Source: Elusimicrobia bacterium RIFOXYA12_FULL_51_18
GTDB taxonomy: Bacteria > Elusimicrobiota > Elusimicrobia > Elusimicrobiales > UBA9959
Assembly: GCA_001800245.1 (NCBI GenBank)
Contig: MGVA01000043.1
Location: 29,098-93,097 of the forward strand
Reading direction: 5' to 3'
Length of the DNA: 64,000 bases
Under the pieces are notes generated by a model. That model was not told the origin of the DNA and made no database searches. It saw only the letters and a program-made list of their open reading frames with translations. Both the position numbers and the translations under genes were made by a program. Shown one piece after another: positions 1 through 64,000 of the stretch (positions are counted from its first letter, which is position 1; each line of letters opens with the position of its first letter).

Positions 1-290
1 ATCCAGCTCATCAGATAGGCGTTAATATATTCGGCCGCCATTCGGAAGACGAACAAGATCGGCAGCCCGATCAGCACAAGCTTGAGAGTGTGGAGGTTTT
101 TGTCCAGGAAGACGCCTTTTATTAAAGGCCCGGTAATGTAAATTACGCTGCCGCGGATGGCCGCGAGGAAAATCATGGATAGCGCTGCCTGGATGAAGCG
201 GAGCTTGTAGGGCTTGACATAGGCGGCAAGCGCCCTGGCCAGGATCTTGAAACGGTCTTGTTCGGCGGGGGGAGCGGTGTTATCGGACAT
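1..290 (-). CDS. ABC exporter permease/ATPase, MsbA-like; only the first ~96 codons lie in the window
   Basis: Own translation of the minus strand from ATG 290-288 gives MSDNTAPPAEQDRFKILARALAAYVKPYKLRFIQAALSMIFLAAIRGSVIYITGPLIKGVFLD..., the usual N-terminus/TM1 layout of type-I ABC exporters. The ATG overlaps the lpxB stop (TAATG). The position after lpxB fits a lipid A flippase. It is absent from the ORF track because it is truncated. Confidence 0.5.
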   Translation of the reverse strand, partial: MSDNTAPPAEQDRFKILARALAAYVKPYKLRFIQAALSMIFLAAIRGSVIYITGPLIKGVFLDKNLHTLKLVLIGLPILFVFRMAAEYINAYLMSW

Positions 291-1438
291 TATTTTAAAT
301 GGTTCAGGATCTTTTCCGCCGCCCGCTTGGCCGCGCCGGGATTCCCGAGCATACTGCGCAGGCCCAGGAACTCCTTGCGCATAGCGGCCATTTTTGGCGG
401 GGTGTTCAGTAGCGACAGGGCTTCCTGCGCCAGCGCCCCCGGGTTGGCTTTTTCCTGCATCAGCTCTTTGACCACCGATTTTTTAAGGAGGATATTGACC
501 AGGGAAATGTACTGTATTTTCACAATGCGCTTGGCTATGGCGAAGCTAGCTCTCGCCATCTTGTAGGCCACGGCCATAGGCAGGCCCATCAGCGCGTTCT
601 CAAGCGTGGCGGTGCCGGAGCAGGTAAAGGCAAAATCCATGGTGGAGCGGATCCTGTAGTCCTGCTCGCGGACTATTTCTATATCTTTGGACCAGTATTT
701 ATCCACGTTTTCCAGCGCGGGGATCAATTTTTCATCGGGGAACTCGGGCACGGCGAAGATATAGGCCTTGGCATCGGGGTAAACCGACTTTATTTTATAG
801 AAAGCCCGTACGAAGATCGGCAGGTGGCGGGCTATCTCGGATTTGCGGGAGCCGGGCAGGATCCCTATTTTAAAGGCGTGGCCTTCGGGTATATCAGGCT
901 TTACAACGGGCGCGGGCACGCTGTCCAGCAGTGGATGGCCCACGAATGAAACATTGGCCTTGGCTTTCTTATATATCTCCTCTTCAAAAGGGAAGATTAC
1001 CAGCACTTCTTTTACCAGGCGGGCTATCTTTGCGGCGCGGCCGGGCCTGGAGGCCCAGACTTGGGGGCTGATATAATAGAAAGCGGGGATGCTGCGGTGG
1101 GCGGCGAGCCCCAGGACCTGGTGGTTGAATCCATAAAAATCCACGGCTATTACGCAGCCCGGACGCTTTTCTTCCAGATAGCGGCGCACCAGGCGGATCA
1201 GTTTCAGCCAGAGAAAAAAATTCTTGAAAGGTTCGGCGAAACCGACCGCGCCAACCGAGACCAGATTGTAAATGAAGTGAGTTGAAACTTCCTGCATTCG
1301 GACTCCGCCGATGGAGGTGACGGAGAGTTCCGGGTCCTTTTCCTTGAGGGCTTTGATGAGGCCGGCGGCGTGGGTGTCGCCCGAAGGGTCTCCAGCCACT
1401 ACGAGGATGTTTTTGGTTGTGGGTACGATTCTGGCCAT
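290..1438 (-). CDS. lpxB: lipid-A-disaccharide synthase
   Basis: 382-aa ORF. The N-terminal VVAGDPSGDTHAAGLIKALK and the overall length match the LpxB (GT19) layout. It is embedded in the lpx operon. Confidence 0.9.
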   Translation of the reverse strand: MARIVPTTKNILVVAGDPSGDTHAAGLIKALKEKDPELSVTSIGGVRMQEVSTHFIYNLVSVGAVGFAEPFKNFFLWLKLIRLVRRYLEEKRPGCVIAVDFYGFNHQVLGLAAHRSIPAFYYISPQVWASRPGRAAKIARLVKEVLVIFPFEEEIYKKAKANVSFVGHPLLDSVPAPVVKPDIPEGHAFKIGILPGSRKSEIARHLPIFVRAFYKIKSVYPDAKAYIFAVPEFPDEKLIPALENVDKYWSKDIEIVREQDYRIRSTMDFAFTCSGTATLENALMGLPMAVAYKMARASFAIAKRIVKIQYISLVNILLKKSVVKELMQEKANPGALAQEALSLLNTPPKMAAMRKEFLGLRSMLGNPGAAKRAAEKILNHLK

Positions 1439-1459
1439 GTGAATTATTTCTCCGGCGGT

Positions 1460-2542
1460 TTAGGATTTATCTATGCCGGAGTTCTTCAGTCCTTCTTCCA
1501 CCATCATTCGGGTGGCATTCCCGATATCTCCCAGTGACTGGGCGAGAGAGGGTCTGGAATCCGGCATTTTGGCGCCGGAAAGTTCATAACGCTTGAGTGA
1601 GTCCACGATGTCCAGAGCCAGTCGCACGGCCTTGAGGCCCTTTTCTCCGCTGGGGGTCGGTTTCTTGGCGGTTCGTATGCAGTCTATGAAGTGGTAGAGC
1701 TCTTCTTTAATCGGTTCTTTGCGTTCCAGCTTGGGGAAGATGATCTCCACATCCTTAAGCGTCCTGATGACGGGACTTTTTTTCTTGTATATCTTAAGTC
1801 TGGAACTGACGTAATCCACGGAGATGTAGGCGTCTTCCTGGTATATGCGCATGCGGCGCGAAGCTTCCATGCTTACCCGGCTGGCGGTGATGTCCGCTAT
1901 GCAGCCGTTCTTGAACTTGATGCGCACATTGGAGATATCCTCATGGGAGGAAAGGATGCTGGCGCCCACAGCCTCAAAGCTCTCGATGGGGGTGTCCATC
2001 ATGGTAAGAAGGATGTCCAGGTCGTGGATCATCAGGTCCAACGTGACCCCGGTGGCGGCCACGCGCGGGTCGTACGGGCCAAGGCGCTCTATTGTGATGA
2101 ACCTGGGGTTCTTTATGTATTTCAGGGTTTCCACCACCGCCGGGTTGAATCTTTCCGAATGGCCAACTTGCAGCACCAGTTTTTTCCTCTCGGCCAGTTC
2201 CAGCAGCTTGCGCGCGCCTTCTTCTGAATTTGCGAGGGGCTTTTCCATCAGCACATGTATGCCGGCCTCAAGCGCTTTCATACCGATATCGGAGTGATAT
2301 TCCGTGGGCGCGGCCACGACCATGGCGTCCACCTGGCTAAGCAGTTCTTCCACGGTCTTGTATGCCACGCAGTTATGTTTCCAGGCCAGCATCTGGGCCC
2401 GGAGTAGGTTGGGGTCGGAGACTCCAATAAGCTCCGCTTCCGGCATCTTGGAGAGAGTGCGGGTGTGAAAACCGCCGAGTTTGCCGGCGCCTATGACGCC
2501 GAAGCGCATCTTTTTTTTCTTTTCGGGTGTGGTTGAATCCAT
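1460..2542 (-). CDS. Gfo/Idh/MocA-family NAD(P)-dependent oxidoreductase (possible GnnA-type UDP-GlcNAc 3-dehydrogenase)
   Basis: 360-aa ORF with an N-terminal Rossmann motif RFGVIGAGKLGGFHTR and Gfo/Idh/MocA-like organisation. It lies between lpxB and lpxI. The specific substrate cannot be proven from sequence. Confidence 0.8.
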   Translation of the reverse strand: MDSTTPEKKKKMRFGVIGAGKLGGFHTRTLSKMPEAELIGVSDPNLLRAQMLAWKHNCVAYKTVEELLSQVDAMVVAAPTEYHSDIGMKALEAGIHVLMEKPLANSEEGARKLLELAERKKLVLQVGHSERFNPAVVETLKYIKNPRFITIERLGPYDPRVAATGVTLDLMIHDLDILLTMMDTPIESFEAVGASILSSHEDISNVRIKFKNGCIADITASRVSMEASRRMRIYQEDAYISVDYVSSRLKIYKKKSPVIRTLKDVEIIFPKLERKEPIKEELYHFIDCIRTAKKPTPSGEKGLKAVRLALDIVDSLKRYELSGAKMPDSRPSLAQSLGDIGNATRMMVEEGLKNSGIDKS

Positions 2543-3002
2543 AAGGTCCTGGGTGTTCCAGATGTAGGCGCGTTTTAAAGCGCGTTTGATTTCGCGAAGG
2601 ATATAACAATTATTCTACCAAATTTTGACGTGACCATTACGCCCCGCACCGAAGCTGCCCTGGAGGGGAAGGTGATTGCCGGTAGCTTTGTTCTGCCGGT
2701 ATTTATTTACGGGACGAGAGCTGGGAAAGTCTGGAATTTTACGCTATAGCCCGAATCCTGCAATTCAAGCCGGTTTCCATTGGCAAACCGGCGGCACAAA
2801 AAATGCAGTATTCCCCGCAACCGCGGGTCGTGAATTTTCAGCGCTATGCGCGAAAATTCACGAGGGCATATCCGTCTCGAAGCGGCCCCTGAGCACTGCG
2901 AAGGGGAAAAATGCAACTGCATTTTTCAGGATAGCTTCAGACCACGATGGGCCGCCTCCCCTGATCTTCCAATGAAAACCTGCTTAAACTGCGGGATTCG
3001 GG

Positions 3003-3857
3003 TTAAACAATATGCGTTGGGTCCACGGAGATGACGGTGATATCAAGTTCCGCGGCTTTGGCCAGGAAAGCGTCTTTTTCCAGGATAAGGGTTTTTCCGG
3101 CTTCGACGGCTAAAATTGCAGCGCCCGCCTCACGCATGCTTTCAAGGGTTTGTACCCCTATGACAGGCAGGTCGAAGCGCATGTCCTGGCTGGGGCGGGC
3201 GACTTTTACCACGGCCATATCGGAGAGACGTTGCCCCGCGGCGGCGCCGCCGGCGCGCAGGACGGCCCCGGCCCTTTTGATGCAGGCGTCGGTGCCTTCC
3301 ATGGCCTCCACCGCTATGACCAGCATATCGCGCAGCACCACGGTCAGTCCGATGTCCAGGCCGGCCAGGGTTTTGGCGGCTTTCCAGCCGAACTCGATAT
3401 TGCGCATGGCGTTCTTGCCGGGTTTGGAGCCGGCCATAAGGCCCGGAGCGGGCAGGAGGTGTTCAAGGAAAGTGGCGGAATTGATCAGCTCTATGCCGTC
3501 TTTGTGTAATTCGGCCCCCAGGGCGCCCAGGAGGGAGTTTGCCTTTCTGTCCTTGAGGGTTAAAAGAAGTTTGGCGGCCCTTAAGTCCGGCATTATGCCG
3601 CCGAAGATAGAAACATGGGCCACTTTTCCCGCCATCAATACCCTGTTCACTCCGGCTTTCTTGAGAAAATCTATCGGTCCCGAGATCTGCCCCAGTTTGA
3701 AATAGGCGGTGGCGGCCGCGTACCGCTCTATCTCTTTAGGGGTGATGCCGTTAAGCCCAACGACAAAAACCGAATAACCCAGGTTCCTGGCCTCTTTGGC
3801 GAACATGAGCGGGAACGCGCCGCCTCCGGAGATGAGCCCTATCTTTTTCTCTGTCAT
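3003..3857 (-). CDS. lpxI: UDP-2,3-diacylglucosamine hydrolase LpxI (DUF1009 family)
   Basis: ORF 3003-3920 trimmed to ATG 3857, which makes an ATGA overlap with the lpxA stop. MTEKKIGLISGGGAFPLMFAKEARNLGYSVFVVGL... resembles the LpxI N-terminus. No LpxH-like gene is in the window. Confidence 0.8.
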   Translation of the reverse strand: MTEKKIGLISGGGAFPLMFAKEARNLGYSVFVVGLNGITPKEIERYAAATAYFKLGQISGPIDFLKKAGVNRVLMAGKVAHVSIFGGIMPDLRAAKLLLTLKDRKANSLLGALGAELHKDGIELINSATFLEHLLPAPGLMAGSKPGKNAMRNIEFGWKAAKTLAGLDIGLTVVLRDMLVIAVEAMEGTDACIKRAGAVLRAGGAAAGQRLSDMAVVKVARPSQDMRFDLPVIGVQTLESMREAGAAILAVEAGKTLILEKDAFLAKAAELDITVISVDPTHIV

Positions 3858-4657
3858 TCTTCCGCCGCTTGGACCGCGCTGCGCCGCGGACGGGCCACGC
3901 CACGCTTGGACTTCTCGCAAAATTCGACCATATGCATCGCTTCGGGAGAAAGTTTTTCCGTTTTAAGCCGGGCTATGGCTTCGGTCATAAGATAACCGCC
4001 GAAGAAAAGGGTCTTAAAAACGTGCTTTATGGATTTTATGCTCTCAAGGGTGACTCCGTTTCGCTTGAGCCCGATCAGATTCAGGGTTACGGGCTTAGCT
4101 CTGTCGCCCCTTGCCGTGCAATAGGGAACGATGTCCTGGTTGGCCATGGCGCCGCCGGAAAGCATGGCCAGCGTCCCTACCCGCGTGAACTGGTGGATGG
4201 CTACGAGGCCCGAGATAATGGCCTTGTCTTCAATGGTTACGTGGCCGGCCGCCACCGCGGAATTAACCATAATGATGTTGCTGCCGATATGGCCGTCATG
4301 GCCCACGTGGGAATTGCACATGAACATGCAGCCGGAGCCTATGGTGGTGATGCCGGTAAGCGGGGAGCCGCGGTGGAGCGATACGCCTTCGCGCACGATA
4401 TTGGAATCGCCCATTACCAGGCGGGTAGGTTCGCCGTGATATTTGTAGTCCTGGGGCGGCATACCGATGAAAGCGTGGCCGGTGAACTGGTTGTTTTTTC
4501 CGATCTCGGAAAACTCGATTATAGAGTGCGGGCCTACGGATGTTCCCGCGCCGATCTTAACATTTTCGCCTATAACTACGTAAGGGCCTATCTCCACGTC
4601 CTTATCCAACTGTGCGGATTCATGGATGATGGCGGTTTTGTGTATTTTGGTTGACAT
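3854..4657 (-). CDS. lpxA: acyl-ACP--UDP-N-acetylglucosamine O-acyltransferase
   Basis: 267 aa with left-handed beta-helix hexapeptide repeats. Blocks such as QDYKYHGEPTRLVMGD, HVGHD, AIHQF and NLIGLKRNG align by eye with E. coli LpxA. Confidence 0.92.
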   Translation of the reverse strand: MSTKIHKTAIIHESAQLDKDVEIGPYVVIGENVKIGAGTSVGPHSIIEFSEIGKNNQFTGHAFIGMPPQDYKYHGEPTRLVMGDSNIVREGVSLHRGSPLTGITTIGSGCMFMCNSHVGHDGHIGSNIIMVNSAVAAGHVTIEDKAIISGLVAIHQFTRVGTLAMLSGGAMANQDIVPYCTARGDRAKPVTLNLIGLKRNGVTLESIKSIKHVFKTLFFGGYLMTEAIARLKTEKLSPEAMHMVEFCEKSKRGVARPRRSAVQAAEE

Positions 4658-4812
4658 AGTTCCTCCAGAAAGTGTTCAGCGCCGGCCATACGCTGAAACC
4701 CCCTCTTTCGGGGTCTTTTGGCCGATTTTTGCGGGGGGACCCTTCCGGGGAACTTTCCGCATCGGGGTTCCACCTGCCCGCCTTTGCGCCGCTCAACCCT
4801 CAACCTGGCGCC

Positions 4813-5274
4813 TTAGTCTATGGCGAAAATCATTTCGGCTTCGGCGGCCTGTTCCTCACCGACAAAAGCGTCCCCATTGACCTTGCAGACCTTGCCTTTA
4901 AAACGCGCTATTTCGACATGCAGTTTGAGCACGTCGCCAGGGACCACCTGTCTGCGGAATTTGGCTCGGTTGACGCCGGCGAAATAGGCGAAGCGGCCTT
5001 TGAGTTCCGGCTGAGACATCATCATTGAAGCCGTTGTCTGCGCCATGGCTTCCAGTATCAGAACTCCGGGCAAAATAGGTTTGGTCGGAAAATGACCGTG
5101 GAAATAAAGTTCGTTGGCTGTCACGCATTTGGTGCCGACGCAAAATTTGTTTTCCTCTACGATCTCAACTTTATCCACCAGCAGGAAAGGATAGCGGTGG
5201 GGAATTATACGTAGGATCTCCTCGCAGGAGATAACCCGGAGGGGGGTGTAAATGCGGGGTTTTGTATCGTTCAT
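4813..5274 (-). CDS. fabZ: 3-hydroxyacyl-ACP dehydratase
   Basis: ORF 4813-5346 trimmed to the internal ATG at 5274 (MNDTKPRIY...). IIPHRYPFLLVDKV and FHGHFPTKPILPGVLILEAMAQ are the canonical FabZ hot-dog motifs. Confidence 0.9.
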   Translation of the reverse strand: MNDTKPRIYTPLRVISCEEILRIIPHRYPFLLVDKVEIVEENKFCVGTKCVTANELYFHGHFPTKPILPGVLILEAMAQTTASMMMSQPELKGRFAYFAGVNRAKFRRQVVPGDVLKLHVEIARFKGKVCKVNGDAFVGEEQAAEAEMIFAID

Positions 5275-5349
5275 GATAACTCCAAGCGAGTGTGCGGGCG
5301 GGTATGCCGGCGCGGAGTCCCAAAACATCCCGTATGGCGCCTGCACTCG

Positions 5350-6192
5350 CTAGTGATTATTATTCATTAATAGTTTAGCAAAAATCACATTGGTCTTGTG
5401 GGCGGTATAGGCCGCCTCAACGCTCACTTTTTCCAGCGCCATGCCGGTAAGCGCCAAGTCCCCGATAAGGTCCAGGAGTTTATGGCGCGCGAATTCGTTT
5501 GGGAAGCGCAGGGCGCCTTCGGAGCTTAAAAACGCGTCCTCGTCTATCACTACGGCGTTTTCAAGCGAACCTCCCAGGGCCAGGCCGGCGGCTTTGAGCC
5601 CGGCTATCTCGCTTTTGAACCCAAAAGTCCGGGCGGGTGCGACTTCTTTTAAGTAGTTTTTCGGAGTCAAGGTCGTCTCAAAGGTCTGTACGCCGATAAG
5701 CGGATGTGGGTGCGCGTAAGTCATTTTGAAGCGCGGCGACGGGGAAGGAGAGGCGCGGTAATAAACTTCCTCGAAAGAATATCCCACGGTCTTTTCCAGG
5801 ATCAGCAGGCTTCTTTCCTGCTCCGGTTTTTCCCGCAGGCCGGCGCTCGCGAGGGCTTTGGCGAAAGGCAGGGCGGAACCGTCGGCGGCCGGCGGTTCTT
5901 CCCCTTCCAGGGCGATGTCCATGTCGTCTATGCCGAGTCCCGCGCAGGCTGAAAGGACGTGCTCCACCGTATAAATTATTCTGGCGCCGTCCGAAAGATT
6001 GGTGCCGCGCACCGTTGTCGCGATGTTTTCGAGGGAGGCCTGTATCGGCCCGGTGAGATCCGGTTTGAAAAATCGGATGCCGGTCGGCCCCGCGGCCGGC
6101 ATAAAAGTTACCACAGACGGGCGTCCCTTGTGGAGCCCGATCCCGGCCATTACCGCGTTATTTGTTAATGTTTTCCGCATAGGCTTAGTCAC
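5350..6192 (-). CDS. lpxC: UDP-3-O-acyl-N-acetylglucosamine deacetylase
   Basis: 280 aa. GIGLHKGRPSVVTFMPA, TVEHVLSA and the C-terminal FARHKLLDLIGDLAL...HKTN match LpxC signatures. Confidence 0.92.
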   Translation of the reverse strand: MTKPMRKTLTNNAVMAGIGLHKGRPSVVTFMPAAGPTGIRFFKPDLTGPIQASLENIATTVRGTNLSDGARIIYTVEHVLSACAGLGIDDMDIALEGEEPPAADGSALPFAKALASAGLREKPEQERSLLILEKTVGYSFEEVYYRASPSPSPRFKMTYAHPHPLIGVQTFETTLTPKNYLKEVAPARTFGFKSEIAGLKAAGLALGGSLENAVVIDEDAFLSSEGALRFPNEFARHKLLDLIGDLALTGMALEKVSVEAAYTAHKTNVIFAKLLMNNNH

Positions 6193-6338
6193 AGGCTGTA
6201 ATTGAAAAACACGGCGTAAAAAATATCAAGGCTGCTTAAAACTTTTCAAAAAATTTATTGTTTTTAATTTACGCCATGTTACGATGAAATCCACCGCCGT
6301 TACGGCGAACGTCCGCTGCGGCAGCGGGCGAATTCCGG

Positions 6339-7364
6339 TTATAGGAATTTTTTCTTAAGTTTGCGTACGGTGGCGTAGAGTTCCGGCAGTTTTGAAAGTA
6401 TGACTTCTATCTTCATTGCTTCCAGGCGGGGGCGGCCCGTGTGGCCGAACACTACCTGGCCCGCGCCGAGGTCCGTTATTATGCCGGTCTTGGCCATGAC
6501 GATGGCGTTGTCGCCGATATTGATATGGTCGGACAGCCCGGCCTGTCCGCCTATGATCGCGTTGTTGCCTATAGCGGTCGAACCGGCTATGCCGGCTTGT
6601 GCCATAATAAGGCAGTTTCTGCCCACGCGCACGTTGTGCGCTATATGAACCATATTGTCCAGCTTGGAGCCGGCGCCGATAACGGTGGCGTCCAGCGCGG
6701 CGCGGTCTATGGCCGAATTGGCGCCTATCTCCACATCATCCTCTATGATAACGCGTCCGACCTGGGGGATCTTGGTGTGTTTGCCGGCGATGTTTATGTA
6801 ACCGTAACCATCGGAACCGATGACTACGCCCGGGTGCAGAATCACATTTTTGCCTATGACGCAGCGCTCGCGCACCGTGACGTTCGGATAGAGCCTGGAA
6901 TTTGCGCCTATGCTGGTCCCCGCGCCCACGTAGCATCCGGCGGAAATGACGGCGTTGTCTCCGATGACTACCGATCCTTCCACCACGGCGTGCGGCCCGA
7001 TGTGGACGCCCGCGCCTAATGTCGAGGTTTTATCCACTACCGCCGAAGGGTGGACGCCCGGCTTGGGCCGCGGGTTTAGTTCGGATTCGAATTTTAAAAG
7101 GACTTTGGCAAAAGCCTGCTTGGGGTCTTTTACATAAATAACGGCTCCGGCGCGGTTCGTCAGCGCGCTTTTAGCCTCTTGCGGGGCGATGATGCAGCCG
7201 GCGGGCCGGTTTACGGTCCAGGGAGCGTTAGCAGCTTTCTCCAGATAGGCCAGGTCGTTGGCTCCCGCGGTCGGAAGAGGGCCGGCGCCGGTTATTAAAG
7301 CGGCCGCCGGGCCCTGCAGTTCTCCGCCGACCAAAGCGGCGATTTCAGCGGGGGTTGTCTTCAT
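6339..7364 (-). CDS. lpxD: UDP-3-O-acylglucosamine N-acyltransferase
   Basis: 341 aa with an N-terminal uridine-binding-type domain ([12 protein letters not shown]...), then long hexapeptide repeats and a C-terminal helix. It holds the canonical position between skp and lpxC/fabZ. Confidence 0.9.
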
Positions 7365-8305
7365 TGTTCTTCTTCCAGTTTTTCAAGCAGTTTCCCGGTG
7401 AGATCCACGGCCGAATGTCCGAAGAGAATATTACGCTTATCCACGATGACGCTTACTTCTTGTTTGACGGCCAGCTCTTTTAACGCGAGATAAATGCGGC
7501 CTAGAAGGATCTCGCTCCTGTGGCTTTCATATTCAAGCAGTTCCTTTTCCACCTGGCGCTGGTAAATTTTAAGGGCCTCTTCCTTCTTTCTTAGGTCGGT
7601 TTCTTTGACTATTATGGCCGCGTCTATTTCAGGGACCGCGGTGGAGACCGAGAACTTGAAATAACTAGCGGGAACCTTTGACACTCCCGGCATGTCAATT
7701 CCGAGGCCGGGCAGGCTGGAAATGGGGATAGCGGGCGGGGCCGGCGGCGCGGCCGCCGGGGATGTCTGGACCTGTGTGGAAGCTGCCGGGATTGAAGTTG
7801 AGACCAACGGAATTGCAGCGGTTGATGCCTGGGCCGTTGTCGGGGCCGGGAGCGAGGTGGAGATCTGCGGCGCGTCCGAAGTCGAGGCCGGGGTTGAAGC
7901 GGAGACCAGCGGCGCGGCTGTGGTTGATGTCTGGACCGGGAGCGGGGTTGCTGCGGCCTGGAGTTTTTCCAAGCTCATCTGTTCCTGAGTGGCGAGGAGC
8001 GACGGCAGAGTGAGAGCGAACTCCCGCTCTTGTTTGAGTTTGGCTATATCGGCTTTGAGAGCGTATATCTCATGTCTGCGCTGGTTGACGGACTCTTCTT
8101 TTTTCTTTATTTCTCCGAGGAACTCCTCGCGGGCGTTTAGAGTGCCGGAATATTCTTTGAAGACCCTGTCGATGTCCACATATCCGACGGTACCGGACTC
8201 GCCTTTATTTTCCTCCAGGGAGAGTTCCAGCGCCGCCGCCGGCGCCGTTAAGACGAATAAAAAACAGAGAATAGAAAATAGAGATTTCGGACTTGTGGCG
8301 GTCAT
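7361..8305 (-). CDS. skp: OmpH/Skp-family periplasmic chaperone with a long Ala/Thr/Ser/Pro-rich insertion
   Basis: The signal peptide is [32 protein letters not shown] and coiled-coil-like Lys/Glu-rich arms are present. It has the canonical bamA-skp-lpxD position and a 4-nt overlap with lpxD. Confidence 0.65.
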
Positions 8306-8328
8306 TCCGTTCCTCCTTTCCCAATACT

Positions 8329-8636
8329 TGCGTAGGTGCCGTCACAAAGCACTGTGTGCCTCAAACGGCCAATACCAGCCAACGGCTGTGCCGTAACTGA
8401 CCTATGGGCGTGCCGCATCAAGAGCTATGCTCATTAAAGCGGCCCAGGACTATGTCCATCAGAAGGCATTGCGTAGGTGCCGTCACAAAGCACACCATCC
8501 TATGGTCATGCCGTAACTGACCTATGGGCGTGCCGCATCAAGAGCTATGCTCATCAACGCGGCCAAGCGCTATGCGCGTCAGATGGCCTGGGCCTATGGC
8601 CAGCAAACGGCCTGTGTGCCTCGAACGCGGCCAATT
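8329..8636. repeat. degenerate tandem/direct repeats in the skp-bamA spacer
   Basis: A 25-nt word ttgcgtaggtgccgtcacaaagcac occurs at 8329-8353 and 8470-8494. An identical 45-nt word gccgtaactgacctatgggcgtgccgcatcaagagctatgctcat occurs at 8391-8435 and 8511-8555. ctgtgtgcctc(a/g)aac(-/gc)ggccaat occurs at 8353-8374 and 8613-8636. Confidence 0.8.
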
Positions 8637-8660
8637 TTCGAATCGCATGATCCTTACGCG

Positions 8661-11171
8661 CTAAAACAAGTTGCCGAGAGTGAAATAAATATCGGACAAC
8701 TGTTCCCCCGGTTTATGGTTGAAGCCATAGCCCCAATCCAGCCGGATCGGGAAAGCCGGGGTTGTGAACCGTATCCCGAATCCCGCGCCCATCTTCAGGT
8801 CGTTCACCCCGGTGCCTGAGCGCAGGCTCACATCGTTGAAATGTTCCCAGGAGTTGCCAATATCCAGGAAGAAGCCCCATTGCACTATGGTGCGCTTTTT
8901 CTCCCTGGCCAGCGGGAAATGAAATTCCAGGTTCAGGATATCGGAGACGTTTCCGCCGTTCAGGGGGCCTATCTGGCCGTTGTTATTATAGCCGCGGATA
9001 GTGTCTGCGCCGCCGAGGAAAAATCTTTCGTAAACCGGCAGTTTGGAAGTTCTGCCGAATCCCGCGCCATAACTGAGCTTGTTAGATACCGCCAGCACGA
9101 AAGGATAGTCCTCTATGGAAAAAAGTTTCAGGTTATAGCTGTGGGCGAAGGTGGGCTTATAGTAATTGACGTCGCCCATGAGGGGGCCGCCGGTCAAGTC
9201 CACGCCGATGGAAGACCTGGACCCCCGGACAGGGTCCCAAACATTATCGCGGGTGTCGCGCGCTAATTCCATGTAGACGGAGGAGGTGACGCTTGTTCCG
9301 GGAGAAAGCTCATTGATGTAGATCGTGTCCACTCCGGAGATCCTCACTTTTTCGCGGGTATATGAAATAGTGAGATGGTACTTATCATCCTCGAAGCGCG
9401 GTCCCACGGTCACCTTGCCGCCCGCGCGCTGTTCGGTATAGGCCGATAACGAATCCCGGTAAGGTTTGAAGCGGCGGGTGTTGAAGATATCCAGCCCCAG
9501 TGTGGTCGGATGGGTCCCGATCCAGGGCATAGACCAGCTTACGTAATAATCCTGCACCCTTTTACCGAAATTCCAGGACAGAGAAGTCCTGTATGCCCGG
9601 CCTAAAAGGTTCAAGTGTTGGAGCGAAAGGGTTCCAACCAGACCGTCACGGGAGGAAATGCCGGCTCCGGCGGTGAGCGAGCCGGGCTTGCCTTCCGTCA
9701 CGTCAAATACCAGGTCCACCTTGTCCGGGTCCGCAGTGGGATTGATGACTATTCCTACGTCGTCCAGGAAATTAAGATTGAATAATTTTTCCTGGCTGCG
9801 CCGGATCTTGCCCGAACTGAAAACCTGGCCCTCTTTTTGCACGATTTCACGCTTGAGCACGTAGGTCTTGGTGACTTTGTTTCCCTCCACGTCTATGTTG
9901 CCGACATAAATGGGGTTGTTTTCCGTGATGTTGAAATTAATGTCCAGTCCGCCGGTCGCCGCGTTCGGGACCTTGTCGGGCTGGAGAAGCGCCTTCAGAT
10001 ATCCCTTGTCCGCGTATTTGTCCTGCAGGGCTTTTATGGTGTCGTCGAATTTTTCCTGGTTAAAGAGTTTCCCCTGCCGGTATTCCACCAGCGCCGTCAG
10101 ATCCCTGGAGGTATAGACGGTGTTGCCGGAGAACGTGGTCGCCCCGAACCTGTGGAGGGGGCCCTCGGTGAGGACCGCTTTTATGAAAACCTTGCTCTTG
10201 TCCTCGTTGAAGGTGACCGAGGAATTTTCAAGCTTAAACTCGCTGTACCCGTTATTTTTATAGAAAGTTTCCAACCCCCTTAAATCGTTGTCCAGGTCCT
10301 GGGGCGAGTAGATCTTGTTGGGCCGGTTCTTCATTTTTTTGACCAGTTTTTTGGTCTTGAAGCCTTTCGCGCCCTCCAGGGTAACTTCCGTGATCTTGGC
10401 TTTTTTACCTTCGACGACGTTGATGGTCAGGTAGCAGGTGTGGGCCGCCGTATCGTAGCGGACCTCGTAGTCGGTTTTAGCCTCAATATAGCCTTTCTCA
10501 TGGTATTTATCGGTGATCTTAATGAGATCCTCGCGGATCTTAAGTTCGTCGAAAAAGTCTTTTTCCTTGAGGGCCATCTCGTCCCTGACCGTGCCTTTCG
10601 AGAGTTGCTTGTGCCCCGTGATCTTCACCTCCCTGATCATAAATTTTTCGGAAACGATATAGGTGACGGTCGCGGCATTTGAGGAGCTTGTTATGTCGCG
10701 GAATTTAGGCGCCACAGGTTTACCGTTCATTTCCTCGATATCAACAGAAACTTTCTCCAGGCTGCCCAGACCTAATACGGCCTCAATATCGGAATTTACG
10801 AAGTCCTGATAGTAAAGTTTGCCCTTTTTGGCGTGCCCCGTCTTGGCGATAACTTTGGTCTTGACGTTAATATTCCCTTTGACCGCCACGGCGCCCACTT
10901 CCCACGGACCTTTTCCAGGGCCGGCGGACGGTTCCGCTTGGCCGGAAGTTTCGCTTATGCCGGGCAGCTTTGCGATATCCGTAGAGGCTGGCACGGCCGG
11001 GGTTATTTTAAAGGTGTCGGTGGAGACCGGTGTCTGAGGCTTCTCGCCAAAGCCGGGCACCTGGCCATTCATCCATTTGGAAGGTTCCGGGAAGCCGCCG
11101 GAGTCGGACTGGCTCATGACCGGGAGAGTAAGGTTGCTGAGAAGAAGCAGTATCAAGGAGGTTATTTTCAT
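8661..11171 (-). CDS. bamA: outer membrane protein assembly factor BamA (Omp85 family)
   Basis: 836 aa with a signal peptide and repeated POTRA-like modules. The C-terminal beta-barrel carries the loop-6 motif GGADTIRGY and ends ...YFTLGNLF with a terminal aromatic residue. Confidence 0.9.
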   Translation of the reverse strand: MKITSLILLLLSNLTLPVMSQSDSGGFPEPSKWMNGQVPGFGEKPQTPVSTDTFKITPAVPASTDIAKLPGISETSGQAEPSAGPGKGPWEVGAVAVKGNINVKTKVIAKTGHAKKGKLYYQDFVNSDIEAVLGLGSLEKVSVDIEEMNGKPVAPKFRDITSSSNAATVTYIVSEKFMIREVKITGHKQLSKGTVRDEMALKEKDFFDELKIREDLIKITDKYHEKGYIEAKTDYEVRYDTAAHTCYLTINVVEGKKAKITEVTLEGAKGFKTKKLVKKMKNRPNKIYSPQDLDNDLRGLETFYKNNGYSEFKLENSSVTFNEDKSKVFIKAVLTEGPLHRFGATTFSGNTVYTSRDLTALVEYRQGKLFNQEKFDDTIKALQDKYADKGYLKALLQPDKVPNAATGGLDINFNITENNPIYVGNIDVEGNKVTKTYVLKREIVQKEGQVFSSGKIRRSQEKLFNLNFLDDVGIVINPTADPDKVDLVFDVTEGKPGSLTAGAGISSRDGLVGTLSLQHLNLLGRAYRTSLSWNFGKRVQDYYVSWSMPWIGTHPTTLGLDIFNTRRFKPYRDSLSAYTEQRAGGKVTVGPRFEDDKYHLTISYTREKVRISGVDTIYINELSPGTSVTSSVYMELARDTRDNVWDPVRGSRSSIGVDLTGGPLMGDVNYYKPTFAHSYNLKLFSIEDYPFVLAVSNKLSYGAGFGRTSKLPVYERFFLGGADTIRGYNNNGQIGPLNGGNVSDILNLEFHFPLAREKKRTIVQWGFFLDIGNSWEHFNDVSLRSGTGVNDLKMGAGFGIRFTTPAFPIRLDWGYGFNHKPGEQLSDIYFTLGNLF

Positions 11172-11251
11172 CGGATTATATACCCGGACATTTGTGCTAT
11201 CTTACCACTTTTGGACGTGGATTTGTAAATTTCTTGGTTCCGGCGGATTTA

Positions 11252-11260
11252 TGCTAGAAT
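11252..11260 (+). promoter_or_regulatory. candidate extended -10 promoter element (TGcTAGAAT) for the PhoH-like gene
   Basis: tgctagaat lies ~90 nt upstream of ATG 11351 in the divergent bamA/phoH spacer. A weak -35-like ttggtt sits at 11234-11239 with only a 15-nt spacer. This rests on a hexamer match only. Confidence 0.25.
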
Positions 11261-11350
11261 AAATCTGCCTTAAATCCGGGAAGCGGCGGTATGCGTCCCA
11301 AAGAGACGTGATCCTGCGGACATTTAAAGAAACAGGAGATTTAACAAGAA

Positions 11351-12652
11351 ATGAAAAAGATTTACATTCTTGACACCAACGTGCTTATCCATGATCCGAT
11401 GTCCTTCACTAAATTCGAGGACAATTCCGTGGTGATCCCGATTTCCGTCATAGAAGAGCTGGATACCTTTAAATCCGTGGCTGATGAACGCGGCAAAGCC
11501 GCCAGGATAGTTTCCAGGAAGCTGGATGATTTCCGCAAATTCGGCAAACTCAATGCCGGCGTGAAAATGGAGAACGGCGGCATGCTCATCGTGGACCTGG
11601 ACCATGAGCAGGTTCTGCCAAAAGAATTCCTGCTTGGGAATATGGATAACCGGATACTGAACAGCGCCCTCTGGTTCAAGAAAAAAAAGAATAACGCCGT
11701 TCTGGTCACCAAGGACATTAACCTCCGCCTAAAAGCCGAGGCCGTAGGCATCAACTCCGAGGATTATGAGGCCGGCAAGGTTAAGGTGGACGAGATCTAT
11801 CCCGGCCTGGTCACCATAGAGAAGACCGCCGATTTTGTGGATAAGTTTTACAAGGAAAAGTCGGCTAAAAACACCGACCCGGACCTGGTAGCCAACGAAT
11901 TCGTCATCTTCAAGGCCAAGGAAGACCCGAAGAAGAGCGCCATGGGCCGCGTGTCACCCTCCGATACGTCGGTGATAAAAATGCTGAGCCCCGAGAGTTC
12001 GCCCTGGGGCATCCGGCCGCTCAATAAGGAGCAGCGCTGCGCCATGGACCTGCTGCTTGACGAGAACGTCAAACTGGTCACCATGATCGGTTCGGCCGGC
12101 ACCGGCAAGACCCTTATGTCGCTGGCGTGCGGGCTGCAGAAAGCTGTGGAGGAAAGCGTTTACCGGCGCCTCATCATCTGCCGCCCCATAGTTCCCGTGG
12201 GCAAGGATATCGGTTTCATTCCCGGCACAAAGGAAGAAAAACTTTCCACCTGGATGGGCGCCATCTACGACAACCTGGAATTTATAATGGATAAGCGCCA
12301 CCAGGACGACGCTATGCAGAAATTCGAGTACCTTCTGCAGAACGGCAAGATAGAGATCGCTTCCGTCACTCACATCCGCGGCCGCTCGCTCCCTAAACAA
12401 TATATGATCGTGGACGACGCGCAAAACCTGACCCCTCATGAGATAAAGACCATCCTTTCACGCGCGGGAGAGGGGACTAAAGTCGTGGTCACGGGAGACC
12501 CCTATCAGATAGACAACCCCTACCTGGATATTGCTTCCAACGGCCTCATGTATATCGTGGACCGGTTCAAGGGGCAGAAACTTTACGGACACCTGACGTT
12601 CACCAAGACCGAGCGCAGCGAACTGGCCGGCCTTGTCGCCGAATTGATGTAG
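11351..12652 (+). CDS. PhoH-like ATPase with N-terminal PIN domain (YlaK-type)
   Basis: 433 aa. The PIN-like start is KIYILDTNVLIHDP. The Walker A is GSAGTGKTLMSLA. DDAQNL and the C-terminal PhoH-like blocks (VVVTGDPYQID) are present. Confidence 0.85.
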   Translation: MKKIYILDTNVLIHDPMSFTKFEDNSVVIPISVIEELDTFKSVADERGKAARIVSRKLDDFRKFGKLNAGVKMENGGMLIVDLDHEQVLPKEFLLGNMDNRILNSALWFKKKKNNAVLVTKDINLRLKAEAVGINSEDYEAGKVKVDEIYPGLVTIEKTADFVDKFYKEKSAKNTDPDLVANEFVIFKAKEDPKKSAMGRVSPSDTSVIKMLSPESSPWGIRPLNKEQRCAMDLLLDENVKLVTMIGSAGTGKTLMSLACGLQKAVEESVYRRLIICRPIVPVGKDIGFIPGTKEEKLSTWMGAIYDNLEFIMDKRHQDDAMQKFEYLLQNGKIEIASVTHIRGRSLPKQYMIVDDAQNLTPHEIKTILSRAGEGTKVVVTGDPYQIDNPYLDIASNGLMYIVDRFKGQKLYGHLTFTKTERSELAGLVAELM

Positions 12653-12922
12653 CCTTGCCCCGGTTCTCATAACCCGTTTCAAAGCGGGACCCCTTCCGGT
12701 GGAATTCTCCTACAGGCGGACACCGCACTGCGGTTTCCCTTACCTATGGCCGTCAGACGGCTGAAGGACACCTGTCGCAAAGCGGCCACTGAACTCTGCG
12801 AAGGAGGGAAATGTAACTTTGTTTTCCAGTTAAGCTAAACGCAAGGCTATATAGTGAGATATACGCTGAAAGAAGTATGCCGCGAACGTTGGAGCCTGCG
12901 CACGGATTGTATATTCAGCGCA

Positions 12923-14665
12923 CTACTTTATCAGATGAGGTCTGCTAAGCAATATTATCTTCCCGGTGAGCAGGCTCAGTCTTAATCGGTCTCCTGTGCG
13001 TATTCTGGAGATATTGTTGGTCTCTACCAGCAGTGGTACACCGAACTCGGCGCAGATGGCGGCGGCGTGGGAGCCTATAGTGCCGCGGCTTATTGCCACT
13101 GCGGCCACCCGCCCTATGCGGCTGAGGAAGCTGGGTTCAAAATCCGCGGCCGCATATATGAATTTGCGCGGACACTGGCGCAGTATGTCTCTATCCGTCA
13201 CTGCCAGGCCATCAATCGTTCTGTTCTCTCGTCGTGTAGGGATACCCTTTATTGCGTAGCCCCCTCCGTGAGCAGGGCGCAGGCTCGCCGCCACTGATCG
13301 TTGTTTGCCGAGTTGCGCCAATTGTGTCAATAGGCCCTTTTCCAAAGCGCGCGCGTAAGCTGTTTTTTTGCCGGCGCGCAGTTTTTTAAAGACGGCCCGC
13401 AGCAGGTCCTTTTCCCGATCCAGCCGTTCGCACATGGCGGCAGCTCCTTCAGGGGTGAGCCTGCGGCGTATATAGGCGGCCTCGCAGCCGGTCATGCTGG
13501 AAAGGACGAATGAGAACGGGACCGTTCCCCTGCCGCCGCCAAGCGTCACCCTCTTCACCCTATTGCCGGGCAAGGCCGCGCGGAAAATAAAAAGCAGGCC
13601 TTGTCTGGCCAATGCGAACAGCGTTTTCTGGGCCTTGGCATTGGATTTCGGGGGGAAGAGAGTCTGATCGCCCAGGTGTCGTACCGTTATCCATTTAAGT
13701 CGCTGCGCCCTCCTTAGACCGGCAGGTCTCAGATTGATAACGAAATGCTCCAAGGTCTCGCTTTCGGGGCGGCTGAGCCGCAGGTAGTTGTAGGCCAGCA
13801 GGGCCGGGATCTCGCTCAGTGCCCATTCCCCGTTGCTGAAACCGAGTCCGCGCATCAGGTCTCGTATGGATGCGAAGATCATATCGAAATCGATCATGCC
13901 GGCTCCGGACACGGTGCCGAAGACCCTGGCCTGCAGTATGACCGGATGTCCGCCGCACAGAGCCATTTCCACGGAAATATTGCTTGAGGGGTACAGTGTG
14001 CGCTGTATTTTTGCCGCCGAAGCGGCGGCGGCCAGTGCGTCCTTCCACGGGAAGTCGGGGACTAAGCGGCCTTGCGGCCTGCCTTCCGGGCTGAAGACCG
14101 CCCTCCAACGCGCTCCGGCGCCTGAAGTTATCGAGGCCGCGCCGCCGCGTGCCAGTTCCACTACCAGTTCCTGTTTATGATAAAGCGTGCATACGGCGCC
14201 AAATTCCGCCTTAATTAACGGCTGTATGAGCAGCGCCATGTCGCCGCACGCCGGACGGGGGCCGCCGAGGCCCTTCCGGGCGAGGGCGTTCCCGTAGGCT
14301 TTCGCCGCCGCACCCCTGGCGGAAGCGGCGCATTGGATTGTGGCCGTAGCCAGCTCCCTGAGGTTCCGCGCCGTTTTGGACAGGTATATCCCCGGTGCGG
14401 CGGCACCCGGCAGGTCTTCGCGGGTCGCCGAACTGCGCACGATTACGGGGAAACTGCTTCCAAGAGTTCTGTCCGCCTCTGTCAGGAAGATGCCGGCGGT
14501 CTTAAGGGCATCCCTGCCGCTGAAAAGCATTTCCACATCGGAGGGGAGAACCACCCAGGAGCTGGGCACGGCGAAGCCGGCGGCATGTAGTGCCCTGATC
14601 CCTTCGGCTTTAGCGCCGGAACCGGTCGGTACCGGATTTTTAAGTATATCGCATAGGTAAGGCAT
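12923..14665 (-). CDS. PEP-utilising-enzyme family protein (PpsA/PPDK-like ATP-grasp N-domain plus swivelling His domain, no obvious TIM-barrel domain)
   Basis: 580 aa. The N-terminal GAKAEGIRALHAAGFAVPSSWVV is typical of the PEP/pyruvate-binding nucleotide domain. The C-terminal AISRGTIGSHAAAICAEFGVPLLV is the mobile phospho-His domain motif. Confidence 0.7.
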   Translation of the reverse strand: MPYLCDILKNPVPTGSGAKAEGIRALHAAGFAVPSSWVVLPSDVEMLFSGRDALKTAGIFLTEADRTLGSSFPVIVRSSATREDLPGAAAPGIYLSKTARNLRELATATIQCAASARGAAAKAYGNALARKGLGGPRPACGDMALLIQPLIKAEFGAVCTLYHKQELVVELARGGAASITSGAGARWRAVFSPEGRPQGRLVPDFPWKDALAAAASAAKIQRTLYPSSNISVEMALCGGHPVILQARVFGTVSGAGMIDFDMIFASIRDLMRGLGFSNGEWALSEIPALLAYNYLRLSRPESETLEHFVINLRPAGLRRAQRLKWITVRHLGDQTLFPPKSNAKAQKTLFALARQGLLFIFRAALPGNRVKRVTLGGGRGTVPFSFVLSSMTGCEAAYIRRRLTPEGAAAMCERLDREKDLLRAVFKKLRAGKKTAYARALEKGLLTQLAQLGKQRSVAASLRPAHGGGYAIKGIPTRRENRTIDGLAVTDRDILRQCPRKFIYAAADFEPSFLSRIGRVAAVAISRGTIGSHAAAICAEFGVPLLVETNNISRIRTGDRLRLSLLTGKIILLSRPHLIK

Positions 14666-15151
14666 ATTGATCCTTAAAAAATGTTCCCGGCTCCAATCCG
14701 ACTTAATGATCCAGGGGCAGGGCGCTCTGGGCGCAAAGGGGGTTCCTTCTCAAGGCATAAGCCATCACGCGAACCGCGCCGGATCTCCCGGCTGCCCCAC
14801 TATCATTTGTGGCAGCGCATAGCGCCTATCGGGATTTTATGCAGGTCCTCTACACCGCCCGCAGGAGCCGTAGGTTTAGTTGAGCCTGGCCGAGCGCAGG
14901 GGGTGGGTTCACCGGATGGTATATCTTTTCAAGGCGCTTGGTCCGGTTGATGATAGAGATTCCCAGCCCGGCTGTACTGATGGCGTTCATGGCTGCAGGC
15001 AATCGGCCATCCACATGAGGCAGACACAAACACTGTATTATAGCGATAGTAGTTTGCTTTTGCAATCTTCATAACCGGAACGATTCCAAATCCCAATGCG
15101 TCAAATCATCGGCCAAAAGGCGCGCCAACATGATCGGCTCGCTCTCGGAAA

Positions 15152-15976
15152 TTACGGGAAAGGCGCGTAAACCAAGCGGTCCACGTTTATCGTTAGCAGG
15201 TCTTTTTCTGAGGCGTAGAATTTGTCGGGGAACTCAAGGAAGATAGTGTTGCCGCGGACCAGCAGTTTTTCCCTTATCGAAGGATGGGTTATCTCAAAGG
15301 AACTGATGAGGCATTCCCGTGCGCAAGTCACCCCGAGTGCCGATCCTTCCGGCGGCACATCGCGCATCCCGACCAGGCATGTGCGCGTGTTGGTCAGGTC
15401 CAGGTATGGGTAGTAAAGGGTTATCTTGAAGGTTCGCCGGTTGAACCCGTAAAACCTGCCACTGGCAAAATTAACCTTGGGGAAGATCCCGATAGTCGAT
15501 AATTCATAGCGTGTTATCCCGAGTTTGCTAAAAAATTCCAGAACCCTTCCATTGTGTACTTTAAAGCCATCCACGGCATCGTCAAAAACATTATTGCGGA
15601 GCAGCCGCCCGGCATTCAGCTTGAATGGCAGCCGGTTCCGTTTCGCCAGCTCAATGGCACCGAAGTCGTTTACGGTGATTTCGAGCCCCGCCGGATCTAT
15701 CTTTCCGCCCTTCACCAGCTTTAAAAGTCTTTTAAAAAGAGAGTTCAGCAATCTCGCGCCTTTTTCGCTCAGCAGCGGAGTCAGCAGGCAGATCTTTTTG
15801 CCTTGTCCCTGCAGCCAAGCGATTTCCGCGCAGACTGAGCCGTCAAGCAGGTTTTCGCAGAATTCAGGGCCCAGGTAAAATCGGGTAAATCCCCGCATCG
15901 CGGCTTCCAGCCCGCCGGATTTTTTGAGATCTGCGAGTGTCATCGTCCCGAGCCGTATTCCTTTTTCTATAGCCAT
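15152..15976 (-). CDS. U32-family protein, UbiV-like small subunit
   Basis: 274 aa. FYLGPEFCENLL, ICLLTPLLSE and VNDFGAIELAK parallel the YLGEAVC / VLSTLAL / SDLGVV blocks of E. coli UbiV as I remember them. It is paralogous to 48063-48881 and 49773-50660. Confidence 0.55.
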   Translation of the reverse strand: MAIEKGIRLGTMTLADLKKSGGLEAAMRGFTRFYLGPEFCENLLDGSVCAEIAWLQGQGKKICLLTPLLSEKGARLLNSLFKRLLKLVKGGKIDPAGLEITVNDFGAIELAKRNRLPFKLNAGRLLRNNVFDDAVDGFKVHNGRVLEFFSKLGITRYELSTIGIFPKVNFASGRFYGFNRRTFKITLYYPYLDLTNTRTCLVGMRDVPPEGSALGVTCARECLISSFEITHPSIREKLLVRGNTIFLEFPDKFYASEKDLLTINVDRLVYAPFP

Positions 15977-15978
15977 GG

Positions 15979-16926
15979 TTAAAAGCCGTCCTTGTTCCAG
16001 TGGGCCAGCTCTAGTATAAAAGCCTGGCTGGCTTTTGTCCGTGGCCTTGAGGAGGAAAGCTTTTCCGCCAAGCCTATCATGGCACGCAATTCGCCGACCT
16101 TTTTAACTTTCACTTCCTGTCTGTCGGAGCGCGTGCCATATTTCAGATACTGCACACCCGAAGCAAAGAAATCGAAAAAAGTCGCGGCATTTGAAAGTCT
16201 GGGAGAGCCTCTGCGGGTAAATCTGTTTTCAATTCGATTTATGATGCCGGGGAGTTCTCCAGCGCGGTTTGGTATGTCTAGGTTCCGGAGCTTTATCAGC
16301 CCGCCTGGTTTTGCGTTTATGTGGCAAAGACTGTCGTTGAGCATGGCCGATTTTAAAGTGAAATGGATGGGATGGTGCAGCTGGCAGCGACCGTTAACGT
16401 AGGCGCAGCCGAAAAATCGGTAATCGAAAATCTCGGTTTCAATGCTCCGTGTCCGGCAGAAGTAGAGGATTTTGCGTGCTTCATGCGATGAGATCTGGTT
16501 GGGGAGAATGATTCTGGAGATGTTGAAGCGCTGAAAAAAAGCCGCGCTCAGGCTGTTGAAGACCGGCTGTACCGAACTCAAGTGGAGTTCCGCGCGCAGG
16601 CGCTTCCTACCACCCGAGAATAATTCCAGCAGATATGGGTTTGAAAAAATAAAAGCGTCCACTCCCAGCTTATCCAGATCCCTTATCCGTCCAGTGATAG
16701 CGCCAAGCTGTTTGTCCGTAGCAGTGGCGTGGAGGTCATTGACCGCGAGCGATATTTTTTTCCCAAGCGCCTTGGTTTTTATTATGGCCGCCGCCAGATC
16801 CGTGCTGGGCAGATTTTTACTCCCGAAGGCCGGGAGCTCTCCGACCGCGGTGTAAAACTCATCTGCGCCGGCCTCTGCCAAAGGTTCCAGCTCTTTCAGA
16901 TCGGTAAAACATGAAACTATTTTCAT
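15979..16926 (-). CDS. U32-family protein, UbiU-like large subunit
   Basis: ORF 15979-17130 trimmed to ATG 16926 (MKIVSCFTDLKELEPLAEAGADEFYTAV...). This removes the overlap with the upstream rSAM gene and aligns with the MRITVGVKSLKEADYFLHNGADEI starts of 47222 and 48953. The Cys-rich motif is EIFDYRFFGCAYVNGRCQLHH. Confidence 0.55.
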   Translation of the reverse strand: MKIVSCFTDLKELEPLAEAGADEFYTAVGELPAFGSKNLPSTDLAAAIIKTKALGKKISLAVNDLHATATDKQLGAITGRIRDLDKLGVDAFIFSNPYLLELFSGGRKRLRAELHLSSVQPVFNSLSAAFFQRFNISRIILPNQISSHEARKILYFCRTRSIETEIFDYRFFGCAYVNGRCQLHHPIHFTLKSAMLNDSLCHINAKPGGLIKLRNLDIPNRAGELPGIINRIENRFTRRGSPRLSNAATFFDFFASGVQYLKYGTRSDRQEVKVKKVGELRAMIGLAEKLSSSRPRTKASQAFILELAHWNKDGF

Positions 16927-17012
16927 TGCTTGTGTAAGCTCCGTATCCGTAGCCAGACTCATCAGATGGCTATGTGCTTTTCTTTGGAAAACCGGCCTAT
17001 TGTCCGTGTTCC

Positions 17013-17939
17013 TTAAAATGCTTCGGGCCTTATGCTTCCCAGCTTTTTGCCGGAAGAGATCAATTCTTTGTTCCCGTGGATCTTCAAGTAATCTGTTCTC
17101 GCGCCACAGCATGCCGGTTCTAGTGGGCAACGCCCGCAGGCCGGGTTTTCCGCTTTTTCCATTATGCCGGCTTCCAGGACCTGGTCTCCCCTGCGCCAGC
17201 GCTGGAATTCAAAGGAGAATCCTTCAAAATTACGCAGCCGGCATAAGGGGATGTTTTGTACTACGGCTTTCACGCCTTTAATTTTGAGCTTTGCGAGTGC
17301 TAGCTTCAGGAAAGGCTCCGCATCGCGGTAGCGCGGGACGATGTCTTTGCTGTCGTTGACCCGGCCCGAGTTGCGCACGAAAGTGAAGTTGACAAATGCC
17401 AGTCCCGGATGATTTCTGATTACCCAGTCAGCGAAAAGCGGCAGGCTGCGGTAGTTCCCCTTGAAGATTATGTGGAAGAGTCGAAGTTTATGTTCCGCGC
17501 CCAGTGTTTTCAGGTTTTCAAGCCCTTTCACGGCCGAGGTGAACTTGACGCTGCGTGTGGCCTTCATGTAGGTTTCAGGATCTGTGGCCGGGAAATTGAC
17601 CGTGAAATAATCCACGGCTTTCTCTACCCTGCGGCAAAATTTAGGGTCCGCCAGCGCCACGGCGTTGGTGGACAGCATGAAGTTTCTCACCCCGGCTGTT
17701 TTCAGTGCCGCTATCCAGTCAAAAAAATCTCTGCTGACGGTAGGTTCGCCAGCGCCCTCAAGGCTTACCGCTTTAATGCGCTTTTTCTTTATTGCGGCGG
17801 TGGTTTCCACTTTTGATGCGGGTGCGCCGGTCGGTGGGTTTTGGCAATAGACGCAATAAAGGTTGCAGGTGTGTGCCATCGGTACACACAACTGCTCGTT
17901 TATCCACTTTTGTTCTTTTTTTGCTTCCTCTGGCGCCAT
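17013..17939 (-). CDS. radical SAM protein (short-form family with C-terminal CxxC...C...Y...G tail)
   Basis: 308 aa with CNLYCVYC, a GAGEPT SAM strand, and the C-terminal CGRCPLEPACCGARTDYLKIHG shared with 23567, 25660, 29756 and 43980. Confidence 0.8.
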   Translation of the reverse strand: MAPEEAKKEQKWINEQLCVPMAHTCNLYCVYCQNPPTGAPASKVETTAAIKKKRIKAVSLEGAGEPTVSRDFFDWIAALKTAGVRNFMLSTNAVALADPKFCRRVEKAVDYFTVNFPATDPETYMKATRSVKFTSAVKGLENLKTLGAEHKLRLFHIIFKGNYRSLPLFADWVIRNHPGLAFVNFTFVRNSGRVNDSKDIVPRYRDAEPFLKLALAKLKIKGVKAVVQNIPLCRLRNFEGFSFEFQRWRRGDQVLEAGIMEKAENPACGRCPLEPACCGARTDYLKIHGNKELISSGKKLGSIRPEAF

Positions 17940-18145
17940 GGATCTATATTATCATTTTTCCCCTGTGCCGCTACCCGAATTGGGTGTTGGATGCGCGGGG
18001 TAAACGCTGATCGGCTAACGTGTTGTTGCGCCTATGAATCTGAATAGATCTTCGGGCCCAGGGTTATCTGGGCTTAAAGGCCTTGCCTTATGCTCTCTTA
18101 TAATCTTAAAATATTAAGTCACAAAATGCATGCCATGAATCAAGG

Positions 18146-18718
18146 ATGGAACTAATGTCTAAAGCAAAAGCGATGTTGTTGAACGCCATAATGGTTCTCT
18201 CGTTCGTTAATTTTGCGACCGCCGCCGGCCTTGGAAACAATCTGAAAACTGGTACCCCCGCCGCTGAACTGCTTGCGTCTCTGATGCCCTCCCTGGATTT
18301 CCTGGAAACTATTACGGTTCGGAAAGTGGAAGCCGCTCCGGCCATCTTTAAAAGTGACAAACTTATCGCGCCCGGCCGCGATCTCGCGCCGAAAGTAGAA
18401 GATCCCCTCCGCGTAAAAGCCATTCTTAAGCTGGTTGGAGATATTTATAACAGTGTTCATCTGCCCTATGCGCAGGATGGGGCAACTTTTAAGAATAAGG
18501 AGCGTAAGTTGCCCGTTCAGCCGATCGGTTTTTATAAAGAATACACGCTCCTCACAGGCGGCGCTCCTCATACGGTGGTTATTGACGGACAAACTTACCA
18601 GGTGGCTCCGGATCTGAGCGCCCGCGGTTCCGAGCGCTGTATTATAGGCGGCGGGACTAAATTGTATTACACCCCGGACCATTACGCGCATTTCATTGAA
18701 TTGACCGTGGTGCGGTGA
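18146..18718 (+). CDS. secreted guanyl-specific ribonuclease, barnase/RNase Sa (N1/T1) family
   Basis: 190 aa. The signal peptide is MLLNAIMVLSFVNFATAAG. The C-terminal catalytic domain is FYKEYTLL...RGSERCIIGGGTKLYYTPDHYAHF, which fits the YxEY...RG..R...YYT.DHY pattern of the family. Confidence 0.8.
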   Translation: MELMSKAKAMLLNAIMVLSFVNFATAAGLGNNLKTGTPAAELLASLMPSLDFLETITVRKVEAAPAIFKSDKLIAPGRDLAPKVEDPLRVKAILKLVGDIYNSVHLPYAQDGATFKNKERKLPVQPIGFYKEYTLLTGGAPHTVVIDGQTYQVAPDLSARGSERCIIGGGTKLYYTPDHYAHFIELTVVR

Positions 18719-19122
18719 TGCGGTCTCTGTCTGGATTTCTTGACAGTAAGGAAGTTTTCCTGAAATCGGATATAACGGATATGAATGCGGAGGAAATAGA
18801 AAAGCTATTTCCTCCGCTTGGTTTTTTTGCATTCCGTCTGGACGGAGCCGGCGTTAAAAGCAAGGGGGAACTGCTGGGTGTGCTTGCCGCCGGCCTTAAA
18901 TTCCCCGCCTATTTCGGTTACAATTGGGACGCCCTGCTGGACTGCCTGCGGTCCTTGCCCGATTTTATCCAGGCCCGCGGCTACGTCCTGATAATAGAGC
19001 GGTTCGACCTCTTTATGAAAGATTCTCCGGCCGACCTTGAGGATTTTAGGGATATCGCTGAGACAGCCGCCGGATTCCTTGCGGAAAAATACAAGCTCCC
19101 GTTTAAGATAATAACGCTATGA
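18715..19122 (+). CDS. barstar-family ribonuclease inhibitor
   Basis: 135 aa with a 4-nt overlap onto the RNase gene. FPAYFGYNWDALLDCLRSL matches the barstar motif (P.YYG.N.DALWDCL). Confidence 0.75.
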   Translation: MMRSLSGFLDSKEVFLKSDITDMNAEEIEKLFPPLGFFAFRLDGAGVKSKGELLGVLAAGLKFPAYFGYNWDALLDCLRSLPDFIQARGYVLIIERFDLFMKDSPADLEDFRDIAETAAGFLAEKYKLPFKIITL

Positions 19123-19904
19123 AGCTGATGAAACTCGCTCTCTTAGCGTTTTTTGTATTTTCATTCTGCGTGCCTGCCTCCGCCGGCGGTCTGTCTGTGG
19201 ATAATCCGCGCATTAAAATTGCCCGGCGGGCAGGCAAGCCGGTCCGGTTTAAGACTTCGGATGGCTGCGCTTTGGAAGCTTTTTATCAGCCCGCTTCTTC
19301 AGGCTCATATGTGTTTGTGAATGTTCATGGCCTGGGCTCCAGCGGCGGTGAGTGGACGGTTTTGGAAGCCGGATTAAGAAAAAGAGGTTATGGCTATCTT
19401 TCTATCGATCTCCGAGGGCATGGAAAGAGCCTGGAGTGCGGGGGTAAACCGGTTAATTATAAAACTTTTTCCGCAGTTCAATGGGTCGGGCTTTCCGCGG
19501 ATATACTGGCCGCGGCGGAATTCCTTAAAGGCAGAAAGGTTCCATCCAGTCGTCTGGTGCTGTGCGGCGCCAGCATCGGGGCCAATCTCTCCCTTAAGAC
19601 CGTAGCGGAGGGGTTGCGTCCCGCAGGCATTGTTCTCCTGTCCCCGGGCATGTCATACGCCGGAATAGAGCCTGGTTTTTTTTTAGACGAACTGGTCGCC
19701 ATCCCGTTGCTGCTGGCCGCGTCGAAGGACGATCCTTATGCCTGGGATAGCGCCGGCGCTTTGGCTGCGCGTGCGAAGTTCAAAAATATCCCGGTCATTT
19801 TCAGAGCTGGTCCCGGCGGCCACGGCGCAAACATGCTTTCTGAAACCCGGGCAGAACTTCTTAATGATATTCTTAACTGGGCGGATAAGCTCCGCGTAAA
19901 ATAA
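19119..19904 (+). CDS. secreted alpha/beta-fold hydrolase
   Basis: 261 aa with a signal peptide (LALLAFFVFSFCVPASA), HGLGSSGGEW, DLRGHGKS, the nucleophile elbow GASIG, and a C-terminal GGHG. Confidence 0.7.
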   Translation: MKLMKLALLAFFVFSFCVPASAGGLSVDNPRIKIARRAGKPVRFKTSDGCALEAFYQPASSGSYVFVNVHGLGSSGGEWTVLEAGLRKRGYGYLSIDLRGHGKSLECGGKPVNYKTFSAVQWVGLSADILAAAEFLKGRKVPSSRLVLCGASIGANLSLKTVAEGLRPAGIVLLSPGMSYAGIEPGFFLDELVAIPLLLAASKDDPYAWDSAGALAARAKFKNIPVIFRAGPGGHGANMLSETRAELLNDILNWADKLRVK

Positions 19905-19930
19905 AAACCCCGCTTGAAGCGGGGGTTTTG
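19905..19930 (+). terminator. rho-independent terminator after the hydrolase gene
   Basis: Immediately after stop 19902-19904 comes aaaaCCCCGCttgaaGCGGGGgtttt, a GC stem (19908-19913 / 19919-24) with a 5-nt loop and a T-run. Confidence 0.6.
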
Positions 19931-20486
19931 CGGGGGAACCTTATCCGATTCATTTCCGTGCGCCGGCTTTATGTTTCGGTAAGACAAGCCTTAGTTTCCC
20001 GTTCCTCCTTCCTGGTCCCCGCCGCCATCAATAACCCGTTCTTAACGCTTACCTTGAGGATTTTTCTCAAACCCCGGGTTCTTTAACGACGATCTCAAGG
20101 GCCGAGCCTTTGTCTGCCGTCGTAATTCCGGCAGTTTTTAGATTCCACCCGATGGAAAGACGGTGAAGAAAGCATCATCATACGATATCACCAGGCTGGT
20201 TGCCGGGTCCCTGATAATACATCACATATAATTGGCAATCAGAAGTTAGGATTGCTTATCATGGATTTGTTTATACTCTAGACCTTCATTATGACATTGA
20301 AAAACACGCTTTTATGTATTAGACTATAACTGCTGAGTTCCAGAATACATGGTCTGGCAATTATGGTTTTTCAAAAAATGACCTATTGGGCATCAAGGTC
20401 GGGGAACCCTTAGGATTGTGTCCGCCTGGCTAGATCCTGCTAAAGGGGCGCCGATTCCCTGTAAGGGGTGCCGCCAAGGGGGTTTT

Positions 20487-21200
20487 ATGGATAACGAGAA
20501 TATAGTAACCCTGCAGCTACAATTTACCAGGAGGAAAGCATTCCTCCTTTTGACGTTTTTTTTCATCTGTTGGCATCCCGGCTTCCTGGGGTCTGAAACC
20601 TTAACCTTAACCACGTATTATCCGGCGCCCTACGGTGGCTACGCCAGTCTTCTTACCACCGGTCAGACCCTTCTAGCCAGGGATGGAGGCAACGTCGGAA
20701 TCGGGACTCCCAGCCCCGGATACAAGCTTACCGTGCGGGGCGGCATAGGCGGCAATTACGGTCTCACTCCGAATTATACTACTTGGGCTAGTTATTCAGT
20801 AGGTGACGGAGGCGCCGCTGTCTATAATGATGCCAACGCGTATAAAACCTTAATGTTAGTGGGGAACAATTCGGCCGGCGGAGTTCGCAAGGTAGGGGTT
20901 TGGGATGATTTCACCGTTAACGGCAATTCATATGTTTCAGGAAGTATGACCGTTAACGGCAACCTGAGCGTTAACGGTGTGATCACAGGCATGTGCCAGT
21001 TACGCCCCTATGCCCAAACCGGCACGACCTCTTGTCTCAGGGCGGATGAAAGGGTTATCACATGGTATGGAGACGGGAACCCGGATTCCGGCATGCTTCT
21101 TCGCGCGGTGGGGCTTGATATAACAAATGCTCAGGCGTGGAGGATGGTGGGGTTGGCCGCCGACCGCGCCGGGAATATGTTGTGCTGCAGGATACAATAG
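20487..21200 (+). CDS. hypothetical membrane-anchored Gly/Thr-rich protein
   Basis: ORF 20418-21200 trimmed to ATG 20487, preceded by an AAGGGGG RBS. It has an N-terminal hydrophobic helix AFLLLTFFFICW, then TLTTYYPAPYGGY...GNVGIGTPSPGYKLTV, Gly/Asn-rich repeats and a C-terminal Cys cluster. I recognise no family. Confidence 0.5.
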   Translation: MDNENIVTLQLQFTRRKAFLLLTFFFICWHPGFLGSETLTLTTYYPAPYGGYASLLTTGQTLLARDGGNVGIGTPSPGYKLTVRGGIGGNYGLTPNYTTWASYSVGDGGAAVYNDANAYKTLMLVGNNSAGGVRKVGVWDDFTVNGNSYVSGSMTVNGNLSVNGVITGMCQLRPYAQTGTTSCLRADERVITWYGDGNPDSGMLLRAVGLDITNAQAWRMVGLAADRAGNMLCCRIQ

Positions 21201-21284
21201 GGCCCTCCTGCAATACTTGCGGGAATTCCGTATTAAGGACAGCGGCTTTATCTCCCGGAAGGGAGCCGCCTAAAGGAGAGGAAC

Positions 21285-21767
21285 TTGAAAAAGCAGGAAA
21301 ATAAAACGATCGCTGTCAGGGCCAGCCTTAAGGATCAGAACCTTGATGTGGTCCGTTATGCCGCGTACGCCGTGAGCGACGCGGCGTATGTTTTTATAAA
21401 ACCGGCCGGCAAGCGCGCTGTGGCGCTTGAGTTTACTCCAAAAAGTGCCGCCGCGGCAAAAGACCTGCTCCGGCGCTTTAAGGAGGAGCTGGCGGATGAA
21501 CAAAAGCGCGCAGCCATTTTTGCCTCGAACCGTGACTTGAGGGAATTCATGATCCTGAAAGCGCTCGCGTACGAAGAAATTCCTCCCTCAGGACAGCGGG
21601 AAGATTCCGGCCTCACGCCGGAACAGGAGCGCGAACTGGACGCTTTGATAGCGCAGGTTGAAAGCGAGATAAAGAAGGAATCATTCGGGAAAAAGGTTAA
21701 AGACCCGCTTGGCATTACCAGGACATGGGAAGAAAAATATGGCGCAAAAACAGGCCGCAAAAAATAA
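21285..21767 (+). CDS. HxsD-like small protein with acidic C-terminal extension
   Basis: TTG start preceded by a strong RBS aaaggagag. 160 aa. It is paralogous by eye to 23193-23483 (VRYAAYAVSDAAYVFI vs VKLAAFVFSDKADIRI; ...ELADEQKR...ILKAL vs ...EVLNQQCR...VTKAL). It sits directly upstream of an HxsB-like gene. Confidence 0.4.
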   Translation: MKKQENKTIAVRASLKDQNLDVVRYAAYAVSDAAYVFIKPAGKRAVALEFTPKSAAAAKDLLRRFKEELADEQKRAAIFASNRDLREFMILKALAYEEIPPSGQREDSGLTPEQERELDALIAQVESEIKKESFGKKVKDPLGITRTWEEKYGAKTGRKK

Positions 21768-23193
21768 TAAATCTCAGCTTCTGTTGCCGCAGGCGCTGTG
21801 GCAAAAGATAGGAGCGAATTACCTGCTCACGAATGATTCCGGCCATTATGCGTGGCTTAAGGAAAAAGATTTCGCTCTGGTAACAGCCGGTAAAATGGCG
21901 GAAAAAGATCCGCTTTTCGCGGAGTTGGCGGCCAAGGGTTTTATCAGGAACCGGTTGGATTTTAACGACCTGGCCGCCAAGTGGAAAAAGAAGAACGCAT
22001 ATTTATATTATGGTCCGGGCCTGCATATCCTTGTGATGACGCTCAGGTGCGGCAATAAATGTCTTTATTGCCAATCAGCCGCCGCCGGATTGGGAGCCAA
22101 GCACACCGACATGCCCCTGGCTGTGGCGCGCAAAAGCGTGGATCTCGCTTTTAATTCTCCGAATCCCGGCATCACTATAGAGTTTCAGGGAGGGGAACCG
22201 CTGCTGAATTGGGAGGTGCTGAAAAACACTGTGCTGTATGCGCGCAAAAAGGCGCGGATCGCCGGCAAGGACTTAAAACTGGCGCTGGTCTCCAACTTCA
22301 GTCTGATGACCGTGGAAAAAGCCGAGTTTCTCCTCAAGCAGGAGGTTTCAATCTGCACCTCGCTGGACGGCCCGAAGGCCTTGCATGACAAGAACCGGGT
22401 CTCTTCCTCCGGCAGTTCTTACGATGACACCATAAAGTGGATAAAATTTTTCCAGGCCCGGCATGATAAACAGGTTCCGGAATACCGGGTGTTTAAGCCA
22501 AGCGCCCTGTTGACCGTCTCACGTTATTCACTCTCAGGCCACAAGGAGATAATAGACGAATATGTCGGGATGGGGCTTGAGGATATCTTCATCAGGCCGC
22601 TTGCGCCCATAGGATATGCCTGGAGGCTCTGGGACAAGATCGGCTATGACGCCAAAGATTTCTCGATTTTTTATTTGAAGAGTCTGGATTATATCCTGAA
22701 ACTCAATCAGCGCGGCGTGGTTATCAGGGAGAAAATGGCTTCTATGATGCTGGATAAGATCGTTAATTTCCGCGACCCCGGCTACCTTGACGCGCGCTGT
22801 CCGTGCGGCGCGGCCATAGGCCAATTGGCTTACAACTATAACGGCGATATTTATACCTGCGACGAGGGCCGTATGGTAGGCTGGGAAGGCAACGATCTTT
22901 TCCGCATCGGCAATGTTTTCACCGACAGCTATAAAAAGGTCATGAACTCCGCGACCACCAAGGTTTGCGTGGTTTCTTCCAACCTTGAGGCCCAGCCGGT
23001 TTGCGCCCGCTGCGCGTATAAGCCCTACTGCGGCGTATGCCCGGTCTATAATTACGAGACCCAGGGATCTTTATGGGGGAATATGCCCGCCAACGACCGT
23101 TGCGGACTTTTTAAAGGAATATTTAAAGCGCTGTTCATGCTTTTAAAAAACCCTGAAAAGGCCGCTATACTTAAAAAATGGGTGGCAAAATAA
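21739..23193 (+). CDS. hxsB: radical SAM/SPASM peptide maturase, HxsB-like (copy 1)
   Basis: ORF 21709-23193. I prefer ATG 21739 by alignment with copy 2. It has CGNKCLYC, FQGGEPLLNW, and a C-terminal SPASM region RCPCGA...YTCDEGRM...CARCAYKPYCGVCPVYNY. The N-terminal YLLTNDSGHYAWL...F module is as I recall for HxsB-type maturases. Confidence 0.7.
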   Translation: MAQKQAAKNNKSQLLLPQALWQKIGANYLLTNDSGHYAWLKEKDFALVTAGKMAEKDPLFAELAAKGFIRNRLDFNDLAAKWKKKNAYLYYGPGLHILVMTLRCGNKCLYCQSAAAGLGAKHTDMPLAVARKSVDLAFNSPNPGITIEFQGGEPLLNWEVLKNTVLYARKKARIAGKDLKLALVSNFSLMTVEKAEFLLKQEVSICTSLDGPKALHDKNRVSSSGSSYDDTIKWIKFFQARHDKQVPEYRVFKPSALLTVSRYSLSGHKEIIDEYVGMGLEDIFIRPLAPIGYAWRLWDKIGYDAKDFSIFYLKSLDYILKLNQRGVVIREKMASMMLDKIVNFRDPGYLDARCPCGAAIGQLAYNYNGDIYTCDEGRMVGWEGNDLFRIGNVFTDSYKKVMNSATTKVCVVSSNLEAQPVCARCAYKPYCGVCPVYNYETQGSLWGNMPANDRCGLFKGIFKALFMLLKNPEKAAILKKWVAK

Positions 23194-23483
23194 TGAAGAC
23201 GAATAAAGGCGCGAAGGAAATATTTCTAGACGCCGGGATTTATTCCGGCGAAGCCGTAAAGCTGGCGGCTTTTGTGTTTTCCGACAAGGCGGATATACGG
23301 ATCGTTCCGGGCAAAAACGTTTTTAAAATCTCGGTACGCGCGGAAAACGCCGAGCGCGCGGCCGGAGAGTTCCTGAACGAGGTTCTGAACCAGCAGTGCA
23401 GGATAGACCTCGCGAAGAAAAATTCCAAAATAGCCGGCATTATAGTAACAAAGGCGCTTTTGTCCGCTGCCGGTGAAAAATAG
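23193..23483 (+). CDS. HxsD-like small protein
   Basis: ORF 23178-23483 trimmed to ATG 23193 (TAATG overlap with the HxsB-like stop). 97 aa. FLNEVLNQQ resembles the LLNDYxLRE motif that names the HxsD family (from memory). Confidence 0.5.
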   Translation: MKTNKGAKEIFLDAGIYSGEAVKLAAFVFSDKADIRIVPGKNVFKISVRAENAERAAGEFLNEVLNQQCRIDLAKKNSKIAGIIVTKALLSAAGEK

Positions 23484-23566
23484 TTCCTTTCCAAAAATCG
23501 TGCTTCCCCGGCGGCCCGTGGCAAAGGTCATCAATGACCGTGATTTTCTGTTAAGCGGGTCATAGC

Positions 23567-24490
23567 GTGTTTTATATCCGATCCGGCTCCTGCTCTATGC
23601 CTGATATAGCGTTCTGGAATAAATGCAATAACAAGTGTGTTATGTGTACTAATGCGCCGGAGTTCGCGGCCCAGGATCCCGCCCAGTACGGCCTTAAACG
23701 TCAGGTTGAGAAGCTGGAGCGGTATCTTAAAGGGCTCGGGCCGATCTATCTGAAGAACGCGGACAAAGCGGATTTTATAAGTCTGACAGGCGGAGAGCCG
23801 ACCCTCCATCCGGATTTTTTCAGGCTGCTGGTTTATTTCAGGAAAAGACTTCCCGGAATAAATATTACGCTGCTTTCCAACGGCCGCAGATTCGCCGATA
23901 AAAATTTTACCCGCCGGTTGTTAAAAGCGGCCAAGTCCCCGTTTACCGCGGCTGTGGCGGTTCATGGCGCTTCGGCCCGGGTCCATGACAAGGTGGCCGG
24001 GGTGAAAGGGGCTTTTAAGGAGACCATAAAAGGATTGAAAAACTTGTCGGACGGATTTGAAAGGCAGGCCGGACAGCTGGAAATAAGGATAGTTCTGCAC
24101 CGGTTGAATGTCGGGGAACTTGAAAAAATACTGGAGTTTCTGCTTAAGCGCTTTCCGGTCGTAGCCCGCTACAGGGTTGTGGTCATGCACTATGAGATAG
24201 AGGGGATGTCTTTTGAAAATCATGACCGCCTAGCGCTTAGTCTTTCCGAATCGGCAAACGCGATCAACGCCGCCGGCCCTTTGATAAAGCGGTTCCCGGA
24301 TCTCAGACTTTACCACTTCCCGCTCTGTCTGGTGGGCAGGGAACTAAGAAGCCGGTGCTGGATAACATTGCCTCCGGAAGACCGGGTTTATTCCGAAAAA
24401 TGCGCCAAGTGCCGCGCCGGGAAAAAGTGCCTGGGGCTTATGCTCGAGTATTACAGAAAATTCGGCGACGGCGAACTTAAACTTTTATGA
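23567..24490 (+). CDS. radical SAM protein in the HxsC position (short-form family)
   Basis: 307 aa with CNNKCVMC, TGGEPTLHP and the C-terminal CAKCRAGKKCLGLMLEYYRKFG tail. It follows the hxsD-B-D-like genes. Confidence 0.75.
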   Translation: MFYIRSGSCSMPDIAFWNKCNNKCVMCTNAPEFAAQDPAQYGLKRQVEKLERYLKGLGPIYLKNADKADFISLTGGEPTLHPDFFRLLVYFRKRLPGINITLLSNGRRFADKNFTRRLLKAAKSPFTAAVAVHGASARVHDKVAGVKGAFKETIKGLKNLSDGFERQAGQLEIRIVLHRLNVGELEKILEFLLKRFPVVARYRVVVMHYEIEGMSFENHDRLALSLSESANAINAAGPLIKRFPDLRLYHFPLCLVGRELRSRCWITLPPEDRVYSEKCAKCRAGKKCLGLMLEYYRKFGDGELKLL

Positions 24491-25644
24491 AATTTTTCGG
24501 GCTCGCGGCCCTCTCCGTCTTCGCCGTCTGGTCTGTGGCCGTGGTGAATATAGATATGGCTGTAAAGAGGATCCCGAACGTCAAGATCGTGCTCGGGGTC
24601 AAACTTCTACTGCTGGCGTTGGGGCTGCTACTGTTGAATTCCTATATGGGAACCCGCGGCGCCGTGTCTAGTTACCTGAACTGGAATTTCTATCTCTTAT
24701 GGTGCGCGCATCTTGCCTGGGCGGTCCTGGCCGGAGTGACGCTATGGTACTCGGAGATCTGGCCGGCCGGCGACGCCAAGTTTTTTATACTGGTCGCGGC
24801 CTGGCTGCCCCTCATAAATCCGTACCTGAAAAATTTCCCGAACTATATTTCCCTAGGCCTGCTGGTGAACATCTTCGTGATGGCCGCGCTGGCGGCGGTC
24901 GGCGGGTTTTTCGCCTCCGGATTTTACCAGGCACGCCCGGCCGATTTTTTTAAGGAGCTGTCCGGCGATATTAAAAAACGTTTTGCGGGTCTGGCCGGCG
25001 GGAGCGAAAATAATAAATGGGCTATTACGGCCTATCTCGCCAATATGACTTTTCTTTTTCTCCTCCAGCAGATCTTCAACACCGAAAGCAGGCATTTCCT
25101 GAGCCGGTTCCTGGCCCGGGCCGATATTATTTATTTTTTTCTCTTCTTTCTGTGGGATAAGATCGGGAACGTGTTTGCCGGCAGAAAGTGGATGATAGCG
25201 ATCACGGCCGGCTATATTATCTATTTCTTCACCGGCTATGTTTATTTCTATGACAGGCTGGCGGCGTTTACCCTGTATTCCCTGGGGAATGTTTTCAGGT
25301 TCAGTATGCTGCTTTTTTTCGGCAGATTTATGCTGGAATTTCTCATGGAGAAAAAAGACACTGTTTACATCGGTCCCGGAGAGCTTCAGGCAGGCATGAT
25401 ACTTTCGGCCAAAACGGCCAGGATCCTGAAGGCCAATACGTCTTTTGAAGGGGCTTTTGACGATTGCTTCAAGGATGGCCTAAGCGAAGAGCAGGTGGGG
25501 TTGCTTAGGGATTGGATGGAAAAATTGCCCTTGCGGGAGCCCAAGATAGAAATGGTAAAGGGCCGTCCGTTCGCTTTATGGATATTCGCTGGAGCCGTGT
25601 TCACGCTCCTGTTCGATAAAAATATTGTAAAGCTGCTCATGTGA
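24487..25644 (+). CDS. polytopic membrane protein with prepilin-peptidase (A24 aspartic protease)-like N-terminal half
   Basis: 385 aa with an ATGA overlap onto the upstream rSAM gene and many hydrophobic helices. NIDMAVKRIPN (Asp23) and WPAGDAKFFILVAAWLP (Asp96) match the two catalytic-Asp motifs D-x4-R-I-P-N and G-D-x-K of CpaA/TadV/PilD-type peptidases. Confidence 0.55.
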   Translation: MKFFGLAALSVFAVWSVAVVNIDMAVKRIPNVKIVLGVKLLLLALGLLLLNSYMGTRGAVSSYLNWNFYLLWCAHLAWAVLAGVTLWYSEIWPAGDAKFFILVAAWLPLINPYLKNFPNYISLGLLVNIFVMAALAAVGGFFASGFYQARPADFFKELSGDIKKRFAGLAGGSENNKWAITAYLANMTFLFLLQQIFNTESRHFLSRFLARADIIYFFLFFLWDKIGNVFAGRKWMIAITAGYIIYFFTGYVYFYDRLAAFTLYSLGNVFRFSMLLFFGRFMLEFLMEKKDTVYIGPGELQAGMILSAKTARILKANTSFEGAFDDCFKDGLSEEQVGLLRDWMEKLPLREPKIEMVKGRPFALWIFAGAVFTLLFDKNIVKLLM

Positions 25645-25659
25645 TAAAAATCAGGGATA

Positions 25660-26586
25660 ATGAAAGAAAAGACTAAAAAGCACAAAATAGTCCTGTTTGC
25701 CGGTTATGCCTGCAGCAACCGCTGCGTGTTCTGCGTGAACGCGGACAAACGCGGCCTGCCGGGAAAGACGACCGGTGAGCTGTTGTCTTCAATTTATGCC
25801 GCCCAAAAAAAAGGCGCGGATGTGCTGGAGATCATAGGCGGCGAAGCCACCATGCGGCCGGATTTTACCGCGTTAGTGCGCGCCGCCAAGGATGTCGGTA
25901 TAGCCGAGGTGGTCTGCGCCACCAACGGCCGGGTGTTCGCCGATATGGCCATGGCCAGAGCCATAGTCGGGGCGGGGATAGACGCGCTTGTCTTTTCCAT
26001 ACATGGGCCGTCCGCCGCGATACACGACGCGCTGACGGCGAGTCCGGGCAGCTTTTCGGAATTGATGAAGGGCCTGGCCAATCTTAAAAAACTGGGGTTT
26101 AAACGCGTGGGAGGCAATACCACGGTGGTTAAAGGCAATATGCGCGCGCTCCCGGCCTTGGCCGGACTCTATGTACGGCTTGGAATCCGGAACGTGGAAT
26201 ATATATTCGTGGACCCGAATTATGGCGGAGCCAGGAACGATTTTTCCGGATTGGTCCCCAAAATATCTTCGGCGGCTCCGTATATGAGGAAGGCTCTTGG
26301 CATAGGCCTTGCCGCAGGATTTGACCAATGGAAGGCGCGATACGTGCCGCTCTGCCATTTCAGGGGTTTTGAGGCGCAGATAAGCGAAATGAACGAGCGG
26401 CGGCTTTTTCACACCGAGCATTGGGCTCCGGATTTTATAAATACCGATGCTATAGTCTCACGCGGAGTTGTGGGGCGCCGTCGCACGGAGGCTTGCAAAG
26501 GCTGCGCGCGGTTCCATGTCTGCGAAGGGCTCTGGGTTGAATACCTTAAGCGTTATGGCGATCATGAATTGAAGGCGATTAAATGA
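25660..26586 (+). CDS. radical SAM protein (short-form family; paralogue of 43980-44903)
   Basis: 308 aa with CSNRCVFC, GGEATMRPD and the C-terminal CKGCARFHVCEGLWVEYLKRYG. Confidence 0.85.
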   Translation: MKEKTKKHKIVLFAGYACSNRCVFCVNADKRGLPGKTTGELLSSIYAAQKKGADVLEIIGGEATMRPDFTALVRAAKDVGIAEVVCATNGRVFADMAMARAIVGAGIDALVFSIHGPSAAIHDALTASPGSFSELMKGLANLKKLGFKRVGGNTTVVKGNMRALPALAGLYVRLGIRNVEYIFVDPNYGGARNDFSGLVPKISSAAPYMRKALGIGLAAGFDQWKARYVPLCHFRGFEAQISEMNERRLFHTEHWAPDFINTDAIVSRGVVGRRRTEACKGCARFHVCEGLWVEYLKRYGDHELKAIK

Positions 26587-27776
26587 CGTCCGAAAAGAAA
26601 AATCTGAAATGCTATGAATTGATACTTAACTACAACTGCAACGCCAAATGCGCTTTTTGTTCGCAAGGGTCGTTCGATAAGACGCTTAATGCGGATTTCG
26701 ACACAATAGCCAGAAACATATATTCGGCATACCGGGCCGGTTACCGCCGGCTGGGATTTACGGGCGGAGAGCCGCTTATAAGACCGGATATTCTGAAAAT
26801 AGTGTCTTTGGGGCGTTCGGTGGGGTTTAAGTTTATCCGCGTACAGACCAACGGTATAAAGCTGGCGGATCCGGACTTATGCGCCGCTTTGGTCAAGGCC
26901 GGACTCACGTTCTGTAAATTTTCTTTTACCACGGATTCAGCGGCCGCGCATGACGGGCTTGTGGGGGTGCCAGGCGCATGGCGCAAGGCCGTGAAAGGCA
27001 TCGCTAATTTGCGGAGACTTAAGATAAGGATCGGGACAAATATACTGGTCAATAAGCGCAATTACCGTCGTCTGCCGGAGATAATAAAGTCATTTTTGGA
27101 GAAGGGGATAACTAATTTTGTCGTCATCTACCCCGTCTATATGGGCAGTATGGCTGCGAACGCCCAAAAAATAGGCGTGAGCCTGCCTGCCTCCGAGAAA
27201 TACTTCGCCGCGTCCGCTGCGGTTATGGAGAAAGCCGGCCTGCCGGAAGAGATCCTGTTCCTGAACACGCCGCCGTGTTTCCTCAAAGGCCGTGAGAACC
27301 TGGCTATAGGGTTGAACCTGTTTAATACCGTGGTCACCGGCCCCGACGGGAAAAGGACGGATCTGGATGCCACCGCCGACGCCGCAAAGGTCTACTCCGT
27401 CGCTTGCGGCACGTGCTCTCTTAAAGGGCGCTGCCGGGGGGTGGACGAAAACTACGCGCGCATATTGGGCTTTAAAGGCTTTAAGCCCGTTAAATACGAC
27501 GGCCTTGCGATTAAAGAAAAAATGTCCGGGGAGCGGGGGTTCTTTTCGGACAATGAACGTTGTCTGGCGGAAATACTGAAGATTAAAAAAGAAGTTTCCA
27601 CCGGCGAAGTTCTGAAGCTCTCAAAAAATATAGTTTTATGCCGGGATTGTTCCGACGGGAACGCGGTAATGAACTCGGCGCAAAAGCTGATGAAGAAGGG
27701 GTATGTGGCAAGCCGCTTTTTAAAAGGCAGGTTCTACTGGAGTCTTATTAAAAATCTGCCGGGACCGGATTTTTGA
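26583..27776 (+). CDS. radical SAM protein with C-terminal winged-helix-like domain (paralogue of 42779-43927)
   Basis: 397 aa with an ATGA overlap. It has CNAKCAFC, TGGEPLIRPD and CGTCSLKGRCRGVDENYARILGFKGFKPV. The C-terminal ~90 aa reads ERCLAEILKIKKEVSTGEVLKLS...LMKKGYVASRFLKGRFYWSL. Confidence 0.85.
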   Translation: MTSEKKNLKCYELILNYNCNAKCAFCSQGSFDKTLNADFDTIARNIYSAYRAGYRRLGFTGGEPLIRPDILKIVSLGRSVGFKFIRVQTNGIKLADPDLCAALVKAGLTFCKFSFTTDSAAAHDGLVGVPGAWRKAVKGIANLRRLKIRIGTNILVNKRNYRRLPEIIKSFLEKGITNFVVIYPVYMGSMAANAQKIGVSLPASEKYFAASAAVMEKAGLPEEILFLNTPPCFLKGRENLAIGLNLFNTVVTGPDGKRTDLDATADAAKVYSVACGTCSLKGRCRGVDENYARILGFKGFKPVKYDGLAIKEKMSGERGFFSDNERCLAEILKIKKEVSTGEVLKLSKNIVLCRDCSDGNAVMNSAQKLMKKGYVASRFLKGRFYWSLIKNLPGPDF

Positions 27777-27809
27777 GAGCCGAGACCGTCTGATTTAAAG
27801 GAGAACAGG

Positions 27810-29741
27810 ATGAATCCCCGTGTGGTTAAGTTTCTAACGGCGGCCGCAAGGTCGTACCGGGAGGGACACACCTGTATCGCTGAAAAACTTTTTAAAAAAA
27901 CCCTCGCGCTTGACCCATCCTGTACCCAAGCATGCCTGTCATTAGGGGATCTGGCGCACGCTAAGGGGGAATTGGATGCGGCCATATCATTTTACCACCG
28001 GGCGCTTAAGTTTGATAAAAAGTGTTATCATGGCTGGGCCAATTTGGCCAGTTGTTATAATGATAAAGAGATGCTTTTACAAGCTAAAAAAGCGGCGATG
28101 CTGGCGGTTGAAATTAATCGCAACGCCGCCCATGGCTGGCAAATACTGGCCGAACTTGAATTGAAAGAACGCAAAATAGGCGAAGCCATCAGCCTGATAA
28201 GTCTGGCCCTGAAACTTGATCCGAATAGTCACATGTTGAACTATACGGCTTCAAAGATTTATCTTAAAGGCAATTTTGACGAAGAAGCAAAAAAAGCGTT
28301 GATGCGGACAGTTGAAATAAAACCGGACTTTTCACAAGCATATTTTGATTTATTGGAACTGGCTGGAAAGTCCGGGGCTTTTGTGAACGTGTTAAATATT
28401 TCCGGTATAGCGTTACGCAATTGCCGGCTCGAATACTGCCGCAAACTGCTCGGCCTGACTGGCGCCATTCTTTTCTTCGGTTCTATTGGCTATTCGCGTG
28501 CAAAAGCCGTCGCCAGGTTTTATAAGGAACTTGGTCCGGTGATATTTTTCAGAAAAATAGAATACCCGGCAAACTTCACCTTTGATATGACCTTGCAGTA
28601 TGTAGAGGAAACTGATTTCCGCGGGCTGGAAACGGCGATGTCGGGCTTTATTGACACTATAAGCCCCGGTCAGAGGGATTCGGTGGATTGTTTCCGGGCT
28701 TATTTCTGTCTTGGGAAATATAAGATGGCTTTTGAGGTCGTGGAGAAGCTTTTGTTGAAAAAAGAGATTGATCTTCTGGAATTATGCAATCCGTGGCCCA
28801 ACAATCGTCAGGCCCCGAAGATTAATAAGTTCTGGAAAATATATGCTTCCCGTCTGTCCGCGGCAGTGCTTCCCGGCAGGCTCAATGTCTGGAAGATTTT
28901 TTATCTAGAAATTTTGGGGTGCCTTATAAAGGGGAAGGGGGGATACTTCGACACGATTCATCCGGATTTTACCGGACGTTACGCGTGGATGCGGTTCTAT
29001 CCGGCCTGCCGCAGGCTTAACTTGTGTGATTTTAAATCGGCTCTTGTGGAATTCAGGCGTGTTGTAAATTGTTTACCGCGCGATCCAATGGCGCGTTGTA
29101 AATATGGCGAAGCTTTGATCTGTGCCGGGAAGAAATCCCGCGGTTTTAAGGAATTTGAGACGGCATGTTCATTGGAAAAATGGCGGGATCAGAGTTTGGC
29201 ATGGAAAGGGGAGATGCTGCTTATGGCCGGGAATTACCGGGAGGCGGTGAAAACTCTTGAAAGTACGCGCGGGGGATTTGCCGGAGGCTGGCTGGGCGCG
29301 GCCTACCTCAAGAGCGGGCGAATTTGCAGTGCCGTGCGTATGCTGGAGGAGGAAGTTAGAAAGAACGATCTCCTGGATGACGAGTCCAGGGTCTGGCTTG
29401 CCGAGGCCTATAGAGTTTCGGGTAATTTCCGCAAGGCGCTGTCTTTGCTCAATGGCGTGCTGAAACGGGAACCTGGGTACGATTTCGCCCGGATCAATAG
29501 GGCGCTGGTCTATTTGAGCCTTGGCAGGCCGGCCGGCATGCGTGAGGATTTTCTCAGGTTCGATACGGCTTTGCGGGACGAAGCGGCGAAAAAGCCGGGT
29601 ATCCCCGCGCAGCGGAGTTGTTCCGACAGAGAAATGAAAGCCATACTCAAAAACTGCCTTTCCCTTGCCGCCGGGAACAGGCGGATGGAAAGATACTTTA
29701 TGAATATTAAGTTTCCTGGGCTGGCGGCATCCAGGCGTTAA
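27810..29741 (+). CDS. TPR-repeat protein
   Basis: 643 aa with the RBS aaggaga. There are multiple 34-residue TPR-like units at both ends, for example AISFYHRALKFDKKCYHGWANLASCY and WLAEAYRVSGNFRKALSLLNGVLKREP. Confidence 0.8.
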   Translation: MNPRVVKFLTAAARSYREGHTCIAEKLFKKTLALDPSCTQACLSLGDLAHAKGELDAAISFYHRALKFDKKCYHGWANLASCYNDKEMLLQAKKAAMLAVEINRNAAHGWQILAELELKERKIGEAISLISLALKLDPNSHMLNYTASKIYLKGNFDEEAKKALMRTVEIKPDFSQAYFDLLELAGKSGAFVNVLNISGIALRNCRLEYCRKLLGLTGAILFFGSIGYSRAKAVARFYKELGPVIFFRKIEYPANFTFDMTLQYVEETDFRGLETAMSGFIDTISPGQRDSVDCFRAYFCLGKYKMAFEVVEKLLLKKEIDLLELCNPWPNNRQAPKINKFWKIYASRLSAAVLPGRLNVWKIFYLEILGCLIKGKGGYFDTIHPDFTGRYAWMRFYPACRRLNLCDFKSALVEFRRVVNCLPRDPMARCKYGEALICAGKKSRGFKEFETACSLEKWRDQSLAWKGEMLLMAGNYREAVKTLESTRGGFAGGWLGAAYLKSGRICSAVRMLEEEVRKNDLLDDESRVWLAEAYRVSGNFRKALSLLNGVLKREPGYDFARINRALVYLSLGRPAGMREDFLRFDTALRDEAAKKPGIPAQRSCSDREMKAILKNCLSLAAGNRRMERYFMNIKFPGLAASRR

Positions 29742-29755
29742 AAGAGACTCCTATT

Positions 29756-30604
29756 ATGGCGCTGATACATTTATTCGGTCGTTGCAATCAGAAATGCGTA
29801 TTCTGTTCTTATCCATCCGATGCTCGAAGCGGGGAGAGTCCGGATCTCAAATCCTGGCTTAAAGAGATCTCGGAGATGAAGCCCGGGCTGGTGCAGATAT
29901 CCGGCGGGGAACCTTTGCTGGCCGATTTCTACGATCTTATGAAGGTCATAGCCTTTTGCGCCAGGAGCGGCCGGCAGGTAGAGTTGCAGACCAACGGCGC
30001 GCTGTTGGCCACACTGAAACCGGTGAGACTGGAACTTCTGGTAAAAACACTTGATCGGGCTAAAGGTTATTTTAATATTAATTTTTCGGCGTCCCGCGCC
30101 GAGCTTGATTTAAAGATCACCCGTACCCGGGGAGCTTTTACCGCGCGGGTCAAAGCGGTCAGGAATCTGCTGGCGTTGGGGGCAAAAGTCAGGCTGACAT
30201 GCGTGATCTTTTCGCTCAACTATAAGGAGGCGGCAGGGGTTGCCGCCTTCGTCGTTGAAAATTTCAAGGGTCTTTCCTGGCTGCAGTTCAGTTTTATAAA
30301 AGGCATAGGCAGGGCCGAAGGCCCTGGATTCATCCCAAAGTACGCTTCCGCGGCGCCCTACCTTATTAAAGCCCTTGACCTGTGCGGCCGGAAAGGGCTT
30401 AAATGCGAAGTAGACCATATTCCGCCTTGTTTCCTTGGCCGCCATTATGCCAGAAACGTGGATATGAAAAAAATGCGTTTCGGGATCCTGGGGCCGCACC
30501 TGGCGGAGAAGGAAAAAGTGCCGGAATGCGAAGGCTGCGGTTTTTTAAAGTTCTGTCCCGGTCCCAGAAAAGATTATGTTTCGGCTCATGGTCATTTAAA
30601 ATGA
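29756..30604 (+). CDS. radical SAM protein (short-form family)
   Basis: 282 aa with CNQKCVFC, SGGEPLL and the C-terminal CEGCGFLKFCPGPRKDYVSAHG. Confidence 0.8.
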   Translation: MALIHLFGRCNQKCVFCSYPSDARSGESPDLKSWLKEISEMKPGLVQISGGEPLLADFYDLMKVIAFCARSGRQVELQTNGALLATLKPVRLELLVKTLDRAKGYFNINFSASRAELDLKITRTRGAFTARVKAVRNLLALGAKVRLTCVIFSLNYKEAAGVAAFVVENFKGLSWLQFSFIKGIGRAEGPGFIPKYASAAPYLIKALDLCGRKGLKCEVDHIPPCFLGRHYARNVDMKKMRFGILGPHLAEKEKVPECEGCGFLKFCPGPRKDYVSAHGHLK

Positions 30605-31851
30605 AAAAATCACCTCTTCCGTTTACAAAAGAATTTCCTGCGCTTCAAGCGCGAGTGGGCGGCCGCAGGATGATCTATCTGGACAGCGCATGCACCGCGC
30701 TGAAGATGAAATCCGCCGCGGAAGCCCAGAAGGAGTTCCTCCTGGACCTGGGGGGCTGCGGAGGCAGACGCTCTTCTCACGCACTGGCCGGCGCGGTAGA
30801 GGAGAAATACGCCGCGGCCCGCGCGTCCGCGGCGCGGTTTACAGGCGCGGCTTCGCCCGAAGAGATAATATTCACCAGCGGAGCCACCGAGGCCGTTAAT
30901 GTTTTAGCCGGCGCTTTCCCCTTTACCCCGAAAAAGAACGAGGTGATACTTTCCCCGCTGGAGCATAACAGCGTTTTTCTCCCTTTTTATAACCTGGCGA
31001 AAGCGGGAAAAATAAAATTGAGAGTGATGCCGCTTAAAGATTTAAAGCCGGATATGAGGGCGTTGGAGACCATTTTAACCGGGAAGACCGCCCTGGTCTG
31101 CGCCGCGAGGGCGTCCAATTTCTTCGGCGGGGTTACGGACTTTGCGCGCATGGCGAGCATGGCTCATTCGGCCGGCGCGGTCATATTTTTCGATGACGCG
31201 CAGTATGCCGCCACCCATCCGGTCAATGCCGCGGTTTCAGGCGCGGATGCCCTGGCTTTCTCGGGACATAAACTGGGGGCGCCGTTCGGTACCGGGGTTT
31301 TGTGGGTTAAAAAAACGCTGCTTGCCAGGCTTAAACCATTCAAGGTCGGAGGGGGAGTGGTAAAGAGTGTGGAAGCTGCCGGTTCCAAATTTAAAGTGGA
31401 GTATCTCAGGGATTACCAGGGCTTTGAAGCCGGCGTGCAGAATTACGCGGGCGTTTTTGCCATGGCCCAGGCTTTTGAAACGCTTTCGGCGCTCGGTCAT
31501 GAAGCCATAAGGGAGCATATGGCGGAGTTGGTGACTTACGCCTGCGGACGGCTCCGCGGTTTTAAAGAGATAAAAGTGCTGGGCGAGGAGGAAGACCTTA
31601 AAAGAGGGGCGCTGATCTCATTCGTTCCGGCGGGAAGATCTTTCTCTCCGTCGGACCTTAATATTTTCCTGAACACTTACTACAAGGACCGGTTTATAGC
31701 CTTGCGCACCGGCCGCCATTGCGCGGATCTCGCTTCTTTGAATAGCGGCTTGTCAGGGACCGTCAGGCTTTCTTTTTTTATCTACACTTCTAAGCCGGAT
31801 ATGGATGATTTTACCCTGGCGTTGCAAAAGTATCTTTCTTTTTTACGTTAA
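30601..31851 (+). CDS. class V aminotransferase, SufS/CsdA-like cysteine desulfurase
   Basis: ORF 30403-31851 trimmed to ATG 30601 (ATGA overlap with the rSAM stop). IYLDSACTAL is present. The PLP lysine lies in FSGHKLGAPFGTGVLWV. The active-site Cys lies in ALRTGRHCADL. Confidence 0.8.
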   Translation: MKKSPLPFTKEFPALQARVGGRRMIYLDSACTALKMKSAAEAQKEFLLDLGGCGGRRSSHALAGAVEEKYAAARASAARFTGAASPEEIIFTSGATEAVNVLAGAFPFTPKKNEVILSPLEHNSVFLPFYNLAKAGKIKLRVMPLKDLKPDMRALETILTGKTALVCAARASNFFGGVTDFARMASMAHSAGAVIFFDDAQYAATHPVNAAVSGADALAFSGHKLGAPFGTGVLWVKKTLLARLKPFKVGGGVVKSVEAAGSKFKVEYLRDYQGFEAGVQNYAGVFAMAQAFETLSALGHEAIREHMAELVTYACGRLRGFKEIKVLGEEEDLKRGALISFVPAGRSFSPSDLNIFLNTYYKDRFIALRTGRHCADLASLNSGLSGTVRLSFFIYTSKPDMDDFTLALQKYLSFLR

Positions 31852-32156
31852 AGGCTTGTGATCGAATGATATGGATATTTGGAGGCCCATATTTAAACCG
31901 GATGCAAGGCGCGAGATGCGCCGATATAATGGGGGAAAATTTATTCCGGCAGCTTAAAGTAAAAGACCTGCGCGTATCTGCCGGTCTTATAGAACACCGG
32001 ATGACTATTATCCTGCCGCCGCCCGGCTGATGCTGAGTACCGGTTAATCGGCGGACCTGACATGAGAGGGGAGACCCCGTCCGTAAATAAGATTTACAAG
32101 ACCTGCGGTCATTAAATACAATATAAAGTAATCGGCTTTTCAAAACTGGAGGAGCA

Positions 32157-33344
32157 ATGGACCTTAATAAACTCAATACCACCGTATTAAAACATAGAAA
32201 CGAGATGATAACTTTCGCCAGGGATCTCATCCGAATCCCCAGTTTTTCCATGCAGGAAGGCAGGCTTGTGGAACGCATTAAGAAAGAAATGATCAAGGTC
32301 GGTTTTGACAGGATAAAGATAGACGCTATGGGCAACATCATAGGTTTTATCGGTAAGGGTAGAAAAAAGATAATGATAGACGCCCATATCGATACCGTGG
32401 GTATCGGAGATAAAAGCGCATGGAAGATAGATCCTTTCGGAGGCGTTTTTAAAAAAGGGACTATCTACGGGCGCGGCGCCACCGACCAAAAATTGTCCAT
32501 GGTCTCAATGGTCTATGGCGGAAAGATGATAAAAGAACTGGGGCTGACGGGCGATTATACTTACATAGCCGTGGGTTCCGTAATGGAAGAAGATTGCGAC
32601 GGCCTGCCGCTTATACACATTATTGATAAGGAAAAAATAAAGCCCGATTTCGTGGTGTTGACCGAACCTACCAATCTTTGCGTCTATCGCGGTCACCGCG
32701 GGCGCATGGAAATAAAGGTGGTGACAAAGGGCCGTTCGTGCCACGCCTCCGCCCCGGAGCGCGGGGATAATGCCGTGGTGAAAATGGCCCTCATTATCCG
32801 GCAGATCACGGACCTGAACAAGAATCTTAAAAAAGATAAATTTCTGGGCAAGGGCACCGTGGTCGTCACGTCCGTGGAGTGCAAGACGCCTTCGCTGAAC
32901 GCCGTGCCGGACGAATGCACCATTTATCTGGACCGGCGTCTTACGGCCGGAGAGGGGCTTAGGTCTTCCGTCGCGGAAATAAAGCGCCTGCCGGCGGTCA
33001 AGAAGACCGGGGCGAAAGTGGAGGTGCTTTATTATGACGCCATGTCCTGGACTGGCTTAAAAGTGGGGCAGGAAAAGTATTTCCCGACCTGGGTGCTGCC
33101 GGAAAACCATAAACTGGTTCAGGCGGGCGTGAAGGCTGGGAAAATAGCGCTGGGTAAAACCCCGGTGGTTGACAAGTGGGTGTTCTCAACCAACGGCGTA
33201 GCCACCGCCGGGAGGCTCAAGATCCCGACCATCGGCTTCGGGCCGTCCAACGAGATATACGCGCACACGGTCAAAGAAAACATGCCAGTGTCGGATCTCT
33301 TAAAGGCGGCTGTGTTCTACGCGGCTATACCGCAGTATCTGTAA
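32157..33344 (+). CDS. ygeY: YgeY-family M20 metallohydrolase
   Basis: 395 aa, alignable end to end by eye with E. coli YgeY. Matching blocks include MGNIIGFIG, DAHIDTVGIG, EEDCDG, YRGHRGRMEI, CHASAPERGDNA, VVDKWVFSTNGV, IGFGP and FYAAIP. Confidence 0.88.
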   Translation: MDLNKLNTTVLKHRNEMITFARDLIRIPSFSMQEGRLVERIKKEMIKVGFDRIKIDAMGNIIGFIGKGRKKIMIDAHIDTVGIGDKSAWKIDPFGGVFKKGTIYGRGATDQKLSMVSMVYGGKMIKELGLTGDYTYIAVGSVMEEDCDGLPLIHIIDKEKIKPDFVVLTEPTNLCVYRGHRGRMEIKVVTKGRSCHASAPERGDNAVVKMALIIRQITDLNKNLKKDKFLGKGTVVVTSVECKTPSLNAVPDECTIYLDRRLTAGEGLRSSVAEIKRLPAVKKTGAKVEVLYYDAMSWTGLKVGQEKYFPTWVLPENHKLVQAGVKAGKIALGKTPVVDKWVFSTNGVATAGRLKIPTIGFGPSNEIYAHTVKENMPVSDLLKAAVFYAAIPQYL

Positions 33345-33370
33345 ACTTTAGAAACGCCAGGAGATAAAAA

Positions 33371-34579
33371 ATGCCTATCGATATCGCAAATTCCTTAGAT
33401 ATCCCAAAGTCCTTAAGCGAACTGGAGAAGCTTGGCGCCGGCCTTTACGGCAAGGATTTCCTGCTGACCTGGGAAAAATCCGACGCCGAACTTAAGGAAG
33501 TGTTCCTGATAGCCGAATTGCTCAAGGAAATGCACGCCAAGAACATTCCGGTCGATATGTTCAAGACCGGGCTCGCCGTCTCGAACTTCCGGGACAATTC
33601 GACCAGGACCAGGTTCTCCTTCGCCTCCGCCTGCAACCTGCTGGGGCTCTCCGTGCAAGACCTCGACGAGGGTAAGTCGCAGATAGCCCATGGCGAGACC
33701 GTGCGTGAAACGGCCAACATGATCTCTTTCCTGACCGAAGCGGTCGGGATCAGGGACGATATGTTCATCGGCAAAGGGCATGCCTACATGCGGGAAGTGG
33801 CTGAGGCCCTCGATGACGGCTTCAAGAACGGCGTGCTGAACCAACGCCCGGCCGTGGTAAACCTCCAGTGCGACCTGGACCATCCGACGCAGTCGATGTC
33901 GGACATGTTGTTCATAAAGAACCATTTCGGCGGCTTCGACGGCTTGAAAGGCAAAAAGATAGCCATGACCTGGGCCTATTCGCCCAGCTACGGCAAACCG
34001 CTTTCCGTCCCGCAGGGTGTCATCTGCCTAATGACCCGCTACGGCATGAGCGTGGAACTGGCCCATCCCGAAGGCTATGACCTGCTACCGGAGACCCTAA
34101 AGGTGGCGGAAAAGAACGCCAAGAAGTCAGGCGGCTCCTTTAAGGTCTCCAACAGCATGGAGAGCGCTTTCACGGACGCCGACATCGTCTACCCGAAGAG
34201 TTGGGCCCCGTACAAGGTGATGGAGCGCAGAACGCAGCTCCTCGAAAAGTCCGACCACGCCGGACTGAAGGACCTGGAGAAAGAGTGCCTTGCGCAGAAT
34301 GCCAGGCATACCGGCTGGGAATGCGACGCGGGTAAGATGAAACTTACCAAGGGCGGCGAAGGCCTGTACCTGCACTGCCTGCCCGCCGACATAACCGACG
34401 TGTCCTGCAAACGGGGCGAGGTATCCGCGAAGGTGTTCGAGAAGTACCGCATCGGCACCTACAAGGAAGCCGGCTACAAGCCATTCATTATCGCGGCCAT
34501 GATAACCGCCTGCACGAAGAAGAACCCCTCGAAAGTGCTCGAAGCCCTGTACAAGGCCGGGCAGAAACGGGTCCTGTAG
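33371..34579 (+). CDS. ygeW: knotted carbamoyltransferase YgeW
   Basis: 402 aa with long identical runs to E. coli YgeW as I recall it. These include KDFLLTWE, FRDNSTRTRFS, QDLDEGKSQIAHGETVRETANMISF, VNLQCDLDHPTQSM, KKIAMTWAYSPSYGKPLSVPQG, IVYPKSWAPYKVME and HCLPAD. Confidence 0.92.
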   Translation: MPIDIANSLDIPKSLSELEKLGAGLYGKDFLLTWEKSDAELKEVFLIAELLKEMHAKNIPVDMFKTGLAVSNFRDNSTRTRFSFASACNLLGLSVQDLDEGKSQIAHGETVRETANMISFLTEAVGIRDDMFIGKGHAYMREVAEALDDGFKNGVLNQRPAVVNLQCDLDHPTQSMSDMLFIKNHFGGFDGLKGKKIAMTWAYSPSYGKPLSVPQGVICLMTRYGMSVELAHPEGYDLLPETLKVAEKNAKKSGGSFKVSNSMESAFTDADIVYPKSWAPYKVMERRTQLLEKSDHAGLKDLEKECLAQNARHTGWECDAGKMKLTKGGEGLYLHCLPADITDVSCKRGEVSAKVFEKYRIGTYKEAGYKPFIIAAMITACTKKNPSKVLEALYKAGQKRVL

Positions 34580-34639
34580 ATCCGGAAAAATTCTTCGGAC
34601 CGGCCATGACGCCGGGTTTATTTGCGAAGGTTTCAATAA

Positions 34640-36070
34640 ATGAAAAAAAGAGAAAGGACCTCGAAGTGCCCGCCACAGGTGTGGTGGAAACGCTTGGGCG
34701 GGGAGTATCTGCTCACCAACGACGCCGGAGAGTACATTATGCTTTCCCCCGGAGAGTTTCGGGTTTTTACGGGAACGGGCGCTTTGCCCGCTTCCGGTCG
34801 GAAGCTTCTGGAGATGGAGGAAAAAGGGTTCCTGAGGGAGCGTTTGGATTTTGAGAGCCTTTCCCGCAGATGGAAGGAGTCCAACGCCTATCTGGACCGC
34901 GGACCGGGCCTGCATATTTTCGTCCTAACGCTTCGGTGTAATCATAAATGCCTGTACTGCCAGTCCGGCGCTTTGCGCGAAGATGAAAAACGTTCCGATA
35001 TGGATATTAGGACCGCGCGTAAAATCCTGGATTTCGCTCTTGGCGCTCCGGTTAAAGGTCTGACCATAGAATTCCAGGGCGGAGAGCCGCTGCTGAATTG
35101 GGAGGTTCTGAAAGAAACGGTTCTTTATGGTGAAAAAAAGGCTAAAGCTTCGGGTAAAGAAATAAAGTTCGCCCTGGTTTCCAATTTCAGCCTGATGACA
35201 AAAGAAAAGGCTGACTTCCTCATAAAACATGGGGTAGCGCTCTGCACATCCCTTGACGGTCCCGCTTCCCTGCATGACCGGAACCGGATTTTTGCCGGAG
35301 GCGGCTCCCATGCCTTGGCCGTGAAATGGATAAAATATTTCACCGGGGTTTGCGGCAAAGGTTCAGACTGCGGTCCCAGCGCCTTGCTTACGATCTCAAA
35401 ATATTCGCTGGGCCGGGAGAAAGAAATAGTGGAAGAATATGCCCGCCTGGGACTGGCGTCCATCTTTGTCAGGCCTCTGGTTCCGATAGGTTTTGCAGGC
35501 GACCTTTGGGATAAGATAGGCTGCTCGCCGGAAGAATTCACCGGGTTCTATAAGAACAGCCTCGGTCACGTGCTCAGGCTCAATAAAAAAGGCCTGGACT
35601 TAAAAGAAAAAACGGCCTTTCTGCTGATAAAGAAGGCGATCGGGATGGAAGACAATAAATACGTGGATTTGCGCTGTCCCTGCGGAGCGGGACTAGGCCA
35701 GTTGGCTTATGATTTTAATGGCGATGTTTACACTTGCGATGAGGGCCGTATGCTGGCCTGGCAGGGGGACAGTCTTTTTAAAGCTGGCAATGTTTTTGAG
35801 GACGCCTATCTTGACGTCATCTCGTCCGGAGCGGTTAAAGCTTGCGCCGCGGCTTCCAGCCTGGATTCCCAGCCGATGTGTGCGCGGTGCGTTTGGCGTC
35901 CTTACTGCGGAATCTGTCCGGTTTATAATTACCAGACCCAGGGGAGCCTTTGGGGTGATATGCCGGGTAACGGGCGGTGTCGGATCTTGAAAGGGATTTT
36001 TGAGACGGTCTTCGGCTTCTTAAAGGATACAAAAACGAAGGAAGTATTTCGGAAATGGCTTAATTCCTGA
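34640..36070 (+). CDS. hxsB: radical SAM/SPASM peptide maturase, HxsB-like (copy 2)
   Basis: 476 aa with CNHKCLYC, FQGGEPLLNWEVLKETVLY and the SPASM tail RCPCGA...YTCDEGRM...CARCVWRPYCGICPVYNYQTQGSLWGDMP. It is colinear with 21739-23193. Confidence 0.7.
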   Translation: MKKRERTSKCPPQVWWKRLGGEYLLTNDAGEYIMLSPGEFRVFTGTGALPASGRKLLEMEEKGFLRERLDFESLSRRWKESNAYLDRGPGLHIFVLTLRCNHKCLYCQSGALREDEKRSDMDIRTARKILDFALGAPVKGLTIEFQGGEPLLNWEVLKETVLYGEKKAKASGKEIKFALVSNFSLMTKEKADFLIKHGVALCTSLDGPASLHDRNRIFAGGGSHALAVKWIKYFTGVCGKGSDCGPSALLTISKYSLGREKEIVEEYARLGLASIFVRPLVPIGFAGDLWDKIGCSPEEFTGFYKNSLGHVLRLNKKGLDLKEKTAFLLIKKAIGMEDNKYVDLRCPCGAGLGQLAYDFNGDVYTCDEGRMLAWQGDSLFKAGNVFEDAYLDVISSGAVKACAAASSLDSQPMCARCVWRPYCGICPVYNYQTQGSLWGDMPGNGRCRILKGIFETVFGFLKDTKTKEVFRKWLNS

Positions 36071-36155
36071 CCCGGGATAATTCCAGGCTTTTACCCCCGG
36101 GCCGTATTTGAACCGGCAAAGCCTTCTTCCGTGAGCTTCGGTTTCCGCAAACGAT

Positions 36156-36887
36156 ATGAAGCAAAACAAAACGCTGCTTCTGTGCTCATACGGTCTTAGG
36201 CCGGAGCAAATGACAATTGAGACCATAGCTCAGCTCCGGTCATGCGACATGGTTTTTTCCAATAGTCTGAACCATGCCGACGCGGAACGCTTTAAACCGT
36301 ACTGTCGGGAACTGCGCGCGCTGGAGGGATGCGGATGGGAAGCCTTGACGGGAATGGTCTTTAAAGCTTTTTCGAACAAGAACAAGATCGCTTTTCTTAC
36401 TTACGGGAATCCATTTTTTTTGACTCCAGCCGCAATACTGGCTGAAAAAGCCGCCCGACGCGGCATAGATTTCAAGGTTATGGAGGGAGTATCCTCTTTC
36501 GACGCGATAATCAATCATTTGCGTATGGGCGAATACGCGCCGGATGGTCTGCGGCTTGTTAATCTGGGAGACAGCTTCGTCAATAAGGCACGGAAATGCA
36601 CCCCCTCCATGGACACGCTTTTCTTCAGTCTTTGGCGGGTTAATGTAAAAGGCAATTCGGGCATCAAAAAGAACTTTGTCAAAGAACTTTCCTTGGCTTA
36701 TGACCGGTTGCACCCCGTTTTTATTATCGATCATCCACATTCCGTAAAAACCACCATCGCTCTTTTGGAATGCAGGATAGATAAAGTCTGTCTGACTACC
36801 ACCATATATATTCCGGCAGTGATAAAAAATCGGTATAGGCGTTCAAAACTTTTTTTCGTTCACAAAAAAAGCGGGCCGGGTATATAA
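36156..36887 (+). CDS. tetrapyrrole-methylase-fold (TP_methylase superfamily) SAM-dependent methyltransferase
   Basis: 243 aa. LLLCSYGLRPEQMTIETIAQLRSCDMVFSN, IAFLTYGNPFFL and VMEGVSSFDAIINHL follow the G.G...T......D.V / GDP / PG.SS pattern of this fold. Confidence 0.55.
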   Translation: MKQNKTLLLCSYGLRPEQMTIETIAQLRSCDMVFSNSLNHADAERFKPYCRELRALEGCGWEALTGMVFKAFSNKNKIAFLTYGNPFFLTPAAILAEKAARRGIDFKVMEGVSSFDAIINHLRMGEYAPDGLRLVNLGDSFVNKARKCTPSMDTLFFSLWRVNVKGNSGIKKNFVKELSLAYDRLHPVFIIDHPHSVKTTIALLECRIDKVCLTTTIYIPAVIKNRYRRSKLFFVHKKSGPGI

Positions 36888-37168
36888 AGATTGCCGCTTA
36901 CCGTGGCAGATCCCGAAGTCGGCAATGGAGAGCTTTTCTACCGGCTGGAAAAGCGGAAGCCGTGCCATTGCATCGGCAGCATGCGCGGCAAACGGTATGC
37001 GCCTTTGGTAAATAATAAGCGCGGCCGGCGCCATGGACGGCGGTCAGTCGGCCTTCTGACGGGTATGCCCCATGCTGCGGGGAAAGCGCAGCGGTTAGGC
37101 ATTATACCCTTGAAAACCGGGATTGGATGTGCCATAATTGAATATTGATAAGTATATCTTCGCTTTAC

Positions 37169-37197
37169 TTGAACAGCGGGTGGTAGGGCGCTATATT
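37169..37197 (+). promoter_or_regulatory. candidate sigma70-type promoter for the 37218-38625 (Cys-rich protein + HGS-repeat peptide) unit
   Basis: TTGAAC (37169-37174), a 17-nt spacer, then TATATT (37192-37197), ~20 nt upstream of ATG 37218. This rests on hexamer and spacing match only. Confidence 0.3.
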
Positions 37198-37217
37198 AAT
37201 TAGGGGCGGGTAATCTC

Positions 37218-38300
37218 ATGAAAAAGTGGGGCATACTGTTGTTGGTTGTATTGGGCGGCCTACTTCTGGGCTTGCAGTATTTCATAAACAAGGGCGAAAA
37301 GAAGCTAGTTATGCAGTCTGGGCCGACTTCGACAGGACAGCCGTTGGGCGTGGCTTTGCCTCCCGCGACCACCGGGTATATCGTATCTGAACTTTCCAAT
37401 AATGCGGGAGCGGAAGTCGGAGCCGGAGATTATAACAACCTTGTTCTGCCGAACGTCCCGACCGCATATAAAGGAGCTTGCCCTGGCGGTTCGCTTGCCG
37501 ATATTGTTTCATCGCACGGCAAGATTTGGGGATATTTTGTGCCCAAATCCGTTATAGCTTTCGGATTCAAAGAAAACGAGACTATATATAATTTTATCGG
37601 GGATTATGTTGGATGCGTGGCTGCGGCGCGTTCCGATGTCAGCTTATGCGAGATTTTGCCGGCCGAGGCTGAGGGTCTGATTTTGAATGTTAGTCCCGCT
37701 TTCTATTGTAGATCAAGAAGTACTCCGGTCATGTTTTACGGATATCTTTTGGGGAAGAACAAGGATTATTCCGTATGTCAAGCCTCGCTTTTTGACGTAG
37801 ATCCGGGCAATATGGCGAAGATAGCGATTCCGGATTATTGTCAGGCCGCTTCCAAAGGCATAGTAAGTGTCAGGGAGTATATGACCAAAGTTATGCCGGA
37901 ATACACTAAAGAAATCAAAAGTGCCTATCCGCTTTCAAAGGCGGATTGCTCTGGCGACGGGACATGTCTTTCAGGCTTCATGAGCTATGCTGCGATAAAA
38001 CGTGGCGACGCATCCATATGTCCCCCCGCGCCTGGCGGCGCTTCCTGCGCGGCTTTTATAACCAAGTCCTTGGTCCCTTGCGAACCTGTAGTCAAGGATA
38101 TGTCCAAAGCTTACTGCGGTTACGTTGAGAGGCTCAAAAAGAGAACCGGAGGCTATATCGGTGTGACCAGTGAGGCGATGCAGGCTGATATGGCTCAAAA
38201 AAATATCGAGAAGGAAAGAGCGAATCTTCAGAAAAAGGAAGCTGAAAAAGAAATGTTGGACGTGAATAAGAATGTGAAAAAAATTTTGGGGAAGGAATGA
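37218..38300 (+). CDS. hypothetical exported/membrane-anchored Cys-rich protein with C-terminal coiled coil
   Basis: 360 aa with an N-terminal anchor WGILLLVVLGGLLLGL, 12 Cys spread through the body, and a Lys/Glu-rich tail (NIEKERANLQKKEAEKEML). I recognise no family. It ends 13 nt before the HGS-repeat ORF. Confidence 0.6.
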   Translation: MKKWGILLLVVLGGLLLGLQYFINKGEKKLVMQSGPTSTGQPLGVALPPATTGYIVSELSNNAGAEVGAGDYNNLVLPNVPTAYKGACPGGSLADIVSSHGKIWGYFVPKSVIAFGFKENETIYNFIGDYVGCVAAARSDVSLCEILPAEAEGLILNVSPAFYCRSRSTPVMFYGYLLGKNKDYSVCQASLFDVDPGNMAKIAIPDYCQAASKGIVSVREYMTKVMPEYTKEIKSAYPLSKADCSGDGTCLSGFMSYAAIKRGDASICPPAPGGASCAAFITKSLVPCEPVVKDMSKAYCGYVERLKKRTGGYIGVTSEAMQADMAQKNIEKERANLQKKEAEKEMLDVNKNVKKILGKE

Positions 38301-38313
38301 CTGGGGGAATATT

Positions 38314-38625
38314 GTGAAAAAGAAAACATCCAAAATAAAAAAGAATATCAAACTGTTCTTCTCAAGCGAAGAAGGGAAGATGCTGGACTCCGATATCGTG
38401 AAGACCGGTCTGGCGCTGGGGATTCTCGGTGCGGCTATGGTGGATCAGGCTAATGCGGAGAACATACATTCCAACTACTTTACTTCGACCTCCCATGTCA
38501 GCCACCAGAGCCACGGTTCGCACGGTTCGCACGGTTCGCACGGCTCCCACTCGTCCCACGGTTCGCACGGTTCGCACGGCTCGCACGGTTCGCACGGTTC
38601 GCACGGTTCGCACGGGTCTTATTGA
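38314..38625 (+). CDS. hxsA: His-Xaa-Ser repeat peptide, HxsA-like candidate precursor
   Basis: 103 codons from GTG 38314 (GGGGGA 5-6 nt upstream), with an alternative ATG at 38380. The C-terminus is S-HVS-HQS-(HGS)4-HSS-(HGS)7-Y-stop. The N-terminal part contains KTGLALGILGAAMVDQANA, a signal-like segment. It is surrounded by HxsB/HxsD-like genes. Confidence 0.7.
   Translation: MKKKTSKIKKNIKLFFSSEEGKMLDSDIVKTGLALGILGAAMVDQANAENIHSNYFTSTSHVSHQSHGSHGSHGSHGSHSSHGSHGSHGSHGSHGSHGSHGSY
38494..38619 (+). repeat. 14 x 9-bp in-frame tandem repeat (consensus cacggttcg = His-Gly-Ser)
   Basis: Read directly as cat gtc agc / cac cag agc / cac ggt tcg x3 / cac ggc tcc / cac tcg tcc / cac ggt tcg x2 / cac ggc tcg / cac ggt tcg x3 / cac ggg tct. 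Confidence 0.95.
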
Positions 38626-38658
38626 CCGGCGCGCTTCCGGGGCTGAAAAAGCGAAGCT

Positions 38659-39819
38659 ATGCTTAAAGGTTTGTTCTATCATTTTTCCCCCGGTAAGGAC
38701 ATCGGCCACGGGGTCCATCTTTTTCGTTTGGCCGCCCGCTTAAATACACTGTGTGAGACCGGAGCCGAATTTACTCTGTTGCGGGATTCCGGCTCCTATC
38801 CCCCAAAAAGCCTCTGGACGTACGGCCCGCATATTCCGTTGTGTCGCCCCGCCGCTCGCAATATAACCCGAAGACAAAAAACGATACTATCCGCTTTCCC
38901 GGAACGCGGCCTGGATTTCTTGCTTACCGCTTTCTTCCCTTTCGGAAGGACGGCCTGCGGCCGGGAAATTCTGCCGGCCTTGAAAAAAGCGAAAGTTTCC
39001 GGCGCCGCTATTTACGCGAGTGTTCCCATGCCTTATTTCTCCCATAGCGAAAAGGACCTGGAAAGGCTTTTTTACTTTGCCGGATTTTACGACCGGATAT
39101 TTATACATTGTCCCCCGGGTTTCGACCTTAAATATATGGCGTCGGCCGTGCCCTTTGAGGGTCGGATATCTAGCGCCCGCTTTCTTGAAGTTTTTAAAAA
39201 ACTTAAACAAAAAATCTGTTTTACGGGTTATGTAGTGCCGGGCGTAGAGAAGTCCGCGCCAAAGTCTCAGGGGGGGGGCTTTATATTGGTACATAGGGGG
39301 GGCGGTTCTACCTCGCCCGATATAGTCACCTGCGCCATACTGGCCAAAGAGCGCGTTAAAAGCGGTCTCCCGATTACGGTGGTGGCGGGACCGGCCAGCA
39401 CGGCCGCGGAGATGCGCTCCTGGCGCGGGCTTATGAAAAAGCGGAAAGTAAAAGGTGTCAGGCTTTTGAAAACCGCCGACAATTTTTTTGAGCGTATTGC
39501 CGACTGTGAAATCTGCTCCGGCACTGCCGGAGGAACGGTGTATGAAGCGTTGTATTGGAATAAAAAAATGGTCCTTATCCCCTTTAAAGGCGCACCTAAG
39601 GCCGAGCATTCGGACCAGCTGGCGCGCTCCGCCATGCTTAAAAAGCTGGCCGGCGCCATCGTGCTGGATTATGATACGCTGACGCCTGAAGGGCTGGCCG
39701 GCGCGCTTGATAAAGCGATTTTGGCTCCCCGTCCGGTTTTGGAGCCCGATCCGGACCTTTTCGACGGAGCCTCCGTTTTCGCTAGAACTATTTTGGAGGA
39801 TTTGTGTTCAAGACGGTGA
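38659..39819 (+). CDS. GT-B fold glycosyltransferase (MurG/GT28-like, COG4671-type)
   Basis: 386 aa. The N-terminal FYHFSPGKDIGHGVHLFRLAARL is a G.GH..R..A motif. The Gly-rich loop is VHRGGGSTSPD. The C-terminal half CSGTAGGTVYEALYWNKKMVLIPF...EHSDQLARS is typical of the nucleotide-sugar-binding domain. Confidence 0.55.
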   Translation: MLKGLFYHFSPGKDIGHGVHLFRLAARLNTLCETGAEFTLLRDSGSYPPKSLWTYGPHIPLCRPAARNITRRQKTILSAFPERGLDFLLTAFFPFGRTACGREILPALKKAKVSGAAIYASVPMPYFSHSEKDLERLFYFAGFYDRIFIHCPPGFDLKYMASAVPFEGRISSARFLEVFKKLKQKICFTGYVVPGVEKSAPKSQGGGFILVHRGGGSTSPDIVTCAILAKERVKSGLPITVVAGPASTAAEMRSWRGLMKKRKVKGVRLLKTADNFFERIADCEICSGTAGGTVYEALYWNKKMVLIPFKGAPKAEHSDQLARSAMLKKLAGAIVLDYDTLTPEGLAGALDKAILAPRPVLEPDPDLFDGASVFARTILEDLCSRR

Positions 39820-40772
39820 TGTTGGAGCTCACTTACAGGTGCAACCTCAAGTGCTCCTTCTGCTATCTCCTGCATAAGCGCAGACTCAATAAAGCGCCTT
39901 ACGAACTGACTACCGCCGAGATCTTGAGGCTTGTGGACCGCTTTAAGGCCGGAACCCATTTTTATCTTTCCGGAGGGGAACCGTTCCTCCGTAACGATAT
40001 CTTTGAAATCATGGAGTACATAAAAAAGGCTGGCTTCCGTTTCGGTCTCAATACCAACGGCACTCTCCTGGACGCGGTTAAAATAAAAAAACTGGCCGCC
40101 CTCGCGCCCGGCTACGTAATCTTTTCGCTGCACGGCTCCCGGCCTCTCCATGACCGGCTGACGGGGCTGAAGGGAGCCTGGCGCTCCCTGATGCGGAATA
40201 TGTCGGCCCTTGCCGCAATCTCCGGTTCTGGAACTGAGATCCTGGTCAATTGCGTGGTTAATCGTGAGAACTCCGGGGAACTCCTGAAAGTCTACCGCGC
40301 CGCTTCCAGGGCCGGGGCGCAAAGAGTGGTTTTCGAGCACCTGCAATTCCTGAAACCGCGAGAAGCTTCCGGGATGCCGGCGGTTCTGAAAGCAGGAGGA
40401 ATAATAATCCCCGAACTTGAAAAATACGGCGCGGATGCGGCCCTTATACACCGTCAGTTCGGGGAAATAAGGGGTCTGAAGGACAGGTCCGCCCATTTCG
40501 AGACAAGGCCGCTCATGACGGAACGCTGTCTCGATGATTATTATAACGGAGAGATAAAGCCTTCCGGGTCATGCGCGCGGGTATTAGACGCGCTGAATGT
40601 GGAGCCGGACGGGAAAGTGCGGCTTTGTGTCCTTTACGGCCTTAAAACCGGACACGCGCTTGCGACTCCCCTTAAAGACCTGCTGGCCTTCAAGAAAAAA
40701 TATATCGGTCGCAAATTGCCCTCCGGCTGCGCCCGTTGCTGCCACCGATTCGAGCTCTTTAGATATTTTTAA
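39804..40772 (+). CDS. radical SAM protein with SPASM/twitch-like C-terminus
   Basis: 322 aa with a GTG start overlapping the GT gene by 16 nt. It has CNLKCSFC and SGGEPFLRND. The C-terminal Cys-rich region is GSCARVLDALNVEPDGKVRLC...SGCARCCHRFE. Confidence 0.8.
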   Translation: MFKTVMLELTYRCNLKCSFCYLLHKRRLNKAPYELTTAEILRLVDRFKAGTHFYLSGGEPFLRNDIFEIMEYIKKAGFRFGLNTNGTLLDAVKIKKLAALAPGYVIFSLHGSRPLHDRLTGLKGAWRSLMRNMSALAAISGSGTEILVNCVVNRENSGELLKVYRAASRAGAQRVVFEHLQFLKPREASGMPAVLKAGGIIIPELEKYGADAALIHRQFGEIRGLKDRSAHFETRPLMTERCLDDYYNGEIKPSGSCARVLDALNVEPDGKVRLCVLYGLKTGHALATPLKDLLAFKKKYIGRKLPSGCARCCHRFELFRYF

Positions 40773-41481
40773 GGGAACTTATAAGGGAAAGCTTCACCCA
40801 CCGGAGTTCCTCCAGGCCTTTTAGAAATCCGACGTAGTCCTGAAAGACTCTAAAATTGTGCTTGTCCAATGTGGAATGGTGGAAATACGCGCCCAGGGCC
40901 GGGCCATGTCCGCGGAGCGCGGCCATGGTCTTTCTTTTGAGTCCGGCCAGGTCAAGGGGGCGGGGCTTTAAGTTCATATCGTAATCGTTAATGTTCACTT
41001 TAGCCGGAAGAAAAACAACTCCGCTTTTTTCAAAACCCGCTATCATTTTGCTGGCGGTGAATATTTTCAGGCCGGCCTCCCTCGCGGCTTTTATGGTGTC
41101 CGTGTTGTAGATATGGAAGGGCGGCACGAAAGCCGGTACGGCCCCGCGGCCGAAATTTTTTTTCATCAGGAGCGCCCCTTTGCGCATATCGTCCCGCTGA
41201 AGTTTCAGGCTTCTTGAGGGGCCGAATTCCTGCTTCGTAAAGCGGTTCCCTGAATGGTCGCGGTGGGACAAGCCGTGCTGGACGAATTCGAAAAGCTTTC
41301 CCGCCCCGGCCCGGTTTTTCATGGACGCCGCGAACCCCGGCTCTATACGCGCCGGAATGACGGCGTAGACCGCCGGCACTTTCGCCTGCAGCAGGAAGTT
41401 GAAAGTCTTCAGAAAACGCGCGTCCGTCCGCGTCACGTCATCGTCTCTCAAAAAAACGTATTTCTTTATTTTGGCAGCCAT
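40759..41481 (-). CDS. polysaccharide-deacetylase-like protein (DUF2334/NodB-like)
   Basis: ORF 40759-41544 trimmed to ATG 41481 (MAAKIKKYVFLRDDDVTRTD...). LRDDDV and FVQHGLSHRDH resemble the Asp and His-His metal motifs of this fold. The family call is tentative. Confidence 0.45.
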   Translation of the reverse strand: MAAKIKKYVFLRDDDVTRTDARFLKTFNFLLQAKVPAVYAVIPARIEPGFAASMKNRAGAGKLFEFVQHGLSHRDHSGNRFTKQEFGPSRSLKLQRDDMRKGALLMKKNFGRGAVPAFVPPFHIYNTDTIKAAREAGLKIFTASKMIAGFEKSGVVFLPAKVNINDYDMNLKPRPLDLAGLKRKTMAALRGHGPALGAYFHHSTLDKHNFRVFQDYVGFLKGLEELRWVKLSLISSLKNI

Positions 41482-42794
41482 GGGTCCCCCGCTGAATAAC
41501 CGCCGCCGGCCTCCTTGGCCAGGAACCGGCTGCCGCCAAGGCACTTAAGGAAGTGGGCGCACTTCACGCAGCGCGGAGGCAGATGTCTCGGCGTATTTAT
41601 TTTTTTAAGGATCGGAGAGCCCCAGGCTTTCTTTAACGTCCGGCCGAGGTTTTCGTTTATATAGTAGCTGGGTTTGAAAAAACCGCGCGGGTCATGGACC
41701 ACGCGGGTGTGGCCGTCGTCAAAGGCCGCGCCCAGAAAATGCTTCCTTTCCGCGGCCGGTACCAGGCATAAAGGGACCGGGTTCGCTATGACCACGCGGG
41801 GCGGGCAACGGAGCGGTAAAAGCAGCTTTGAAAGACGCGCCATGTCCGAAGGGATCAGTTTGAAATCCCCATTGTCCGCGAGGGCTCTGGGGGGCATTAT
41901 AGGGCGGTAAAGTTCCCAGATATCGGCTTTCAGTCTTTTGGCGAGCCGGTAATAGGCTGGAAAATCTTTTAGAAATCGTTTTGAGATGACCGTGCCCAAA
42001 CGGAAAGTTTTGATGCCGGCATCTTTTAGAATTTGTATATTGGAAAGTTTCCTAAAAAAAAGCCCCTTGGCGCCGGTGGCTTCCATTTCGCTGGCTTCGT
42101 CATAACCTTGCAGTGAGACAAGGACATTGTCTATATAGCGGGCGGTATTTTTCAAAGTCTCCTTGCCCGCCGCAAGAGCATTGGTGTTGACCAGGGTGTA
42201 AAAGCCCATAGCTTTGGCCTTTTTCAGCAGAGGCGGCAAATTCCCGCTCAGGAACGGCTCGCCCCCGGTGAAGCGGATATTTTTTACGCCCATTTTTTTT
42301 GCCTGGCGCAGGATTCCGCTTAAGGTTTTAAAAGACTGTTCTTCCGGCGCGCGCCCGGAAAAACATGCCCGGCATTTCAGATTGCATTTTTTTGTAAGTT
42401 CAATGACCAATTCGTTCGGCGCCGATAATACCGGCAAAAGCTCTGGCAGGAGATCTTTGTGGAAAACGCTCTTCCTTTCCAGGCCGGGGCAGAGTTCCTT
42501 GAGCCTGCAAGTCCCGCAGCCGGGAACCCTTGCGTAAGCCGCGCCTTTCTTCTTGCGGTATACTATGTGGTCCCAGGCGTCCGGCATAAAGCAGAAAGGC
42601 GGGCCTTTGATGAATACGTTGAAAAAAGTTTCAAGGCCGTTAAGGGCCTTATAGAGTATTTCCCTGGCGATAAGAGGATTCGAGCCGCGGAGCAGGGAAA
42701 GAACCACGGTGTTTTCTTTAGCCCTTACGGACACTCCTAGTCCCCTCCCCCGCAGCTGTCCGATTATATCCGTGCCGGTCATGCGAGCCGCCAT
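41466..42794 (-). CDS. radical SAM protein with ~130-aa N-terminal extension
   Basis: 442 aa with CNLKCRAC and TGGEPFLSGN. The N-terminal domain has a CGTCRLKELCPG motif. The C-terminal region is CVKCAHFLKCLGGSRF. Confidence 0.8.
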   Translation of the reverse strand: MAARMTGTDIIGQLRGRGLGVSVRAKENTVVLSLLRGSNPLIAREILYKALNGLETFFNVFIKGPPFCFMPDAWDHIVYRKKKGAAYARVPGCGTCRLKELCPGLERKSVFHKDLLPELLPVLSAPNELVIELTKKCNLKCRACFSGRAPEEQSFKTLSGILRQAKKMGVKNIRFTGGEPFLSGNLPPLLKKAKAMGFYTLVNTNALAAGKETLKNTARYIDNVLVSLQGYDEASEMEATGAKGLFFRKLSNIQILKDAGIKTFRLGTVISKRFLKDFPAYYRLAKRLKADIWELYRPIMPPRALADNGDFKLIPSDMARLSKLLLPLRCPPRVVIANPVPLCLVPAAERKHFLGAAFDDGHTRVVHDPRGFFKPSYYINENLGRTLKKAWGSPILKKINTPRHLPPRCVKCAHFLKCLGGSRFLAKEAGGGYSAGDPWLPK

Positions 42795-43927
42795 AAATAT
42801 TTTCCCTTTTTAAAATCTCTTTTAATGAGGCCTTTATTTATTAAGACCTCACCCGTAGTCAGCACCCCGGCGCCGTCATCGCAGTCGTGGCATAACGGCA
42901 GGCTTCGTGCGAGCTCCAATACTTTTGAGGTCGGAATGCCGTCTTCTTTTTTCAGGACTTCCACGAAGCATTTCTCCATGCCGCTCAAATATCCCGGAGC
43001 CGGTCTAAGCTTTTTTCTCTTCGCGGGCCCCGCCGCCGGTTTAAATCCCTTCCAGCCGAACAGTGCCAGGTAATTAAAATTCACGCCCCCGCATTTTCTC
43101 CGGAAAAAGCAGCGGGCGCAGACCGGCCCCCGTTCCTTGGCTTCGGAGACGTTTTTGTCAAGGTCCAGGATGGGGCGGCCGGGGGGGGCTACTACGGTGT
43201 TGAATTTATATAGATCCACGGCTTTCCGTTCGTGGCCGGGAAGAAGGCAGGGCGGCATGTTCAGGGCTTTTACGCCGGCTCCGAGGCCGGCGGAGTCGGT
43301 GAAATCCAGCGCTTTGGAAATACCGGCGGAAGCTTCAGGCATGCTGATGCCGAGCGTTTTAAAATTTTCCCGCATTCTGCCCACGTAAATAGGATAGATG
43401 AGTACAAATTCCGACACTCCGCGGTCCATGAAAAATTTCAAAGCCGGTTTGAGTCCGTCGTAATTGTGTCTGGTGATAAGCAGGTTCACTCCGACGGTAA
43501 GTTTCAGGGCGAGCATGTGGTCGAGGCCCGCCAGGCTTTTTCTGAAAGAGCCGCTCGCGCCCGTAAGACGGTCGTGGACCCGGGAAGTATTTCCCAGAAA
43601 AGTGAATTTGCATACAGTAAGGCCGGCTTCCGCAAGACTGAGGCACAGCGCCGGATTGGAAAGTTTCATCCCGTTGGTCTGAAGTCTTATTACTTTAAAA
43701 CCCGCACGGCGCGCCGCCGCGGTCAAAAACGTAAGATCTTCGTGTAAAAGGGCTTCGCCTCCGGAAAAACCGATCCGCTTATAGCCCTGTTTTTTTGCCG
43801 CGCAGATATGGTGCACGGCGTTTCGCAGGCTGCATTTTGCGGCCGGGTCGAAATCGCTCTGGGAGCAGAACCCGCAGGCCAGATCGCAGTTGTGGTTCAG
43901 AATGATTTCGTAACAGTCTTTGGGCAT
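42779..43927 (-). CDS. radical SAM protein with C-terminal winged-helix-like domain (paralogue of 26583-27776)
   Basis: 382 aa with CDLACGFC, SGGEALLHED and CARCFFRRKCGGVNFNYLALFGWKGFKPA. The C-terminal part reads EKCFVEVLKKEDGIPTSKVLELA...LINKGLIKRDFKKGKYLWRL. Confidence 0.85.
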   Translation of the reverse strand: MPKDCYEIILNHNCDLACGFCSQSDFDPAAKCSLRNAVHHICAAKKQGYKRIGFSGGEALLHEDLTFLTAAARRAGFKVIRLQTNGMKLSNPALCLSLAEAGLTVCKFTFLGNTSRVHDRLTGASGSFRKSLAGLDHMLALKLTVGVNLLITRHNYDGLKPALKFFMDRGVSEFVLIYPIYVGRMRENFKTLGISMPEASAGISKALDFTDSAGLGAGVKALNMPPCLLPGHERKAVDLYKFNTVVAPPGRPILDLDKNVSEAKERGPVCARCFFRRKCGGVNFNYLALFGWKGFKPAAGPAKRKKLRPAPGYLSGMEKCFVEVLKKEDGIPTSKVLELARSLPLCHDCDDGAGVLTTGEVLINKGLIKRDFKKGKYLWRLA

Positions 43928-43979
43928 AAAAGAAACGAATATTTTAGGATCAAAAGAATAAAAAAACAGCCTCTAACCG

Positions 43980-44903
43980 TTACTTTGAGCTTGCCGTCCT
44001 GAAAAAGTCCCGGACGGGCGTGAATTCTTTCCACCCGTAGAGAACCGGATATTCACGCCAGGGCCCTTCACAGATATCAAAGTACTTGCAGTCAGGGCAG
44101 AGCGGGCCTTTGGCTTTGCCTTCGGTTTTCCTGTAAACGCCGTAATCTTTTATTGTTCGGTCCGCGTCCACTACCGGCCCGGCCGGTATTATGCGTTCGG
44201 CCACGCAGGCGCTATAGCCTTTCATCAGGCAGAACGGAATAGCTTCGGTATAGCATTGGATGCCTCTGCGGATGCCGAGATCAAGACCTTTTCTGAGATA
44301 AGGCATGACCATGGTTTTCCTGGGGACCATGCGTTTTTTATTCTCGGCCGCGGTGCCGACTATGTGGATAAAGGCGAACTGGTACTGCTTCACCCCGAGT
44401 CTGATGAGGAGGGCCGCTATGGCCGGCAGTTCCCTGTAGTTCAGCGATGTTATGACTGTATTGGTGATCACTGGCAGGCCGGTTTTAACTGCATTTGCGA
44501 TGCCGGACACGCTTTGCGTAAAACTGCCGGCTGAGCCGGTCAGCGCGTCATGGGTTTCGGCCTTGGCTCCATGCAGGCTGGGCCCTAGTTCGGTTGCGCC
44601 GGCCCTTGAAAGTTCCGCGCAGAAACCTGGATAGGCTAAAGTCCGACCATTGGTCTGGAGCTGGATGTTTGCAAAACCGATTTTTTTAGCGATCCTGACA
44701 AGGTCCAAAATTGCGGGATGCAGGCTTGGTTCGCCGCCTGTGAATACTACTCCCCGTACGCCGTCGGCATAGGCTTTTTTTAGTTCCATTGCCACGGTTG
44801 CGGCGCTTTTGTCCGGGTATAGGTCCCGCTTATGCCCTTGGGCGCAAAAACCGCAAAGGTTGTTGCAGCGAAAGCTTATTTTTATATCTATGCGAGTGTA
44901 CAT
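43980..44903 (-). CDS. radical SAM protein (short-form family; paralogue of 25660-26586)
   Basis: 307 aa with CNNLCGFC, TGGEPSLHP and the C-terminal CPDCKYFDICEGPWREYPVLYGWKEF. Confidence 0.85.
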   Translation of the reverse strand: MYTRIDIKISFRCNNLCGFCAQGHKRDLYPDKSAATVAMELKKAYADGVRGVVFTGGEPSLHPAILDLVRIAKKIGFANIQLQTNGRTLAYPGFCAELSRAGATELGPSLHGAKAETHDALTGSAGSFTQSVSGIANAVKTGLPVITNTVITSLNYRELPAIAALLIRLGVKQYQFAFIHIVGTAAENKKRMVPRKTMVMPYLRKGLDLGIRRGIQCYTEAIPFCLMKGYSACVAERIIPAGPVVDADRTIKDYGVYRKTEGKAKGPLCPDCKYFDICEGPWREYPVLYGWKEFTPVRDFFRTASSK

Positions 44904-45109
44904 GAACGGATATTCGTGAACCTTTTTTAATATCGGATCACGCGGTTCCTTTTGGGGAAAATATCGGGATCCCCGCCGGATTATCAGGCCGCCCCTTGTA
45001 GAGCATGGCCGAGGATATTTTACTAATTTGAACGGCTGAAAAATGGCCCATCCGCCGCCGCGCTTGCGTAGCCGGCCGGATCAGAGCATGACCGGTTTGC
45101 GGGCCGGGT

Positions 45110-46876
45110 TTATTTCCCAAGGAATTCCGTGCCCCTGAGCGGCAGAAAGATGCGCGGGTCTTTTTCCTTGCTGAAGCTGGTCCTGAAATCATCCATAAAA
45201 AAGTTCAGGTTATAAGGCTTGAATTTAAGCGTAAGTGCCTTGACCAGTTTCCTGATGAGTTCCTTGTTTTTGTGGCCGAGTTTATCGTAAAGGCAGGTCA
45301 GCAGGTAAACGTGTTCGTTGCCTATGGCCCTGTAGGTCGCAATGGAGTCTATCTTGGCGGCGACAGCTTTAGTGGATTCCACTATCTGAGTGTTTTTCTT
45401 CTTCCACTTCAGGCCGCAGATCTCATCAAATTTCAGCGAATACTGTTCCACTATCCTATAAAGCGGATAGAAAAAATTCATAAACTGCAGCGGGGGGTAG
45501 GGGACCACCTTTAGGCCGAATTTAGTCTGCTCGCGGTAAAATCTGGAATTGGGATAAAGGTAAAAAGGGTTCAGCGTATAAAGGTCCACGAAGTCCTTAA
45601 CGGCGTCTATTAAAGACAGCGTGGCTTTAACGTCCTCGCCGGTTTCCGTGGGAAATCCCGCTATCAGTTCTATATGATTCCAGATGCCTATCTTATCGGC
45701 GTATTCCAGGTACCTGCGGCTTTTTTCAACGGTCATGCCCTTATTCACGTAATTCAACAGCCGCTGGCTGCCGGTTTCCACACCAAAAGTAAGTTTCACG
45801 GCCCCGGCGGCGCGCATTTTATCCAGCAGATGTTCGTCCATCATCCGCAGATTGGCGCAATCGAACCATTTGAGGTTCAGCTTATGCCGGATCATTTTAT
45901 CGCAGAGTTCCTCGGCCAGTTTGTAATGATTATTGAACGATGAGTTGACGAAATAGATCCCGGTGACGCCTTTCCCCTTCAGTTCCGAAAGCTCGTCGAT
46001 GATCCGGTCGGTGGATTTGACGTCGGAGGGGAGCGTGTTGTCGTTTTCGCAAAAGGCGCAGGCGCCGGGACAGGTAAGCTCGAAAACATACGAAGCAACC
46101 AGGTGTCGCTTGTCGTTCTTTATCAGTTTTTTTATGAACGGGAAATCGGAATTGTACCTTGCGAAGATCTCGCTGTCGTAAGCCTTGTATTTTTCAAGGA
46201 TGCGATTGTCGTAATGCGGGTGGGGGGCGTAAGGCCGTCTCTCCTGTCCGCCGCCGTAATTTTTCAGACTGCCGCCCCGGCGCACTATCGTTCCGGTAAA
46301 GGCGGCCTTTTCCCCGGCCAGGTCTTTCATAATCTCCAGCAGTGCTTTTTCCCCCCAGTTGGCATACACGCCGTAATCAAAACATGGGTATTTTCGCATC
46401 AGGTAAAAAAAAGCTTCCTTCGGAACGCCTCTATAGCCGATGACCGTTTTCGCGCCGAACTTTTTTTTAACGGCGAATGATAGGAGCGCGGAAAAATTTA
46501 TTATAAGCGGCTCAGCCCTTATATCAACCAGGGTTATTCCCACGAGATCGGATTTTTCCAGTTTCAGTCCTTTGAGCAGCAGGCCGCATATGCGGTCGTA
46601 TTCGGCGGCGAGTTTAGCGCGTGATCGCCCATTCACGTAGGCCTCGGCCGAATCTTTGTCGTATATCAACGCAGTTTGTCTGCGATTGAACAAGTGTTGT
46701 ACCCTGTCGAACCACGCTTTCTCCGCGTCCAGTTGCGCCGCCTCATAGCCGTTAATTATCAGTGCGTCGGCGAGCACAGCTATTGTCATGTTGGGTGGGG
46801 GGATGGGTTCGGAGATCTTCTGTTCCCCGGGGGGGTAGACCAGCGTCGCTTTAAGCGGCTTCTTAGGAGAATTCAT
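45110..46876 (-). CDS. radical SAM protein with B12-binding-like N-terminal domain
   Basis: 588 aa. The N-terminal Rossmann-like region is ATLVYPPGE...PPPNMTIAVLADALIINGYEAAQLD. The cluster motif is CPGACAFC. A TIM-barrel-type core (GIYFVNSSFN, FGVETGSQRLL) is followed by a long C-terminal extension. Confidence 0.7.
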   Translation of the reverse strand: MNSPKKPLKATLVYPPGEQKISEPIPPPNMTIAVLADALIINGYEAAQLDAEKAWFDRVQHLFNRRQTALIYDKDSAEAYVNGRSRAKLAAEYDRICGLLLKGLKLEKSDLVGITLVDIRAEPLIINFSALLSFAVKKKFGAKTVIGYRGVPKEAFFYLMRKYPCFDYGVYANWGEKALLEIMKDLAGEKAAFTGTIVRRGGSLKNYGGGQERRPYAPHPHYDNRILEKYKAYDSEIFARYNSDFPFIKKLIKNDKRHLVASYVFELTCPGACAFCENDNTLPSDVKSTDRIIDELSELKGKGVTGIYFVNSSFNNHYKLAEELCDKMIRHKLNLKWFDCANLRMMDEHLLDKMRAAGAVKLTFGVETGSQRLLNYVNKGMTVEKSRRYLEYADKIGIWNHIELIAGFPTETGEDVKATLSLIDAVKDFVDLYTLNPFYLYPNSRFYREQTKFGLKVVPYPPLQFMNFFYPLYRIVEQYSLKFDEICGLKWKKKNTQIVESTKAVAAKIDSIATYRAIGNEHVYLLTCLYDKLGHKNKELIRKLVKALTLKFKPYNLNFFMDDFRTSFSKEKDPRIFLPLRGTEFLGK

Positions 46877-47221
46877 ATAAATAAAACCGTCGGATTAAGA
46901 ATAGTCCCGTTTATAATCCTGTTTTCAAAGCGGCTTATTCCGTCCGCAAAAGGCGCAATTCCCAAAAGATAAAGGTTGATAAGGTATTTTCCTTTCTTAA
47001 ATCAGAATATAATATTTCTCCCGCGGCTTCAACACGCACGCATCGTTTCCTCCTTTTAAGTTAAATCTCCTGAGCCGCCGGGTTTTAATGAGCCGGGGGG
47101 GGGTTTTATGTATAATAATATCTGGTATTTCTCCGCATAACGCCGAAATATTTAAACTAAGATATTTAGCAGGCGGCGGAGGCCATCCCTCAATGGTTAT
47201 TTATATAGGGTTTTCCTTACT

Positions 47222-48118
47222 ATGCGTATAACAGTGGGCGTTAAATCCCTGAAAGAAGCCGATTACTTCCTGCATAATGGCGCCGATGAAATCCATTTCA
47301 GCCTGAAAACGGTGCCGGGCCACCGCGCCGCCGCGTTTTCGAACGAAAAAGAGCTCCTGGATTCAGTTAAGCTCGCCATCCGGCTCCGAAAGAAAACCAT
47401 GCTGGGCCTGAATGCGGTCTACCCGCGGGAAAAATATCCGCTCCTGTTAAGACACGCGCGCAAGATGACGGATCACGGTCTGGACGGCATTATCGTGCGT
47501 GATCCGGCGCTTTTGGAGTATTTCAACACTAAGAAGTTTCGTCCATATTTTGTTTCGAGCATCTTGTGCGCCTGCTTTAACTCCCAGGCTATGGAGTTTT
47601 ACCAGGACCTTGGAGTGCGCAGGTTTACCCTTCACAGCCAGATCTTGCCTCAAGACGTCAAAATGATGGTGAGCGCCGCCATGAAAACCGAAACCGTGGT
47701 ATTCGCGCCCTGCATATTCCTGGCCGCCAACCTCGTGCCTTTCTGTCTTTGCCCATATCCGGAATCAAGAGATCCAGGCGGAGCGCGTCTTCCAGACCAC
47801 GCCTGCACGCTGAGATATAAATGCGGCGGCAGTGATTTTCGTATGCTGGATTCAAACCTGTATTTCCAGGCCGATATGTTTTATGATTTCTACGGGATAG
47901 GAGTGCATTGGCTCAAGGTCCCTCGGCAGATGAACACTCCTAAACTCATAGCTGATTTTAAGATAACCCTGTTTCTGAACCAGCTGCTTGAAAAAGGCAT
48001 AGACAGGAAAACTTTTGCGGTAGCGGTAGCGGAGCTGGTAAAGAGAGCGGATATGAACAAATATGGAAAAAGCTATCATTTTAAGCCCTTCCCTGATAAA
48101 CCAGAAAAGCACGCTTGA
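47222..48118 (+). CDS. U32-family protein, UbiU-like large subunit (tandem copy 1)
   Basis: 298 aa. MRITVGVKSLKEADYFLHNGADEIHF, DGIIVRDPALLEYF and the Cys-rich PCIFLAANLVPFCLC...HACTLRYKCGG fit the U32 TIM-barrel plus Cys-cluster pattern. Confidence 0.6.
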   Translation: MRITVGVKSLKEADYFLHNGADEIHFSLKTVPGHRAAAFSNEKELLDSVKLAIRLRKKTMLGLNAVYPREKYPLLLRHARKMTDHGLDGIIVRDPALLEYFNTKKFRPYFVSSILCACFNSQAMEFYQDLGVRRFTLHSQILPQDVKMMVSAAMKTETVVFAPCIFLAANLVPFCLCPYPESRDPGGARLPDHACTLRYKCGGSDFRMLDSNLYFQADMFYDFYGIGVHWLKVPRQMNTPKLIADFKITLFLNQLLEKGIDRKTFAVAVAELVKRADMNKYGKSYHFKPFPDKPEKHA

Positions 48119-48881
48119 ACTCATAAAAGGCGCCATGGTTTATCTCGGCGATGAATTCTGCATTCATAAGCAGCCTTCTTTCGCGGATTTTACCTCCGCC
48201 AGGAAACTGACGGGAGCCACCCCCGTTCTTCTGAGCACGCTTTTGACCGAACCCGCTTTGAAGAGCTATGCCGTGCTGCTGTCGGAATGCGCGAAGAAAG
48301 CGCCGGGAACCGAGGTTGTGGTCAACGATATTGGATTGCTCCATTTTATCGATAAGAATTACCGCGGGCGGTTCAGTATAACGCTGGGGCGCCTGATTAC
48401 TTATTTATTCGACCCTAAGAACACGCGCGTACTAGGCTCAAAATCCGAGCGGGGGCTGGAAGGGAAAAAGATGAAGCTTTGGGAATCCAGTCTTGAGGCG
48501 ACGCCGACGCCATATATTAAAAAATTTCTCAAGCGTTACGCGGTGGAGCGGGTGGAGACGGACAGCGAACGTATCTTTAAAAAATACGCGGATAACATGG
48601 ACGTTAAAATATCCTTTTACTATCCCATGCGGCTCATGGCGATGACCCGCTTCTGCCCGTTCAGGGGCGGAATCTCCCTTGAGTGCAAGGCGCCGTGCGG
48701 CAGCCGTCTTTTAACGCTCCGAACCCGGCACCTGGATTATCCTCTCTTCTCAAAGGGCAACGCCTACTTTGTGAAAAACAGGCTGGTAAAGCACCCTAGG
48801 CTGGACCGCACGGTCAGGTTTCCATTCGTGAAGAGCAATAATTTGAAAATGTACATAAACGAAGGCTCTCTTCGCGGATAA
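48063..48881 (+). CDS. U32-family protein, UbiV-like small subunit (tandem copy 1)
   Basis: 272 aa starting 56 nt inside the preceding ORF. VYLGDEFC, VLLSTLLTEPAL, VVVNDIGLLHF and RFCPFRGGISLECKAPCG follow the UbiV-like block order. Confidence 0.6.
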   Translation: MEKAIILSPSLINQKSTLELIKGAMVYLGDEFCIHKQPSFADFTSARKLTGATPVLLSTLLTEPALKSYAVLLSECAKKAPGTEVVVNDIGLLHFIDKNYRGRFSITLGRLITYLFDPKNTRVLGSKSERGLEGKKMKLWESSLEATPTPYIKKFLKRYAVERVETDSERIFKKYADNMDVKISFYYPMRLMAMTRFCPFRGGISLECKAPCGSRLLTLRTRHLDYPLFSKGNAYFVKNRLVKHPRLDRTVRFPFVKSNNLKMYINEGSLRG

Positions 48882-48952
48882 ACGATTTTTGGCCCGGAAT
48901 ATTTAAATATCCATAAAAGCCAAACTCCGGACGGATATGCCAACCCCTTATT

Positions 48953-49828
48953 ATGCGCATAACAATCGGCATTAAATCCCTGGATGAAGCGGATTATTTC
49001 CTGCATCAAGGCGCGGATGAAATATATTTCGGGCCCGCGGTGCCAAGTCACCGCGCCTCTTTTTCCAAGGAAAAAGAGATCCTTGACTCTATCAGGCTGG
49101 CCAAAAAGCTGCAAAAAAAAACCCTGCTGGCGCTGAATGAAATTTACTCCCGGGAGCAGTACGGCTTCCTCCTTGCCCACGCGCGCCGCCTGACCGGGAA
49201 CGGCCTGGACGGGCTTGTCGTGCGCGATGTGGCGCTTCTGGAATATTTCAACAGCGAGAAATTCCGTCCCAATTTTGTCTCCAGCATAATGAGTTCCTGT
49301 TTTAATTCCCAGGCGATGAAATTTTACATGGACCTCGGAGTGGGCCGTTTTACCCTTCACAGCCAGATCATGCCGGAGGACGCCGTTAAAATGGTTTCCG
49401 CGGCCGAGACGATAATGTTCGTGTCCTGCCTCTTCCTGGAGCCCAATATAGTGCCGTTCTGTTTTTTTACTTATCCGGGAGGGCCCGGCGCTTCAAAACT
49501 TAAAGTCCGCCCCTGCAAGGCCGGGTTTAAATGCGGCCGTCACGATTTCCGCATGCTTGAGTCTAACCTTTACTTCCAGGCCGGCCTGCTCTATGACTTC
49601 CATAAACTGGGAGTGCAATGGTTGAAGATCCCGAGGCAACTTAACACCCGGAAGCTTATAACCGAGTTCAAGATAACCCGTTTTTTGAACCTCTTGCTTG
49701 AAAAAGGGCTGGACAGGGAGAGTTTTGTGAAAGCGGTGACGGAACTAATGACAAGAGCGGACCTGAATAAATATGGATCAAGCTATCTTATTAAGCCCGA
49801 CGTTGATATCCCGGCGCGGCACGCCTGA
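48953..49828 (+). CDS. U32-family protein, UbiU-like large subunit (tandem copy 2)
   Basis: 291 aa, colinear with 47222-48118 (MRITIGIKSLDEADYFLHQGADEIYF..., RFTLHSQIMPED, RMLESNLYFQA). Confidence 0.6.
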   Translation: MRITIGIKSLDEADYFLHQGADEIYFGPAVPSHRASFSKEKEILDSIRLAKKLQKKTLLALNEIYSREQYGFLLAHARRLTGNGLDGLVVRDVALLEYFNSEKFRPNFVSSIMSSCFNSQAMKFYMDLGVGRFTLHSQIMPEDAVKMVSAAETIMFVSCLFLEPNIVPFCFFTYPGGPGASKLKVRPCKAGFKCGRHDFRMLESNLYFQAGLLYDFHKLGVQWLKIPRQLNTRKLITEFKITRFLNLLLEKGLDRESFVKAVTELMTRADLNKYGSSYLIKPDVDIPARHA

Positions 49829-50660
49829 ACTTATAAAGAACTCTACGGTCTATCTCGGAGACGAATTCTGTATCCATAAACAGCCTTCGTACGCCGATTT
49901 TGTCGCCGTGAGTAAGATGACGGGGAAAAGCCCCGTCCTTATGAGCACGCTTCTGACCGACCCGGCCTTGGAAAGTTATGCCGGACTACTGTCGGAATGC
50001 GCAAAGAAAGCGCCGGGGACCGAGGTGGTGGTCAACGACATCGGCCTGCTTCGTTTTATAGATATGAACTATCGCGGGAAGTTCAGGATAATTCTTGGCC
50101 GCCTGATGACTTATTTTTTCGACACGAAACACACGCGCCTTCCGGGCTGCACCAGGCCGATACTATGGACCGGTGATGATTCCGATCCGTCCGGACGGAA
50201 GGTGAGCGGTCGGAAGACCGGCTTAAGGCGGGAAGATAAAACGCGGAAAGCATGGGAAACAAAACTTGACGCCACACCCATCGCTTACATCAGGGATTTT
50301 ATCAAACGATATGCCGTGGAAAGGGTGGAGACGGACAGCGATTATATCTTCAGAAAATACGCCTGCAATACCGACATAAAAATATCCTTCTACTATCCGT
50401 TGCGCCTCATGGCCATGACCAGATTCTGTCCGTTCATGGGTGGCATAGCCCCCAGGTGCAGCGCCCCGTGCGGCACCAATCTTTTAAAACTTAAAACCCG
50501 GCAACTTGATTATCAGCTCTTTTCCAAAGGCAATGCCTATTTTGCGAAGAATAAGCTTGTTAAGCATCCCCGGCTTGATCGCGCGATCAAAATGCCTCTT
50601 ACTCCGTGTTCCGGTTTCAAACCGGTGACGAACAATTACACTTGCCCGGGCAGGCCCTGA
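49773..50660 (+). CDS. U32-family protein, UbiV-like small subunit (tandem copy 2)
   Basis: 295 aa with the same 56-nt overlap geometry as copy 1. It is colinear with 48063-48881 except for a ~25-aa insertion (PILWTGDDSDPSGRKVSGRKTGLRRED...). Confidence 0.6.
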   Translation: MDQAILLSPTLISRRGTPELIKNSTVYLGDEFCIHKQPSYADFVAVSKMTGKSPVLMSTLLTDPALESYAGLLSECAKKAPGTEVVVNDIGLLRFIDMNYRGKFRIILGRLMTYFFDTKHTRLPGCTRPILWTGDDSDPSGRKVSGRKTGLRREDKTRKAWETKLDATPIAYIRDFIKRYAVERVETDSDYIFRKYACNTDIKISFYYPLRLMAMTRFCPFMGGIAPRCSAPCGTNLLKLKTRQLDYQLFSKGNAYFAKNKLVKHPRLDRAIKMPLTPCSGFKPVTNNYTCPGRP

Positions 50661-50757
50661 ATCGGTTGCCGCTCCATTCCCCCCATCAGGGCTGATTTTA
50701 AAAAGATTACATGTGATCGGTATAGTGGTCGGAGCGGAGAAATCCGCTCTGTCCGCG

Positions 50758-51813
50758 TTAAACGCCCTTATTCTCCAGAGTGTGGTACGGCGCCCGGCCG
50801 CAGCGCCGGCAGGCGGGAAGAAACCCGCCCTGCTTCAGCAGCAGTATGCGGAAGGCGGAGTAAGCCGGGCCGTTATACGCGGCCAGCGGCGACGGCAAGC
50901 CCGCGCCGGCGTGTACCGCCAGCGGCTGGCAGGTAAGCAAGCGCCCGTCCGGCGCGAACCAGGTCGCTCGGAACTGGCCAAGACAGAACCCTTTTTTTTT
51001 GAAGGCCGTGCCCGGAGAGTACCAGGCCTTTATTTCAGCCCCCGTGAGCGGCGGGTAGAATTTGACGGCCGGACCGGCTTTCCGCTGTACCGCCGCCACG
51101 CCGGCGGCGAGCTTGGCCGCGTCTATGCCGCGCAACAGGTCGGCTGAGGCTTTAAGCGGCGTGCGCAGGCCTATGCCGGACAGCAGCTTAGCGGTGGCGC
51201 CGGTGTCGGAGGCGGAGACGAATTCCAGGTGGTTGAAGGCGACGCCGTCGGCTCCCAGCGAAGCCAGCGCGCGCCAGGTTTCCGGCAGGCGGGCGTGGTT
51301 GCCCTGGTTCACGGTGCACCAGAGCGTAATGCGGGTACCGGCCGGGCGCCGGGCTTTCATGATTTCAAGGTTGGGGATGGTCGCCGACCAGGTTCCGGCG
51401 CCGGCGATCCGGTCGTGCGCTGCGCGCGGGCCGTGTACCGAAAGCGCTATTTCGTCCGGCCCCGCTGCCGCCAGCTCGGCCGCAGCCTCGGAAGACACTC
51501 GCGCGGCGGTGGTGACCAGAACCGAGTGGCCGGCCGTTTTCAGTTCCCTAACCAAGGCCGGCAGGAAAGGTAGCAATAGCGGCTCTCCGCCGGTGAGATA
51601 AAATTTTTTGCCGCCGGGCCCCAGCGCCCTTATTATTTTCAGCCAGCCTGCCAGCCCCAGTTCGCATCCGCATTCGTCGGACAGGCCGTTTCGCTTTACG
51701 AAACAGAAGGGACAGTTCAGCGCGCACCTGTAGGTGAGGTCTACGGCTATGTAGGAAGGGGACAGTGTTTTAGTTTGTAAAAAAGTCTTTGATGGCATTG
51801 ATGATATATGCAC
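50758..51813 (-). CDS. radical SAM protein with SPASM/twitch-like C-terminus
   Basis: 351 aa with CALNCPFC and TGGEPLLLP. The C-terminal region is GFCLGQFRATWFAPDGRLLTC...LPACRRCGRAPY. The gene is conspicuously GC-rich. Confidence 0.8.
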   Translation of the reverse strand: MHISSMPSKTFLQTKTLSPSYIAVDLTYRCALNCPFCFVKRNGLSDECGCELGLAGWLKIIRALGPGGKKFYLTGGEPLLLPFLPALVRELKTAGHSVLVTTAARVSSEAAAELAAAGPDEIALSVHGPRAAHDRIAGAGTWSATIPNLEIMKARRPAGTRITLWCTVNQGNHARLPETWRALASLGADGVAFNHLEFVSASDTGATAKLLSGIGLRTPLKASADLLRGIDAAKLAAGVAAVQRKAGPAVKFYPPLTGAEIKAWYSPGTAFKKKGFCLGQFRATWFAPDGRLLTCQPLAVHAGAGLPSPLAAYNGPAYSAFRILLLKQGGFLPACRRCGRAPYHTLENKGV

Positions 51814-52765
51814 ACTCGCTTTCGGTCATGGCGGGATATACCGGCAGGTGCAGCGCCTCCCTTAAATACCGGGAAGCCCCGGGGAATTCCGCGTCCCGGC
51901 CTTTGCCGTGCAGCGGGGTGTAAATGCGCTCAAGGGGGATTTTAAGTTTCAGCAGGCGGCGTTTTAGCTCCTCGCGGCGTTTTGTAAGTATGGGGAACTC
52001 CTGGGCCGTTTCTGAAACCGGCGGTATTGTAAGCTCTCCGATGCCGGAGAGACCGCGCCGGTAAAGCCCGTTTATTTTCTTCAGGTCGGAGAACACGGCG
52101 GGTAAGTTCCGGAGCTTGAGCGATAAATAGGAGGCTGTGCGCCCGTCCGGCCTCGTGAATCGTTCCAACCCGCCGCGTATTTTTTTTGTAAGGGCCGGGT
52201 CGTCCCAGGTTATGGCGCCGGCCTTTGCCCACGGAGCCGAGAGGGGTTTGTACGGGGAAAGGGAGAAAATGCCGATCCGTCCGAAGCTCCCGTACTTTTT
52301 TCCTTTGTGGTCCCTGCCGAGTATTTGCGAGGCGTCCTCCACTACCGAGGGAAGGTGTTTTTTGGGGAAACGCTTCACGGGATCCGGGAGGGACGGGTTG
52401 CCGAACATGTGAACGTTTAACAGCGTGTCGAAGGATCCCGCAGCTCTCATCAAAGCTTCTTCCGATATGTTGAGAGTTTTTATGTTTATGTCCAGGAACA
52501 CGGGTTCGGCTTCCGCGTATTTCACCGCTTCAAGCAGCGAAGGATGGGTCACATCCGTTAAGGCCACGCACGCGGGTTTTAAAGCCTTAAGCGCTATCTT
52601 GAGTGCGGCTCCTCCGCCGGCGGTAAGCCTGCAGTATTCACGGCCGGTAAAGGCCGCCAGTTCTCTCTCAAAAATTTCTATCGCGCCGGGTAGGTTATCC
52701 GGCTCCGGCCAGCTTTTTGCAAGAAGCCGGTCTATTCTGTAAGGGTCAAAAATATTTTTCCCCAT
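51770..52765 (-). CDS. DegT/DnrJ/EryC1/StrS-family PLP-dependent aminotransferase
   Basis: 331 aa. FERELAAFTGREYCRLTAGGGAALKIALKAL and FSLSPYKPLSA (candidate PLP Lys) fit the pattern typical of sugar aminotransferases. Confidence 0.7.
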   Translation of the reverse strand: MGKNIFDPYRIDRLLAKSWPEPDNLPGAIEIFERELAAFTGREYCRLTAGGGAALKIALKALKPACVALTDVTHPSLLEAVKYAEAEPVFLDINIKTLNISEEALMRAAGSFDTLLNVHMFGNPSLPDPVKRFPKKHLPSVVEDASQILGRDHKGKKYGSFGRIGIFSLSPYKPLSAPWAKAGAITWDDPALTKKIRGGLERFTRPDGRTASYLSLKLRNLPAVFSDLKKINGLYRRGLSGIGELTIPPVSETAQEFPILTKRREELKRRLLKLKIPLERIYTPLHGKGRDAEFPGASRYLREALHLPVYPAMTESECAYIINAIKDFFTN

Positions 52766-52813
52766 AGCGTACGATTCTCAAAAAGCTTTAGTATAAATTG
52801 TTATCCTATCAAT

Positions 52814-54334
52814 TTAAAAACGTCTAAAAAATTTGAAAGCCAGGAGTTCCCTGAAATAGAAAACATAGATCCTGAAATAATCTGAAATAGTGAGGTAATG
52901 AAAAGGGTTTTTCTTGCCTCTTAAAAGCCTTTTAACCATCCCCGTAATGGCTATAACGGGGAATAAGAGGTTGGATGCGGGGACAAACTTGTCCCAGCCC
53001 CGGTCCAGTATCCTGTCCATCAACGGCGTGGGGATAAAGCCGCTCAAAAGTGCCAGATTTCCCATTTTCGCAATCTGCCTGTTGTAGGTGTTCCCGCCTA
53101 TGGCGTACGGCATGTAGGTTTTGCTTTCGTTTAAGGTTTCGACGTCCTTCTCCGTTAATATCCCCATCTTTTCAGCTGTAGCCACTATCTTGGTTTTGGG
53201 GTAGTACCGTAACCAGTATATTGCCGGCAGGTCTGCTCTGTTGCGGGAACAGAACCTCAGTGTTTTTTTTAGGGTCTGGGCGTTTTCTCCGGGAAGGTTC
53301 AGCATTATATTGGAATAGACGAAAATATTGGAGCGGGAAAGTATGGAGAGGGCTTTTTCTATCTGTTCGTTTGAGCCTTTCCTGTTGAGTATGTTTTTCC
53401 GGACAGCTTCGTCCGCTGTTTGGATGCCGATATTCACTGCGCTAGCGCCTGATTTCTCAAGCAGGGCTACAGTGGTTTCATCTATGTTGTCCGGGTGGAC
53501 GCAACAGAAATACGGGAGTTTTATGGTTTTGGCGTAAAGCGTCAGGAATTCATTCAGCCAGCCACGGTCCGAGGTAAAGACCTCGTCATAGAAGGTCACT
53601 CTCTTTATATTGAATTTTTCTTTTGCCAAGGCAAGTTCCGCTATCACATCGGCGGGGCTTCTGCGCCGGAAGAATTTGCCCGGCGGATAGACCGTGTGTA
53701 TCATGGAGTTCCAGCAGTAGCTGCAGGCGTTGGAACAGCCGCGACTCGCGAGTATCATGTAGCTGCTCTCCACCAGTAACCGGCATTCTTTATGAAAAAG
53801 TTCCTTGTCCGGCAAAGGCAGTGAATCCAGATCCGCTATCAATGGCCTTGGCGCGTTCAGAAAAGGAACGCCGTTCTTGTAGCCGCCGATGTTCGGTATC
53901 GCGGATGGATCCTTGCCTTTTTCCAGCGCTTCCGCGAGGTCCGCGAAGGCCTCTTCGCCTTCTCCGATTATTAGATAGTCGGCTATCTTGTCTCTTAAGA
54001 CATATTCGGGGACGGAGGTCGGATGTACCCCGCCAAAAACTATTACAGCCCCTGTCCTTTTTTTTATTTCAGCGGCCATCTCCAGCGTCCATTTGTAATT
54101 GTCCGATATGACCGAAAAAGCCGCTATGGCCGGTTTTTTGAGCGCTATTTTTTTCAGTATGCGATTCTTGAAATTAAAAAAATTATCGTGGAGAAAATTG
54201 CTGTCGTAGAAAAAGTTATGGAAAAGCGCAGGCTCGAAAAAAAGCTCGGTTGTATGGCCCCGGCTTTTTGCGACGGCGGAAAGGTATTCTATGGCCAGAT
54301 TTTCGTAATGGCTGGTTATAAAGGCGATATGCAT
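52814..54334 (-). CDS. B12-binding-domain radical SAM protein
   Basis: 506 aa. The N-terminal region is IAFITSHYENLAIEYLSAVAKSRGH...VIVFGGVHPTSVPE...YLIIGEGEEAF. The cluster motif is ASRGCSNACSYC. Confidence 0.8.
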   Translation of the reverse strand: MHIAFITSHYENLAIEYLSAVAKSRGHTTELFFEPALFHNFFYDSNFLHDNFFNFKNRILKKIALKKPAIAAFSVISDNYKWTLEMAAEIKKRTGAVIVFGGVHPTSVPEYVLRDKIADYLIIGEGEEAFADLAEALEKGKDPSAIPNIGGYKNGVPFLNAPRPLIADLDSLPLPDKELFHKECRLLVESSYMILASRGCSNACSYCWNSMIHTVYPPGKFFRRRSPADVIAELALAKEKFNIKRVTFYDEVFTSDRGWLNEFLTLYAKTIKLPYFCCVHPDNIDETTVALLEKSGASAVNIGIQTADEAVRKNILNRKGSNEQIEKALSILSRSNIFVYSNIMLNLPGENAQTLKKTLRFCSRNRADLPAIYWLRYYPKTKIVATAEKMGILTEKDVETLNESKTYMPYAIGGNTYNRQIAKMGNLALLSGFIPTPLMDRILDRGWDKFVPASNLLFPVIAITGMVKRLLRGKKNPFHYLTISDYFRIYVFYFRELLAFKFFRRF

Positions 54335-54344
54335 GATGGTGTTG

Positions 54345-55382
54345 TTATTTTATTTCCAGCGGGAATTTACCTTTAACGTTCTCACCCGAGGGGATATGCC
54401 TGTTTCTGAAAGCGGGGTCAATGATGAGGCAGTCCTTGTGAGGGACTTTGAATATAGTATGGCTCCACATTTTGTCGAGCGTAGTGGCAAGAGGCCCCTT
54501 AAGCGCGGAGCCGAAAGTCAGCGGAAGATAAGCGCAGGGCTGGATTTCGCCGTAAGGTGAAACATAAAAAGTACTTCTTTTGAATATGCCGCAATCATCC
54601 GGCGCGGGCAGGCCTTTAAAATAGGTTATGCACGGATCCAGATTTTTTAAAAGCTCTTTTTCCTGTTTCGGATTCAGGGTCTCTGCGGCGTGGCACTGGA
54701 AACTGCCGACCGGCCGCGCCGGCATGACCCGCACGGCCATAACGCCCAGGTCCCTTGCCAGTTTTATGATGGCATGGATGTCGCCTTGAGCGTCGGCGCG
54801 CTTAGAGGTCACGTAGGTGGAAATTAGGCATGGAACGGCGGCTTTTACGCAGTTCTTAAGTCCCTGGATAGCGCTTTTAAAACATCCGGCGTTATTCCTC
54901 AGGGCGTCGTGCTCTTTCGGGTCAGGCACGTCTATGCTTACAGCCACGCAGGAAACCCCGGCTGTCTTTAAATCTAAAAGGGTTCCCTCGGTTAAAAGCA
55001 GCCCGTTAGATTCCAGCACCGTCACAAAATGCCTTGAGGCAAAGCGGATGATGTCGAAAATATCTTTTCTTAGCAGGGCTTCGCCGCCGCTTATATTCAG
55101 TCTCGGTACGCCCACGTCGGATATCGCCCCCAATATGGCCAGCCACTGTGCGGTGGAGAGCTCTTCCGCGGTCTCACGTTTGTAAAGTCCGGCCGAACAG
55201 TGGGAGCACCTAAGCTGGCACATGTAGGTCAGACCTATCACGGCGGAGGAAGGCGAATGGAGCCCCGCGGCATTTTTTATCGCGTTGGCAAACACCCGAT
55301 AATATAAGCGCATCCGCGTGACTTTTAGGAATATGCGAAGCACCAGGACAAAGCTTTTTAATTTATCGGCAAATTTATTCAT
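54345..55382 (-). CDS. radical SAM protein with N-terminal amphipathic/hydrophobic helix and twitch/SPASM-like tail
   Basis: 345 aa with CQLRCSHC and SGGEALLRKD. The C-terminal part reads CGIFKRSTFYVSPYGEIQPC. It is paralogous to 55562-56608. Confidence 0.8.
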   Translation of the reverse strand: MNKFADKLKSFVLVLRIFLKVTRMRLYYRVFANAIKNAAGLHSPSSAVIGLTYMCQLRCSHCSAGLYKRETAEELSTAQWLAILGAISDVGVPRLNISGGEALLRKDIFDIIRFASRHFVTVLESNGLLLTEGTLLDLKTAGVSCVAVSIDVPDPKEHDALRNNAGCFKSAIQGLKNCVKAAVPCLISTYVTSKRADAQGDIHAIIKLARDLGVMAVRVMPARPVGSFQCHAAETLNPKQEKELLKNLDPCITYFKGLPAPDDCGIFKRSTFYVSPYGEIQPCAYLPLTFGSALKGPLATTLDKMWSHTIFKVPHKDCLIIDPAFRNRHIPSGENVKGKFPLEIK

Positions 55383-55561
55383 AGGGGCATAGCGTCCGGA
55401 CCGGAAGGGTTAATTATATAACTTTAATGCGGTACGTGGGATTTCAGCCGGCGGGATCAGGGTAAATGAAAAAGTTTGTAAAGACTCTCTACAGTCTTGT
55501 AAAATACTTTTGCAGGCGATTCGCGAGGAAAGCGGCAATTCATCAAGTGGGATAGATTTTT

Positions 55562-56608
55562 GTGAAAACAGTTTTATCGCAGTTCATATTCGGGATCAAG
55601 GTTTTTTTCCGCGGCCTGAGCATTAAAAATACCACGAAGATAGCCTTTTTTATGATCAAAAGGTATTTTCTGGGCAGGCCGGTGCCATTCTCAGTAGTGC
55701 TGGCGGTAACCTATAAATGCCAGTGCGGATGCGTTCATTGTTCGGTCGCTGATTACGCCCGCGAGGCCCAGGAGCTGACGGCGGAAGAAATAAAAAAAAT
55801 AATCGACTTCGTGGATGACTGGGGACCGGTGAAGGTAACTTTTTTCGGCGGAGAACCGCTTATCCGGCCGGAGATAGCGGATTTTGTGGCTTATGCGTCT
55901 TCCAAAGGTATAAGAACCTCCATAGACACAAACGGCCTGTTGGCTGACGAAGACATGATACTGGGGCTTAAGCGCGCCGGTATTGGGAACATAAACGTGA
56001 GCGTTGACAGCCCCGATTTGGACGCGCATGACAGACTCAGGGCGAGCGCAGGCTGCTTTAATTCCGCCGTGGCCGCTTTAAAGCTCTGTGCCAAGCATGG
56101 GGTAGCCTGCCTGGTTTCCACTTATGCCTCCAAAACATCCATAGCCGACAAGTCGCTTGAGCGGATAATAACGCTTGCCCGAGAACTTGGCGCGGACGGG
56201 GTTAAGATACTGTTCCCCATCCTTTCCGGTAAATGGCGTGAGAGTGAAGCTGAGAGGCTTTCCCCGGAAGAGGAAGCATATTTGATCGGACTGATGGACC
56301 CCTCTTATGTTTATGTAGAGGATGCCCTTGAAATGATAACGAAACGCGGCAAAGGCTGTTCTGCTTTGGATCGCAACCTTGTATATATCTCTCCCTACGG
56401 AGATATTCAGCCCTGTCCGGCCATCCCCGTCTCTTTTGGCAACTTACGGAAGAAAGCGCTGGGTGAGATAATCGCCTACATGGATAATCATCCCTTTTTT
56501 GGAAAATGCGGGTCCTGCGCCATGTGTCTTATGAATGATCCGTCCTTCCGTAAGACGTTCTTTTCCCGGAGCAGGGGGAGGCTGCCGGTGGATGTGGAAG
56601 AATTATAA
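55562..56608 (+). CDS. radical SAM protein with N-terminal amphipathic/hydrophobic helix and twitch/SPASM-like tail
   Basis: 348 aa with a GTG start, CQCGCVHC and FGGEPLIRPE. The C-terminal part reads GCSALDRNLVYISPYGDIQPC...CGSCAMC. Confidence 0.8.
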   Translation: MKTVLSQFIFGIKVFFRGLSIKNTTKIAFFMIKRYFLGRPVPFSVVLAVTYKCQCGCVHCSVADYAREAQELTAEEIKKIIDFVDDWGPVKVTFFGGEPLIRPEIADFVAYASSKGIRTSIDTNGLLADEDMILGLKRAGIGNINVSVDSPDLDAHDRLRASAGCFNSAVAALKLCAKHGVACLVSTYASKTSIADKSLERIITLARELGADGVKILFPILSGKWRESEAERLSPEEEAYLIGLMDPSYVYVEDALEMITKRGKGCSALDRNLVYISPYGDIQPCPAIPVSFGNLRKKALGEIIAYMDNHPFFGKCGSCAMCLMNDPSFRKTFFSRSRGRLPVDVEEL

Positions 56609-56655
56609 AACCCTGTCGTTCGCCTAAATATAAAGCCCAGGTTAACCGGTGATTT

Positions 56656-58104
56656 ATGAATGTAAAACTTGACTTGTTATTAGTGGTGGCGCACCCCCCG
56701 GCGACGGCAAAGTTTTTAACATGGTCGTCGGGAGTCACGCATCCTTTAGGGGCCGCATATATAGCGGGCTATGTTCGGGAAAAAGGTTTTACGGTTGAAA
56801 TCCTTGATAATGCGATAGAGGGATTGAGCCTTAATGCTTTTCGTGACTATGTGAGAGCTAGAATGCCGCGGTGTGTGGGGTTCAGCACTTTTACGAATTC
56901 CATTCGGAATTCATTCCTTTTGGCTGAAGCGGTAAAAGATGTCAATGAGAATATTCTTGTGATCATGGGGGGGGCTCATGCCTCCGCGTTGCCGCATGAT
57001 ACGTTAAAGCGGGCATGCGTGGATATAGTGGTAAAAGGCGAGGGAGAAATTACGACGCATGAATTACTTCAGGCCGTCAAAAACGGAACTGGGTTTGAGG
57101 GGATTTATGGGGTTTGGTATAAAAAAGCGGGACATATCGTTGAAAATCCGGATCGCGAATTGATCCCGGATTTGAACATTCTCCCCATGCCCGCGTATGA
57201 CCTTTTGCCAATGAAGAAGTATTATCTGCCGGCCTCGCGGAGGATGGGGAAAGGATATACGGGGTCTGTTATGACGGGCCGGGGATGCCCGTATCATTGT
57301 ACCTTTTGCAGCCGAAGTGTTTTTGGCGCGAAATTGCGGTTGAGGAAGCCGGAAAAAGTGGTTGAAGAAATGATGCTTTTGGCCGGACAGTATCACGTTG
57401 AGGAATTTCTGATCTGGGATGATGTGTTCACTATCGATAAAGAACGCGCTATCGAAATGTGCCGATTGATGCGCAAAAACAGACTCAATATCGTCTGGAG
57501 CTGCAGCAGCCGCGGCGATTGCGCGTCGGATGATCTGTTCCGGGAGCTTTCCCTGGCCGGTTGCCGTGAAATATTGTTGGGCGCTGAGTCCGGGTCTCAA
57601 AAGATACTGGACCATCTGCGGAAGGATATCACAGTGGCGCAGATCGAGGAAGCCGTGCGCTTATGTAAGAAGAACAATATGCTGGCGTTTTGCACGTTTG
57701 TGCTGGGATCATTCGGTGAGACGGAAGAAACGTTGCGGGAAACACTGAAATTTGTAAAACAGCTTGATCCCAATTATGCGATTTTTTGCGTTCTGGCGCC
57801 ATTGCCCGGTTCGAAATTATTTTCAGAGGCTGTTGCGGACGGGAGGGTCGATCTTGCCGCGGTAAACTGGGATCATTACGTGAGTCTGCTGTCCACTGTC
57901 CCGCCTCCGATAAAAACAAGTGCGATGAGTAAAGAGGAAATTGTTCGGTGGCAGAAAAAAATTTTCAGGGAATTTTATTTGCGGCCCGCTTATATTTTCC
58001 GGCATATCCGGAATCTGCGTTCATGGGGACATGTTTGTGAAACGTTGCGCGGGTTCAGCGCCCTGATGGGGCATCAACTGCATCAGAATTTTAAATCTAA
58101 ATAG
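56656..58104 (+). CDS. B12-binding-domain radical SAM protein (class-B type), tandem array member 1
   Basis: 482 aa with GAAYIAGYVREKGF, GGAHASALP, VVKGEGE, LPMPAYDLLP, GRGCPYHCTFC and LGAESGSQ. Confidence 0.85.
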   Translation: MNVKLDLLLVVAHPPATAKFLTWSSGVTHPLGAAYIAGYVREKGFTVEILDNAIEGLSLNAFRDYVRARMPRCVGFSTFTNSIRNSFLLAEAVKDVNENILVIMGGAHASALPHDTLKRACVDIVVKGEGEITTHELLQAVKNGTGFEGIYGVWYKKAGHIVENPDRELIPDLNILPMPAYDLLPMKKYYLPASRRMGKGYTGSVMTGRGCPYHCTFCSRSVFGAKLRLRKPEKVVEEMMLLAGQYHVEEFLIWDDVFTIDKERAIEMCRLMRKNRLNIVWSCSSRGDCASDDLFRELSLAGCREILLGAESGSQKILDHLRKDITVAQIEEAVRLCKKNNMLAFCTFVLGSFGETEETLRETLKFVKQLDPNYAIFCVLAPLPGSKLFSEAVADGRVDLAAVNWDHYVSLLSTVPPPIKTSAMSKEEIVRWQKKIFREFYLRPAYIFRHIRNLRSWGHVCETLRGFSALMGHQLHQNFKSK

Positions 58105-58117
58105 TAGTGAGTCCGTT

Positions 58118-59581
58118 ATGATGGCCGCATATCAAGAACGCCTCGACGTCTTATTTGTCGTCCCTCGAAATCCATCCACATTCGATATCGTTTCCGGCGC
58201 ATATACTGTGACCGCGCCATTGGGCGTTGCATATGTCGCCGGATATCTGAGAGAGAAAAAATATCGCGTCGCGATTATCGATGATAATATTGAAAGGGCG
58301 ACTAAAGAGGGCTTCAAGGAGTATCTGAAAAAGTGTAAGCCGCGATTCGTCGGATTTAGTGTTCTAACGCCTTCGGTCGACAATGCCGTAGCTTTTGCCG
58401 AGATCGTAAAAGACACCGTTCGCGACACGAAAATCTTTGCCGGGGGAGCGCATGCCTCGGCGTTGCCGGAAGACCTGTTAAAACACCCATGTTTTGATGT
58501 GGTGGTTAAGGGCGAGGGAGAGGTGACGGCGCTGGAATTGATCGAATCGCTTGATGCCGGAGAAAGTTTGGAAAATGTCCGCGGGATCGTGTATCGGAAG
58601 GAAGCGCGGTGCATAGAAAATGCGGATCGCCCATTCATCGCCGATCTCGATGCGTTGCCGATGCCTGCTTATGATTTGCTTCCAATGGAGAAATATTTTG
58701 TTTCATCTACAAGGAAGCTTGCGGCCGGGCGCGCCGGGTCAATCATCACGAGCCGCGGTTGTTCTTATCAATGTAGTTTTTGCAGCCAATCGGTTTTTAG
58801 AAGAGAGGTCCGCTATCGAAGCCCGGGCAGCGTTTTAAAAGAAATACGGTATTTAAGCGATATTTACGGCATTTCCGAATTCGTCATCTGGGACGATACG
58901 TTTACAACAAATGAAAGGCATGCCGTGGAGATCAGCAAGGGGGTTAAAGCGATTAAACGGGATCTGGTCTGGAGTTGCTATTCGCGGGTGGAACAGGCTT
59001 CGGATCGAATGTATCAGGCGTTGTATGATGGTGGGTGCCGTGAATTATCATTCGGCGCGGAATCGGGATCGCAGATGATCCTGGATTCGATCTGTAAAAA
59101 TGTAAAAGTGGAAGATATTGAGAAGGCTGTGCAATGCTGTAAGAGAAATGGTTTAAAGTCGTTCTGTTGTTTTGTATTCGGTTTTCCGGGTGAGACTGCG
59201 GAGACGATACAAAAAACAATTCAGTTCGCAATAACCATAGACCCCGATTTTGTTTCTTTTTGCATATTTACGCCGTTGCCCGGATCTAAATTGTTTTCCG
59301 ATGCGGTTCAAAGGGGGCTGATAAATCTCGATCATGTTGAATGGAGCCGGTTCATGTGCCTGATGTCGACATGTCCGCCGCCGGTAAATATGAGCGGGAT
59401 AAGCAGCGCGGATTTGATTTTATCGCAGAAAAAGGCGTTTATGAAGTTCTATTTCCGTCCAAAATATATTTTCCTGAGGCTTTTCCAGCTAAAGACAAAA
59501 GATTCAATATATCAGCTATGGCGAGGATGCCGAACCATACTGAAGTATCTTAATTACAGGGTAACCACGCAAGATGAATAA
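58118..59581 (+). CDS. B12-binding-domain radical SAM protein, tandem array member 2
   Basis: 487 aa, colinear with member 1 (GGAHASALP, VVKGEGE, LPMPAYDLLP, SRGCSYQCSFC, FGAESGSQ). Confidence 0.85.
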   Translation: MMAAYQERLDVLFVVPRNPSTFDIVSGAYTVTAPLGVAYVAGYLREKKYRVAIIDDNIERATKEGFKEYLKKCKPRFVGFSVLTPSVDNAVAFAEIVKDTVRDTKIFAGGAHASALPEDLLKHPCFDVVVKGEGEVTALELIESLDAGESLENVRGIVYRKEARCIENADRPFIADLDALPMPAYDLLPMEKYFVSSTRKLAAGRAGSIITSRGCSYQCSFCSQSVFRREVRYRSPGSVLKEIRYLSDIYGISEFVIWDDTFTTNERHAVEISKGVKAIKRDLVWSCYSRVEQASDRMYQALYDGGCRELSFGAESGSQMILDSICKNVKVEDIEKAVQCCKRNGLKSFCCFVFGFPGETAETIQKTIQFAITIDPDFVSFCIFTPLPGSKLFSDAVQRGLINLDHVEWSRFMCLMSTCPPPVNMSGISSADLILSQKKAFMKFYFRPKYIFLRLFQLKTKDSIYQLWRGCRTILKYLNYRVTTQDE

Positions 59582-61010
59582 AAGCGATATCCTTTTGGTT
59601 TCTCCCGCCCCGCAATCGGAAGTGGGATTGCTTTACAGGCTTTCCGGTATAGTGCATCCTCTTGGTTTAGGATATCTCGCTAGCTATCTTCGCAAAAACG
59701 AATATATCGTGGACCTTATCGATAATTCTGTCGCGCGCTTGAGTGAGAAGCAATTCGGGGAATATTTAGAAATTTCAAAACCGCGGTATGTCGGTTTTAG
59801 TTTTTATACGGGATGTCTTGCCAACGCCCATGATCTGGCGCGGGTTGTAAAGAAGGTGGATAGCCGGATTATTGTTGTTGCGGGAGGGCCTCATGCTTCT
59901 GCGCTTCCCGGAGATGTTTTCCGAAATGATGCCATTGATGTCGTTGTTCGTGGAGAAGGAGAGGAAACATTGTTGTCGCTTCTCATTGCGATGGACTCGA
60001 AGTCCGGCCTTGAGACTGTTGAAGGAATTAGTTATAGACGGGGTTCGGAAATAATGCACAATCGGCCGCGTGATCTGATAAAGGATATTAATGCCTTGCC
60101 GGTTCCGTCGTACGATCTTTTCGACATTGATAAATATTTTTTGGCGCCTTCCAGAAGATTTACGGGCGGAAAGGCGGGCTCGGTCATTACCAGCCGGGGA
60201 TGCCCTCAACGGTGCGCTTTTTGCAGTCGCGCGGTTTTCGGGCGGAGTATCCGATATCGCACCCCGGAAAACGTTGTTAATGAAATTGAAAACCTGGTTG
60301 GGAAGTACGGCTTCACGGAATTTGAAATCAGAGATGATACATTTACTTTGGATGAAGACCGGGCGATCGCCATATGTGATTTGATCAAGGCGCGGAAGAT
60401 CAGGATTTTATGGAACTGCTGCGGCCGGGTAAATCAGATTTCCGACAAATTATTGAGCTCCCTTTACGCCGCCGGATGCCGCGCGGTGTTTATCGGCGCG
60501 GAATTCGGTTCTCAAAAGATGCTGGATTTAATGAAAAAAGATATTACCCTGGAACAAATTGAGACGGCGATTATGCAGTGTAAAAAACACAAGCTATTAT
60601 CGCTGACCAGCTTTATCATAGGCGCCCCCGGTGAAACGGAGGAAACAGTGCGGGAAACGATTTTGTTCGCGAAAAGAATAGATCCGGACTATGTTTCTTT
60701 TTGCGCCTATACCCCGCTGCCTGGGTCCGAACTGTTCGATGAATTTGTTGCGAAAGGACAAATTGACATCGAAAACATGAATTGGGAAGATTGTGTGCGA
60801 TTATTATTGGTGCCGCCGCCGTATCAAATCGGCAATTTTCCACCCAGGGAGCTTGTTAAATGGCAAAAAAAAGCCCTTAGAGAATTTTACCTGCGGCCTC
60901 GATATATTTTAAAACGACTGGCACGGCTCAGAACAATTCAGGGCGCTCTTTCCGCTTTTGCGGGCCTGCATGTCGTGGTCGGGCATCAATTAAAGCGCTT
61001 TAAATTTTAA
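59574..61010 (+). CDS. B12-binding-domain radical SAM protein, tandem array member 3
   Basis: 478 aa with an 8-nt overlap onto member 2. Blocks are GGPHASALP, VVRGEGE, LPVPSYDLF, SRGCPQRCAFC and IGAEFGSQ. Confidence 0.85.
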   Translation: MNKSDILLVSPAPQSEVGLLYRLSGIVHPLGLGYLASYLRKNEYIVDLIDNSVARLSEKQFGEYLEISKPRYVGFSFYTGCLANAHDLARVVKKVDSRIIVVAGGPHASALPGDVFRNDAIDVVVRGEGEETLLSLLIAMDSKSGLETVEGISYRRGSEIMHNRPRDLIKDINALPVPSYDLFDIDKYFLAPSRRFTGGKAGSVITSRGCPQRCAFCSRAVFGRSIRYRTPENVVNEIENLVGKYGFTEFEIRDDTFTLDEDRAIAICDLIKARKIRILWNCCGRVNQISDKLLSSLYAAGCRAVFIGAEFGSQKMLDLMKKDITLEQIETAIMQCKKHKLLSLTSFIIGAPGETEETVRETILFAKRIDPDYVSFCAYTPLPGSELFDEFVAKGQIDIENMNWEDCVRLLLVPPPYQIGNFPPRELVKWQKKALREFYLRPRYILKRLARLRTIQGALSAFAGLHVVVGHQLKRFKF

Positions 61011-61060
61011 ATGATACAATTTGGGGAAAGAAATGATCGGCAGGTTCTAAAAAAATAACA

Positions 61061-62455
61061 ATGAAAATAGTACTGATTAAACCTCATTCTTCGGCTATAA
61101 GTCCTCAAATTGTTCCTCCTTTGGGACTAATGTATTTGTCCGCGGTGCTGAAAAGAGCAGGGTACAAAGACGTGTCTCTTATTCACATGGATGCCGATGA
61201 CTTAAATGAGGCGGAGATAGCGGCTAAAGTTATTGCACTAAACCCTGATCTTGTTGGCCTTAGTTCAATAACATCAGAATCTTATTGTATGTATGCCCTG
61301 GCCAAGAAAATAAAAAATATCCTCAATAATGTTTGCGTTATTGCGGGTGGGCCGCATCCGACCGCGTATGTTGAAGATTGCTTGAAAAATGATGCTATTG
61401 ATATTGTGGTGAAAGGGGAAGGTGAGGAAACTTTATTGGAAATTGTGCGAACCATCGAAAAAAAAGAGCCGCTTGGCATGATCAAGGGGATAAGTTATAA
61501 AGAGAATGGCGGGATCTTGCATAATCCCCCCCGTGAATATGTTGCTGATATCGATCAACTCCCTTATCCGGATTGGGGCGCTGTTAATATCGATGCATAT
61601 AAACGATTTATCCCTCAATCGCCATTTATGTATCAGCGTAAATATATGACCATTTTTACGTCGCGGGGATGTCCGTTTCATTGCACGTATTGTCATAATG
61701 TCATGGGGAAATCATTCCGGGCTCATTCGGTAAATAGGGTTTTTGATGAAGTATCTTATTTGCATAATAAGTACGGTATTCGCCATGTAGCCATCATTGA
61801 CGACATATTCAATTGGGATAGAACCAGATCGTTGGCAATCATGCAAAGAATAGCGGATAGTGAGATGAAACTCGCTATACATTTTGCTAATGGGATAAAA
61901 GGAGACCTTTTAGATGAAGAACAAATAAAAATCTTTGCTAAAGCCGGGCTTTCTTTTACATGTGTGGCTGTCGAAACCGGGAGCATGCGCTTGCAGAAAA
62001 AGATTAAAAAAGGAATCGATTTCCCAAAGATACGAGAAAATATCGCTCTCCTCTCAAAACACAGGATTTTTGTTAATGGCTATTTTATTATAGGGTTTCC
62101 CGGAGAAACTTTTAAAGAAGTGTTGTTAACGATTTGGTTCGCCTGCACTTCAAAACTGCATACGGCCAGTTTTTTTGTCTATCATGCTTACAAAGGGACC
62201 GAGCTTGGGGATGATTTAAGCGGAGAGATCGTGAGCAAGGTGCAGAATTCCGCGAGCAGTTATACTACGTCGAGTGATTTCGTGAACTGTTCCTCATTAT
62301 CAAAAAGTGCCATTGTATTCCTGCGGCAATTTGCGAATATTTGTTTTTATGGTAATCCTGTCCGCGTATTTAGAATTTTGAGAGATTTGCCTGATTATGG
62401 GGCTTTTTATATCTTACTGAAAAAACTTATCCACCGGACAATATTCTTAAAATAA
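61061..62455 (+). CDS. B12-binding-domain radical SAM protein, tandem array member 4 (second subfamily)
   Basis: 464 aa with PPLGLMYLSAVLKRAGY, GGPHPTAY, VVKGEGE, SRGCPFHCTYC and VAVETGS. The gene is AT-richer than the rest of the island. Confidence 0.8.
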   Translation: MKIVLIKPHSSAISPQIVPPLGLMYLSAVLKRAGYKDVSLIHMDADDLNEAEIAAKVIALNPDLVGLSSITSESYCMYALAKKIKNILNNVCVIAGGPHPTAYVEDCLKNDAIDIVVKGEGEETLLEIVRTIEKKEPLGMIKGISYKENGGILHNPPREYVADIDQLPYPDWGAVNIDAYKRFIPQSPFMYQRKYMTIFTSRGCPFHCTYCHNVMGKSFRAHSVNRVFDEVSYLHNKYGIRHVAIIDDIFNWDRTRSLAIMQRIADSEMKLAIHFANGIKGDLLDEEQIKIFAKAGLSFTCVAVETGSMRLQKKIKKGIDFPKIRENIALLSKHRIFVNGYFIIGFPGETFKEVLLTIWFACTSKLHTASFFVYHAYKGTELGDDLSGEIVSKVQNSASSYTTSSDFVNCSSLSKSAIVFLRQFANICFYGNPVRVFRILRDLPDYGAFYILLKKLIHRTIFLK

Positions 62456-62478
62456 CCGTTTCAAGTAAAGAAAAGAAC

Positions 62479-63870
62479 ATGAGAATTTTATTAGTTAAAC
62501 CCCAATCCACAGTTTTTCATAGCATTGCTGTTCCGCCATTAGGGCTTCAATATCTGTCGGCAGTTGTAAAGGCGGCCGGTTATCAAAATGTGAAAATTGT
62601 TCATATGGATGCGCAAAGGATAGATGCTGACGATTGGGAGAATGAGGTACGGGCATTTCACCCGGATATTGTCGGGTTGAGTGTTATTGTGTCGGAGGCT
62701 GTATCGATGGATGCGGTGGCCGTGCGAACAAAAAAAAATGCGCCTCGATGTCTGGTGGTTGCGGGAGGCGCATACCCCTCGTTATTTCCTGAAAAATGTC
62801 TGAAAAACTCCGCCATTGATCTTGTTGTAAGGGGTGAGGGGGAAAAAACATTTCTTGAAATAGTGAAATGCTTTGAACAAGGGCTGTCGTTTGACGAGAT
62901 TAAAGGGGTGGCTTTTCGAGGCAAGGATGCTGTTTGTTATGCCCCACAACGTGAATTTTGTCATCGTCTTGATGATATTCCTCCCCCGGATTATGAAGGA
63001 CTGGATTTGGATTTGTATAACAATTTAATCCCGCAAAGTCCGCTTTTATTTAAACAGAAGCATGTCCGCGTCCTTACATCAAGAGGGTGCCCATATCAGT
63101 GCGGTTTTTGCTTCCCAACCATGGGACGGGTATTCCGCCCGCATTCTGCCGATCGCGTTATTGGGGAAATATTGAGGCTTTGTGAAAGACGGCAGACTCG
63201 CAATGTGGAAATAATAGATGATGTTTTTAATTTCGATCGTGAACGAGCGATGGAGATAATGCGAAAGATAGTCAAAGCTGACCGGGGCTTGAAAATTTAT
63301 TTTCCAAGCGGGGTGAGAGGGGATCTTTTGGATAGAGAAATGATTGATCTGTTTAAAACGGCGGGGGTGGTGTTTATGCCGGTTGGGATTGAAACGGCCA
63401 GTAAGCGAAAGCAGGTGGAAATTGGAAAAAACATGGATCTTGACCGTCTTCAAATAAATATCGCTTATGCGGTTAAAAAACGAATGTTCATGAATGGGTA
63501 TTTTATTTTAGGGCTTCCCGGAGAAACGATCCGCGAGGTGCTGAGGACTGTTTTTTTTGCATGTGAATTGAAACTGCACACAGCAAGTTTTTTTGCTCTG
63601 CATTGTTATGAGGGATCGGAGTTTGCGAAGGTTGCGGATGCCCGGAAAGTCATAACAGCTCAATCCGCTTACAGCCTGTTTTCCGCCCCGATCCATTTTA
63701 TTAACGCTTCTTCTCTTAATAAAGGTGTTATTGTTTTTCTGCGGCAGCTTGCAAACGTTATGTTCTATTGTAATCCATTTCGGCTGCTTAGAATCATAAA
63801 AGATTTGCCGGAAAAGCGGTGCTTGGTTTTTTTAGCGAAGCAATTTCTCAAACGGGTCGTTTCTTTTTGA
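62479..63870 (+). CDS. B12-binding-domain radical SAM protein, tandem array member 5 (second subfamily)
   Basis: 463 aa, colinear with member 4 (PPLGLQYLSAVVKAAGY, GGAYPSLFP, VVRGEGE, SRGCPYQCGFC, VGIETAS). Confidence 0.8.
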   Translation: MRILLVKPQSTVFHSIAVPPLGLQYLSAVVKAAGYQNVKIVHMDAQRIDADDWENEVRAFHPDIVGLSVIVSEAVSMDAVAVRTKKNAPRCLVVAGGAYPSLFPEKCLKNSAIDLVVRGEGEKTFLEIVKCFEQGLSFDEIKGVAFRGKDAVCYAPQREFCHRLDDIPPPDYEGLDLDLYNNLIPQSPLLFKQKHVRVLTSRGCPYQCGFCFPTMGRVFRPHSADRVIGEILRLCERRQTRNVEIIDDVFNFDRERAMEIMRKIVKADRGLKIYFPSGVRGDLLDREMIDLFKTAGVVFMPVGIETASKRKQVEIGKNMDLDRLQINIAYAVKKRMFMNGYFILGLPGETIREVLRTVFFACELKLHTASFFALHCYEGSEFAKVADARKVITAQSAYSLFSAPIHFINASSLNKGVIVFLRQLANVMFYCNPFRLLRIIKDLPEKRCLVFLAKQFLKRVVSF

Positions 63871-63877
63871 TCGCAAG

Positions 63878-64000
63878 ATGAATAAAAGTATCCTCGAATG
63901 TCCGATTTGTAAATCGGATGATTGCCGGAAAAACCATCTTTGCCGGGATATGGTCATCTATCGATGTGGTTCCTGTGGGATGATGTTCCAGAACCCGTCT
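63878..64000 (+). CDS. 5' end of a gene encoding an N-terminal Cys4 zinc-ribbon (start typical of some class I SAM methyltransferases); runs off the window
   Basis: Own translation from ATG 63878 gives MNKSILECPICKSDDCRKNHLCRDMVIYRCGSCGMMFQNPS, a CPxC...CxxC ribbon. Only 41 codons are visible, so the function is a guess. Confidence 0.35.
   Translation, partial: MNKSILECPICKSDDCRKNHLCRDMVIYRCGSCGMMFQNPS

What the first reader, a model, noticed from the sequence alone, without database searches (positions are those of the whole stretch)
56656..63870. Five B12-binding-domain radical SAM genes in an uninterrupted head-to-tail array (seven in the island)
Seen: five consecutive plus-strand ORFs of 463-487 aa have spacers of -8 to 50 nt. 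All carry the (G)GxH/Y...P, VV(K/R)GEGE and SRGCxxxCx(F/Y)C blocks. Members 1-3 form one subfamily (LPMPAYDLLP, (L/F/I)GAE(S/F)GSQ). Members 4-5 form another (PPLGL.YLSAV.K.AGY, V(A/G)(V/I)ETGS/TAS). Two more B12-domain-like rSAMs lie at 45110-46876 and 52814-54334. Known: class B rSAM enzymes mostly methylate unactivated carbons. Examples are the peptide C-methyltransferases of proteusin pathways, the hopanoid methylases HpnP/HpnR, and Fom3/GenK-type enzymes. Some relatives catalyse ring formation (BchE, archaeal GDGT ring synthases). Inference: the array supports iterative or site-specific C-methylation (or cyclisation) of the island product, with each paralogue possibly addressing a different position. 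A lipid substrate cannot be excluded. If the enzymes are cobalamin-dependent, the organism must synthesise or import B12.
Basis: partly seen in the sequence, partly recalled or inferred. Interest (0 to 1): 0.65.

Follow-up and report, generated by a model that had tools for sequence, protein, structure and literature searches.

The report
Cobalamin-type radical SAM gene array
Five old, divergent copies of a cobalamin-domain radical SAM enzyme lie in one probable operon inside a giant radical-enzyme island built around a His-X-Ser repeat peptide in an uncultivated groundwater bacterium; neither the product nor the enzymes' target is known.

Summary
Five co-directional ORFs (56656-63870) each carry a B12-binding domain, a radical SAM core and an intact CX3CX2C motif. 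They share only 26-46% amino-acid identity, so this is not an assembly artefact. Each has a 1:1 orthologue (60-75%) in a second metagenomic contig.

No copy reaches the cut-off of any curated family. The best profiles are HpnJ and BchE, which are not methylases, at less than half their cut-offs. The count is eight, not seven: a degenerate copy at 45110-46876 and an extra copy just past the window end.

The array is the distal arm of a conserved module: two SPASM radical SAMs, B6, B1 and further copies, a methyltransferase, a membrane protein and a flavoprotein. This module sits in an island of more than 50 kb with at least 21 radical SAM genes. The island is organised around an HxsA4 His-Xaa-Ser repeat peptide (38314-38622) and two HxsB maturases, so it is an expanded relative of the four-gene HXS antiphage system.

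B12-type radical SAM genes accompany HxsA4 in about one third of related loci. They are present in all three GSY-type loci that could be viewed far enough.

Site-specific tailoring of the peptide or of a glycan attached to it is the best reading. It is unproven, and methylation in particular is not supported by similarity. A glycan-only or a lipid substrate remains possible.

The parts
56656..58104 (+). B1, a class-B-type radical SAM (482 aa). Its clade is present in all related modules examined.
   Evidence: PF02310 80.8 bits and PF04055 78.5 bits. AlphaFold model pLDDT 89, TM 0.63-0.71 to TsrM, AprD4, MgmA, OxsB, CysS and TokK. Orthologues of 48-75% in L001, L003, L088, L089 and L092.
58118..59581 (+). 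B2, a class-B-type radical SAM (487 aa)
   Evidence: 61% orthologue in L001. Identical to P0020, which identifies the source contig.
59574..61010 (+). B3, a class-B-type radical SAM (478 aa). Its start overlaps the end of B2 by 8 nt.
   Evidence: 70% orthologue in L001.
61061..62455 (+). B4, a class-B-type radical SAM of the second subfamily (464 aa)
   Evidence: 65% orthologue in L001. Sister to arrays of 4-5 B4-type paralogues in L179 and L180.
62479..63870 (+). B5, a class-B-type radical SAM of the second subfamily (463 aa)
   Evidence: 60% orthologue in L001.
63878..64000 (+). Start of a Zn-ribbon plus class I SAM methyltransferase (288 aa, runs off the window). It is followed by a 506-aa polytopic membrane protein, an eighth B12 radical SAM (-) and a flavin amine-oxidase-like protein (-).
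   Evidence: The pair of methyltransferase and membrane protein recurs in L001 and L179. In L089 a polytopic Wzy_C protein lies two genes after the methyltransferase.
55562..56608 (+). AhbD/NirJ-like radical SAM/SPASM protein, first gene of the co-directional run
   Evidence: PF04055 and PF13186. Orthologues of 47-62% directly upstream of the B12 genes in L001, L003, L088, L089, L091 and L179.
54345..55382 (-). Second AhbD/NirJ-like radical SAM, divergent from 55562
   Evidence: Orthologues of 47-56% in the same loci.
52814..54334 (-). B6, a class-B-type radical SAM (506 aa). Its clade is present in all related modules.
   Evidence: PF02310 52 bits and PF04055 85 bits..
45110..46876 (-). X7, a radical SAM (588 aa) with a degenerate remnant of the B12 domain
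   Evidence: Only PF04055 is found. hhalign to the B1-B3 profile starts in the second half of the B12 domain. 75% orthologue in L109.
38314..38622 (+). HxsA4 His-Xaa-Ser repeat peptide (103 aa from a GTG start). It has a conserved KKNIK..F.SEEGK leader, a hydrophobic segment, 14 HxS repeats and the C-terminus GSY.
   Evidence: NF038313 68.6 bits, above the cut-off of 55. 52% homologue heads L003. Family alignment.
34640..36070 (+). HxsB maturase, copy 2
   Evidence: TIGR03978 457 bits, above the cut-off of 370.
21709..23193 (+). HxsB maturase, copy 1
   Evidence: TIGR03978 476 bits, above the cut-off of 370.
21285..21767 (+). HxsD-like protein
   Evidence: TIGR03976 38 bits, below the cut-off of 50. 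The gene in the same position in L093, L094 and L174 hits Pfam HxsD.
23567..24490 (+). HxsC-like radical SAM. It is followed by a 385-aa membrane protein and two more HxsC4-like radical SAMs, up to 27776.
   Evidence: TIGR03977 171 bits, below the cut-off of 268. The same four-gene string occurs in L093, L116 and L153.
37218..38300 (+). 360-aa protein with an N-terminal anchor. It is the conserved gene immediately upstream of HxsA4.
   Evidence: No Pfam or NCBIfam hit. A gene of 325-359 aa occupies the same slot in L093, L094 and L174, and tblastn matches occur in many loci.
38659..42794 (.). GT28-like glycosyltransferase (+), radical SAM 39804-40772 (+), DUF2334/polysaccharide-deacetylase-like (-) and radical SAM 41466-42794 (-). 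This block always follows GSY-type HxsA4.
   Evidence: Synteny in L003, L095-L109 and L180.
47222..50660 (+). Two tandem pairs, each a U32-family (UbiU/TrhP-like) protein plus a partner with no Pfam hit
   Evidence: A third pair lies at 15152-17130(-).
50758..52765 (-). Radical SAM (351 aa) and a DegT/PseC-like sugar aminotransferase
   Evidence: Conserved in L095-L105.

Best explanation
The five genes are a real, probably co-transcribed block of old, individually conserved paralogues of cobalamin-domain (class B type) radical SAM enzymes. Together with two AhbD/NirJ-like SPASM radical SAMs, B6, a SAM methyltransferase, a polytopic membrane protein, a flavoprotein and an eighth copy, they form a conserved tailoring module. 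In this groundwater Elusimicrobia genome the module is attached to a greatly expanded His-Xaa-Ser (HxsA4-type) maturation island. My inference is that each paralogue carries out a different radical step on the product derived from the exported HxS-repeat peptide. That step could be on the peptide itself or on a sugar attached to it. It could be C-methylation, or equally a cyclisation or rearrangement of the BchE/HpnJ kind. Shown here: the domain architecture, the fold, the orthology and the synteny. Inferred: the substrate, the chemistry and the use of cobalamin.
For: Architecture and fold. The paralogues are old and have 1:1 orthologues. The run 55562 to about 66300 is co-directional with spacers of 50 nt or less and one 8-nt overlap. 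The core SPASM-SPASM-B6-B1 is conserved in six to seven loci. HxsA4 and two HxsB pass the curated cut-offs. In L003 the whole string from HxsA4 through GT28, radical SAMs, a flavoprotein and two SPASM genes to B6 and B1 fits in 11 kb. In L180 four B4-type genes lie about 0.6 kb from an HxsD-HxsB-HxsD-u310-HxsA4(GSY) unit. Nine of 27 distinct HxsA4 loci of at least 10 kb carry a B12-type radical SAM within 10 kb. All three GSY-type loci that could be viewed far enough (window, L003, L180) have arrays of the B1, B4 or B6 clades. HxsA4 is the only conserved small ORF near these modules.
Against: The link is by neighbourhood only. Minimal HxsA4 systems have no B12 gene (L174-L178, L093). The B12 module in L089 is bounded by unrelated genes on one side and O-antigen-type genes on the other, with no HxS peptide within 10 kb, and L091/L092 are similar. 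HxsA4 lies 18 kb from B1 in the window. No background rate of B12 radical SAM genes in these genomes was measured, so the one-third figure has no proper control. No similarity to a proven peptide-modifying class B enzyme reaches a cut-off.
Confidence: 0.5

Rival explanations
1. The B12 module is an independent pathway that modifies a glycan or sugar (a nucleotide sugar or a lipid-linked glycan of the cell envelope). It merely lies beside the HxsA4 system and does not act on the peptide product.
For: Glycan genes flank or interleave the module in every locus. L089 has GT2, Wzy_C, GT4 and a WecA-like gene. L091/L092 have PMT, a polysaccharide deacetylase, two GDSL genes and GT2. The P0125 place has NTP_transferase and GT2. 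The window has GT28, a deacetylase-like gene and a PseC/DegT-like aminotransferase. One of the closest solved structures, AprD4, acts on an aminoglycoside sugar.
Against: Glycosyltransferases are common neighbours in such genomes. No hit to a known sugar-modifying class B family reaches a cut-off. Three GSY-type HxsA4 loci have the arrays directly attached. The membrane protein after the methyltransferase shows no detectable relation to the PMT of L092.
Confidence: 0.25
2. The paralogues modify membrane lipid tails by methylation, ring formation or desaturation, like the archaeal Grs, Gmm, Cgm and Ted enzymes or the proposed ladderane enzymes.
For: B6 and B8 score best against the 'lipid biosynthesis B12-binding/radical SAM' model TIGR04072. 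A phytoene-desaturase-like flavoprotein recurs in the module. The nearest relatives in species genomes (30-38%) are dominated by archaea of lineages I would expect to make tetraether lipids (own knowledge; their lipids were not checked). Homologous B12 radical SAMs are known to methylate, cyclise and desaturate tetraether lipids (10.1101/2025.10.20.683597; PMC11214058).
Against: All these scores are a third or less of the cut-offs. No Tes, Mss, fatty-acid or isoprenoid gene was found in the window. B1-B8 have no hydrophobic segment. The flavoprotein's best match is an uncharacterised family, PRK07208, not CrtI or HpnE.
Confidence: 0.12
3. The module builds or modifies a tetrapyrrole-like cofactor. 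This would resemble BchE chemistry and the radical SAM suites found beside the nitrogenase paralogues of groundwater Elusimicrobia.
For: BchE is the best or second-best profile for all five. The two SPASM proteins score best against AhbD and NirJ2. A TP_methylase-like gene lies at 36156. Meheust et al. described radical SAM suites, some with B12 domains, beside NifHDK paralogues in this phylum (10.1101/765248).
Against: No NifH/D/K-like or tetrapyrrole-pathway gene is in the window. The BchE and AhbD scores are below half of their cut-offs. The TP_methylase-like protein scores 25 bits against CbiL, whose cut-off is 163.
Confidence: 0.05
4. The array is an assembly artefact or a recent tandem amplification with no division of labour.
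For: None found.
Against: Paralogues share 26-46% amino-acid identity and almost no DNA identity. The array is recovered in independent assemblies. Each copy has a 1:1 orthologue in L001.
Confidence: 0.01

Closest known systems
HXS antiphage system (HxsD-HxsB-HxsC-HxsA; Li et al., Nat Commun 2026, PMC13128918)
   Same: It has a His-Xaa-Ser repeat precursor, an HxsB SPASM maturase (two copies here pass TIGR03978), and HxsC-like and HxsD-like partners. The precursor has an N-terminal export or anchor segment.
   Different: [quoted passage not shown] Here HxsA4 is a 103-aa peptide with 14 repeats and no such domain. It sits among at least 21 radical SAM genes, eight of them B12-type, plus sugar enzymes and U32 pairs, in Elusimicrobia. 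B12 radical SAMs are not part of the described system. Antiphage activity was not tested.
Sets of several class B radical SAM methyltransferases in RiPP pathways (bottromycin BotRMT1-3, polytheonamide PoyB/PoyC; own knowledge)
   Same: Several cobalamin-domain radical SAM paralogues sit in one peptide cluster, each thought to address its own positions.
   Different: The RiPP C-methyltransferase model TIGR03975 is not met (102-129 bits, cut-off 282). There are five to eight copies rather than two or three. The core peptide is a glycine- and serine-rich HxS repeat with few obvious unactivated carbon targets.
HpnJ (hopanoid cyclitol ether formation) and BchE (anaerobic Mg-protoporphyrin cyclase)
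   Same: These are the best-scoring curated profiles, covering nearly the full length, with the same domain order.
   Different: Scores are 135-224 bits against cut-offs of 481-578. No hopanoid or chlorophyll gene is nearby. These enzymes are not methylases, which warns against assuming methylation.
Archaeal tetraether-lipid B12 radical SAMs (GrsA/B, Gmm, Cgm, Ted)
   Same: They are homologous B12 radical SAM paralogues doing different reactions (ring, methyl, double bond) on one scaffold, often clustered with an AhbD-like SPASM enzyme (Gms/Hbs).
   Different: No direct sequence comparison was possible. The SPASM genes here are 345-348 aa and lack the extension described for Gms/Hbs. No lipid-core genes are nearby.
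Solved class B enzymes TsrM, TokK, OxsB, CysS and MgmA, and the cobalamin-free AprD4
   Same: The predicted fold of B1 superposes over the full length (TM 0.63-0.71).
   Different: Sequence identity is 16-21%. The substrates of these enzymes span a free amino acid, carbapenem and pantetheinyl intermediates, a nucleoside, an aminoglycoside sugar and a protein, so the fold does not indicate the substrate. AprD4 shows that the domain does not always bind cobalamin.

Membership tests
Class B (cobalamin-domain) radical SAM enzymes | N-terminal Rossmann-type B12-binding domain (PF02310) | tested here: met
   B1-B5 score 71-86 bits and B6 52 bits against a cut-off of 32. X7 has no hit, only a partial profile alignment.
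Class B (cobalamin-domain) radical SAM enzymes | Radical SAM core with CX3CX2C | tested here: met
   PF04055 59-81 bits for B1-B5. The motif is intact in all eight copies.
Class B (cobalamin-domain) radical SAM enzymes | Full-length fold like solved members | tested here: met
   B1 model pLDDT 89.4 and pTM 0.90. Foldseek E 1e-19 to 1e-25 and TM 0.63-0.71 to TsrM, MgmA, OxsB, CysS and TokK.
Class B (cobalamin-domain) radical SAM enzymes | Actual binding and use of cobalamin | not testable with these tools
   Binding is base-off without a His ligand, and no sequence motif for it is known (PMC13331322). AprD4, a close structural match, lacks cobalamin.
HpnJ (TIGR03471) | Score at or above the curated cut-off of 577.6 bits | tested here: not met
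   B1 224, B2 220, B3 192, B4 152 and B5 135 bits.
BchE (TIGR02026) | Score at or above the curated cut-off of 481 bits | tested here: not met
   140-220 bits.
RiPP maturation radical SAM C-methyltransferase (TIGR03975) | Score at or above the curated cut-off of 281.85 bits | tested here: not met
   102-129 bits.
Lipid biosynthesis B12-binding/radical SAM protein (TIGR04072) | Score at or above the curated cut-off of 360 bits | tested here: not met
   B1-B5 score 115-142, B6 117 and B8 73 bits.
Archaeal lipid B12 radical SAMs (Grs, Gmm, Cgm, Ted) | Phylogenetic placement within those clades | not tested
   No reference sequences could be obtained with the tools. No NCBIfam model for them appeared among the hits.
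HXS (His-Xaa-Ser) system | HxS-repeat precursor HxsA | tested here: met
   NF038313 (HxsA4) 68.6 bits against a cut-off of 55, with 14 HxS repeats.
HXS (His-Xaa-Ser) system | HxsB SPASM maturase | tested here: met
   TIGR03978 476 and 457 bits against a cut-off of 370.
HXS (His-Xaa-Ser) system | HxsC and HxsD at curated scores | tested here: not met
   Best HxsC score is 171 bits (cut-off 268). Best HxsC4 score is 131 (cut-off 500). HxsD scores 38 (cut-off 50). These are divergent homologues in the expected positions.
HXS (His-Xaa-Ser) system | Four-gene D-B-C-A architecture and a peptidoglycan-binding domain on HxsA | tested here: not met
   The island is greatly expanded. HxsA4 is 103 aa with no domain hit except a weak collagen-like repeat match. 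PMC13128918 describes the canonical form.
HXS (His-Xaa-Ser) system | Antiphage activity | not testable with these tools
   PADLOC gives only generic radical SAM matches.

The most novel reading that the evidence does not exclude
GSY-type HxsA4 islands make a new class of hyper-modified product. An exported His-Gly-Ser repeat peptide would be rebuilt, repeat by repeat, by some two dozen radical SAM enzymes. These include five to eight cobalamin-type paralogues, each installing a different C-C or C-methyl modification, together with oxygen-independent U32 hydroxylases and glycosylation. The result would be a cofactor-like or metal- or DNA-binding periplasmic polymer unlike any known RiPP.
Probability: 0.25. 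Interest if true: 0.85.

Novelty: new variant of a known kind. Interest (0 to 1): 0.6.

Why it matters
The chemistry of the canonical HXS system is unsolved: a +8 Da change on one SHRSS motif. This island is an expanded version with a simple 14-fold repeat core and many more enzymes. That gives a tractable route to His/Ser-directed radical chemistry and a set of eight uncharacterised class B enzymes with clear orthologue groups. If the target is instead a glycan or a lipid, it would reveal radical tailoring of the cell envelope in uncultivated anaerobic phyla. In either case the array defines separate, conserved enzyme clades (B1, B2, B3, B4/B5, B6, B8) that no curated family covers.

Tried and rejected
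- Close relatives in one-genome-per-species contigs: none with B1 alone. With an alignment only 28-38% relatives were found, across many bacterial and archaeal phyla. This said nothing about function.
- Search for a conserved small precursor ORF next to the B12 modules: only HxsA4 was found; all other matches were antisense shadows of conserved genes.
- GT-C (PMT-like) assignment for the membrane protein after the methyltransferase: no Pfam or NCBIfam hit, and hhalign probability 0.4% against the PMT of L092. Dropped.
- Cobalamin riboswitch or any Rfam family in the window: none.
- Promoter and terminator scans across 52-64 kb: counts did not exceed shuffled controls, so the operon inference rests on spacing alone.
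- PADLOC defence models: only generic viperin and PDC-M51A radical SAM similarity.
- Nitrogenase-paralogue context reported for groundwater Elusimicrobia: no NifHDK-like gene in the window.
- Sequence motifs that would prove cobalamin binding: none exist according to PMC13331322.
- Hydropathy of B1-B8 as a test for lipid enzymes: no hydrophobic segment except one weak internal one in B5. This is not decisive.

Full report
**Observation.** The five ORFs exist exactly as described: 56656-58104, 58118-59581, 59574-61010, 61061-62455 and 62479-63870, all on the + strand.
- Each carries PF02310 (B12-binding, 71-86 bits) and PF04055 (radical SAM, 59-81 bits), and each keeps an intact CX3CX2C motif.
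- The spacers are 13, -8, 50 and 23 nt.
- B1-B3 share 43-46% amino-acid identity, B4-B5 share 44%, and the two groups share 26-34%. At DNA level only short 70-75% patches match.
- The same array is found on independent assemblies of Rifle aquifer samples (ENA scaffold_38 of 188.9 kb, JGI 3300002146).
- NCBI names the organism Elusimicrobia bacterium RIFOXYA12_FULL_51_18.
- An assembly artefact is therefore excluded.

**Count of copies.** The protein at 52814-54334 (B6) is a true B12-domain radical SAM. The protein at 45110-46876 (X7) has no Pfam B12 hit. Profile comparison aligns only the second half of that domain, with GEGE changed to NWGE, so it is a degenerate relative. Fetching the source contig showed what lies beyond the window:
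- a Zn-ribbon SAM methyltransferase starting at 63878;
- a 506-aa polytopic membrane protein;
- an eighth B12 radical SAM (B8, minus strand);
- a flavin amine-oxidase-like protein;
- one more radical SAM.

From 55562 to about 66300, eight genes run in one direction with spacers of 50 nt or less. Consensus promoter and terminator scans were no better than shuffled sequence, so the operon is inferred from spacing only.

**Family assignment.** No paralogue reaches the curated cut-off of any NCBIfam model.

| Model | Score of B1-B5 (bits) | Cut-off (bits) |
|---|---|---|
| HpnJ | 135-224 | 578 |
| BchE | 140-220 | 481 |
| RiPP C-methyltransferase TIGR03975 | 102-129 | 282 |
| Lipid model TIGR04072 | 115-142 | 360 |

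- An AlphaFold model of B1 (pLDDT 89.4) superposes over its full length on TsrM, AprD4, MgmA, OxsB, CysS and TokK (TM 0.63-0.71, 16-21% identity). A profile search of PDB sequences gave the same list.
- The proteins therefore have the class B architecture but belong to no described family.
- Their best profile matches are enzymes that do not methylate.
- Cobalamin binding cannot be read from sequence.

**The paralogues are old and individually conserved.** A 197.6-kb metagenomic contig (L001) carries B1 (75%), B2 (61%), B3 (70%), a methyltransferase, a membrane protein, B4 (65%), B5 (60%), a flavoprotein and another B12 gene. A neighbour-joining tree pairs each window paralogue with its L001 counterpart.
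- The B1 and B6 clades occur in all six to seven related loci.
- B8 pairs with a gene in L089.
- Two other contigs (L179, L180) carry their own radiation of four to five B4-type paralogues, again with 1:1 orthologues between them.
- Close relatives are rare. About 39 clusters share at least 41% identity with B1, and about 55 share at least 40% with B4, among 5.8 billion clusters. The named ones are mostly from Omnitrophota and Elusimicrobia MAGs, and the rest are unnamed.
- One genome per GTDB species holds nothing closer than 38%.

**The conserved module.** In L001, L003, L088, L089, L091/L092 and L179 the order is two AhbD/NirJ-like radical SAM/SPASM genes, then B6, then B1 or B4-type genes. 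A methyltransferase, often followed by a large membrane protein, and a flavoprotein usually accompany them. In the window this core is 52814-56608 plus the array, with B6 and one SPASM gene inverted.

**The island.** The window holds 21 radical SAM genes between 17013 and 63870.
- Two of them are HxsB maturases above the curated cut-off: 21709-23193 at 476 bits and 34640-36070 at 457 bits, cut-off 370.
- A six-frame scan found one His-Xaa-Ser repeat ORF. From its GTG start at 38314 it encodes 103 aa that pass the HxsA4 model (68.6 bits, cut-off 55).
- HxsC-like and HxsD-like genes are present but score below their cut-offs.
- The canonical HXS system is a four-gene antiphage system of Pseudomonadota. 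There HxsB and HxsC mature a periplasmic HxsA carrying a +8 Da change (PMC13128918). HxsA4 and HxsC4 appear in no paper of the searched library.
- The left flank of the island (LpxA/C/D, OmpH, BamA, PhoH) is the same as in L093 and the P0125 place, where the island is far smaller.

**Is the array tied to the peptide? Evidence for.**
- In L003 an HxsA4 homologue (52% identity, also ending GSY) heads a compact 11-kb string: GT28, radical SAM, DUF2334, radical SAM, flavoprotein, SPASM, SPASM, B6, B1.
- In L180 four B4-type genes lie about 0.6 kb from an HxsD-HxsB-HxsD-u310-HxsA4(GSY) unit.
- A metagenome scan with an HxsA4 alignment returned 79 loci. Nine of 27 distinct architectures of at least 10 kb have a B12-type radical SAM within 10 kb.
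- HxsA4 C-termini fall into GGWC, GSY and GQW types. Every GSY locus with enough downstream sequence has the GT28 block, and no other type has it.
- All three GSY loci that could be viewed beyond 10 kb (window, L003, L180) have arrays of the B1, B4 or B6 clades.

**Evidence against.**
- Minimal HxsA4 systems in Omnitrophota (L174-L178) and L093 have no B12 gene.
- The module in L089 is bounded by unrelated genes on one side and O-antigen-type genes on the other. L091/L092 interleave PMT, deacetylase, GDSL and GT2 genes. No HxS ORF lies within 10 kb in either case.
- This absence is weak evidence, because B1 plus or minus 10 kb in the window itself would also miss HxsA4.
- I did not measure a background rate of B12 genes, so the one-third figure has no proper control.

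**Mechanism.** I commit to the array being a set of specialised tailoring enzymes for the HxsA4-derived product, either the peptide or a glycan on it, with confidence 0.5. Whether they methylate is open.
- A glycan-only pathway (0.25) is supported by the constant company of sugar genes.
- A lipid role (0.12) is supported by weak model affinities and the flavoprotein. However, no lipid-core genes are present and B1-B8 lack hydrophobic segments.
- A tetrapyrrole role (0.05) has only sub-threshold BchE and AhbD similarity. No NifHDK paralogue of the kind described for this phylum is present.

**Cobalamin supply.** No Rfam family, including the cobalamin riboswitch, matches the window. The TP_methylase-like gene at 36156 scores 25 bits against CbiL, whose cut-off is 163.

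**Verdict.** The array is a new, uncharacterised variant: a multi-paralogue class B radical SAM module attached to an expanded HxsA4 system.

Noticed in passing
15152-17130(-), 47222-48881(+), 48953-50660(+); L180:1-1036 and 12654-14458: There are three pairs, each a U32-family (UbiU/TrhP-like) protein plus a partner with no Pfam hit. In L180 such a pair beside the B4-type array is followed by chorismate mutase and shikimate-pathway genes. This would fit prephenate-dependent, oxygen-independent hydroxylation (own knowledge).
   Followed up: partly
30403-34579: A SufS-like cysteine desulfurase, the YgeY hydrolase (547 bits, cut-off 321) and the knotted carbamoyltransferase YgeW (674 bits, cut-off 453) sit inside the island. 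They are conserved next to HxsB2 and HxsA4 in L095-L109. Their role there is unexplained.
   Followed up: partly
36156-36887: A TP_methylase-fold protein (PF00590, 49.7 bits) lies between HxsB2 and HxsA4, in the slot that holds a second HxsD in related loci. It is not a recognisable corrin methylase (CbiL 25 bits, cut-off 163).
   Followed up: no
38314-38622 and loci L093-L180: HxsA4 peptides fall into three C-terminal types: GGWC, GSY and GQW. Only the GSY type is followed by the block of GT28, radical SAM and DUF2334.
   Followed up: yes
L001:3756-8546: A 1596-aa protein fuses a B6-type B12 radical SAM to PQQ_2 beta-propeller repeats.
   Followed up: no
24487-25644: A 385-aa membrane protein with four hydrophobic segments shows faint type IV prepilin peptidase (A24) similarity at 17 bits. 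It is conserved within the HxsC-like gene string and is a candidate leader protease.
   Followed up: no
1-12652: The left flank holds LpxA, LpxC, LpxD, OmpH, BamA and PIN/PhoH. The same flank borders much smaller HxsA4 islands in L093 and the P0125 place, so the island has grown at a fixed chromosomal site.
   Followed up: partly
56000-64000: GC content falls from about 0.50-0.59 across the central part of the island (40-58 kb) to 0.42-0.44 over B4-B5. GC skew is strongly positive along the array. The cause was not examined.
   Followed up: no
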